Shown: positions 1 through 32,000 of the stretch, one piece after another
How positions within the stretch are numbered: position 1 is the first letter of the stretch
How the letters are laid out: each line of letters begins with the position of its first letter
Notes under the pieces: generated by a model
Seen by the model: only the letters and a program-made list of their open reading frames with translations
Told to the model about the DNA's origin: nothing
Databases searched by the model: none
NCBI GenBank assembly: GCA_027460535.1
Contig: JAPZAR010000024.1
Coordinates: 60,001-92,000 of the forward strand
Source: Candidatus Methanoperedens sp.
GTDB lineage: Archaea; Halobacteriota; Methanosarcinia; Methanosarcinales; Methanoperedenaceae
DNA: 32,000 bases
Reading direction: 5' to 3'
Translations under genes and position numbers: made by a program

Positions 1-1
1 A

Positions 2-1006
2 CTGAATGCGCAGGGCTATACAGCTCACGGAGTTGTAGATGGAGAGGCGGCAATCAAGGCGGCAGAAATAGAAGTTTATGATTTGATACTGATGGATATA
101 GCGCTGCCTGGTATTGATGGCTTTGATGCTACAAAAATAATCAAAAGCAAGCCTCAGTACAAAGATGTAGCAGTGATAGCATTAACGGCATATCCTCTCA
201 AAGAGAATAAAAAAAGGTTACTCGAAGCAGGTTTTGTTGATTATTTATCAAAACCAATTGATGTAGTTGCGTTCATGAAAATGATGGGGAAATACAGAAT
301 AAAATGGTATGAAAAAATACGACCATCTATAAAAATGAAAGAATGGATTAAGCCCACGGGTTTAAACGTGCTGGATAATATGATGGATGGGGGGCTTTTT
401 TCAGGTTCCCTGGTGTATATACTGTCTGACCCGCAGATCGATTCAGAGATTTTTTTATTTCACTTTACTCAACCCAGAAAGTGCTTTTACATCGTCACTG
501 AGAGAGAATCCAAGTACGTCATTCAAGAAATAGAAAAACTCGGTTTTGATATCTCAAATATTGAGTTTATAGATATTTTCAGCGTTCATCATTCTTATTT
601 GGTAAACGAAACTGACCACAAGTCACTGGAATTTGTGAAAAGCAAGTTGCAGGGTATAAAAGAAAAAGATTTAACAATAATTATAGACACTTTTAATTTT
701 TTCCCACTCTTGAATGAAGGAAGGGACAGTATAAAGGAATTTGTGAATTTTCTTTATAACTTTGCCAAAAATAATGATGCCATAATTTACCTGCTTTCAT
801 TGAGGAATACGATTGATAGCAAGATCGAGAATGAAATCATGTGGCAATGTGATGTTATTTTTGATATAAGTTGTGTGAGGGATCCGGATAAAATAATAAA
901 TGAACTTAGGATAACTAAAGCTAAGAATATCAACGCGGCAACCGATACCATCAAGTTTTTCATCAAGGGAAAAGTACTAATAGATTCTTCGAAGGAGATT
1001 GTTTAG
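2..1006 (+). CDS. Response-regulator receiver (CheY-like REC) domain fused to a degenerate KaiC/RecA-superfamily domain; 5' end runs off the window
   Basis: The frame is open from nt 2 (LNAQGYTAHGVVDGEAAIKAAEIEVYDLILMDIALPGIDG...IALTAY...LSKPI), giving the REC pattern with acceptor Asp, Thr and Lys positions. The C-terminal ~220 aa follow the KaiC-like layout (GLNVLDNMMDGGLFSGSLVYILS ... IIIDTF). The Walker-A position reads SDPQIDSE instead of GxxGxGKT. Stop codon is TAG at 1004-1006. Confidence 0.8.
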   Translation: MNAQGYTAHGVVDGEAAIKAAEIEVYDLILMDIALPGIDGFDATKIIKSKPQYKDVAVIALTAYPLKENKKRLLEAGFVDYLSKPIDVVAFMKMMGKYRIKWYEKIRPSIKMKEWIKPTGLNVLDNMMDGGLFSGSLVYILSDPQIDSEIFLFHFTQPRKCFYIVTERESKYVIQEIEKLGFDISNIEFIDIFSVHHSYLVNETDHKSLEFVKSKLQGIKEKDLTIIIDTFNFFPLLNEGRDSIKEFVNFLYNFAKNNDAIIYLLSLRNTIDSKIENEIMWQCDVIFDISCVRDPDKIINELRITKAKNINAATDTIKFFIKGKVLIDSSKEIV

Positions 1007-1136
1007 AAACTGAAAATCAGCGCACCTGAAAATTTTGAATCATTTCTATAAATCGAATTGTTTCATCCAATTTTTTTAAACATTTTCTTTCAGCATGCGA
1101 AAATAAATCAAGAATTGCTGCACTCGATCATTCCAC

Positions 1137-1243
1137 CAAAATCCACGCTAATAATAAAATATCCATTTTCCCATTTTTTCAGGATAATCTTAAATATAAA
1201 AACTAAGGTAATATGAGGCTCTGTTGTTCTTAAAAAGCTGGTA
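1137..1243 (+). promoter_or_regulatory. Promoter/5' leader of the hyf-like operon (copy A of a duplicated leader); TATA-like box cttaaatataaaa at about 1189-1201
   Basis: AT-rich TATA-like element about 90 nt upstream of the ATG at 1282. The whole ~107-nt segment recurs at 3331-3442 with high identity (caaaatcc...atatcca.tttc.cattttttcagg.taatcttaaata.aaa.acta..gtaat..gaggctctgtt.ttc...aaaaagctggta). Confidence 0.5.
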
Positions 1244-1281
1244 ATAATCCATGTTTTCATTTAAAATGTGAAGGTATTCTG

Positions 1282-3306
1282 ATGGTGGTTCATACCTATT
1301 TGTTCTTTGGACTTGTAATCTTTTATCTGATCGGGGCTGTACTATCTGTTATATTAAACAGGAAGGACCGACTGGTCACGTATGCTTCATTCTTGAGCGC
1401 AGCCCTGGCATCGCTGCTGGGAATAGGTTTTTCATTCTTCGTTCTCTTCGGTGAGACCTTTACTTTCGCTTTGCCTGGCCCGACTTTCTTGAATTTCAGC
1501 GTTTTTGTGGATAAGCTGTCTGCATTTTTCATACTCGTAATTTCGATCGTGGCTTTTGCAGTCTCAATATACTCTCTGGGGTACGTTCGCGAATATTTCG
1601 GGAGAAAGAATATCGGCTACCTTTGTTTCCTGTATAACATATTCATCCTTTCAATGATCCTGGTGGTCTCCTCCAGCAACACACTGATGTTCCTGATCGT
1701 CTGGGAATTGATGTCACTTGTTTCGTATTTCCTGGTGATATACGAGCATGAAGAAGCCGAGATAAGAAAAGCAGGCTTCATCTATATCGTGATGACGCAT
1801 ATCGGGACGGGATTCATCCTCATATCGCTTCTTATCCTGGCAAGCTCAAGCGGCAGTCTCGATTTCGGGACATTCCGTGGCCTGACAATGTCACCTTTTC
1901 TCAAGGATATAGCATTCCTGTTCGCCCTGATAGGCTTCGGGACAAAGGCGGGGATCGTCCCGCTGCATATATGGCTGCCTTATGCCCATCCTGCCGCGCC
2001 AAGCAATGTATCTGCGCTCATGTCCGGTGTGATGATCAAAACAGCGATCTATATGCTCATCCGGGTTTGTTTTGATTTCCTGGGCGCCAGTGTTCTGTGG
2101 TGGGGAGTGCTGCTTTTAATTATTGCATCCGCATCCGCGCTTCTTGGCGTGATGTACGCCCTGATGGAGCACGATATGAAACGCCTGCTAGCATATCACA
2201 GCGTCGAGAATATTGGAATCATTCTCATCGGGTTGGGCGTATCCATGATATTCATGTCCACCGGACACCCGGAGCTTGCCGCGTTCGGGTTGATCGCTGG
2301 TCTCTATCATACCATAAACCATGCAGTGTTCAAGTCCCTGCTTTTCATGGGAGCAGGTTCGATTATTTTTTCAACGCATACAAAGAACATCGAGGAAATG
2401 GGCGGACTTCTGAAAAAGATGCCCTGGACCGGCTTGTTTTTCCTCATAGGCTCAATATCCATTTCTGCGCTTCCGCCTTTTAACGGTTTTGTGAGCGAAT
2501 GGCTCACCTTCCATACACAGCTCCTGAGCATCAATCTCTCGGAGAATATAATAAAGATACTTGTGCTTTCAAGCGGAGCTGCGCTGGCTCTCACCGGCGC
2601 TCTTGCAGCTGCGTGCTTTGTCAAGGCTTTCGGGATAAGCTTCCTGGCCCTCCCGCGCAGCGATCATGCACGGCACGCAAAGGAGGTTCCGGGAAGCATG
2701 CTTTTCGGGATGGGGATTCTTTCTCTTCTCTGCATTGCACTCGGGGTCTTAAGTTTTTACTTCCTCCCGATCCTCGATTCGATAGCCTCGCCGCTTACGG
2801 GCACAAGTATAATCTCAAAGGTTACATTTGACCTCTCGCTCGCCGCATTGAGCCCCCAGGCAGGAAGCGTTTCTACCTTGTGGTTATTCCTCCTGCTTTT
2901 CGTTCTGGTTCCCATTCCCTTTCTACTGGCACTCGCCCTGGGTGGCAGGACACATGCAAGAACATATGAGACCTGGGGATGCGGGCAGCCAGCTACAACA
3001 GGCAGGAACGAGTACACAGCCACCGGGTTCTCAAAGCCGATACGCATGTGGTTCAGCAGCATCTATCGCTCGCACAGGGAGATACAGACAAGCTACGCCG
3101 GCTCACCCTTCTTCAAGGAGAGATTTGTCTTCGATACGCAGATAGAGCCAATTTTCGAGAAATATCTCTATGGACCTGTCGTATGGATTGCACTGTTGGT
3201 ATCCAGAATATTGAGGGTCATTCAGACAGGGAGCATACACCTGTACCTGCTCTACATCCTGATCACACTGGTTATCGCACTGATATACGTGGGAAGTGGA
3301 GGGTAA
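1282..3306 (+). CDS. HyfB-like antiporter-type membrane subunit (NuoL/HyfB family), copy 1
   Basis: 674-aa polytopic protein with the antiporter-like signature GFGTKAGIVPLHIWLPYAHPAAPSNVSALMSGVMIK. It has a HyfB-size C-terminal extension (ETWGCGQP...NEYTATGFSKPI). It is the first gene of a hyf-ordered cluster. Confidence 0.85.
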   Translation: MVVHTYLFFGLVIFYLIGAVLSVILNRKDRLVTYASFLSAALASLLGIGFSFFVLFGETFTFALPGPTFLNFSVFVDKLSAFFILVISIVAFAVSIYSLGYVREYFGRKNIGYLCFLYNIFILSMILVVSSSNTLMFLIVWELMSLVSYFLVIYEHEEAEIRKAGFIYIVMTHIGTGFILISLLILASSSGSLDFGTFRGLTMSPFLKDIAFLFALIGFGTKAGIVPLHIWLPYAHPAAPSNVSALMSGVMIKTAIYMLIRVCFDFLGASVLWWGVLLLIIASASALLGVMYALMEHDMKRLLAYHSVENIGIILIGLGVSMIFMSTGHPELAAFGLIAGLYHTINHAVFKSLLFMGAGSIIFSTHTKNIEEMGGLLKKMPWTGLFFLIGSISISALPPFNGFVSEWLTFHTQLLSINLSENIIKILVLSSGAALALTGALAAACFVKAFGISFLALPRSDHARHAKEVPGSMLFGMGILSLLCIALGVLSFYFLPILDSIASPLTGTSIISKVTFDLSLAALSPQAGSVSTLWLFLLLFVLVPIPFLLALALGGRTHARTYETWGCGQPATTGRNEYTATGFSKPIRMWFSSIYRSHREIQTSYAGSPFFKERFVFDTQIEPIFEKYLYGPVVWIALLVSRILRVIQTGSIHLYLLYILITLVIALIYVGSGG

Positions 3307-3330
3307 AACATAGGGAGACATGTATTCGGG

Positions 3331-3442
3331 CAAAATCCTACATTAATAATCAATATCCACTTTCACATTTTTTCAGGTTAATCTTAAATACAAACACTAG
3401 AGTAATGGGAGGCTCTGTTATTCCTGAAGTAAAAAGCTGGTA
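3331..3442 (+). promoter_or_regulatory. Copy B of the duplicated leader, internal to the operon; TATA-like cttaaatacaaac at about 3383-3395
   Basis: Aligns by eye over about 110 nt with 1137-1243. GGTGG Shine-Dalgarno-like motif 6 nt upstream of the ATG at 3501. Confidence 0.45.
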
Positions 3443-3500
3443 TTTAAGAATGCTATCCAAATTTTCGGTAAAAATCGAAGTGCAATAGAGTGGTGGATAC

Positions 3501-5516
3501 ATGCTTGACAAATATTTATTTTTGTTACTCATCATCTTTTATTTGATCGGTGCAACATTATCGATCATATTCAATAGAAAAGACAGGCTTTCCTCTTATG
3601 CCTCTTTCTTGAGCGCAGCAATCTCATCCATGTTAGGGATTGTTTTCTCGTTTTCCGTTATTTTCGGCGACACTTTCAGCTTTTCCTTATCAGGTTCTTC
3701 ATTCCTGAACTTCGGATTCTCCGTGGACAGGCTTGCAGCATTTTTCATTCTTGCGATATCCATTGCAGTGTTCGCGGTTTCGATCTATTCGATCGGGTAC
3801 GTGCGAGAATACTTCGGGAAAAAGAATATCGGCTACCTGGGCTTCCTTTATAACATTTTTATTCTATCCATGATCCTTGTGGTCAGCGCGAATAATGCAG
3901 TCATGTTCCTGATAGTCTGGGAACTGATGTCCCTGGTATCCTATTTCCTGGTGATATACGAACATGAAAAACCGGAAACAAGGAAGGCGGGTTTTATCTA
4001 CATAGTGATGACGCATATCGGGACCGGATTCATACTCCTCTCATTCCTGATCCTTGCAAGTTCAAGCGGCAATTTCAGTTTCGAATCATTCATGGGCGCT
4101 GGTTCAAGAATGACCCCGCTCCTGAAAGACCTCGTGTTCCTTTTCGCTCTCATAGGCTTTGGCGCCAAGGCGGGTATCGTGCCACTTCATATCTGGCTTC
4201 CCTATGCCCACCCTGCCGCGCCAAGCAATGTATCAGCCCTCATGTCCGGCGTGATGATCAAGACCGCGATCTATATGTTCATCCGTGTTTTCTTTGATTT
4301 CCTGGGCGCGGGCGTTATGTGGTGGGGATTCCTGGTGCTGTCCGTTGGCGCACTCTCGGCGATACTTGGTATAATGTATGCGGTCGTTGAACCCGATATA
4401 AAGCGGATGCTTGCCTATAGCAGCATAGAGAATATGGGGATCATCCTTCTTGGAATTGGCGCATCGATGATCTTTTTTGAAGAGGGAAATGCCGCCCTGG
4501 CGGCAATCGCGGCTATCGCAGCGCTGTATCACCTGTTAAACCACGCAGTATTCAAGGGACTATTATTCATGGGCGCAGGCTCGGTCATATTTTCAACCCA
4601 TACAAGGAATATCGAGAAACTGGGTGGCCTGATCAAGAAGATGCCATTGATGGCATTCCTTTTCCTGATAGGAGTGCTTTCCATCTCCGCCCTGCCGCCA
4701 TTTTCTGGTTTTGTGAGCGAATGGCTCACCCTTCAGTCGCTGCTTATGAGTTTCAGTTCAGGCGATTCCCTTGTAAGGATAGTACTTCCTGTCAGCGCCG
4801 CAGTCCTTGCCCTCACCGGCGCCCTTGCAGCTTTCTGTTTCCTGAAGGCTTTCGGAATAGGGTTCCTGGCGCTACCGCGAAGTGAGAACGCTGAACATGC
4901 GAAGGAGGCAAATATGCCCATGCTGCTCGGAATGGGAATTTTCGCAATATTATCCGTGCTTCTGGGTATCCTGCCTTTTTATGCCCTTCCCGTTCTTGAC
5001 AGGATCACACAGACCTTTACAGGGGCGAGCGCTTCCTTTTCATCAGGCATTTTCGGCTCGATCGTCATGCCCGCAGGGCAGATATCAGTCTCAACCCCTG
5101 CGATAGCGCTCCTGATGCTTGCGGTGCTCCCGCTCCCGTTAATAATTATGTTGATGTATAATAGCAGGAAGAATGAAACCTGGGGATGCGGGCAGCCCGT
5201 TTCCACGGCAAGGAACGAGTATACAGCCACTGCCTTTTCAAAACCCATACAGATGTGGTTCAGGAACATCTACCGCCCGGTAAGGGAATTGCGGACGATC
5301 TACTCGGTCTCGCCCTTTTTCAAAGAATCCTTCAAGTTCGATTCGCAGATAGAACAGATATTTGAACGTTATCTCTATACCCCGGTGGTAGACGGAGTTC
5401 TTGCAAAATCGAGAGTTGTAAAGATGATCCAGACAGGCAGCATCCATGCCTACCTCACCTATATCTTCGGGACCCTGGTAATTCTTATGATGTTTATAAT
5501 TTTAGGAGGCAACTAA
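3501..5516 (+). CDS. HyfB-like antiporter-type membrane subunit, copy 2 (tandem paralogue of 1282-3306)
   Basis: 671 aa, colinear with copy 1 over the full length (roughly three quarters identical by eye). Long stretches are also near-identical at nucleotide level, e.g. around ...ccctgccgcgccaagcaatgtatc...catgtccgg.gtgatgatcaa.ac.gcgatctatatg.tcatccg.gtt. Confidence 0.85.
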   Translation: MLDKYLFLLLIIFYLIGATLSIIFNRKDRLSSYASFLSAAISSMLGIVFSFSVIFGDTFSFSLSGSSFLNFGFSVDRLAAFFILAISIAVFAVSIYSIGYVREYFGKKNIGYLGFLYNIFILSMILVVSANNAVMFLIVWELMSLVSYFLVIYEHEKPETRKAGFIYIVMTHIGTGFILLSFLILASSSGNFSFESFMGAGSRMTPLLKDLVFLFALIGFGAKAGIVPLHIWLPYAHPAAPSNVSALMSGVMIKTAIYMFIRVFFDFLGAGVMWWGFLVLSVGALSAILGIMYAVVEPDIKRMLAYSSIENMGIILLGIGASMIFFEEGNAALAAIAAIAALYHLLNHAVFKGLLFMGAGSVIFSTHTRNIEKLGGLIKKMPLMAFLFLIGVLSISALPPFSGFVSEWLTLQSLLMSFSSGDSLVRIVLPVSAAVLALTGALAAFCFLKAFGIGFLALPRSENAEHAKEANMPMLLGMGIFAILSVLLGILPFYALPVLDRITQTFTGASASFSSGIFGSIVMPAGQISVSTPAIALLMLAVLPLPLIIMLMYNSRKNETWGCGQPVSTARNEYTATAFSKPIQMWFRNIYRPVRELRTIYSVSPFFKESFKFDSQIEQIFERYLYTPVVDGVLAKSRVVKMIQTGSIHAYLTYIFGTLVILMMFIILGGN

Positions 5517-6463
5517 TGAACCCCATTGCCATTGCGATCTTCCAGATAATCGTAATAATCGTACTTGCGCCGCTCCTGAGCGGCATAATGAAAAAAGTAA
5601 AGGCCTTCTTCCAGATACGCAAAGGACCGAGCATTTTCCAGCCTTACTACGATATCGCCAAGCTTTTGAGAAAAGATTCTGTGGTATCTGAGAATGCATC
5701 CTGGATTTTCCATGCTGCGCCAGTCATTTCATTTGTCGCAATACTCACAGCAGGCATGCTTATCCCGATTTACATCTCGGATATGCCTTTTGGCTTTGCG
5801 GGGGATCTCATAGCTGTTGTCTATCTTCTCGCCCTTGCAAGATTCTTTACCGCACTCGCATCCCTTGATACCGGAAGTTCCTTTGGCGGGATGGGAGGGA
5901 GCAGGGAGATGTTCGTGGCATCCATGGTCGAGCCTGCCATGATGCTTTCGATATTCGCCATAGCCCTCAATGTGGGCTCAACGAACCTGAGCTATATTTC
6001 CCAGACAGTTTCATCCATGGGGCTCGCCGCAATCTCTCCTTACCACCTGCTTGCGTTCGTGGCGCTTTTCATAATTGCGATTGCCGAGACGGGAAGGATA
6101 CCTGTAGATAACCCGGCCACGCATCTTGAACTCACGATGATCCATGAAGCCATGATACTTGAATATTCAGGAAAGCAGCTCGCTCTGGTGGAACTCAGTG
6201 CCATGATGAAACAATTGCTGGTATTTTCGCTGCTTGCAAACATCTTTTTCCCCTGGGGCATAGCATCAGGGGCAACCGTGGGAGGTATTGGCGTGGCGCT
6301 TATAGCCTTTGTAATAAAGATCGGGATTCTGGGGACAGCCATGGCAATGGTCGAGACTTCAACCGCAAAATGGAGGATGTTCAGGCTGCCGGATCTCCTC
6401 TCCGTCTCTCTCATGCTTTCATTCCTATCACTTGTTTCATTTATTATCGTAAAAGGAGGATAG
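5516..6463 (+). CDS. HyfC/HycD/NuoH-like membrane subunit
   Basis: 315 aa polytopic protein with motif ETGRIPVDNPATHLELTMIHEAMILEYSGKQLAL. Its start overlaps the stop of the preceding gene (TAATG). Confidence 0.85.
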   Translation: MNPIAIAIFQIIVIIVLAPLLSGIMKKVKAFFQIRKGPSIFQPYYDIAKLLRKDSVVSENASWIFHAAPVISFVAILTAGMLIPIYISDMPFGFAGDLIAVVYLLALARFFTALASLDTGSSFGGMGGSREMFVASMVEPAMMLSIFAIALNVGSTNLSYISQTVSSMGLAAISPYHLLAFVALFIIAIAETGRIPVDNPATHLELTMIHEAMILEYSGKQLALVELSAMMKQLLVFSLLANIFFPWGIASGATVGGIGVALIAFVIKIGILGTAMAMVETSTAKWRMFRLPDLLSVSLMLSFLSLVSFIIVKGG

Positions 6464-6466
6464 AAT

Positions 6467-7126
6467 ATGTCAGAGATCGTTTTCGGGTCAAATGTTATGC
6501 AGCTGCTTATCTCACTTATACTTGTCTCGACCTTTATGATCCTGGGTTCCACGCGCCTTTATTCATGCGTGAGAGCCTTCGGGATCCAGTCATTCCTGCT
6601 TGCATGCGTGGCCGGGATAGTGGCCTATTCAACTGGAAAAAATGACATCTATATTGTTTCCGCCCTGACATTGATAATAAAAGCGCTGGTGATCCCTTAT
6701 ATTTTCATCTACATAATCCGCGAGATCAAAGTGAAAAGGGAAGTCCAGTTGTACGTGAATATTTCCCCTTCGCTTATAATAGGCGGCATCCTGGTGGTCA
6801 TTTCATACTATCTTATACGCTCCATAAACCTTATCACAGAGCTGTCAAGTTTTGCCCTTTCTGCTTCCATGTCACTGGTATCAATCGGTCTTTTCATTAT
6901 GATCAGCCGCAAGAAAGCCATAATGCAGATGCTGGGCATCCTGATAATGGAAAACGGGCTTTTTCTTGGAGCGATATCTCTGACATACGGCATGCCTCTG
7001 CTTGTCGAACTGGGGATATTCTTCGATGTACTGATAGGCGCACTGATCATGGGTATCCTGATATTCAGGATAAATAAGACATTCGAGAGCATCGATACTG
7101 ATATGCTTAAAACTCTGATAGGTTGA
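6467..7126 (+). CDS. HyfE-like small membrane subunit (NuoK-related)
   Basis: 219 aa. ...ILIMENGLFLGAISL...LLVELGIFFDVLIGALIMGIL...LKTLIG matches the HyfE pattern (LMENG, LVE.GI..D, C-terminal L..L.G). Confidence 0.75.
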   Translation: MSEIVFGSNVMQLLISLILVSTFMILGSTRLYSCVRAFGIQSFLLACVAGIVAYSTGKNDIYIVSALTLIIKALVIPYIFIYIIREIKVKREVQLYVNISPSLIIGGILVVISYYLIRSINLITELSSFALSASMSLVSIGLFIMISRKKAIMQMLGILIMENGLFLGAISLTYGMPLLVELGIFFDVLIGALIMGILIFRINKTFESIDTDMLKTLIG

Positions 7127-7130
7127 TACC

Positions 7131-8585
7131 ATGATTGAATACCTTCTTCTCGCCCCGGTTCTCACATGCATACTGTGCTTTTTCACAAGAACGCGAAAAC
7201 AGGTGGAGACCGTGAGCTTAACAGGCTCCATAGCCACGCTTATTCTTGGCCTGGTACTTGTGGCCCAGGTGTACAAGAACAATATAATAATATCGTGGAC
7301 AAATGCCCTGTTCGCAGACATGTTCAGCGCCTTCATTGTCCTTATTGTTTCTATCGTGGGTTTTGTGGCTTCGCTCTACTCTGTGGGCTACATGGGACAT
7401 GAACTGGAACACGGCACCATAGACTTCCGAAGACTGAGAATATACTACGGTCTTTTCCACGTATTCATGTTCACCATGCTGCTTGTGGGTGTGACGAACA
7501 ACCTTGGTCTCTGGATCGCCATAGAGATGACCACCCTCGTTTCTGCGCTCCTGATGATACTTTACTCGAAAAAATCCTCCATTGAAGCGGCATGGAAATA
7601 CATGATCATATGTACCGTAGGAATAACGTTCGCGCTTTTCGGAACCATACTCACCTACTTTGCTGCTGTCAAGATCCTGGGCGAGAGCGGAGATGCGCTC
7701 AACTGGACATCACTAGTCGCTGTCGCTGACCAGTTCGACCCGACGATCATGAAGCTTGCCTTTATTTTCATTCTCATAGGTTACGGCACAAAAGCAGGCC
7801 TTGCACCCATGCATACCTGGCTTCCCGATGCCCACAGTGAAGCTCCCACGCCTGTAAGCGCGCTTCTCTCAGGCGTGCTGCTTAACTGCGCCATGTACGG
7901 CATTATCAGGTTCTACACGATCGCCACGAAATCAACGGGTGCAGTTTTTACCAGCAATCTGCTGATCATATTCGGGCTCCTGTCGCTTGGCATCGCCGTG
8001 CCTTTCATACTCCTTCAGGAAGACTACAAGCGGCTCCTTGCATACTCAAGCGTGGAACATATGGGAATCATTGCGATCGGCATAGGCTTCGGAGGTGTTT
8101 TTGGAATCTTCGGGGCGATATTGCACATGTTCAACCATGCCATGACGAAATCCCTCATGTTCTTTGGCGCGGGGAATGTGCTGCTAAAACATGATACGAA
8201 AGAGATATTCAATGTGACCGGACTTGTAAAATCAATGCCATACACAGGCGCCATGTTCGTGATCGGGGGGCTTGCCATCACGGGCTCTCCGCCTTTTTCC
8301 ATATTCATAAGCGAATTTACCATACTTGCGGCAGGGTTCTCACAGGGGCACATAATTGCCGCAGTACTGTTCCTGCTTTTTATAATAATGATATTCGCAG
8401 GCTTTTTCAACAACGTGAGCAAAATGGCTTTCGGGACACCAAAACCCGGAATTGAAAAAGGTGAGGTGAGCAGATGGACCCTGGGCGCAATGGCTATATT
8501 GATTGTTTTCGTTGTCGTGCTCGGGGTTTACATCCCGCCTTCATTCTACGAGATGATAATGAAAGTCGTACAGATTGTGAGATGA
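7131..8585 (+). CDS. HyfF/NuoN/NuoM-like antiporter-type membrane subunit
   Basis: 484 aa with GYGTKAGLAPMHTWLPDAHSEAPTPVSALLSGVLLN and LAYSSVEHMG motifs. Confidence 0.85.
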   Translation: MIEYLLLAPVLTCILCFFTRTRKQVETVSLTGSIATLILGLVLVAQVYKNNIIISWTNALFADMFSAFIVLIVSIVGFVASLYSVGYMGHELEHGTIDFRRLRIYYGLFHVFMFTMLLVGVTNNLGLWIAIEMTTLVSALLMILYSKKSSIEAAWKYMIICTVGITFALFGTILTYFAAVKILGESGDALNWTSLVAVADQFDPTIMKLAFIFILIGYGTKAGLAPMHTWLPDAHSEAPTPVSALLSGVLLNCAMYGIIRFYTIATKSTGAVFTSNLLIIFGLLSLGIAVPFILLQEDYKRLLAYSSVEHMGIIAIGIGFGGVFGIFGAILHMFNHAMTKSLMFFGAGNVLLKHDTKEIFNVTGLVKSMPYTGAMFVIGGLAITGSPPFSIFISEFTILAAGFSQGHIIAAVLFLLFIIMIFAGFFNNVSKMAFGTPKPGIEKGEVSRWTLGAMAILIVFVVVLGVYIPPSFYEMIMKVVQIVR

Positions 8586-8589
8586 GAGT

Positions 8590-10182
8590 ATGAATGAGTT
8601 AATAGATGGGATAAGAAAAGATTTCGGCAGTGATATCCTGGATGAAAAAGTTTCAGGCAACGAGACCTATTTCACAGTAAAAGAAAATGCGGCCGTGAGA
8701 ATCTGCGATCATTTGTACCACCACCTTGGCGCTGCCCTTGTTTCCATCTTCGCCACGGACCGGAGAACAAAGGAAGGATGCTTCAAAATATATTATGTGT
8801 TCTCTTTGATCAACCCCTCTGGAAAGGATGACCCCAAGACGGCAGACGCATTCTTAATAATACAGATAAATATCGATGAGAAGGCGCCGCATTTCCACTC
8901 TATTACACCCAGGATTCCTGCAGCCAACTGGTATGAGCGGGAGATCCAGGATATGTTCGGTTTGACACCCGTAGGCCATCCCGACCCGAGGAGGCTCGTC
9001 AATTTTGAGGACTGGCCTCCTAAATTATATCCACTGCGGAAGGATTTTGACATAAGGACAAAACCTGAGCGCGTTACAGGAGAATATACGTACCGCAGGG
9101 TGGAAGGTGAAGGGGTATATGAGATCCCGGTGGGACCAGTGCATGCAGGAGTGATTGAACCTGGGCATTTCAGGTTCAGTGTGGCCGGAGAGCCCGTACT
9201 CAATCTCGAGATAAGGCATTTCTATACACACAAAGGCGTGGAAAAACTCTTTGAGAATATATCCCTCGACAAAGCTGTATTCCTTGCCGAGCGCATATCT
9301 GGCGATAACTCCGTTGCGCATGCTGTGGCTTTCTGTCAGGCCGTGGAAAAGATCGCTGGTGTAGATATTCCTCCCCGCGCAAAGTACATCCGGGTAATCC
9401 TAATGGAACTTGAGCGGTTGTATAATCACATCGGGGATATGGCAGGGATCGCGACCGATGTGGCGTATGCTTTCGGGGCAGCGCATGCCAACCTGCTCAA
9501 GGAAGAGATATTACAATTGAATGAAATAGTTACAGGGAGCAGGCTTCTGCGGGGTATGAATGCCATAGGCGGCGTTCGGCGCGATATCGGTGACAAAAAA
9601 GAGATAATTTCAAAAAAACTCTCATCCTTCAGGAACGATTTCAGGGATTTGATGGAGCTTCTCTTTGGCTCGCCTTCTGTTGCGGACAGGATAGAAACTA
9701 CGGGACGCCTTTACAATGATATAGCAAGAGAGCTGCACGTAGTGGGCCCTGTGGCGCGTGCCTCCGGGATCGACAGGGACACGAGGCGCGACCATCCTTA
9801 TGCTGCATATGCCGAATTGGATTTCAAGGTGCCTGTCCTCAAGGCAGGCGATGTCAATGCCAGGACGAGAATACGCTCTGATGAGGTGTATGAATCAATA
9901 AGCATGATCGAGACGGCGCTTTCCCGTCTCCCTGATGGTGATATTAAATCAAAGGTAAAAGAAATCCCTGACGGGTATGCCCTGGGATATGCAGAGGCGC
10001 CAAGGGGAGAAACACTCTACTGGGTAATGATCGAGAATAACCGAATAGAGAGATGCAAGGTGCGAGACCCGTCGTTTTGCAACTGGCTCGCCATAGAGTA
10101 TGCGGTTCTGGACAACATCGTTCCTGACTTTCCGATAATCAATAAAAGCTTAAGTTTATCGTATTCTGGCAATGATATGTAG
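8590..10182 (+). CDS. HycE/HyfG-like 'large subunit' (NuoC-like N-domain fused to NuoD/[NiFe]-large-subunit fold) lacking all four NiFe cysteine ligands
   Basis: 530 aa. The NuoC-type motif is PRIPAANWYEREIQDMFGLTPVGHPDPRRL and the NuoD/large-subunit core is GPVHAGVIEPGHFRF. At the L1 site ERISGDNSVAH replaces ER.CG.C...H. The C-terminus SLSYSGNDM replaces DPC..C..R. Confidence 0.85.
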   Translation: MNELIDGIRKDFGSDILDEKVSGNETYFTVKENAAVRICDHLYHHLGAALVSIFATDRRTKEGCFKIYYVFSLINPSGKDDPKTADAFLIIQINIDEKAPHFHSITPRIPAANWYEREIQDMFGLTPVGHPDPRRLVNFEDWPPKLYPLRKDFDIRTKPERVTGEYTYRRVEGEGVYEIPVGPVHAGVIEPGHFRFSVAGEPVLNLEIRHFYTHKGVEKLFENISLDKAVFLAERISGDNSVAHAVAFCQAVEKIAGVDIPPRAKYIRVILMELERLYNHIGDMAGIATDVAYAFGAAHANLLKEEILQLNEIVTGSRLLRGMNAIGGVRRDIGDKKEIISKKLSSFRNDFRDLMELLFGSPSVADRIETTGRLYNDIARELHVVGPVARASGIDRDTRRDHPYAAYAELDFKVPVLKAGDVNARTRIRSDEVYESISMIETALSRLPDGDIKSKVKEIPDGYALGYAEAPRGETLYWVMIENNRIERCKVRDPSFCNWLAIEYAVLDNIVPDFPIINKSLSLSYSGNDM

Positions 10183-10190
10183 GTGGAAAG

Positions 10191-10529
10191 ATGTTCGAGA
10201 TCCTGAAACAGACCTTAAAAACAGGCACCGTAACTAGGAATTATCCCAAGAAACCTGACATAGCGCCTGTGGGGTTCCGCGGAAAACCGCAGCTTCTCTC
10301 TGACAAATGCACCTACTGCGGAGAATGCGCAACGGTATGCCCTCCGGGTGTTATCTGGCTTGAAGAAGAAAATGGTGGAAAAACGCTCATACTATCATAT
10401 TGCGGGTGCATATTCTGCGGAAGATGCGAAGAGGTCTGCCCTTACGGGGCCATCAGGCTCACGCAGGAATATGAGCTGGCGTCAAAGACCAAAGATGATC
10501 TTCTAACAAGTATATCGAGGAAGTTATGA
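10191..10529 (+). CDS. 2x[4Fe-4S] ferredoxin-type subunit (HyfH/HycF/NuoI-like, short form)
   Basis: 112 aa with two complete CxxCxxCxxxCP motifs: CTYCGECATVCP and CIFCGRCEEVCP. Confidence 0.85.
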   Translation: MFEILKQTLKTGTVTRNYPKKPDIAPVGFRGKPQLLSDKCTYCGECATVCPPGVIWLEEENGGKTLILSYCGCIFCGRCEEVCPYGAIRLTQEYELASKTKDDLLTSISRKL

Positions 10530-11014
10530 CGGTCGAAGCTGAAATCGGGATTATGGGTCAGCACCTCAACGAGAGGATAAAAAAAATATTTGGGAGATCG
10601 CTGCATATACGCGAGGTGGATGCGGGTTCGTGCAATGCCTGTGAAGTGGAGGTGAACGCTTTATCCAATCCCATATACGACATCGAGCGCTTCGGTCTCC
10701 ATATCGTGGCATCCCCCCGCCATGCAGATATGCTGCTCGTGACCGGGTCCGTGACGCGGAACATGGAACTTGCGCTCCTGAAGACCTATAATGCCACTCC
10801 TGAACCGAAGCTCGTGGCTGCCATGGGATCGTGTGCCTGCAACGGTGGTATTTTCGGCGATACTTACGCTAGCGGAGGCGGCGTGGACAGATTTATTCCC
10901 GTGGATGTGTACATTCCCGGATGCCCGCCCAGGCCACAGGCCGTGATATTCGGGCTCATGGTGGCTCTTGACAAGCTTGATCAGAAGATTAGGAAAATGG
11001 AGGTAAAGGCATGA
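10526..11014 (+). CDS. HyfI/HycG/NuoB-like small subunit with intact [4Fe-4S] ligands
   Basis: 162 aa with DAGSCNACEVE ... GSCACNGGIF ... IPGCPPRP. ATGA overlap with the preceding gene. Confidence 0.85.
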   Translation: MTVEAEIGIMGQHLNERIKKIFGRSLHIREVDAGSCNACEVEVNALSNPIYDIERFGLHIVASPRHADMLLVTGSVTRNMELALLKTYNATPEPKLVAAMGSCACNGGIFGDTYASGGGVDRFIPVDVYIPGCPPRPQAVIFGLMVALDKLDQKIRKMEVKA

Positions 11015-11445
11015 CAAAGTACGAGATACTGGTAGCCACGGACGGCTCTGAATATGGAAAGAAAGCGGAAATAGCAGCGATGAAGATAACTAGGTCATAT
11101 AATATCCGCATTGCTGCCATCTATGTCGCGGTGGGCAGCAAGGATTCGGAGCGCGAGGAGCGCGTGGCAAAAGGCGAGGAAGTTCTGAACCGCGTGGTGG
11201 AGACCGGCGCTTCCATGGGCGTTGAGGTGAACAAGCTGCTGGTCGGGGTGAGCATGCAGCGGATGCCGCAGCAGGGAGCGATGGCTGACACGATAGCGCG
11301 TGCCATTCTGGATGCTGCGGAGAAGTACAAGGCGCATACCATCGTGCTTGGAGGCAAGGGAGAGAGCGAGATCAATCCCGAGCTCGGGAGCGTGGCGCTC
11401 GCCGTGGTGAAGAAGGCAAGGTGCTCGGTGCTGGTGGCGAGATAG
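11011..11445 (+). CDS. Universal stress protein (UspA family), translationally coupled to the small subunit gene
   Basis: 144 aa. Starts MTKYEILVATDGSEYGKKA and has the ATP-type motif VLGGKGESEINPELGSVA. Its ATG overlaps the stop of 10526-11014 (ATGA). Confidence 0.8.
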   Translation: MTKYEILVATDGSEYGKKAEIAAMKITRSYNIRIAAIYVAVGSKDSEREERVAKGEEVLNRVVETGASMGVEVNKLLVGVSMQRMPQQGAMADTIARAILDAAEKYKAHTIVLGGKGESEINPELGSVALAVVKKARCSVLVAR

Positions 11446-11475
11446 GAAATATATTCTGTACATTATGCTTACGCT

Positions 11476-11847
11476 GTGCATTTATATCTATACAAGGATT
11501 TTATATTTAAAGTAAGCATCAAAGAAGTAGGTGATTTTCTGGTTGATGTAATTGATGTGTTTGAAAAATCTATTAGATTAACTGAAAAAAGATTAGAACA
11601 TATTTTAAAACGACCAGAAATGTCCAGGCAACTTGAAAGAATCAAAGAAACATTAGCAAACCCGGATCTTATAAAAGAAAGCAACCAAGACAGCTCCGTA
11701 TGGCTTTTTTATCGCTTTTATAACATAACGCCTGTAACGGAAAAGTATTTGCTCGTTGCGGTAAGATTACTCGATGGCAATGGATTCATAATAACAGCAT
11801 TCTATACAGACAGAATTAAGAAAGGTACAACAATATGGGAAAAGTAA
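11476..11847 (+). CDS. Putative small toxin (DUF4258 / BECR-fold-like) upstream partner of a DUF2283 protein; true start uncertain
   Basis: Conserved-looking core is IRLTEKRLEHILKRPEM...IKETLANPDLIKES..DSSVWLFYRFY...KYLLVAVRLLDGNGFIITAFYTDRIKKG. TATA-like boxes (tttatatc, ttttatatttaaa) lie inside the first 40 nt of the ORF, so an in-frame GTG at 11557 is an alternative start. Family assignment is by memory of the motif only. Confidence 0.45.
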   Translation: MHLYLYKDFIFKVSIKEVGDFLVDVIDVFEKSIRLTEKRLEHILKRPEMSRQLERIKETLANPDLIKESNQDSSVWLFYRFYNITPVTEKYLLVAVRLLDGNGFIITAFYTDRIKKGTTIWEK

Positions 11848-12068
11848 ATATCTGGTTTGACGAGGAAGGAGATTTTCTTGAGGTGACCACAGTTCCATCT
11901 AAGAAAGGATTCTTTAAAGATGTGGGAAACGATATTTGGGAAAGAGTGGATAGCACAGGAAATGTCCTGGGATTTGCGATTTTAAATTTTAAAAAAAGGT
12001 TCGAAGAATTAAAAGAAGAACATATCGAATTACCAGTTGAGATTTCATTCGCTCAGGCTGAGGGGTGA
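11835..12068 (+). CDS. DUF2283-family small protein (putative antitoxin partner)
   Basis: 77 aa. MGKVNIWFDEEGDFLEVT...DIWERVDSTGNVLGFAILNF is the typical DUF2283 pattern. It overlaps the upstream ORF by 13 nt. Confidence 0.65.
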   Translation: MGKVNIWFDEEGDFLEVTTVPSKKGFFKDVGNDIWERVDSTGNVLGFAILNFKKRFEELKEEHIELPVEISFAQAEG

Positions 12069-12269
12069 ATACGCATCAAATAAAATGACCATGTTCAAAT
12101 GAAAACTGCAGATGAATCCAGAAAAACGCAGATTTATCACTCTTTAAATATTAAACCCTCGGCGCCAATAGGGTACATGCGCTACTACCTGAAACAAAAA
12201 ACCATACCATTTCAGAAGATTGAAGCTCTCATCACCGCAAAGTTCGCAAAGAACGCAAAGCACAGCCGA

Positions 12270-12300
12270 GAACATCAGGTTTGAATATGACCTGATGTTC
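12270..12300. terminator. Perfect 11-bp stem / 9-nt loop hairpin between convergent genes
   Basis: GAACATCAGGT-ttgaatatg-ACCTGATGTTC. It lies 16 nt beyond the TAG of the minus-strand giant gene and about 200 nt beyond the plus-strand DUF2283 gene. T-rich sequence follows on the minus strand. Confidence 0.45.
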
Positions 12301-12315
12301 AAGCTTTAAGCATCC

Positions 12316-15300
12316 CTATACCAGTAGACTTTTCAGAGCTTCAAGGTCTTGAAGTATGTTGGCACCATTAATCCGAAGTGCATTCGCATCCTCAGTCGAA
12401 ATATCTTTACCCTGCTGCGCCTTTACCTGATTCGTAAATGCCTGAATTATATTTTTTGCTGGGATTATTGATTGCTTCGCATTAGAATCATTCCCGGCTT
12501 CAAGCTCACTTATTATCTTATCTAGCTTCGCAATAGCGCTATTAAGCTTATCATTCAGACCATCCCTAACATCTTGTGGAATATTCATCTGAGCAATTGT
12601 ATTTTTCAGCCATACAAGTTCAAGTTTTGTGTACTTAGCCAAAGCAAGTTTATCGTTTGCTATTAATGGAGGCATTCTGATTGGGGCTACTGATTGCATT
12701 TCCGTTCCTGAGAGGCTCATACTAGCTGTTTGGACTTGGCCTGGAAGAATCGAGCCTTTGTAAGTCTTAGATGAGATGATTTCTCCTGAAGTTGATAGTA
12801 GTTCTAAATCTGCTGTATATGTGCCAGTGGCGGTTCCGAATAGTTGAACTGTATAATCTCCCGGAAGAGCTCCTGGAATTGTCAGAACCTGCGGCTCTGT
12901 CTGCGAACCAGTATAAGATGCGCCAAGTATTTCAATTGAAGATGAGCCGGACATTGGGTCGAAGCCCACTTTGAAACCTGAATCATCTATAACTAATGGG
13001 TTTGCAGGCGAGTAAATTGTGATTTTTACAGTAGTCGGTGGGTATGCTTGGTTGAGAATAAAATCTTCTCCTATGCCATTATATATAAGCGGTTTTTGAT
13101 GAAAATGTGTAGGCGATGGTAAGAGTTCATGCCCCATGAGATCAACAATAGCGACGTTTCTCTTAGCAAATTTAAATCCTTCTTCCACGCTTATTCTCCC
13201 ATTATTATCTAAGTCTGGATTTCCGAACTTTTTGGAAATGCCACCTCTTAAACCTAAGTCAAATAAACCTGTGAATACTCCGCCTGTTCCTGTGAATACG
13301 TTGGATAATCCATCTTCCGTTGTATAGAATTTCAAAAGACCCCACTCTGCGCAGTCTTCATCTGTGATGCCTGTGTTTTCGGTGCAACCAGTAGTAACTA
13401 TCCTTCCTGCAGGATAATTGCCGTTAGAATCTTTTGAGGCTAAGTCTGAGTATTGGCCATTATCTACTATGAAACCACCAGACCAACTGGCATCTAAAAT
13501 TACCACCAGCTTTTTAGATTTGATTTGGTTTAATACCGCTGAGAATTCATTTTCATACAATCGATTGCTATGGGCTCTTAGATATTCTGGTTCTCCATTT
13601 ACTGGCCCACTCCCGTGACCTCCGAAATAAAATGTGACAACATCGTTCTCTTTTGCATTATCAGCTAACCATTGCATTTCTTTTAATATGTCTTCAGGCT
13701 CAATGTTGTCTTTTGAATTTTTTACCTCATCTTTCAAAAGATGAACATTTTCTTTAGGGAATCCATAGTATTTAGTGAGCGTTGAATAGATTCTCTTGGC
13801 ATTGTCAATTTGAAAATCTAAATTATTCCAATGTGTACCCGAATTTTTATCCCCCTCATCATCCGTATACTCGTTTATTCCAATAACCACAGCCCATTGA
13901 GTAAAAGCTTTAATTTGAAGTGGCGAAGCTGATACGCTATTTCCTTGAGAGTCTGTAACGGTAAGCGTAGCGTCATACACGCCTGTGGATTTATATTTAT
14001 GAGTTGGATTCTGTAGCGTGCTCGCTTCTCCATCACCAAAGTTCCATGAAAATGAATATGGCGATACTCCACTGCTTGCAGAACCTGTGAAAAATACTTC
14101 TAGAGGAACGTTCCCTTCAGTAGGATTGGCTGACGCAGTAGCTTCTAATGGAATTGGCTCCACCGTCACACTCGCGCTCCCCACCACCCCTCCGCTCGCC
14201 GCCTTCACCGTTGTCGTGCCCGCCTTCAGCGCCTTGAACACCCCGCCCGCATCTGTTGTGCCCACGCTCTCATCGCTGACGCTCCAAATCACGCTCACAG
14301 GGTTGCCGTTCTGGTCTGTGGCTGTGAAGGTCTGGGTCTTGCCAGCGACCACGGTTGCGGAGGAGGGGGATACTGTGATGGATGTGATGGTTGATGGTCC
14401 GTATTTTTCATACTCTGCCTTAACTTCATCAGCACTTAAAGCGCTGTTGTAAATGCGGACTTCATCAATGACACCTTTAAATTTATTGTTTTGTAGACTG
14501 GAATCAGCGTTTCCAACATATAGATTCGATACCCTTATATTAGGAATAATTGGAATATCCATTGCAATCTCTTCTCCATTTAAATATAATCTTCTATATG
14601 TTCCATCATAAGTCGCGCTTATATAGTTCCACTCATTTGCTGTAAGTACTGGAAAAGGTGTTAATAATTGAGTTATACCAACGACAAAACCTAACCTTGG
14701 ACTTGAATGATATTGATATACCGCATACTGCCCATCATTCATCCCATTAGAGTCCCAAATTTGCCCAATCAGAACGAAATATCCATCTGTATCTTGATTA
14801 GGTGGTTTAGTCCAAAAACTGATAGTAATGGGGTTACGACCTTGCGGAACTCCATTAGCTGATATTTTTTTAACGTAATCATCCACGCCATCAAACCTCA
14901 AAGCCTGCCCGCTTACTCCCTGAACGAAGGTAGCATTACCATAAATCGTCCCATCATTCCCATTTCCGCTTGAATCCTTTGCATCTCCATCGAAATGATA
15001 TTCAGCTACAAGTCCATTACCTTGTTGCTGAAGCTCAATCGCATAAATATCAAAATTTCCATTGCGATTTGACTCAAATATTACCCGCTTGCCATCAGGA
15101 GAAAAGTAAGGATTAACATCATCTCCAGAACTTGTAGTTAACTGCTCTTTACCGCTTCCATCTGGATTCATCCTCCAAATATCAATATTGCCAGAATCTT
15201 TAGAGAAATATACAATTTTTGAGCCATCTGGTGACCAGACCTCGCTCTGCCAGGATTGCGTTTGCTCGGCAATATCCCCATTCGCTATTTTTGTTAAACC

Positions 15301-15606
15301 ACTTCCATCAGCTTTTATAACATACACTCCTCGGCTACCAAAGAGCTGTGCGGGGTCAGAGGATAATGCGAAAGCAATTTTTGAGGAGTCGGGAGACCAT
15401 GCTTGAAAATCCCCATATGTATTTGGAGCACTTGCAATTGTTGTTTTCCCTGATCCATCTGGATTCATTAATGCCAAACTTAATGGCGCATTATAATTTG
15501 AACCATATTCATATGATATTTTTGTTCCTCCAGGCGACCAAGAAGCATATAAGTCCATATTATGATCTGTTGCCATTGGTGTTTGTGAAGTCCCGTCTGA
15601 GTTCAT
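12316..15606 (-). CDS. Large secreted/surface multidomain protein, main part: PD40 (TolB-like) repeats, LamG (Laminin_G_3), Big_2, PKD, clan-CD (legumain/caspase-like) domain, EF-hand-like loop, beta-sandwich, helical tail
   Basis: 1096 aa. PD40 repeats: WSPDGSKIVYFS...IDIWRMNPDGSG. LamG: aa ~197-400 (LVAEYHFDGDAKDSSGNGNDG...VIDEVRIYNSALSADEV). Big_2: aa ~403-484. PKD: aa ~486-567 (WNFGDGE...HKYKSTGVYDATLTVTD). Peptidase-like: aa ~570-850 (VVIGINEY...FYFGGHGSG...VVILDASWSGG). EF-hand-like: DLDNNGRISVEE. There is no signal peptide of its own, and it is in frame with 15622-16080 across a single TAG. Confidence 0.8.
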   Translation of the reverse strand: MNSDGTSQTPMATDHNMDLYASWSPGGTKISYEYGSNYNAPLSLALMNPDGSGKTTIASAPNTYGDFQAWSPDSSKIAFALSSDPAQLFGSRGVYVIKADGSGLTKIANGDIAEQTQSWQSEVWSPDGSKIVYFSKDSGNIDIWRMNPDGSGKEQLTTSSGDDVNPYFSPDGKRVIFESNRNGNFDIYAIELQQQGNGLVAEYHFDGDAKDSSGNGNDGTIYGNATFVQGVSGQALRFDGVDDYVKKISANGVPQGRNPITISFWTKPPNQDTDGYFVLIGQIWDSNGMNDGQYAVYQYHSSPRLGFVVGITQLLTPFPVLTANEWNYISATYDGTYRRLYLNGEEIAMDIPIIPNIRVSNLYVGNADSSLQNNKFKGVIDEVRIYNSALSADEVKAEYEKYGPSTITSITVSPSSATVVAGKTQTFTATDQNGNPVSVIWSVSDESVGTTDAGGVFKALKAGTTTVKAASGGVVGSASVTVEPIPLEATASANPTEGNVPLEVFFTGSASSGVSPYSFSWNFGDGEASTLQNPTHKYKSTGVYDATLTVTDSQGNSVSASPLQIKAFTQWAVVIGINEYTDDEGDKNSGTHWNNLDFQIDNAKRIYSTLTKYYGFPKENVHLLKDEVKNSKDNIEPEDILKEMQWLADNAKENDVVTFYFGGHGSGPVNGEPEYLRAHSNRLYENEFSAVLNQIKSKKLVVILDASWSGGFIVDNGQYSDLASKDSNGNYPAGRIVTTGCTENTGITDEDCAEWGLLKFYTTEDGLSNVFTGTGGVFTGLFDLGLRGGISKKFGNPDLDNNGRISVEEGFKFAKRNVAIVDLMGHELLPSPTHFHQKPLIYNGIGEDFILNQAYPPTTVKITIYSPANPLVIDDSGFKVGFDPMSGSSSIEILGASYTGSQTEPQVLTIPGALPGDYTVQLFGTATGTYTADLELLSTSGEIISSKTYKGSILPGQVQTASMSLSGTEMQSVAPIRMPPLIANDKLALAKYTKLELVWLKNTIAQMNIPQDVRDGLNDKLNSAIAKLDKIISELEAGNDSNAKQSIIPAKNIIQAFTNQVKAQQGKDISTEDANALRINGANILQDLEALKSLLV

Positions 15607-15621
15607 TATCCAGACATGGGG

Positions 15622-16080
15622 CTATCCACCAAAACCATATTGATAGGTTATCTTTTTTCCATCTGGAGAGTATACCGGTTCATATTCATCTGCTGCCGTA
15701 TTAGTTAATTGAGATACAACAGAGCCATCTGCAGAGACTTTCCATATATTATAGGGATTTGTTGTATAAAATGCAATCTCATTTCCATTAGGGGACCAGG
15801 CCGGCTTTTCTGCCGTTCCAAGGTTTGTTAGTTTAGTCTGTCCACTACCATTTGCATTCATTACCCAAATTTCATCAGTGCCACTTCTATCAGAAACAAA
15901 AGCTATTTTTTTCCCGTCTGGTGACCATACTCCATTATTGTCATTAGCAGGATTAGTTGTCAATTGAACTTCTGTATAAGCCGCATACACATTGCTTGCC
16001 AGCAATATAATTGACAATATAGTTATTCCGAATACTCTTCCGAGTAGGGCATGCCCTCTAGATATTTTATTTGAATCCAT
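15622..16080 (-). CDS. N-terminal part of the same surface protein: signal peptide/anchor plus PD40 repeats, ending at an in-frame TAG
   Basis: ATG at 16080 is preceded by [38 protein letters not shown] is signal-peptide-like. It is followed by [30 protein letters not shown] repeats. The ORF-track start at 16116 is a TTG and less likely. Confidence 0.75.
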
Positions 16081-16725
16081 TTTTAACCACCTGTCCTTTA
16101 TGCATGACGACCGCAACGATGAATCTCAAGCAGTCCCACTGATGGAGGGGGTGAAACTTGAAGTTATTTAATCCTTTCGAAATTGTTCATGTGAATTAAT
16201 TATGATTGTTAAAAAAATTGAGTTCTACGGTATACATGATCCAAGCAAAACTTATCTAATATTGTGCATATTAGCCAGGGGACGAATAGGTATGAATGCA
16301 GATTCACTGGCCATCAATCTGCGTTCATCTGCGTTTATCCGCGGTTCGATTATTATGAAATATGACTATACTTTTGCAGGGACATCGAGTGAAAAGATTG
16401 CTGAATAAGTTTGCAAGAGGCGCAGAAAATTAATTGAATTATAAACTATGAGCTATGGATTATGCTTTTTAATCATCTTGATATCAGAATCAACAAGCGT
16501 TTTTAAAATATGCAGCTCTGCCACAACACTGAGGCTTCTCAGGATTGTCATGGTTCTGGCCACAACCATCGGGACGACTCCTCGTGAATGGATTTCCAGT
16601 AAGAATGTGCCTTGAAGCAGGCTTTCCATTCAATATAGTCGTCCCATTTTTCAGAATCTTCATGCTCTGATACTTTCAACTGTTCTTCAAGATCATCAAA
16701 AGCAAGGCCATTCAGGGTTTCGCCT

Positions 16726-18210
16726 CTATTCCTTCCCGAAGAAGCTCCTCATCATCGGGTGCATCTCCATCATCTGCTGGCTGGCGATGTCCTCATACAG
16801 CCTGTACATGATGCTTACAGTGAGCAACAAGCCCGTTCCGCCCGCGCCTCCCAGAGTTCCGAGAAGGCTTGCGATGAGCGTGAGCAATCCAATGAACGCA
16901 CCGCCAATCACCGTCACCTTGGGGATATACCGCTGCATCACGCGTTCAAGCGTTCCGCTGCTCCTGCGATATCCCGGTATCTGCATGCCTGATTTCTGTA
17001 TCTTCTCGGCCACGCTCTTTGCTCCCATGCCCGTGGTTTCGATCCAGAACAGTGCAAATACAATGCCGCCTACGATGAGGAGAGTTGCGTCCGTGAATAC
17101 GTGAAGCACGATCTGCCAGCCCGGCGGCGCTGCCACACCAAGGCTGGTGAACTTTGACGAGACAAGCGAAGGTATCCAGTCATTGGGGCTGCTGATAGGG
17201 GAGAGGTAATACATCAGGCCGCTCACAGGGGTCGCCTGTTTGTATAGACCTAATATCGTAATACCACGGCTTGAAAGAATAAGCCCTATCATCTGGATAT
17301 TTGCCTGGAGCGCCCTGACAAGTATCATGGGCAGAACGCTGGCATAGATGAGCTTGACTGGGAACCTGCCCCGAGCGCCTCTCACTGCGGCATGAGCTAG
17401 CGGTATTTCGATTCGCGTACTTTCCACATACACGACCATGAGGTATATGAGAACTGTACTGAAAAGGGCCAGTATTCCTCCTTTAACGAGCAAAAAGAGC
17501 ATCCCGTCCCCCGTAAGGAGATAATCCAGTCCGATATTCGATGATGGGCTCGCTATATATATCCATTTCGGGATAAGCCCTATAGGGAAACCCGTCTCGT
17601 CCGCTTTCCAATTAAATATTCCTGTAACGATCTGCTGCGAAACACCTGCAATAATAAAAAGCCCTACGCCTGATCCTATACCCCATTTGGAAACAATCTC
17701 ATCCATGTATAAGATCAATATGCCTCCAATGCATATCTGGATAAACAACAATAAAGTGATCCAACTGACATTTACCCCGAGCTGTGCGGCCAGCCCCGCA
17801 TCCGGACGCATGTAACCTCCCAGGATCTGCGGGAGGGCCTCCAGAGCTACCATTACAAAGACAAGAAGCTTCTGCAACCCCTGGAAGATAGCCTGCTGAT
17901 GCGGATCGCTAAGATCCATCTTGATGACATTCGCCCCTACAAGTAACTGCAGAATTATTGATGCTGTCACAATCGGTCCTATTCCCAGGACCATCAGCGA
18001 ACCCGATGCGCCTGCAAAGAATGCACGGTAAAGCTCAAAAAGATCTATGGAGCTTTTATCAAGTCCGAACAGGGGGATGTTCGCAAGAGCGAAATAAAGG
18101 ACAAGAATTCCCAGCGTCCATCCCAGTTTTTTCTTAAAATGTACATGGCCTTCGGGGCGCGAAACTGCAGGAAGGCGGTTCAGCAGTGGGGCAAAACTTT
18201 CAAAAGCCAT
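16726..18210 (-). CDS. secY: Preprotein translocase subunit SecY
   Basis: 494-aa polytopic protein at the canonical position after L15 in the archaeal spc-type cluster (…LFELYRAFFAGASGSLMVLGIGPIVTASIILQLL…). Confidence 0.95.
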   Translation of the reverse strand: MAFESFAPLLNRLPAVSRPEGHVHFKKKLGWTLGILVLYFALANIPLFGLDKSSIDLFELYRAFFAGASGSLMVLGIGPIVTASIILQLLVGANVIKMDLSDPHQQAIFQGLQKLLVFVMVALEALPQILGGYMRPDAGLAAQLGVNVSWITLLLFIQICIGGILILYMDEIVSKWGIGSGVGLFIIAGVSQQIVTGIFNWKADETGFPIGLIPKWIYIASPSSNIGLDYLLTGDGMLFLLVKGGILALFSTVLIYLMVVYVESTRIEIPLAHAAVRGARGRFPVKLIYASVLPMILVRALQANIQMIGLILSSRGITILGLYKQATPVSGLMYYLSPISSPNDWIPSLVSSKFTSLGVAAPPGWQIVLHVFTDATLLIVGGIVFALFWIETTGMGAKSVAEKIQKSGMQIPGYRRSSGTLERVMQRYIPKVTVIGGAFIGLLTLIASLLGTLGGAGGTGLLLTVSIMYRLYEDIASQQMMEMHPMMRSFFGKE

Positions 18211-18215
18211 ATTTT

Positions 18216-18671
18216 TTACTCAGGTATATCCGCTGTCTTTTCGGACAGAACTATCGCATTTCCTTTGGCTTCTTCAATTTTCTGCTTTGCTGCGGAGGAA
18301 AACTCGCCGGCCGTGATAAAGATTGATTTTGTAACCCTTCCATTGCCAAGAACTTTCTCGATCCCAATGCCTGAAAGATTGATATGGAAAGCCTCGCCTT
18401 TCTTCTCAGCCAGGCCGTCTGCCACAAGCTGCTCGATAGCTTCATCGAGCTCGCCCACGTTCACGATGAACTTGTCATGAGATACAACTTCCGGTCTCTT
18501 GAATCCATGCTTCCCGAAGCTTAAACCCCGCTGCATTGACCTGACAAAATGATGCTTGCATGTGCCAGCATTGCCTCGTCCGCCGCGGCTTCCTCCACCT
18601 CTTCTATTCTTATGTGTGCCTGCGCCGAATGTTCTTTTTCCCCTGAATTTCTTTGTTTTCGTTTTGGGCAT
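18216..18671 (-). CDS. rpl15: 50S ribosomal protein L15 (uL15)
   Basis: [36 protein letters not shown]; consistent operon position. Confidence 0.93.
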
Positions 18672-18676
18672 AATAG

Positions 18677-19138
18677 TTACCTCATTTTGTTAAGCAAAGT
18701 ATTTATTTCATCCCCATGAAATCCAAGGTCTCCGCCTTCCAGGAAGTTCCTCTTGGTTCCCTTGAGACCTTTTCTCGCCGGATGCATCCTGAAAACCGGT
18801 TTCAATTTCGGAATATCAGATATCGAGGCTTTTCCCTCGCAGATAGCCTTTGCCAGTTCAAGAAATGATTTAAATTTCGTGTTCTTTGTAAGGTAATCCA
18901 GGGTCAATGCCTTTCCACCTTCCAGTTTTCCCCTATTCTCCAGCATCTGTGCAAGTGTCTCAGGATCAATGGGGCCCCATGCAATGAAATCTTTAGTTTT
19001 CCGTATCATACCATTGTAATTTGGGGTATCAGGAAGTATGACACAGTGATTTATCCTGTCAAGATGCAGCATGGAGAGTGTATCCTTTATATCCCGCCTT
19101 GTTTTCACGCCTCCGCGGAGTCTGACTGCTGCGTACAT
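18677..19138 (-). CDS. rpl30: 50S ribosomal protein L30 (uL30)
   Basis: [35 protein letters not shown]; consistent operon position. Confidence 0.93.
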
Positions 19139-19762
19139 TTATTTCACCTTCATAGTAGTGGTTCTCATAAGCGCGTTGTATGTCGCTTTCGCAAAATTGA
19201 CCGTTGTTCGTGTCTCGCCCGCTGCTCTTGCCCATACATCTTTTATACCGGCGATTTCAAGGACCTTTTTGGCGGTTCCCCCTGAAGCCAGACCAAGACC
19301 TCTGGGAGCAGGTATGAGTTCTACTTCAACGCTTCCGGACTTGCCCTTTACACCGAACGGCACCGTATGCCCCTGACCGCAGCCGCATTCCCAGGAACCG
19401 CATCCTCTTTTGATGCCAATCATATTCATTTTTGCGGCGTCTATTGCCTTCCTTATTGCGATACCGACCTGGACATCTTTTCCTTCTCCCAGGCCTATGA
19501 AGCCATCTCCATTACCTACTATTACCGTGGCTCTGAACTTCACCCTCCTTCCGGAGTCTGTCATCCTCTGGACCATGTTTATATCCAGGACTTCATCCCT
19601 TATTTCCGGGATCAATGCGTCCACTATCTGGGATTCTCTTATCGGCAACCCGGACTCAAGGGCTTCGCTCATGGTTGTTACCTGTCCTTCCTTGACGAGT
19701 TTACCCAGTCTTGTCTGTGGTATCCATTCAACCCGTCCTTCTTCGAATTCTCTGTCTCTCAT
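19139..19762 (-). CDS. rps5: 30S ribosomal protein S5 (uS5)
   Basis: …[36 protein letters not shown]… The start is refined to the ATG at 19762 (MRDREFEE), preceded by GGTGA and 5 nt after the L18 stop. The longer ORF-track start would overlap L18. Confidence 0.92.
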
Positions 19763-19766
19763 TTTT

Positions 19767-20285
19767 TCACCTGAACTCGCCCTGAATCTTTTGTTTCGCC
19801 GCCTCAAGCTGGCCTGATATGTTGGTCTTTCTGTATTTATCGATATGCTTTCCCGTTATCCTGTCCTCTGATGGGAAAATCTCTTTACTGTGCGGTATTT
19901 CCAGACCTGAATCCACTGCTCCTTTCAAAGCAGCATATATCCTGCCGCCTTTCGTGGTATGACAAATGCCCTGGTCAAGTATTGCCTCGGTCTGTCCTTT
20001 TTTCTTCGCACGGTATCCCAGCAATAACCCTGTGAGGTAAGCCGAGGGAATATTTCCTGTACCTGCGTCATACCCGTATTTCTTTAACTCGCTGGTGTTC
20101 GCTGAAGCGATGGTAACATCGCCTTTTTTATCAAGTAAAACTAACTGTATGATCGTATTCTTTAGACTTTTCCTGACTACGAGCCTGGGTTTTCTGGATA
20201 TGAGAAGCTGTTTTCTAGCCCTGTAATCCGTCTTGCCCGTCCTGGCCCGTCTGAACCGTACCCGGTATCGTGCTCCTGTCGCCAT
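19767..20285 (-). CDS. rpl18: 50S ribosomal protein L18 (uL18)
   Basis: [28 protein letters not shown]. The ATG at 20285 is preceded by GGAGG; the ORF-track start at 20294 is a TTG. Confidence 0.92.
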
Positions 20286-20290
20286 AAAAT

Positions 20291-20737
20291 TCAAGCCTCC
20301 TTGAGCTGCTCAATATGAGCATTCAGGTGCGCCCTGCTTCTATATTCTCCGCCTTTTGCTTTGAGATATAATTTCCTGTATGTCGGCACATCTATAGTGT
20401 TGTTATCTTTGAGTTCCTTGAGCCGGCTGCGCAGCGCCCGGATCTTTTTCATCCACTGTTCTTTCTTTGGTCTTCGAGCACCTTTTGCGCCGCTTCTGGA
20501 GCCATGCCCTTTTCTGTGCCCGTAAGCCCGGGTCTCATCCACCTTTCGGGCTCTTCCGCGGCTGACCCCTCTGATATCCCTTTTACCGACCTTTTTTTCT
20601 TCGATCAGTTTACGGATATCTTCCCTCGTTAAGGCTGCTTCTATGTCCTTGGAGGCATCCGGATCCATCCATACCCTGTTTACTCCGATATCCATTACTT
20701 CAGCAGCCAATCGTCGCTGGTTTGCAAGGTCTGTCAT
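20291..20737 (-). CDS. rpl19e: 50S ribosomal protein L19e (eL19)
   Basis: [27 protein letters not shown]…; archaeal/eukaryal-specific protein in its canonical position. Confidence 0.93.
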
Positions 20738-20738
20738 A

Positions 20739-21395
20739 TTATTCTTCCCTCCTTGAGGGGTTCAAAATCTTCAACCCTAACTCGGCGGCCTTCGCCTCTA
20801 TCTGTATACGCTTTCTCGATCCCACAGTACGGGCTATCCTGGCTGCCTGCTTCCCTGCCTTCAGGGACTCGAGTTCCTTAGTATTGTTCACGATAACATC
20901 TTCAAATCCTGATGGATGCAGACCCCTGACGAGCGCCGGGCTGCCGTATCCGGCTTCCACAAGCGGGCATTTCCCCTTAACAGCATAGCGCGTTTTATTA
21001 TGAATACCGTCGGGTCTTCTCCAGTAATCAGCGAGTTTCTTCTTCTTGTGGGAATCCGTTTGCTTGAAGGTCGGCTTTTTGCTTTTCTGTTTCTTCCTCA
21101 CTTCAAGTAGTCTCTTTGTTTCTTCATCGATAGCGATAGTGATCTTTGGAGCTTCCAGTGCTTCCATTTTCTCTTCGGGCTTCTCTTCTTCGATAACGAT
21201 TTTATCAGAAGACTCTTTTATTTTGTGTGCGAGTTTCTCGCCTATTCCCTTAATACCAGCAATTTCATCCACATCTGCTTTCTTGATCAACTTAATAGTG
21301 GTGAATCCTGCATCGAAGAGTAATTTGGCCTTCGCTTTTCCCACACCATCGAGGGTCGTGAGCTGTTTAATCGCATCATCTTCCATATTTCTCAC
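20739..21395 (-). CDS. rpl32e: 50S ribosomal protein L32e (eL32) with N-terminal helix-hairpin-helix extension
   Basis: The C-terminal half, …[41 protein letters not shown]…, is the L32e core. The N-terminal ~70 aa carry two HhH motifs ([24 protein letters not shown]). Confidence 0.9.
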
Positions 21396-21931
21396 CGTCC
21401 GGACCGCTCAACGAGGTATACTCCATCCTGGAACACCCTCGGGTCAAATCTTCTGATCTTTGTGGCCTGCTGAATATTGGCGGTCGTCTGTCCGACTTCT
21501 TCCTTATTTATCCCGTTGACAATTACCTGGTCCCCTTTTATTGTGACCTTGGTATTTCCCAGGATATTTGCTTTTCTTGATTTCTTTTCGCCAAGGAAAT
21601 TGGCTATTAATAGCTGGTTCCCCTCGGTCTTTAACTGGATAGGAAAATGCGAATAAACCATTTTCATCTTATACTCATATCCCTTGGTTACTCCAGTTAT
21701 CATATTCTTCAAATGGGATTCAAACGTGCCCAGTATTGCAAGCTGTTCTCTTCTCGTTTCATCGGTCTCAATAATCACTTCTGAATCAGCTTTCTTGATA
21801 CTGACTCTGGGATACCAGAGTTCTCTCTGGAGTGATCCGAGAGGGCCTGAAATAGACACAGTAGTGTTACTGATAGTGATATTCACGCCCTCTGGAATCC
21901 CTACCGTTCTCTTTGTTTCCATGACATTCAC
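21392..21931 (-). CDS. rpl6: 50S ribosomal protein L6 (uL6)
   Basis: …IPEGVNITISNTTVSISGPLGSLQREL…; consistent operon position. Confidence 0.92.
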   Translation of the reverse strand: MNVMETKRTVGIPEGVNITISNTTVSISGPLGSLQRELWYPRVSIKKADSEVIIETDETRREQLAILGTFESHLKNMITGVTKGYEYKMKMVYSHFPIQLKTEGNQLLIANFLGEKKSRKANILGNTKVTIKGDQVIVNGINKEEVGQTTANIQQATKIRRFDPRVFQDGVYLVERSGR

Positions 21932-22321
21932 CTAATATACATAAGCGAGTAATTCCCCGCCAATACCATTTTCTCTTGCTTCATCATGGGTCATAACACC
22001 ATCCGGGGTGGTTATGATTATGGATCCAAAGCCCCTTGCAGGCAGGAACCGTTTTTCCCATTTTTCAAATTCGATGTTCTTGACTGCGTGCCTTGGTCTG
22101 ATTACTCCGCATTTGTTGATCTTTCCTTTAAGCTGTACCTTGAAATGGCCGGATTTACCATCATCGATGAATTCGAATTCACCGATGTATCCTTTATCCT
22201 TCATGACCTTAAGCACACTTCCTATGAGTTTGGATGCCGGGCTAATCGTGCACTCAGGTTTACCTGTAGTTTCTGCATTTTTTATTATTGACATCGCATC
22301 TGCGAGTGGATCTAATAACAT
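21932..22321 (-). CDS. rps8: 30S ribosomal protein S8 (uS8)
   Basis: [24 protein letters not shown]… The ATG at 22321 is preceded by AGGTGAT; the ORF-track start at 22330 is a GTG. Confidence 0.92.
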
Positions 22322-22330
22322 ATGAATCAC

Positions 22331-22483
22331 CTATGTGTATTTCTCAAAGCCCATGTTGTATGCAATTTCCCTGAAGCATTGCCTGCAGAGGTATATGCCG
22401 TATTTTCGGACAAGTCCCTGTTTTCTGCTGCAGCGTTTGCAGACATTAGCGCCCCTACCGAATTTTTTGTTACTTCTTTCCAT
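22331..22483 (-). CDS. rps14: 30S ribosomal protein S14 (uS14, zinc-ribbon type), 50 aa - below the ORF-track length cut-off
   Basis: Hand translation of the minus strand gives [50 protein letters not shown], with CxxC…CxxC. The ATG directly abuts the L5 stop. Stop codon is TAG at 22331-22333. Confidence 0.9.
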
Positions 22484-22990
22484 CTAAATTACCTCCACAT
22501 TGTACTTACTTTTTACAAAAGAGATCGCATCTTCTTTTGTCAGCCTGTGGTTCTGCGGTATCTTGTGTTTCTCGATCTTTCGCCTGCTTATCCTGTATCC
22601 GGGTCTTTTTAAAGCCACATTGACATCCATTCCAAAGATGCCAATGGAAGGGTCGTATTTCATCCCTGGAAAATCTGTATGTTCCTCAATCCCAAATGAA
22701 AAGTTGCCATTATCATCGAACTGAGATTCATTCAATTTATTATCGACGATCTTTAAGGCAGTTTTCAGGAACTCGCCTGCTTTAGTTGATCTCAATGTTA
22801 CCTTGCATCCGATGGGTTCCTTTTTCTTTATGGAGAAGGTTGGTATCGTTTTTCTTGCAACCGCACGTATCGTTTTTTGTTTGACGATTGTTCCGAGCAA
22901 TTTTTCCGCGTTCGTCAATCGTTCTCCGCTCTCTCCTGTGCCAATATGAACGGTGATCTTGTCAATTGAAGGTGTTCTCATTGGCTCCAT
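22484..22990 (-). CDS. rpl5: 50S ribosomal protein L5 (uL5)
   Basis: …[17 protein letters not shown]…[27 protein letters not shown]…. Confidence 0.93.
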
Positions 22991-23689
22991 TTAAACCACC
23001 TTGATCTCAGGCGTTGATTCACCTATCATGAAGACATAATTCTCGATTGTCTCAAATTCGTTTTCGTTTGAAAGCACGACCATGTTTGTTCCTGAACCCC
23101 GGACCTTACGGATCTGTTTAATCTTCCCGATCTCTCCGGAATGTTCTCCTCCCACGATCAGGGCAAGATTTCCTGTTTTATAAGCTATGTGTTTTGCGAT
23201 GTTTCGATCCGGCAAGGATAGCATTATAGTGTCAAACGTTTTGTACTCATTGGACGCAAGCAAGTTGTTTCCATCATGCAAGTTGAGCTGAACCCCGCCT
23301 TTTCTCAGGACGGTCTTATTGTTGACCCTGCATAGTTTGAGTGCACCCTGGCTTTCTTTAAAGAGTTTGAACCTGTTATTAGCATCGAGAAGGAGGCGAT
23401 AATACTCATTCACCGCTGGTAGGGATACTATATCAAAAAGCCCTGTCATGTACTTGTAATCTTTTCTCGCTATCCCATCAACTAAAATGTTCCCTTCGTT
23501 AATGATCCTCTTTGCTTCCCTGCTGTTATTTGCTATTTTGAGCATGTCTCTGACGACCACGAGCAGTGGAATTCCAGTTTCTTTTGAGTGACTCCCTGCA
23601 TTCGCGCCAACTACCCACGCATGTGTCTTTCTTGTAATTGGCCATGACCTTGGGGCCGCCACTCTAATTTGATGTCTTCCCATTTTCAA
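22991..23689 (-). CDS. rps4e: 30S ribosomal protein S4e (eS4)
   Basis: [27 protein letters not shown]…; canonical position between L24 and L5. Confidence 0.92.
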
Positions 23690-24036
23690 TCACCCAGGCG
23701 CTTTTCATCTTTGAGTTCTAATTTCGTGATCATTACATTTGAGGGCTGTATCGGCCTTGGTACTTCAGTGCCATCCGATTTGGTCACACTGACACCATCA
23801 ACTGTGATGGTCATTTTCTTAAGGTCTACCGCCGCCACTTTACCTTCTGTGCCCCTATGGTCGCCTCGCAATACCTTGACAGTATCTCCTGTATGGACTG
23901 GTATGGTTTTTACGCCATGTTTCTTTTTAAGTTCATCGCTTAACATCGCACCCATTAATTTATGCCTTAAGTGAAGCGGGGCCTGATATCTGGATTTTCT
24001 CTGTTTTCTTGGTTGTGATGATACCATGAATTTCAC
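23686..24036 (-). CDS. rpl24: 50S ribosomal protein L24 (uL24)
   Basis: …[23 protein letters not shown]…[21 protein letters not shown]… (KOW motif). Confidence 0.92.
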
Positions 24037-24435
24037 CTACACTATGACCGAGGCCGCAGATGCTATTTTTGAATAACGCTCCGCGGCTTCCCGTGCAACC
24101 GGTCCTTTTATTTCTGTGCCTTTTGGCACGCCTTCCTCATCAACTATCACGCATGCATTATCTTCAAATGAGACCCTCAAACCATCGGGCCGCCTGAACT
24201 CCTTTTTCTGGCGTATCAAAACCGCCCTGAAGACCTGTTTTCTCATCTCCGGGGTTCCCTTCTTGACACTCACTATAAAAGTATCCCCGATACCGCCCCT
24301 GGGATGCCTGTTCTTCACACCGCGGTATTTTAACACTGAAATCACCTCAACCACACGCGCACCTGTGTTATCGGCACATTCCATCCTGGCAGCAGAGTTC
24401 ATAGAGCGCGGGATTTTTGCCTTCATTCCTCTCAT
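24037..24435 (-). CDS. rpl14: 50S ribosomal protein L14 (uL14)
   Basis: [34 protein letters not shown]… The start is refined to the ATG at 24435, which overlaps the S17 stop (ATGA) and gives the usual 132 aa. Confidence 0.92.
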
Positions 24436-24761
24436 TTTGCCACCTCTATGACCACGTAAGACTTTGTCTTGGAAAGCGGTCTGCATTCAGCAACTGTCAC
24501 ATTATCGCCTTCTTTTGCGCTTAAGCAGGGAGGATTGTGAGCATGTACTTTGGTTTTTCTCTTTTCGTATCTCTCGTATTTTACAATCTTTTTCTCAAAT
24601 GTTCTCTGCACTACCACAGTTTTATCCATTTTATCGCTTACAACCACTCCGCTGAGGACCTGCCCTCTAACAGGCAGTTCTCCATGAAATGGACAATTTG
24701 GATCTGTGCATTCTTTTGTGGGTGGCTGAACATCCAGCCCGATATCGCGTGACATAATCAT
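24432..24761 (-). CDS. rps17: 30S ribosomal protein S17 (uS17)
   Basis: …[33 protein letters not shown]… The start may be the second ATG at 24755 (GAGGT upstream). Confidence 0.92.
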
Positions 24762-24769
24762 TACCTCAT

Positions 24770-25081
24770 TTATTTCCTGAATTTCCTTTTGAACTTAGTC
24801 TGAATTCTATTTTCGGGTTGCGAGAGCAATAATCTTCCATCAACTTTAATATTCAACGGTAAGTAACGTTTGCCGTCAAAAGATGGAAGAGTAAATATGA
24901 AAGATGAACGGGATTTAGGAATATTTTTTATCCGTTCACCAGCTTCTATTGTCAGTATATTTCTTGTTTCATCAACTATCCGTCCCCCAATTCCAATGAG
25001 GGAGCTATTTGTGCTGTCCACTACTTTTGTATCGAGACCTATGAGTTCATGGTGTATGATATTGTGTGGTGTCAGCTTCAT
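24770..25081 (-). CDS. rnp1: RNase P protein component 1 (Rpp29/Pop4 homologue)
   Basis: …[36 protein letters not shown]…; canonical archaeal position between L29 and S17. Confidence 0.85.
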
Positions 25082-25281
25082 TATTCTTTAGGTTCCTTCT
25101 GGATCGTTCTAATTCTGGCGATCGTTCTCCTGATCGCTTTCAATCTGCCGGGATTTTCAGGAGCCCCGCCTGCTGAGGCGATCGCACGCTCCCGGATTAA
25201 TTCCAGTTTGAGTTTGTCTAATTCTTCCTGCTTTTCTGTAGGATTCATGTTCCTGATTTCATCCGCACGAAGTATGGCCAT
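25081..25281 (-). CDS. rpl29: 50S ribosomal protein L29 (uL29)
   Basis: [33 protein letters not shown]…. Confidence 0.92.
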
Positions 25282-26159
25282 CAGCTTTCCTCCTTCTTAT
25301 GGATACGCGGTACTGGGTGCCAGTACTCATAGCCTGAATGCCTGTGTTCCATGACATCGCCATGCATCCTTTCTTCTATATTCTCATCGTGAATTCCGGC
25401 AATCTCTGAATCCTGTGTTTCAGGTTCCGACACTGGAGCTTCGGGTTTTATCTCAACGACAGGGGCAGGTGTTTCAGGTGCTGCTTCAGGTCTCTTTTCC
25501 CCTGATGCCTTCACAATTTCCTCCATACCTGCCTGTTTCATTGCTTCGGGTGCTGCAGCGGCAGCAACCTGTACCGTCTTGAACTTACCTGGTAGTGTGA
25601 TAGTGGGCGGAACGATTCTCACACGGCATCCGATTATTCCCAATTTTTTTATCGCTATTGCAAATCCTTTATCCACAAGTTCCATTGCCGGATTTCCTGC
25701 ATGGAGCATGTTACCCGCGACGAACTTTTCCGTCCTTTTTCTCGGACCTGTTAGTTTCCCCGCGATATCTATCTCGCAGCCAAGTGCACCGGATTCCATT
25801 ATCCTGCGGAGCATGTTATGACCCGCTTTCCTGAAGTACAGCCCGCGCTCGATTGCGGCCGCCAGCCTTGAAGCCATCATCTGTGCATTCAGTTCCGGGA
25901 CTTTTACTTCCTGGACATCTATCTGGGGATTGTCAACTTTGAAAACTACCTCAAGGTCGTGGGTGAGTTTGTGTATCGTTTTTCCACCCTTGCCTATGAT
26001 CATACCGGGCTTCTCAGCAAATATGGTAACCTGGGTACCCATGGGAGTGCGGTTGATATTCATACCTCCGTAACCAGCCCGTTCTAACTGTTTCTGGAAG
26101 TACTCAGCCATCTGCGCCTTATCGAGACCGTTCTTCACGAATTTCCGTTCTACTCCCAT
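25281..26159 (-). CDS. rps3: 30S ribosomal protein S3 (uS3) with Pro/Glu-rich, His-containing C-terminal tail
   Basis: KH domain: …[27 protein letters not shown]… The tail is [29 protein letters not shown]…. Confidence 0.92.
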
Positions 26160-26605
26160 TATTGCGCCTCCAGTATCATTTCAACACTGACTGTTTCATG
26201 GTCTTTAGGTGTAGCTCTTCCCTGGGCTCTCGGGAATCTTCCCCTGTATGTATGGCCCTTTTTTGTGGCTACGTGTATTATTCTCATATTTTCCGAGTCA
26301 AGCCCTTTGTACCTCGCATTGCTCTCGACATTTGTTAACACTTTGAGAAATTCTTTAGCTGCTTTCTGCGGGTACCTGCCGGTACACATCCCTCTCCTGT
26401 GGGGAACATTTCGTGTAAACCTCTTATACGGCACGGCCCGCTTCAGATTGGAGACATCCTCAAGAAATCCCCGTGCTATATCGATCTTCATACCTCTTAT
26501 TGCGGATGATATCTCATGTGCATGTTTTCTTGAGATCGGAAGTTCTTTACCAATGGCTTTCGCGGTTTTTTCAGGGACTGGTTCAATAGAGTAATTTAAT
26601 TTCAT
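26159..26605 (-). CDS. rpl22: 50S ribosomal protein L22 (uL22)
   Basis: MKLNYSIEPVPEKTAKAIGKELPISRKHAHEISSAIRGMKID… The ATG at 26605 is preceded by GTGAT. GTG 26614 and ATG 26611 are alternative starts. Confidence 0.9.
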   Translation of the reverse strand: MKLNYSIEPVPEKTAKAIGKELPISRKHAHEISSAIRGMKIDIARGFLEDVSNLKRAVPYKRFTRNVPHRRGMCTGRYPQKAAKEFLKVLTNVESNARYKGLDSENMRIIHVATKKGHTYRGRFPRAQGRATPKDHETVSVEMILEAQ

Positions 26606-26610
26606 GTGCA

Positions 26611-27024
26611 TCACTTCAATGGAATGAATTTGCTCGATCTCGTAGCGCCGATACCTGCTGCACCGTGGGATACTTTCTTACGGGTAAGTACGAACTCACC
26701 CATATAATGACCCACCATCTCCGGGATCATCTCTACCGGTGTAAACTCCTTGCCACTATGAATGGCAATTTTCATCCCTACCATCTCTGGCAGGATTATC
26801 ATATCCCGCAGATGCGTCTTTATATTCGGGTCATTTATCTTAACTTTATGTAATAATTTTTTATGCTCTTCAGAGAATCCCCGCAGTATTGTGCGGCGCT
26901 GCCTTGCGGGTACGAGCTTTGCGAACTCTTCAAGACTCAACTTCTTGAGGTCCTCCAATGTCTTTCCACGATATGTGAATTCACCTTTCCTTTTGGGTAC
27001 TTTTGATAATAATTTCTTTGCCAT
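26611..27024 (-). CDS. rps19: 30S ribosomal protein S19 (uS19)
   Basis: …[36 protein letters not shown]…. Confidence 0.93.
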
Positions 27025-27030
27025 ACTACG

Positions 27031-27741
27031 TCACCTTCTTCCTGTCCTTCGTGCTGCAATTGATCCGACTTTTCTGCCCGGGGGTGTACCGCGGGCTACG
27101 GTCTTTGGCCTTCCCGGGTGCTGCTGCCCGCCGCCTCCGAAAGGATGGTCCACGACGTTCATAGCCACGCCTCTTGATCTTGGCCATTTGGTCGCTCTCA
27201 CTCTCATTCTATGGAATTTCTTTCCTGCTTTTACAAAGGGTTTCTCAGTACGCCCGCCGCCTGCGACAACGCCGATAATAGCCCTGCACTTGGGATTGAG
27301 CCATTTCATCTCACCGCTTGGAAGCTGAACTACGGTTTTCCCTACGTCATGTGCTATAAGTATCCCGTACATCCCTGATGCCCTTGCGAATTTCCCGCCG
27401 TCACCTGGCTGTGACTCTATATTACAGATTGGTATTCCTTCTGGTATCTCGGAAAGTGTCAATGTGTTTCCTGGCTCCACGGGAACTGATATTCCGCACT
27501 GGATGGTTTGGTCCACCGATACACCTTCCGGGATAAGCATCAGCCTCTCCTCCCCATTGCTGAAAGATATACGTCCTATTGGGGCTGACCGTGCTGTATC
27601 ATGTATGATTTCAAGTATTTTTCCTGTGACCACTCCTTCGGTGACCTTCAGATGTTCAAGGTTCGCTTTGAATTTATGAGAAGGAGCTTTGTATGTAGGA
27701 GAACCTTTTCCCCTGCTTTGAGAAATAATTCTATGTCCCAT
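27031..27741 (-). CDS. rpl2: 50S ribosomal protein L2 (uL2)
   Basis: MGHRIISQSRGKGSPTYKAPSHKFKA…MNVVDHPFGGGGQQHPGRPKTV…. Confidence 0.95.
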   Translation of the reverse strand: MGHRIISQSRGKGSPTYKAPSHKFKANLEHLKVTEGVVTGKILEIIHDTARSAPIGRISFSNGEERLMLIPEGVSVDQTIQCGISVPVEPGNTLTLSEIPEGIPICNIESQPGDGGKFARASGMYGILIAHDVGKTVVQLPSGEMKWLNPKCRAIIGVVAGGGRTEKPFVKAGKKFHRMRVRATKWPRSRGVAMNVVDHPFGGGGQQHPGRPKTVARGTPPGRKVGSIAARRTGRR

Positions 27742-27750
27742 ATTATCACC

Positions 27751-27996
27751 TTAAAATATCCCTAACCTTGAGGCTAACTCCGTTGCAGTGTTCGGGTCCT
27801 GGAAAACCACGATGGCTTTCTTTTTACCCTTAGGTGTCATCATAGTGTTAACGCTGGCAACCTTTACATTATAGAGGGCCTCGATATTCTTTTTCACTTT
27901 ATCTTTCGTATCATTGACATCAACGATGAACTGGAGAGCGTTATTCGCTTCAGCCAGGGTCGTAGCTTTTTCTGTCACGTATGGATGCTGGATCAC
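27751..27996 (-). CDS. rpl23: 50S ribosomal protein L23 (uL23)
   Basis: [46 protein letters not shown]…. Confidence 0.92.
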
Positions 27997-28745
27997 TGGA
28001 ATACCTCCTCGAGTTTTGTTATGGCAGATTCTGTATATATCGTCAGACGCCCGCCTGAAGTTCCCGGGGCTAACAATTCGGTGTTTAGCTGGTCAGAGGT
28101 TACGATGTCTACGCCTGCAAGGTTGCGGGCGGCTTTTCCAATCCCCTTATCCTCGGCTGTGACAATCAATATGCTCTTCGTGTTCTTATATTTCCGGCCT
28201 CTGAGTTTGCCTTTTCCTGCCCTTATGGTCTTATCTTTTGCCCTCTCTATATCATCCCATACACGGACCGCTTCCATGAAGGATCTGACATCTTTTGTTT
28301 TTGTAAGTGAGGAAAGTTCATCAACAACGATCAACGGTAACTGTGCCTGGAACTTATGGCCGCGATTTTGGACCAGCTGGTTATCTCCAGTTGCCGCAAT
28401 GGCTGATCTTATGGCTTTGCTTCGTTCTTTATCATTGATTTTTTCTGTCCTGTCGGCTTCCGGCTTTGGAGGATGTGCTTCCCTGCCTTTGACCGCCTGA
28501 GGGATTCTGGCAGCCTTGCTGCCGTTCTTGAGCCTGGCGACTCTCGAGACGCCTCTTCCAGGTCCCCACCCTTCAGCCGATGTCCGGAGACCTGCATACA
28601 TATGTGGTCCATATGGCTGCTGCCGGTTCGCCTGGGAAGCAAGAACCGCTTTCTTAATAAGATCAGGGCGGTAAGGTTCATCGAATAGCTTTGATGAGAT
28701 CTTTTTAGTTGAATTTCCTGCTAAATCTATTATGTTCGCTTCCAT
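27993..28745 (-). CDS. rpl4: 50S ribosomal protein L4 (uL4)
   Basis: [46 protein letters not shown]… The ATG at 28745 is preceded by GGTGATCC. The ORF-track start at 28754 is a GTG overlapping the L3 stop. Confidence 0.92.
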
Positions 28746-28750
28746 TAGGA

Positions 28751-29758
28751 TCACCCTTGTTTTGACTCGAGGCTTATATACGTTAGCTCCGGAGCCGGTA
28801 TTTGTTTCTTTGATCTTATAGCAGGGCGCATGCGAACAAGTCTCTTCGCCGGGCCTGGCACGCTGCCCTTGATGATAATGTAATCGTTCCTGACAATGCC
28901 GTAGTTTAAAATTCCGCCATCGGGGGTAACATTCTTGCCATCCTTACCTATTTGCATTATCTGTTTGTTGAACTCAGTCCTCTGGTGGTATCCGGTCTGG
29001 CCAAGCTGCGGTACCCTCCAGCTCACATGCGAGGGATGCCAGGCCCCGAGCGTCCCGATTTCTCGCACGCTTCCTGCCCTTGAGTGTTTGGATTTCTGGA
29101 GCTGTATACCCCAGCGCTTCACTGGCCCCTGCAATCCCTTTCCCGTGGTTATAGCAATCAAATCGATGGTATCGCCATTGTTGAACACATCGCTTATATT
29201 GACGGATTTTCCAAGAAGGGTCTTGGCATACTCAAACCTCGTCTTCAGGTCAGTGCCGCCGATATTATTTTCCATGATCTCAGGTTTTTTCTTTGGAATA
29301 CCTGTGACCTTTTCAGGTAGTGTGTACATAACGACCCTGAGATCGCTGGCGAAACCATCTTTAATAAGCTGGTCTATCTTCGCTAAAGCTTTGGGAAGGT
29401 CGTGCTTCTTTGGAACGGCCATAGCACGGTTGAGCTCCTTATCAAGCTCGGTCGTCCATGCCTCTGCGACTGCACTGGCACCGTAAGTGGAATTCTTGTA
29501 AACCCGTATAGCTGCGACCTTCATTGGTGGAGCCTCGAGAATGGTTACAGGGACTGAGATTTCCATCCCTGAAGTCAGGCTGTTCGGGACATTGTCTGTC
29601 ATTACTACATGCGTCATTCCCGCTTTATAGCCCGCAAATCCCATTAGCTTCGCCTCTTTTTTGATGGGCCATGCTCTCACACGGGGGATTTCACTTCGTG
29701 CTCTTACGCGCGGACTGTATGCAATAGACCCGCGCCTTGGTCTGTGTGGATGAGACAT
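28751..29758 (-). CDS. rpl3: 50S ribosomal protein L3 (uL3), first gene of the cluster
   Basis: [20 protein letters not shown]…[13 protein letters not shown]…; GGAG lies 8 nt upstream of the ATG. Confidence 0.95.
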
Positions 29759-29978
29759 TTTGTTTCTCCTTTATCGACTATATATGATACTGATACGAGG
29801 ATGTTTACACGCTGCAGAATGTCTGCAATAGGTCTTCACAAATAGATTTTGACTTACATGCATTTACGGGCTTACGAAAACCGCATTGGCCCCTGCAATT
29901 CATCAAATCCGACTTTGATCGACTTCAACGTGCGTTATGATACACGCATCGTACTTTCCGCTTTAAACGAAGACGAAG

Positions 29979-29986
29979 TATATAAA
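29979..29986 (-). promoter_or_regulatory. Candidate TATA box (TTTATATA on the minus strand) for the rpl3 operon
   Basis: Consensus-like archaeal TATA octamer about 220 nt upstream of the rpl3 ATG. A second AT-rich candidate (catatatag, ~29776-29787) lies about 25 nt upstream of the ATG. I cannot decide between them from sequence. Confidence 0.3.
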
Positions 29987-30067
29987 TGCTTTGGGCGGTG
30001 TCTGTATTTTCCAGCGCAGCGCCTTCCAGCGCTTTTATTGTATCTTTTCCAGAAATAACAGGCAACT

Positions 30068-30268
30068 TCAAACCGTTACCTCTGCTACCTGTCCTGCACC
30101 CATGAGGGAAATATCTTCTTCAGGTTCAAGGTAGAGTTCTATGGCTTCTTTTATGTTCTCAAGAGCTTCCTTTTTTGTTTTTCCCTGAGAAATGCAGCCC
30201 GGAAGCGAAGGAACTTCGACAACGTACCAGCCATCTTCGCCTTCTGTGATAACGACTTTAAATTTCAT
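30068..30268 (-). CDS. HicB-like antitoxin N-domain protein (UPF0150 family), no HicA partner visible
   Basis: 66 aa. MKFKVVITEGEDGWYVVEVPSLPGCISQGKTKKEALENIKEAIELYLE is the classic HicB/UPF0150 pattern. Confidence 0.75.
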   Translation of the reverse strand: MKFKVVITEGEDGWYVVEVPSLPGCISQGKTKKEALENIKEAIELYLEPEEDISLMGAGQVAEVTV

Positions 30269-30308
30269 GGTGTTTATTTTGCATATATGTACTTATATGG
30301 TTACTGTG

Positions 30309-30367
30309 AATCAGCGCCGTTCTTCGAGTGCGCATGGGCGGCGCGCTTTCTTGCTGCGGAGGCGGCG
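30309..30367. repeat. GC-rich intergenic repeat, copy R1
   Basis: aatcagcgccgttcttcgagtgcgcatgggcggcgcgctttcttgctgcggaggcggcg differs at only ~7-8 positions from 31310-31368 in the same orientation. It contains the inverted pair GCGCCG…CGGCGC. Confidence 0.8.
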
Positions 30368-30432
30368 TTATGAGTAAAGCCGATGAGGCGTTTGGGCGAC
30401 TGGAGCCAAATAGCTTCTTCTGGAACAAAACG

Positions 30433-30915
30433 TTAATCTCCAAGAATAGCCTCTTTTGATTTTATTATCGTAAAATCTTTCTTTTCAATATCTGCAATAA
30501 GTTTTTTCAGTTCGTCGTGCTTAAGGATTTTTCTTAGTTTCAAAGCCCTTAAAATGTCTTCCATATCCAGAAAATTAATGTTGTTTTGTCTGCAAAATTT
30601 TTTCACGAATCTATCGTTTGTGAGCAAAATTCCATTTCTTGATTTACACAGCACAATCAACTGGCATTCGCCTTCATGCAGGTCTTTCCTGCTTTCCAGC
30701 AGATTCCTGAAATCCTTGAATTCATCTTCAGAAGGAAGGATAATTTCGACATTTTGGAAAATTTCATCTACAAAAGAGTAGCCGGCGCGCTTTGAGCGCA
30801 TGAGTTCTTCGTAAATGGAGGGAGAAATACCCAGTTCTCTGAAGAATTCCTTAAGATACTTTACCGCATTTGCCTTGGCAAAGGCACTCAGAATATCCGC
30901 ATCTGCAAAAAACAT
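30433..30915 (-). CDS. PIN-like nuclease toxin (DUF3368-type partner of UPF0175)
   Basis: 160 aa. Starts MFFADADILSAFAKANAV… and contains …GECQLIVLCKSRNGILLTNDRFVKKFCRQNNINF… Its start overlaps the stop of the upstream UPF0175 gene by 1 nt (TAATG). Confidence 0.65.
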   Translation of the reverse strand: MFFADADILSAFAKANAVKYLKEFFRELGISPSIYEELMRSKRAGYSFVDEIFQNVEIILPSEDEFKDFRNLLESRKDLHEGECQLIVLCKSRNGILLTNDRFVKKFCRQNNINFLDMEDILRALKLRKILKHDELKKLIADIEKKDFTIIKSKEAILGD

Positions 30916-31229
30916 TAAACTAACCCGAGCTTTTTTAGTTTTTTGTCAATTTCTTTAACCGATTTACCTTCAGTTCTTCTAACTATACCCCTTCCCGCCA
31001 TGACTTCTTTAAACTCGATTGTTGTCATGCCTGCAAGCTCGGCAGCCCTTGCGAGTGAGACTTTTTCTTTGAGGTACAGTTCGATAGCTAAAGAAATCCT
31101 CAATTCTGCTTTTGTATTTAATAATGCTCTGAAAGCATCCCTCATTAAATCGGATTTTGAAGGATAGTATCCCTTTTTTACGAGAATATCAAGCTCTTCG
31201 CTTATATCCGGATAGTCTAATGCTTCCAT
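30915..31229 (-). CDS. UPF0175-family antitoxin-like protein (with RHH-like N-terminal segment)
   Basis: 104 aa. LDILVKKGYYPSKSDLMRDAFRALL is followed by ISLAIELYLKEKVSLARAAELAGMTTIEFKEVMAGRGI (UPF0175 HTH pattern). Confidence 0.65.
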   Translation of the reverse strand: MEALDYPDISEELDILVKKGYYPSKSDLMRDAFRALLNTKAELRISLAIELYLKEKVSLARAAELAGMTTIEFKEVMAGRGIVRRTEGKSVKEIDKKLKKLGLV

Positions 31230-31270
31230 TTTTGTATCACTGAATTACAATTGGAGACGAGACTTTAAAT

Positions 31271-31286
31271 AGCTTTTCGAAAAGCT
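31271..31286. promoter_or_regulatory. Perfect 16-bp palindrome next to a TATA-like box of the UPF0175-PIN operon (candidate operator)
   Basis: AGCTTTTCGAAAAGCT. On the minus strand it is immediately followed by ctatttaaag, about 45 nt upstream of the ATG at 31229. Confidence 0.4.
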
Positions 31287-31309
31287 TCCAGCGCAGCCAA
31301 CCAGCCCTA

Positions 31310-31368
31310 ATCGGCGCCGTTCTTTGAGTGCCCATGGGCGGCGCGCTTTCCTGTTGCGGAGGCTGCGG
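31310..31368. repeat. GC-rich intergenic repeat, copy R2
   Basis: aatcggcgccgttctttgagtgcccatgggcggcgcgctttcctgttgcggaggctgcg is a direct repeat of 30309-30367, 1001 bp away. It lies in a divergent-promoter intergenic region. Confidence 0.8.
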
Positions 31369-31427
31369 GATGGGCGCGAGGGCGAATGAGTTCGGATGTT
31401 TCTCAGCAGGTGAAATAGTTCAGGCTG

Positions 31428-31464
31428 TTACTACATTTAGTAATCTTTATATGTACTACATATA
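31428..31464 (+). promoter_or_regulatory. Two adjacent palindromes overlapping the TATA region of the RHH-PIN operon (candidate antitoxin operators)
   Basis: TTACTAcattTAGTAA (31428-31443) and TATATGTAcTACATATA (31448-31464). The ctacat word occurs three times. The ATG at 31477 lies only ~13 nt after the second palindrome, implying a very short or absent leader. Confidence 0.45.
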
Positions 31465-31476
31465 ATAACTACATAT

Positions 31477-31701
31477 ATGGATTACACGACTGTTTCAGCA
31501 AAGATACCAAGAGAAGTCAAGCATAAAATTGAAGAGTATGGAATAAAACCATCCGAAGTTATAAGAAAAGCTATACAGAATGAAATTAAAAAATTTGAGA
31601 TTATGAACCTCAAAAAAGAATCAGAATTGCTAAAACCAATTATCAATAAAATCAAGAGCGAACAGGTTGCAAAATCAATTCGGGAGGATAGGGAGAGATG
31701 A
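31477..31701 (+). CDS. Ribbon-helix-helix (CopG/VapB-like) antitoxin
   Basis: 74 aa with MDYTTVSAKIPREVKHKIEEYGIKPSEVIRKAIQNEI. ATGA overlap with the downstream PIN ORF. Confidence 0.7.
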   Translation: MDYTTVSAKIPREVKHKIEEYGIKPSEVIRKAIQNEIKKFEIMNLKKESELLKPIINKIKSEQVAKSIREDRER

Positions 31702-32000
31702 TTTATGATGCAAGTTCCATTTATAGAGCTATCGAAATTGGAGATTTTAATAAGCTGCTGGAAGGAAAAACTCTGGATTTAGCGCAATATGAGCTTGGGA
31801 ACGTGGTCTGGAAAGAGGTTACAAGAAAGAAAATATCAGAAAGCGAAGGAGCAAAATTGATAAAATTTATCTCGAAGGTCATTTCTTTGATGGAGATTTT
31901 AAAAATCGGGATCAAGAATGAAGTTCTCAAGGTAGCGGTGGATAACAATTTGAGTTACTATGACGCCTCGTATCTCTATGCATCAATTTCAATGAAGGAT
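31698..32000 (+). CDS. PIN-domain (VapC-like) toxin, 3' end runs off the window; not in the ORF track
   Basis: Hand translation from the ATG at 31698 gives MIYDASSIYRAIEIGDFNKLLEGKTLDLAQYELGNVVWKEV…NNLSYYDASYLYASISMKD. It has the PIN acidic residues in the IYDAS and YYDASYL contexts. The frame is open to nt 32000. Confidence 0.7.
   Translation, partial: MIYDASSIYRAIEIGDFNKLLEGKTLDLAQYELGNVVWKEVTRKKISESEGAKLIKFISKVISLMEILKIGIKNEVLKVAVDNNLSYYDASYLYASISMKD

What the first reader, a model, noticed from the sequence alone, without database searches (positions are those of the whole stretch)
1282..11445. Hyf-organised membrane complex that cannot be a [NiFe] hydrogenase (Ehr-type, function unknown)
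The gene order is the hyf/hyc (group 4 membrane-bound hydrogenase) layout: antiporter-like B, B', NuoH-like C, E, antiporter-like F, NuoC-NuoD-fusion large subunit G, 2x[4Fe-4S] H, NuoB-like small subunit I. The large subunit has none of the four cysteines that hold the NiFe centre (see the next finding). The electron-wire parts are intact: the small subunit keeps GSCNACE / GSCACNGG / PGCPP, and the ferredoxin subunit keeps CTYCGECATVCP and CIFCGRCEEVCP. No hyp maturation genes, HycI-type endopeptidase, formate dehydrogenase or HyfA-type subunit are in the window. This combination matches the poorly understood 'energy-converting hydrogenase-related' (Ehr) class that sits between group 4 hydrogenases and complex I. 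To my knowledge no substrate or acceptor has been established for that class. This example also has a duplicated B subunit, a translationally coupled USP gene, and a REC-domain regulator directly upstream.
Basis: partly seen in the sequence, partly recalled or inferred. Interest (0 to 1): 0.8.

Follow-up and report, generated by a model that had tools for sequence, protein, structure and literature searches.

The report
Hydrogenase-like ion pump without nickel site
A nine-gene operon in a methane-oxidising archaeon (Candidatus Methanoperedens) encodes a membrane complex built like an energy-converting hydrogenase, but all four nickel-iron-binding cysteines are replaced; this is the known 'Ehr' class, whose function is still unsolved and whose missing cysteines were already reported for this genus.

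Summary
Window 1282-11445 (+) encodes HyfB, HyfB', HyfC, HyfE, HyfF, a NuoC-NuoD-fused large subunit, a 2x[4Fe-4S] subunit, a NuoB-like subunit and a USP protein. Aligned residue by residue to E. coli HycE (7Z0S), the large subunit has RISGDN in place of RVCGIC and LSYSGND in place of PCYSCTD. All 12 Fe-S cysteines of the electron wire are kept.

This is not decay or an assembly error. The replacement motifs are near-invariant in all but one of the 120 closest protein clusters and in a very large bacterial and archaeal family. That family is the published Ehr class, a neighbour of group 4f hydrogenases.

The organism is Ca. Methanoperedens. Arshad 2015 called the orthologous cluster an 'Ech hydrogenase'. 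McGlynn 2017 already noted that it lacks both CxxC motifs. So the finding is correct but known.

- The B duplication is old (65% aa), copied its promoter region, and is lineage-specific.
- USP is a conserved neighbour; the REC gene is not.
- Relatives with no Fe-S ligands at all keep the same remodelled pocket.
- Expression in culture is very low.

Most likely function, inferred only: a ferredoxin-linked ion-translocating machine whose acceptor is not H+ (menaquinone is the best guess). A redox-gated antiporter is a serious rival.

The parts
1172..1260 (+). Conserved upstream element, copy 1: TATA/BRE-like 'TCAGGATAATCTTAAATATAAA', then the blocks 'GTAATATGAGGCTCTGTT' and 'AAAAAGCTGGTA'. Likely the promoter/operator of B1.
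   Evidence: Sequence. The same blocks lie upstream of B genes in other Methanoperedens loci. No Rfam match and no supported RNA fold.
1282..3306 (+). B1: HyfB/NuoL-type antiporter-like subunit, 674 aa. This is the extra, more diverged paralogue.
   Evidence: NCBIfam NF005086, 744 bits against a 667 cut-off. 65% aa identity to B2 and 60% to the single B of other Methanoperedens. Keeps TM5 Glu, TM7 Lys, TM8 Lys and TM12 Lys. Aligns to HycC 7z0s_C with E=7e-78.
3363..3450 (+). Conserved upstream element, copy 2, before B2. It was duplicated together with the B gene.
3501..5516 (+). B2: HyfB-type antiporter-like subunit, 671 aa. It is the orthologue of the single B of other Methanoperedens (69% aa).
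5516..6463 (+). C: NuoH/HycD-like membrane anchor, 315 aa.
   Evidence: Pfam PF00146. HycD 7z0s_D E=7.7e-49, MbhM 1.5e-29, complex I Nad1 about 2e-11.
6467..7126 (+). E: HyfE-like membrane subunit, 219 aa, with a NuoK-like C-terminal half.
   Evidence: NCBIfam NF008556 E=9e-28, below the cut-off. Pfam PF00420 at residues 131-216.
7131..8585 (+). F: HyfF/NuoM-N-type antiporter-like subunit, 484 aa.
   Evidence: NCBIfam NF005044, 570 bits against a 610 cut-off. TM5 Glu, TM7 Lys and TM12 Lys are kept; the TM8 position is Asn.
8590..10182 (+). G: large subunit, a NuoC-NuoD fusion of 530 aa. All four NiFe ligands are replaced (S237, N240, S524, G527). Family-specific D239 and D290. No C-terminal extension.
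   Evidence: AF2 model pTM 0.90; best PDB match HycE with TM 0.92.
10191..10529 (+). H: 2x[4Fe-4S] HycF/NuoI-like subunit, 112 aa. It lacks the C-terminal ~70 residues of HycF. Presumed entry point for ferredoxin.
10526..11014 (+). I: NuoB/HycG-like small subunit, 162 aa, with all four ligands of the proximal [4Fe-4S] cluster.
   Evidence: HycG E=7e-46, MbhJ 7e-43, cysteines aligned. NCBIfam NF005012, 144.9 bits against a 116 cut-off.
11011..11445 (+). USP-family protein, 144 aa. Its start overlaps the stop of I. It is a conserved last gene of the cluster in Methanoperedens and a Methanosarcinales relative.
   Evidence: Pfam PF00582. Same position in L081-L088 and L001.

Best explanation
This is the Ca. 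Methanoperedens version of the Ehr (energy-converting-hydrogenase-related) complex. It is a complex-I-like membrane machine descended from Hyf/group-4f-type [NiFe] hydrogenases. It has lost the NiFe centre and cannot make or use H2.

Shown here:
- The subunit set.
- Loss of all four ligands.
- An intact three-cluster electron wire (2x[4Fe-4S] in H, one [4Fe-4S] in I).
- Intact Lys/Glu ion-transfer residues in three antiporter-like subunits plus an extra paralogue.
- Strong purifying selection on a rebuilt pocket: S237-G-D239, D290, S524-Y-S-G527-x-D529.

Inferred:
- Reduced ferredoxin from formylmethanofuran dehydrogenase or CO dehydrogenase docks on the short NuoI-like subunit H.
- Electrons run through H to the proximal cluster in I and leave to an acceptor other than protons.
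- That redox step drives H+ or Na+ across the membrane through C/E and the B1/B2/F modules. With reversed flow it could use the ion gradient to reduce ferredoxin.
- In Methanoperedens the most plausible acceptor is menaquinone. That would make the complex a ferredoxin:menaquinone oxidoreductase, filling the gap left by the absence of Rnf.
- It is a conditional, not a main, route, because it is barely transcribed in enrichment cultures.

Confidence that it is an Ehr complex and not a hydrogenase is about 0.95. Confidence in the ferredoxin-driven oxidoreductase mechanism is about 0.4, and in menaquinone specifically about 0.25.
For: Identity:
- Alignments to HycE, MbhL and Nqo4, HycG and MbhJ, HycF, HycD and HycC.
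- Pfam and NCBIfam assignments.
- AF2 model with TM 0.92 to HycE.

Not decay:
- L1 'ER[IV]SGDxxxAH' and L2 'LSY[SA]GxD' are kept in all but one of the 120 closest clusters and in most 50%-identity representatives.
- The positions that separate Ehr from sister hydrogenases are S237, D239 (100%), D290 (93%), P494, S524 (100%) and G527 (100%).

Electron wire:
- Nine Cys in H, including both CxxCxxCxxxCP motifs, and four ligand Cys in I.
- The four small-subunit ligands are kept in 57 of 68 Ehr loci.

Ion modules: TM5 Glu, TM7 Lys and TM12 Lys are kept in B1, B2 and F.

No dedicated donor gene (Fdh, HyfA/HycB, NuoEF) was found in the flanks of 80 loci, and H lacks the HycF C-terminal part. Both fit a soluble ferredoxin donor, as in Ech and MBH.

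Physiological niche:
- Methanoperedenaceae have menaquinone and no Rnf, and ferredoxin re-oxidation is unresolved (PMC7327174).
- The orthologous genes rise about 7-10-fold in TPM with CO plus nitrate, in parallel with the Rieske/bc1 genes (PMC13079737 suppl. data 9).

Precedents, from established knowledge: complex I/Fpo and P. furiosus MBS are NiFe-less descendants of group 4 hydrogenases that still pump ions by reducing another acceptor.
Against: - No quinone-site signature. Nqo4 Tyr87 aligns to invariant G238 and His38 to invariant I189; only Asp139 has a counterpart, D290.
- The NuoH-like subunit is far closer to HycD (8e-49) than to quinone-reducing Nad1 (2e-11) or MbsM (3e-11).
- Transcripts of the orthologue in Ca. 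M. BLZ2 are about 1-16 TPM against about 59,500 for mcrA, even when ferredoxin flux is high. RPKM was 52-80 in Arshad 2015.
- Eleven Ehr loci (CPR bacteria, Methanosarcina, Dehalococcoidales and others) have lost the small-subunit cluster ligands. They still keep the same beta1-beta2 loop, SGD, D290 (9 of the 11) and LSYxGxD. The rebuilt pocket therefore does not need an adjacent Fe-S cluster.
- Ehr with a full wire also occurs in an Acetobacterium MAG (L018). That genus is known to lack quinones (own knowledge).
- No activity has been measured for any Ehr complex.
Confidence: 0.4

Rival explanations
1. Redox-gated or purely secondary cation/proton antiporter. The conserved job of Ehr would be Mrp-like ion exchange by the membrane arm. 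The rebuilt pocket in the large subunit would be a proton or cation site that talks to the membrane through the invariant beta1-beta2 loop. In this clade the ferredoxin-fed Fe-S wire would only report the redox state of the cell, with no net electron throughput, and the USP protein would add nucleotide-dependent control.
For: - Cluster-free Ehr variants keep the pocket and the loop.
- The pocket gains two invariant carboxylates, D239 and D290.
- No acceptor site is recognisable.
- Expression is very low and condition-dependent.
- USP is a conserved last gene. USP domains are common regulators of cation transporters (own knowledge).
- Regulators are the only recurrent neighbours across the family: an ArsR-type HTH in 11 loci and REC proteins in 10 of 80 loci.
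Against: - The twelve Fe-S ligand cysteines are kept throughout the clade. That is a large investment for a sensor.
- No Fe-S-gated antiporter is known.
- All characterised relatives with a peripheral arm are turnover-driven pumps.
- USP transcripts did not follow the other genes in BLZ2, although counts are near noise.
Confidence: 0.3
2. The same ferredoxin-driven pump, but with a soluble cytoplasmic acceptor reduced at or near the proximal cluster, as polysulfide is in P. furiosus MBS. Candidates are sulfane sulfur or another small oxidant.
For: - MBS is a precedent: a NiFe-less large subunit with catalysis at the proximal cluster (own knowledge of Yu et al. 2020; 6u8y chains are hit).
- The subunits are hydrogenase-like rather than complex-I-like.
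- Ehr with a full wire occurs in organisms without quinones (L018).
Against: - The large subunit is less similar to MbsL (2.6e-33) than to HycE, MbhL or NuoD.
- The Mrp-type small subunits of MBS are absent.
- The pocket is also conserved where the cluster is absent.
- No sulfur-metabolism genes are linked.
Confidence: 0.12
3. A hydrogenase after all, using non-cysteine ligands or a different metal site.
For: - The fold, the beta1-beta2 loop with its conserved Glu, and the small subunit are all hydrogenase-like.
- Arshad 2015 treated it as a possibly functional Ech.
Against: - All four ligands are replaced by Ser, Asn, Ser and Gly.
- No [NiFe] hydrogenase without these cysteines is known.
- There are no hyp or hycI genes in the window.
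- Ehr expression did not respond to H2 in Nitrospira moscoviensis (PMC12342949).
- McGlynn 2017 rejects the idea for this genus.
Confidence: 0.02
4. An assembly error or a decaying pseudo-operon.
For: - One public MAG contig (L082) departs from the window sequence inside B1 at position 1783.
- Expression is very low.
Against: - All reading frames are intact.
- The same protein is found on five independent contigs.
- Orthologues at 70-98% identity occur in more than 100 clusters from many samples with identical motifs.
- B1 and B2 are 65% identical, so they are not a collapsed repeat.
Confidence: 0.01

Closest known systems
Ehr, Ech/energy-converting-hydrogenase-related complexes (Geobacter EhrA-D, L, S; Coppi 2005; Marreiros 2013)
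   Same: The large subunit is homologous to group 4 hydrogenases but lacks both CxxC motifs. The subunit set is NuoL-like, NuoH-like, HyfE-like and NuoM/N-like, plus L and S. Function is unknown. The same motif family occurs in Nitrospira, ammonia-oxidising archaea, CPR bacteria and Acidobacteriota.
   Different: This version carries a separate 2x[4Fe-4S] subunit H, which many Ehr loci lack or fuse to S. It also has a second HyfB paralogue and a coupled USP gene.
The 'Ech hydrogenase' of Ca. Methanoperedens nitroreducens BLZ1/ANME2D (Arshad 2015; re-read by McGlynn 2017)
   Same: It is the orthologous cluster. The published locus tags give the order A, B, x, x, E, F, C, which matches HyfB, C, E, F, G, H, I. 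The large subunit is 75-80% identical. The lack of CxxC was already noted.
   Different: Those genomes have one B gene. The window lineage and one sister lineage have two. It is not a six-subunit Ech; it has the Hyf-type membrane arm.
E. coli hydrogenase 4 (HyfABCDEFGHI) and group 4f [NiFe] hydrogenases
   Same: The gene order is largely the same (here the second antiporter-like gene sits before C, not after it), with three antiporter-like subunits, a fused NuoC-NuoD large subunit and HyfE. Sister sequences share the 'NKSFxL.Y..xD' C-terminus.
   Different: Those enzymes keep 'CGxC' and 'CY[SA]C'. There is no HyfA, and no formate dehydrogenase or formate channel. The second antiporter-like subunit is a B paralogue rather than a HyfD.
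E. coli formate hydrogenlyase FHL-1 (HycB-G, PDB 7Z0S)
   Same: It gives the best solved-structure match for C, G, H, I and B: E values of 8e-49, 1e-108, 5e-25, 7e-46 and 7e-78. TM score is 0.92 for G.
   Different: FHL-1 has a NiFe site, only one antiporter-like subunit, the HycB/FdhF input module, and a longer HycF.
Respiratory complex I, Fpo and NDH-1
   Same: Each is a NiFe-less descendant of the same module, with three antiporter-like subunits, an N2-type cluster, and an Asp equivalent to Nqo4 D139.
   Different: There are no counterparts of Tyr87 or His38. There are no NuoA or NuoJ genes. Similarity to NuoH is weak.
P. furiosus MBS (Mbx), PDB 6U8Y
   Same: It is a hydrogenase-derived ion pump without a NiFe centre and fed by ferredoxin.
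   Different: Similarity is lower than to FHL, MBH or NuoD. MBS has Mrp-type small subunits, which are absent here.
Mrp cation/proton antiporter
   Same: MrpA/MrpD-type subunits with the same Lys/Glu pattern.
   Different: Mrp has no peripheral arm. MrpB, C, E, F and G are absent here.

Membership tests
[NiFe] hydrogenase, group 4 (Hyc/Hyf/Ech/Mbh) | L1 motif RxCGxCxxxH with two Cys ligands in the large subunit | tested here: not met
   Query RISGDNSVAH lies opposite HycE RVCGICGFAH and MbhL RMCGICSFSH.
[NiFe] hydrogenase, group 4 (Hyc/Hyf/Ech/Mbh) | L2 motif (D)PCxxCxx(H/R) with two Cys ligands at the C-terminus | tested here: not met
   Query LSYSGND lies opposite HycE PCYSCTD. The protein ends one residue later.
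[NiFe] hydrogenase, group 4 (Hyc/Hyf/Ech/Mbh) | Small subunit with four Cys ligands for the proximal [4Fe-4S] cluster | tested here: met
   C36, C39, C103 and C133 align to the HycG and MbhJ cysteines.
[NiFe] hydrogenase, group 4 (Hyc/Hyf/Ech/Mbh) | Maturation genes (hypA-F, HycI-type protease) in the genome | not testable with these tools
   None are in the 32-kb window. The rest of the genome could not be searched.
Ehr complex | Large subunit homologous to group 4 hydrogenases but lacking the NiFe-binding cysteines | tested here: met
Ehr complex | Subunit set: NuoL-like, NuoH-like, HyfE-like, NuoM/N-like, L and S | tested here: met
   The same core is found in 80 loci.
Ehr complex | Phylogenetic position next to group 4f hydrogenases | tested here: inconclusive
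   Cys-bearing sequences with the same NKSF...Y..xD C-terminus are the nearest relatives. However, the tree is a rough NJ tree without labelled HydDB references. The 4f label comes from the literature.
Hyf-type complex (E. coli hydrogenase 4) | HyfB equivalog | tested here: met
   NF005086: 744 bits (B1) and 721 bits (B2) against a cut-off of 667.
Hyf-type complex (E. coli hydrogenase 4) | HyfA/HycB-type poly-ferredoxin and linked formate dehydrogenase | tested here: not met
   Absent from the window and from the flanks of related loci.
Complex I / Fpo / NDH-1 (quinone or phenazine reductase) | Quinone-head ligands Tyr87 and His38 (T. thermophilus Nqo4 numbering) | tested here: not met
   They align to G238 and I189, both invariant in the family.
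Complex I / Fpo / NDH-1 (quinone or phenazine reductase) | Asp139 of Nqo4, the partner of His38 | tested here: met
   D290 aligns to D139. It is 93% conserved in Ehr, and Gly in 74% of sister hydrogenases. MbhL also has Asp at this position, so it is not diagnostic.
Complex I / Fpo / NDH-1 (quinone or phenazine reductase) | NuoA, NuoJ and NuoK membrane subunits, and a NuoH that forms the quinone tunnel | tested here: not met
   Only a NuoK-like half of HyfE is present. Subunit C matches HycD at 8e-49 and Nad1 at 2e-11.
MBS/Mbx sulfane-sulfur reductase | MbsL-type large subunit with Mrp-type small membrane subunits | tested here: not met
   6u8y_L scores 2.6e-33, weaker than HycE, MbhL or NuoD. 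There are no MrpB/C/E/F/G-like genes.
Mrp antiporter | Seven-subunit MrpA-G set without a peripheral arm | tested here: not met
   Only MrpA/D-type homologues are present, and a peripheral arm is present.

The most novel reading that the evidence does not exclude
The rebuilt pocket of the large subunit (S237-G-D239, D290, S524-Y-S-G527-x-D529) and the invariant beta1-beta2 loop are kept even in relatives that have no Fe-S cluster at all. This pocket may therefore be a non-redox proton, cation or ligand site. Ehr would then be a coupling device of a kind not yet described. In Methanoperedens it would be a ferredoxin-redox-gated ion translocator, with alternative B1/B2 isoforms and USP control, rather than an oxidoreductase with turnover.
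Probability: 0.28. Interest if true: 0.7.

Novelty: already known. Interest (0 to 1): 0.35.

Why it matters
Ehr complexes are widespread. About half of Nitrospirales genomes carry one, as do many ammonia-oxidising archaea, Acidobacteriota, CPR bacteria and Methanoperedens, and no function has been shown for any of them.

In Methanoperedens the membrane route for ferredoxin re-oxidation is an open gap in every metabolic model: there is no Rnf and no true Ech. If this complex moved electrons from ferredoxin to menaquinone with four or five ion-pumping channels, it would change the energy yield calculated for nitrate- or metal-dependent methane oxidation.

The practical value of this window is modest. 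It corrects a persistent mis-annotation ('Ech hydrogenase', 'NADH-quinone oxidoreductase subunit C'). It also adds comparative facts that narrow the hypotheses: the signature residues, the cluster-free variants that keep the pocket, the conserved USP, the duplicated B with its own promoter, and the very low expression.

Tried and rejected
- **Structured RNA or riboswitch in the conserved upstream element.** No Rfam match at E<=1, and RNAalifold found no compensatory pairs. I read it as a promoter/operator.
- **Search for a conserved redox partner around 80 related loci.** ORFs were clustered all-against-all. Only generic ABC ATPases, ArsR-type regulators and REC proteins recur. No formate dehydrogenase, NuoEF, Hdr or cytochrome genes were found.
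- **Quinone-site test by alignment to Nqo4.** It failed for Tyr87 and His38.
- **The genome-contig scan.** Close contexts were obtained through exact-protein look-ups instead.
- **Single-chain AF2 model.** It confirms the fold, but the two segments that would line the pocket (182-196 and 526-530) have pLDDT below 50 without partner subunits. No pocket geometry could be read from it, and no multimer tool was available.
- **Reading the salt-stress transcriptome paper of Methanoperedens.** This would have tested the antiporter rival, but the paper cap blocked it.
- **Assembly-artefact reading of the B duplication.** Rejected: B1 and B2 are 65% aa and 71% nt identical, and both are present in a second lineage.

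Full report
**What is there.** On the + strand of window 1282-11445 lie nine tightly packed genes. Pfam and NCBIfam identify them as follows:
- Two HyfB-type antiporter-like subunits: B1 at 1282-3306 and B2 at 3501-5516. Both pass NCBIfam's curated cut-off for hydrogenase 4 subunit B.
- A NuoH/HycD-like anchor, C, at 5516-6463.
- A HyfE-like subunit, E, at 6467-7126.
- A HyfF-type antiporter-like subunit, F, at 7131-8585.
- A fused NuoC-NuoD large subunit, G, at 8590-10182.
- A 112-aa 2x[4Fe-4S] protein, H, at 10191-10529.
- A NuoB-like small subunit, I, at 10526-11014.
- A USP-family protein at 11011-11445.

Stops and starts overlap at B2/C, H/I and I/USP. The best solved-structure relatives of B, C, G, H and I are all chains of E. 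coli formate hydrogenlyase 7Z0S. An AlphaFold2 model of G (pTM 0.90) superposes on HycE with TM 0.92.

**The missing NiFe site.** In the phmmer alignment to HycE (E=1.4e-108 over residues 23-529), query RISGDNSVAH lies opposite RVCGICGFAH, and LSYSGND lies opposite PCYSCTD. The four ligand positions are S237, N240, S524 and G527. The protein ends one residue after the former L2 motif.

The electron wire is intact. C36, C39, C103 and C133 of I align to the proximal-cluster ligands of HycG and MbhJ. H carries both CxxCxxCxxxCP motifs and corresponds to the first 108 residues of HycF.

No hyp, hycI, formate dehydrogenase or HyfA-type gene is in the window.

**Not an error, not decay.** The exact large-subunit protein occurs on five independent contigs. 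All but one of the 120 closest 90%-identity clusters show the same L1 'ER[IV]SGDxxxAH' and, where the C-terminus is present, the same L2 'LSY[SA]GxD'. The exception, P0116 at 54% identity, has 'ERICGVCSFSH' and 'LCYSCTDL' and is a true hydrogenase.

Among 131 near-full-length representatives of 50%-identity clusters, 91 have none of the four cysteines and 28 have all four. Comparing 57 Cys-less sequences with 19 sister hydrogenases gives six discriminating positions: S237 (Cys), D239 (Val/Ile/Ala), D290 (Gly), P494 (Ala), S524 (Cys) and G527 (Cys). D239, S524 and G527 are 100% conserved. The site was rebuilt and then held under selection.

**Which family.** A scan of one genome per species found the same B-C-E-F-G-(H)-I core with the same motifs in many groups:
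- Nitrospira, Acidobacteriota and Verrucomicrobiota
- Firmicutes
- ammonia-oxidising archaea
- CPR bacteria, Omnitrophota and Rokubacteria
- Methanosarcina and Methanomassiliicoccales

This is the class the literature calls Ehr: related to group 4 (4f) hydrogenases, lacking the CxxC motifs, function unknown (PMC6349859, PMC7894505, PMC10284858, PMC10432482, PMC7304191, PMC12342949). No later paper with a structure or an activity was found.

**Organism and prior art.** The window proteins are deposited as Ca. Methanoperedens sp. (MCZ7357292.1, annotated 'NADH-quinone oxidoreductase subunit C'). The window is 100% identical to a Logan contig over positions 1-20182.
- Arshad et al. 2015 listed an 'Ech hydrogenase lacking EchD' in M. 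nitroreducens. Its locus tags give the order A, B, x, x, E, F, C, which is this cluster.
- Chadwick et al. 2022 repeat that Ech homologues occur in ANME-2d.
- McGlynn 2017 states that this homologue lacks the two CxxC motifs and cannot work in hydrogen metabolism.
- Leu et al. 2020 do not mention it and leave ferredoxin re-oxidation open.

The central point of the finding is therefore already published for this genus.

**The three 'extras'.**
- *B duplication.* B1 and B2 are 65% identical in protein and 71% in DNA, so the duplication is old. B2 is the orthologue of the single B of other Methanoperedens (69%, against 60% for B1). A sister lineage whose G is 83% identical also has both copies. 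Other Methanoperedens have one. The duplication carried about 90 bp of upstream sequence with it (1172-1260 and 3363-3450). This stretch holds a TATA/BRE-like box and two conserved blocks that also precede B in other Methanoperedens. It has no Rfam match and no supported fold. B1 may therefore be transcribed on its own. It may be either a fourth pumping module or an alternative isoform of B2. Both keep the full C-terminal domain.
- *USP.* It follows I with overlapping or abutting stop and start codons in every Methanoperedens locus and in a Methanosarcinales relative.
- *REC gene.* It is cut by the window edge. It encodes REC plus a KaiC-like ATPase. Other genes replace it in related genomes: FEN1 in one and an rRNA methyltransferase in another. 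Across the wider family, however, small REC proteins (10 loci) and ArsR-type regulators (11 loci) are the only recurrent neighbours.

**What bears on mechanism.** Points in favour of a working ion-translocating redox machine:
- All 12 Fe-S ligands are kept.
- B1, B2 and F keep the TM5 Glu, TM7 Lys and TM12 Lys of antiporter-like subunits. The TM8 Lys is present in B1 and B2 and is Asn in F.
- The beta1-beta2 loop VGPxHAGxIEPGHFRF is invariant.
- There is no dedicated donor module, and H is shortened. Both fit direct docking of ferredoxin.
- Methanoperedens has menaquinone and lacks Rnf.
- The span from ferredoxin to menaquinone is about 0.4 V (own knowledge). That is of the size complex I uses for four protons.
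- In Ca. M. BLZ2 the orthologous genes rise from about 1-2 to 9-16 TPM with CO plus nitrate, together with the bc1 genes.

Points against a quinone reductase:
- Tyr87 and His38 of Nqo4 align to invariant G238 and I189. Only D139 has a counterpart, D290, and MbhL has that Asp too.
- C is far closer to HycD than to Nad1.
- Expression is three to four orders of magnitude below mcrA.

**A new comparative point.** Of 68 complete Ehr small subunits, 57 keep the four ligands. Eleven have lost them; these come from CPR bacteria, Methanosarcina, Dehalococcoidales, Bdellovibrionales, Thermoleophilia and others. Yet their large subunits keep the loop, SGD, D290 (in 9 of the 11) and LSYxGxD. The rebuilt pocket is therefore conserved whether or not a cluster sits next to it. 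That is hard to reconcile with the pocket being a redox-catalytic site. It raises the standing of a non-redox, ion- or proton-handling role.

**Verdict.** This is an Ehr complex and not a hydrogenase (about 0.95).
- I consider a ferredoxin-fed, ion-translocating oxidoreductase with a non-proton acceptor the most likely mechanism for this three-cluster version (about 0.4). Menaquinone is the leading candidate acceptor in Methanoperedens (about 0.25).
- A redox-gated or secondary antiporter is a close rival (about 0.3).
- An MBS-like soluble-acceptor enzyme is a lesser rival (about 0.12).

None of these is shown. The steps from 'electrons enter through H' onward are inference.

The finding is correct, but the class is known and the Cys-less state was already reported for this genus, so novelty is low. 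Interest is moderate only because the function of a very widespread complex remains open.

Noticed in passing
window 1172-1260 and 3363-3450: An ~90-bp non-coding element is present in two copies, one before each HyfB paralogue. It contains a TATA/BRE-like box and the blocks GTAATnnGAGGCTCTGTT and AAAAAGCTGGTA. It is conserved upstream of the operon in other Methanoperedens. There is no Rfam hit and no covariation, so it is probably a promoter plus operator.
   Followed up: partly
window 1783 (inside B1); L082 2586: The NCBI MAG contig JAPZAT010000043.1 matches the window only from 1783 onward. Upstream it carries different genes (SpoU methylase, Memo) and a B1 cut to 504 aa. A Logan contig matches the window 100% from position 1. 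One of the two assemblies is probably chimeric at this point, or the strains differ.
   Followed up: partly
L029, L034, L039, L049, L051, L065, L067, L068, L071, L075, L077: These Ehr loci have a small subunit that has lost the [4Fe-4S] ligands (patterns such as DTDN, TCDD and SEGD). They include CPR bacteria and Methanosarcina sp. Mfa9. Their large subunits still keep the SGD / LSYxGxD pocket and the beta1-beta2 loop. They are cofactor-free 'hydrogenase' arms.
   Followed up: partly
L021 4772-19859; L079 1-14147: Two Nitrospirota genomes carry two complete Ehr clusters (B-C-E-F-G-I) back to back. The large-subunit motifs differ between the two copies (SGT against SGD).
   Followed up: no
P0112 (WP_019178467.1), Methanomassiliicoccus luminyensis: A cultured methanogen has a Cys-less Ehr-type large subunit (54% identical, ERISGDTTVAH / LSYSGNDL). 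Its accession lies four numbers from the published Ech1 genes (WP_019178471-76), which suggests the two clusters are adjacent. It could serve as an experimental host.
   Followed up: no
window 83-1006 (+): This gene is cut by the window start. It encodes a REC receiver domain fused to a KaiC/RecA-like ATPase (DUF7125), 353 aa in the full contig. It is not a conserved neighbour of the operon.
   Followed up: partly
window 11476-11847 (+) and the 77-aa ORF after it: A PBECR2-family (Barnase/EndoU/RelE-like) nuclease ORF with a small partner ORF sits directly after USP. It is a likely toxin-antitoxin pair. HicAB occupies the same place in another Methanoperedens (L083).
   Followed up: no
window 12316-15606 (-) and 15622-16116 (-): A 1096-aa secreted protein combines PD40/Tricorn beta-propeller, LamG, Big_2 and PKD domains with a caspase-like peptidase C14 domain. 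A 164-aa PD40 protein lies next to it.
   Followed up: no
window 30433-31229 (-): A weak PIN-domain ORF (160 aa) with its stop/start overlapping a UPF0175/ribbon-helix-helix ORF (104 aa). It is a likely VapBC-type toxin-antitoxin pair beside the ribosomal protein operon.
   Followed up: no
PMC13079737 supplementary data 9: In Ca. M. BLZ2 the gene labelled echA (PADDDONK_03934, 102-690 TPM) is far from the Ehr cluster (01886-01889, 1-16 TPM). It is clearly a different, much more highly expressed antiporter-like gene, so published 'Ech' expression values for this genus mix unrelated loci.
   Followed up: no

Follow-up and report, generated by a model that had tools for sequence, protein, structure and literature searches.

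[quoted passage not shown] According to papers citing it, Marreiros et al. 2013 defined Ehr as a class, and these complexes, which lie evolutionarily between hydrogenases and complex I, have been discussed elsewhere (PMC6349859, PMC6147122, PMC10432482, PMC7304191). They are recognised as non-hydrogenases for which ion translocation has been proposed (PMC6349859, PMC6147122, PMC10432482, PMC10284858). In the searched literature, in which the abbreviation is shared with electronic health records and Ehrlichia, we found no biochemical data, experimental characterisation or solved structure of any Ehr complex. In Methanoperedens BLZ1, an 'Ech' homologue lacking the two CxxC motifs was described by McGlynn 2017 (PMC5371075); Ehr is a described class, and the loss of the ligands in the Methanoperedens large subunit is already known. 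The present analysis adds the absence of the quinone ligands, the retention of 12 Fe-S cysteines that some distant members have lost, the restriction of consistent differences to the ligand positions, and the linkage to a universal stress protein (Usp) gene.

We analysed a window of 32,000 nucleotides from Candidatus Methanoperedens sp. (GCA_027460535.1, contig JAPZAR010000024.1, positions 60,001 to 92,000), which encodes the following genes and motifs.

1282 to 3306, forward strand: A1, antiporter-like (HyfB/NuoL-type) membrane subunit, 674 aa (Pfam Proton_antipo_M, 6.4e-53)
3501 to 5516, forward strand: A2, HyfB-like antiporter-like subunit, 671 aa (NCBIfam NF005086 'hydrogenase 4 subunit B', 720.8 bits, cutoff 667)
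5516 to 6463, forward strand: H, NuoH/HycD-like membrane subunit, 315 aa (Pfam NADHdh, 2.1e-46)
6467 to 7126, forward strand: E, HyfE-like small membrane subunit, 219 aa (NCBIfam NF008556 'hydrogenase 4 membrane subunit', 9.1e-28, below cutoff; weak Pfam Oxidored_q2)
7131 to 8585, forward strand: F, HyfF-like antiporter-like subunit, 484 aa (NCBIfam NF005044 'hydrogenase 4 subunit F', 4.9e-171, 570 against a cutoff of 610; Pfam Proton_antipo_M, 5.4e-55)
8590 to 10182, forward strand: L, fused NuoC/NuoD-type, HycE-like large subunit without the NiFe ligands, 530 aa (Pfam Complex1_30kDa, Complex1_49kDa, NiFeSe_Hases)
9157 to 9159, forward strand: E190 in VIEPGHF of L, aligned with the Glu of HycE (sdEpghf) and MbhL (leEpekf)
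9289 to 9321, forward strand: former L1 motif ERISGDNSVAH of L, with the two Cys replaced by S237 and N240, D239 conserved in the clade, and R235 and H244 kept
10153 to 10182, forward strand: former L2 motif SLSYSGNDM and stop codon of L, with the two Cys replaced by S524 and G527, and D529 kept
10191 to 10529, forward strand: I, HycF/NuoI-like 2x[4Fe-4S] ferredoxin subunit, 112 aa (PDB 7z0s_F, 4.7e-25; eight ligand Cys present)
10526 to 11014, forward strand: S, HycG/NuoB-like small subunit, 162 aa (PDB 7z0s_G, 7e-46)
11011 to 11445, forward strand: Usp, universal stress protein gene (Pfam Usp, 1.9e-13)

Methanolobus and 18 Methanoperedenaceae loci share the gene order A1/A2-H-E-F-L-I-S-Usp, and the nine-gene operon is syntenic across the Methanoperedenaceae. 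A1 is a tandem paralogue of A2 (65% identity over 659 aa), co-duplicated with approximately 100 nt of upstream DNA, and is present in some Methanoperedens loci and missing from others. The stop codon of A2 overlaps the start of H, and the A2 sequence shows the WELMSL, GAKAGxxPLHxWLPxAH, and SGVMIKTAIY motifs; the Glu/Lys/His motifs of the membrane arm are conserved. As in Ehr complexes, NuoB-like, NuoH-like, and Mrp/antiporter-like subunits are encoded together, judged by Pfam and NCBIfam. The Usp gene, which overlaps the stop codon of S by 4 nt, is the conserved last gene of the cluster: it lies directly downstream on the same strand in every sufficiently long Methanoperedenaceae locus and in the Methanolobus locus (L016), and it also adjoins the Ehr operon in M. 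luminyensis. A tRNA scan of the window found none.

Alignment of L to Escherichia coli HycE (PDB 7z0s_E), the closest PDB chain at 36% identity, covers residues 23–529 (HMMER, E=1.4e-108) and places 'aerisgdnsvah' opposite 'sdrvCgiCgfah' and 'slslsysgnd' opposite 'sldpCysCtd'. The four NiFe-ligand columns are thereby occupied by S237 (9298–9300), N240 (9307–9309), S524 (10159–10161), and G527 (10168–10170), which are the replacements named in the original prediction. Its by-eye register was confirmed by the alignments to HycE and to MbhL of Pyrococcus furiosus (6cfw_L, E=5.7e-52), the latter giving an identical L1 register. The motif ERISGDNSVAH, which had been placed at 9292–9321, is correct in its letters and starts one codon earlier, at 9289, with 9292–9324 translating to RISGDNSVAHA. 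The predicted C-terminus was recovered exactly, as 10153–10182 translates to SLSYSGNDM followed by the stop codon. L thus ends three residues past G527 and, as had been claimed, has no C-terminal extension for processing. This absence is not diagnostic alone because the nearest Cys-bearing relatives also have no extension (P0116 ends ...CYSCTDL). A wrong alignment register was considered and rejected, since the HycE, MbhL, and Nqo4 registers agree. A contrast within one genome is offered by M. luminyensis, in which the Ehr operon adjoins a bona fide Ech with both CxxC motifs; because the two stand side by side, Ehr is not a substitute for a lost hydrogenase.

L is homologous to group 4 large subunits, and its AlphaFold2 model (mean pLDDT of 94.1) superposes on HycE with a TM score of 0.95 and an rmsd of 1.9 Å. 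The cysteines of the group 4 L1 (RxCGxCxxxH) and L2 (DPCxxCxxR/H) motifs are missing from L, and both CxxC NiFe motifs are absent from L and its orthologues, as in Ehr. We are highly confident that L belongs, as its large subunit, to an Ehr-type complex of a Methanoperedens-like (ANME-2d) archaeon, that it descends from a [NiFe] hydrogenase of the Hyf/group-4f-like type whose genes stand in the same order, and that a canonical NiFe(CO)(CN)2 site, and with it the making or use of H2 by canonical NiFe chemistry, is impossible because all four metal-ligand cysteines are replaced. Judged from these residues, the complex probably does not metabolise H2. One could suppose that L is still a hydrogenase whose metal site is bound by other residues, given that E190, R235, H244, and D529 are kept and that S237, D239, N240, and S524 could in principle bind metal. 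We know of no [NiFe] hydrogenase that works without its four cysteines. Position 240 varies within the clade (S, T, E, N, A, H), and this free variation does not fit a conserved metal ligand. HydDB, moreover, deliberately leaves out Ehr because the four NiFe cysteines are missing (PMC5037454), and we regard a non-cysteine hydrogenase site as extremely improbable.

Comparison of L with its orthologues revealed strong purifying selection. The median pairwise dN/dS is 0.066 among 18 sequences (window L and 17 orthologues), with values of 0.04–0.10 for window L against single orthologues, while synonymous sites are saturated (dS about 1–3). The replacement codons themselves turn over synonymously, with four codons each for S237 and S524 and two for G527. 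Internal stops and frameshifts were looked for in the 17 extracted orthologues, and none was found. The reading of L as a degenerating Ech/Hyf hydrogenase, on its way to becoming a pseudogene, would agree with the loss of the four catalytic ligands and with the low expression described below; it is contradicted by the dN/dS of about 0.07, the synonymous turnover at the replaced codons, the intact reading frames, the synteny of the operon in 18 related loci, the confident structural model, and the conservation of the SGD/LSYSG motif over archaea and bacteria down to approximately 40% identity. We consider decay hardly credible and rejected it. The claim that the gene looks functional and not decayed is upheld by these data, and the conservation of the surrounding fold motifs, also asserted beforehand, was seen in the homologue comparison.

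Window L shares 75% identity with the orthologue of M. nitroreducens ANME2D (L012) and up to 87% with those of other Methanoperedenaceae MAGs. Orthologues also occur in cultured archaea, at approximately 66% identity in Methanolobus and Methanomethylovorans and at 54% in Methanomassiliicoccus luminyensis. The Cys-less pattern is neither accidental nor peculiar to window L. The L1 positions are without Cys in 119 of 120 close homologues, and the L2 positions in all homologues having the C-terminus present. Among 132 representatives (clustered at 50% identity and covering all four columns), Cys is absent from the ligand columns in 91, present in all four in 29, and present in some in 12. E190 is kept in 82 of the 91 Cys-less representatives, and S/A237, G238, D239, S524, G527, and D529 are each conserved in 75–99% of them. 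Within the D-type domain, only positions 237, 524, and 527 consistently differ between 67 Cys-less and 20 Cys-bearing relatives. The closest Cys-bearing relatives, P0116 (locus L081) and P0121 (Planctomycetota), show 52–54% identity and the same seven-gene architecture. In a neighbour-joining tree built with the ligand regions excluded, a method too weak to tell a single origin of the Cys loss from several, the 20 extension-less Cys-bearing sequences form one block nested among the Cys-less ones. Ehr complexes are widespread, occurring in methanotrophic and methanogenic archaea, ammonia oxidisers, Nitrospira, CPR bacteria, and others; relatives of window L in the SGD/LSYSG clade were found in Methanomassiliicoccales, ammonia-oxidising archaea, CPR bacteria, and Elusimicrobia. 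Another Cys-less clade, carrying the motifs ERF[SA][GA]T[ST]AFAH ... LSVAENDR, is represented by loci of Acidobacteria, Desulfobacteraceae, and Verrucomicrobiota.

NuoD of complex I and FpoD of Fpo(Fqo) are likewise Cys-less descendants of hydrogenase large subunits, and the fold of L matches E. coli NuoCD with TM scores of 0.89–0.90. The complex could accordingly be a complex-I-like ferredoxin:menaquinone oxidoreductase, in which the pocket has turned into a quinone site as in NuoD/FpoD and electrons pass directly from ferredoxin to menaquinone. The presence of up to three antiporter-like subunits, as in complex I, is in line with this proposal, as is the physiology of Methanoperedens, which has a menaquinone-based respiration, no Rnf, and a requirement for a ferredoxin oxidase (PMC4683180). 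However, the original prediction had asked whether equivalents of the complex I quinone-site His and Tyr are present, and the alignment to Nqo4 of Thermus thermophilus gave a negative answer: Tyr87 corresponds to G238 and His38 to I189. The complex I quinone ligands are therefore absent, and a quinone site of the complex I type was rejected. In addition, L scores far under the cutoffs of the NuoD equivalog NF004739 (230 against 360) and the FpoD equivalog (205 against 600), and it resembles HycE (E=1e-108) far more closely than any NuoD, for which E is 1e-42 or weaker. Members of this family are also present in CPR bacteria, which to our knowledge are generally held to lack quinones. Together with the low expression, these points make the direct ferredoxin-to-menaquinone reading unlikely.

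Both the small subunit with a proximal [4Fe-4S] cluster and the 2x[4Fe-4S] ferredoxin-like subunit of group 4 hydrogenases are encoded in the window. In S, residues C36, C39, C103, and C133 align with the proximal ligands of HycG, and this CCCC state is kept in all Methanoperedenaceae loci covering all four positions. The eight ligand cysteines of I (CxxCxxCxxxCP twice) are kept in all Methanoperedenaceae loci covering their positions, and the Fe-S ligand cysteines of both subunits are kept in M. luminyensis. All 12 Fe-S cysteines are retained across orthologues with saturated dS, which argues that the clusters matter in the window lineage. Some of the more distant clade members have lost them, including every ligand of the proximal cluster. 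The small-subunit ligand positions read DPDN in uncultured Methanosarcinales (L023, L024, L030, L062) and TEGD in CPR bacteria (L026, L029, L032), and all of these loci keep SGD/LSYSG while the ferredoxin-like subunit is absent; in thaumarchaeal members, the I subunit retains one of its two clusters only. The core function of the family may therefore not need electron transfer.

These distant members favour an alternative that we regard as possible but doubtful, namely that the complex is a redox-independent, or only redox-gated, cation/proton antiporter with an Mrp-like membrane arm. L and S (and I) would then serve as a structural cap or regulatory module, the Fe-S clusters, where kept, would only sense redox, and Usp would point to stress or ion homeostasis. 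The translational coupling of Usp in Methanoperedenaceae and Methanolobus and its adjacency in M. luminyensis, the very low expression under catabolic growth, and the residue comparison with Nqo4, in which no acceptor site was recognisable in L, speak for such an antiporter, whereas the 12 cysteines kept across deeply diverged orthologues and the conservation of E190 and the second-sphere pocket residues speak against it. Known Mrp antiporters do not need a peripheral arm. A related and rather speculative suggestion, drawn from motif conservation, is that the SGD...LSYSG(N/T)D pocket, beyond being a remnant of the lost NiFe centre, may itself have a conserved function, for example in ion or proton gating or in binding a small ligand that controls the Mrp-like membrane arm; the clade would then represent a separate branch of the complex I superfamily, either non-redox or with optional redox gating. 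The persistence of the motif in lineages without any Fe-S ligand would point to a function independent of electron transfer.

The best explanation overall, which we hold with moderate confidence, is an Ehr-type complex that acts as a ferredoxin-fed, ion-translocating oxidoreductase and makes no H2. That the complex is still an electron-transferring, ion-translocating machine in the window lineage is a tentative proposal, and its donor, acceptor, direction, and coupling would be as follows. The two [4Fe-4S] clusters of the HycF-like I would receive electrons from a low-potential donor, most plausibly the reduced ferredoxin that formylmethanofuran dehydrogenase and CODH generate, and the electrons would then move on to the proximal [4Fe-4S] cluster in the NuoB-like S. 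They may then exit to an acceptor other than H+ at the interface of L, S, and the NuoH-like subunit, in the former NiFe pocket, which is predicted to be lined by S237, D239, N240, and S524, with room at G527 and with E190, R235, H244, and D529 kept. This reaction would drive H+ or Na+ translocation, with the ions crossing through the NuoH-like subunit and the antiporter-like ones (A2, its paralogue A1, and F). Among the possible acceptors in Methanoperedens, menaquinone ranks first, although we think it improbable in itself. Oxidation of ferredoxin by the Methanoperedens complex, if it occurs, would account for the ferredoxin-recycling step when methane is oxidised with nitrate. In 'Ca. M. BLZ2', 'echDE' reached TPM values of 2.3 (CH4/NO3), 16.1 (CO/NO3), and 6.6 (CO/CO2), compared with 59,539 TPM for mcrA under CH4/NO3 (PMC13079737 supplement 11), and the MPEBLZ operon showed RPKM values of 52–80 (PMC4683180). 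Expression of the BLZ2 operon increases approximately 7–9 fold on CO/NO3, yet does not reach 20 TPM. Such very low expression argues against the main catabolic route of ferredoxin oxidation, for which stronger expression would be expected.

The operon in the window is the same as that of the Methanoperedens 'Ech hydrogenase' (MPEBLZ_04043-04052 / ANME2D_02718-02724; Arshad et al. 2015). The name does not describe it well: instead of a six-subunit Ech, the window has a Hyf-like operon that encodes two to three antiporter-like subunits and in which the EchD/E-type subunit is fused. The misannotation persists in the literature (PMC9012536; PMC13079737 supplement), and several metabolic models of Methanoperedens and recent datasets still use 'Ech hydrogenase' for this operon. 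L itself is labelled in databases as 'Membrane-bound hydrogenase subunit alpha' or 'NADH-quinone oxidoreductase subunit C'. The practical value of the analysis lies in annotation hygiene, in that H2 cycling should not be inferred from the Methanoperedens operon.

Comparison with Hyf/group 4f-like systems revealed that L shares with HycE and hydrogenase-4 HyfG the fused NuoC-NuoD architecture and the VIEPGHF and RGE motifs, and that the gene order of the window matches hyfB-C-E-F-G-H-I. Unlike HycE/HyfG, L has neither the CxxC motifs nor a C-terminal extension for processing by HycI/HyfK. An FdhF formate dehydrogenase and a HycB/HyfA partner, which characterise FHL-1 and FHL-2, were sought around the operon within the window and were not found there. 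The sulfane reductase Mbx/Mbs of P. furiosus (6u8y) is a respiratory complex that derives from group 4 and has lost the ability to make H2. Mbx/Mbs is far more distant from L, as judged by overall match (6u8y_L, E=2.6e-33, against 1.4e-108 for HycE). It is defined by a 13-subunit, Mrp-linked architecture with MbsL-type partial ligand loss; the window operon has eight to nine Hyf-type genes. In contrast to complexes with NuoD/FpoD, the small subunit S of the window has the hydrogenase-type CxxC and not the CC motif of complex I. The published Ehr complexes share with the window a Cys-less group 4 large subunit together with NuoB-like, NuoH-like, HyfE-like, and antiporter-like subunits. The Ehr label has been applied to Methanomassiliicoccales strain MALP, ammonia-oxidising archaea, CPR bacteria, and Elusimicrobia, which, matched at the level of taxon, are groups with relatives of window L. 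Nothing essential differs between these Ehr complexes and the complex encoded in the window.

The best genomic matches to the window are MAGs of Candidatus Methanoperedens and Methanoperedenaceae (75-87% protein identity), indicating that it derives from an ANME-2d-type archaeon. The large subunit L is encoded within a cluster of tightly packed genes:

1282-3306, +, A1, antiporter-like subunit, 674 aa
3501-5516, +, A2, HyfB-like subunit (NCBIfam NF005086, score 720.8 > cutoff 667)
5516-6463, +, H, NuoH/HycD-like subunit
6467-7126, +, E, HyfE-like subunit
7131-8585, +, F, HyfF-like subunit
8590-10182, +, L, large subunit, 530 aa (Pfam)
10191-10529, +, I, HycF/NuoI-like subunit, 2x[4Fe-4S]
10526-11014, +, S, HycG/NuoB-like subunit
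11011-11445, +, universal stress protein (Usp) gene, 4-nt overlap with the S stop codon

L contains the Pfam domains Complex1_30kDa (NuoC, residues 29-157) and Complex1_49kDa (NuoD) and the N-terminal part of NiFeSe_Hases (216-281), so that, as in E. coli HycE/HyfG, the large subunit is of a fused NuoC/NuoD type. In the membrane arm, typical antiporter-like signatures are present (TM5 Glu, GxKAGxxPxHxWLPxAH, and TM8/TM12 Lys). A1 and A2 are tandem duplicates of a HyfB-like antiporter gene (65% identical), while some Methanoperedens genomes (L002, L012) have only one copy. Since the duplication also took in ~100 nt of non-coding sequence upstream, with a TATA-like box TTAAATA (~1145-1245 vs ~3340-3440, ~80% identical), A1 and A2 may each have their own promoter.

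Just upstream of the operon, an ORF (83-1006, +) encodes a fusion of a partial response-regulator receiver domain with a KaiC/DUF7125-type ATPase domain. On the other side lies a small overlapping gene pair (11476-11847 and 11835-12068) for a PBECR2 (Barnase/EndoU/RelE-like nuclease) domain protein and a DUF2283 protein, which looks like a toxin-antitoxin module. The minus strand encodes a 1096-aa protein with PD40 beta-propeller repeats and LamG, Big_2, PKD and caspase (Peptidase_C14) domains (12316-15606) and an adjoining 164-aa PD40 protein (15622-16116), both probably secreted or surface proteins, followed by an archaeal ribosomal protein operon (16726-31229; L3, L4, L2, S3, S4e, L32e, L18, S5, L30, and L15, with SecY at the end), whose L32e (20739-21395) has an N-terminal helix-hairpin-helix domain.

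HMMER alignment of L (residues 23-529) with E. coli HycE (7z0s_E, E=1.4e-108) placed 'aerisgdnsvah' opposite 'sdrvCgiCgfah' at the N-terminal ligand motif L1, and 'slslsysgnd' opposite 'sldpCysCtd' at the C-terminus; P. furiosus MbhL gave the identical L1 register. The by-eye register of the original prediction therefore agrees with solved structures, and all four NiFe ligands are replaced, with S237, N240, S524, and G527 opposite the HycE cysteines. The motif ERISGDNSVAH was read correctly but placed one codon late (E234 is at nt 9289, not 9292), and translation confirmed SLSYSGNDM followed by a stop codon at 10153-10182. As had also been claimed, there is no C-terminal extension for endopeptidase processing, L ending three residues past G527; its nearest Cys-bearing relatives likewise end there (...CYSCTDL/R), so this absence is not diagnostic. 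The complex I quinone-site His and Tyr, suggested as a check, are both absent, G238 and I189 corresponding to Tyr87 and His38 of T. thermophilus Nqo4 (2fug_4).

The L gene is under purifying selection. Among 17 orthologues extracted from Methanoperedenaceae and Methanolobus loci, none contains an internal stop or frameshift, and the median pairwise dN/dS (Nei-Gojobori) is 0.066, with 0.104 and 0.070 for L against its two closest relatives. S237 is encoded by TCT, TCC, TCA, and TCG, S524 by four codons, G527 by GGC and GGT, and D239 by GAT and GAC, indicating that the replacements were held through synonymous change. The gene order A(1/2)-H-E-F-L-I-S-Usp is kept in 18/18 Methanoperedenaceae loci and Methanolobus, and the AlphaFold2 model of L (69-sequence alignment) is confident (mean pLDDT 94.1, pTM 0.94) and superposes on HycE with a TM score of 0.95 and an rmsd of 1.9 A. 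These results support the proposal that L is functional, and dN/dS, intact orthologues and synteny effectively exclude decay. In one MAG (L031, 10001-11556) the large-subunit gene matches as three pieces in different frames, more likely through assembly indels than as a true pseudogene, because every other orthologue is intact.

Cysteine is missing at the aligned L1 positions in 119 of the 120 closest homologues of L (52-98% identity), which include Methanomassiliicoccus luminyensis, Methanolobus, Methanomethylovorans, and one Acidobacteriota MAG; the sole homologue with Cys at ligand positions is P0116. Nearly all share the motif ER[IV]SGD[NST]xxAH, together with [SGN]LSY[SA]GND plus one residue and a stop in sequences that reach the C-terminus. 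An exhaustive search of 50%-identity clusters yielded 1247 proteins at E<=1e-30; among the best 150 representatives, 132 cover all four columns (91 with no Cys, 29 with all four, and 12 with some). The 91 Cys-less representatives retain S237 (72 S, 17 A), G238 (84), D239 (68), S524 (83), G527 (83), D529 (90), and E190 (82), and position 240 varies (S, T, E, N, A, H). In species-representative genomes, the SGD/LSYSG clade extends to Thaumarchaeota, Elusimicrobia, Omnitrophota, CPR bacteria, and other Methanosarcinales. Acidobacteria, Desulfobacteraceae, and Verrucomicrobiota have members of a second Cys-less clade (ERF[SA][GA]T[ST]AFAH ... LSVAENDR), and bona fide Cys-bearing enzymes are present in Selenomonadaceae and elsewhere.

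The S ligands C36, C39, C103, and C133 align with those of HycG and MbhJ, and I contains two CxxCxxCxxxCP motifs. All 12 Fe-S cysteines are present in M. luminyensis and in each Methanoperedenaceae locus with the positions covered; judged by these motifs, the electron wire is intact in the Methanoperedenaceae lineage. As the likeliest mechanism, we tentatively infer that the Methanoperedens complex would still take electrons from a low-potential donor, putatively reduced ferredoxin, and pass them via three [4Fe-4S] clusters to an acceptor that is not H+. This acceptor may bind at the L/S/H interface, close to where the NiFe pocket used to be, and its reduction would drive H+/Na+ translocation. 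Menaquinone is the leading candidate for the acceptor, though with low probability. Cryptic hydrogenase activity of L is effectively excluded.

In the main rival reading, which we consider possible though rather unlikely, the family would at its core carry out ion antiport or ion gating independently of redox chemistry, the Fe-S clusters being regulatory at most. It is favored by distant members of the same clade that unexpectedly lack Fe-S ligands: the small-subunit ligand positions read DPDN in uncultured Methanosarcinales (L023, L024, L030, L062) and TEGD in CPR bacteria (L026, L029, L032), with the large-subunit SGD/LSYSG motif retained. As all [4Fe-4S] ligands are lost and no ferredoxin-like gene is present in these loci, such complexes would be without any redox cofactor; Thaumarchaeota retain just one of the two I-subunit clusters. 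Usp linkage also favors antiport or gating, Usp being the last cluster gene in Methanolobus (L016) and in each Methanoperedenaceae locus reaching far enough (L001-L018); in M. luminyensis (L083) it adjoins the operon on the opposite strand, and no Usp gene adjoins thaumarchaeal or bacterial homologues of L. A third point in its favor is expression, which is very low in 'Ca. M. BLZ2': the TPM of 'echDE' (fused large subunit) is 2.3 on CH4/NO3, 16.1 on CO/NO3 (~7-fold up), and 6.6 on CO/CO2, against 59,539 for mcrA on CH4/NO3 (PMC13079737 supplement 11).

Compared with known systems, L falls far under the NuoD and FpoD equivalog cutoffs, and the window operon shares its seven-gene architecture with its closest Cys-bearing relatives (52-54% identity), P0116 (bacterial contig) and P0121 (Planctomycetota). 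Between 67 Cys-less and 20 Cys-bearing D-type domains, only positions 237, 524, and 527 consistently differ; about 40 others, including H185, E218, and D529, are invariant in both, and E190 and R235 are kept in most sequences. At the sequence level, L looks like a Hyf/4f-type hydrogenase with the metal ligands alone exchanged. In M. luminyensis (CAJE01000023.1, 2858-16348), the Cys-less operon (SGDT ... LSYSGNDL) lies beside a bona fide six-gene Ech (RVCGICSFHH ... DPCICCTDR), with Usp between them; it is thus maintained together with a working hydrogenase and not as a substitute for one. Genes for a CCG-domain/Fer4 (HdrD-like) protein and for rubrerythrins lie upstream. [quoted passage not shown] According to these citing papers, such complexes first came to notice in Geobacter sulfurreducens (Coppi 2005), and Marreiros et al. 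2013 established the class. HydDB was trained to leave out Ehr, and its M. nitroreducens entry holds two group 3b hydrogenases only (PMC5037454). Arshad et al. 2015 named the operon 'Ech hydrogenase lacking EchD' (expressed at RPKM 52-80; PMC4683180). McGlynn 2017 (PMC5371075) already reported that both CxxC motifs are missing from the Methanoperedens 'Ech' homologue, yet the 'Ech' label is still in use (PMC9012536; PMC13079737 supplement). Since the class has been reported for this organism group, the finding is already known: the window encodes a textbook Ehr complex, as described for the genus.
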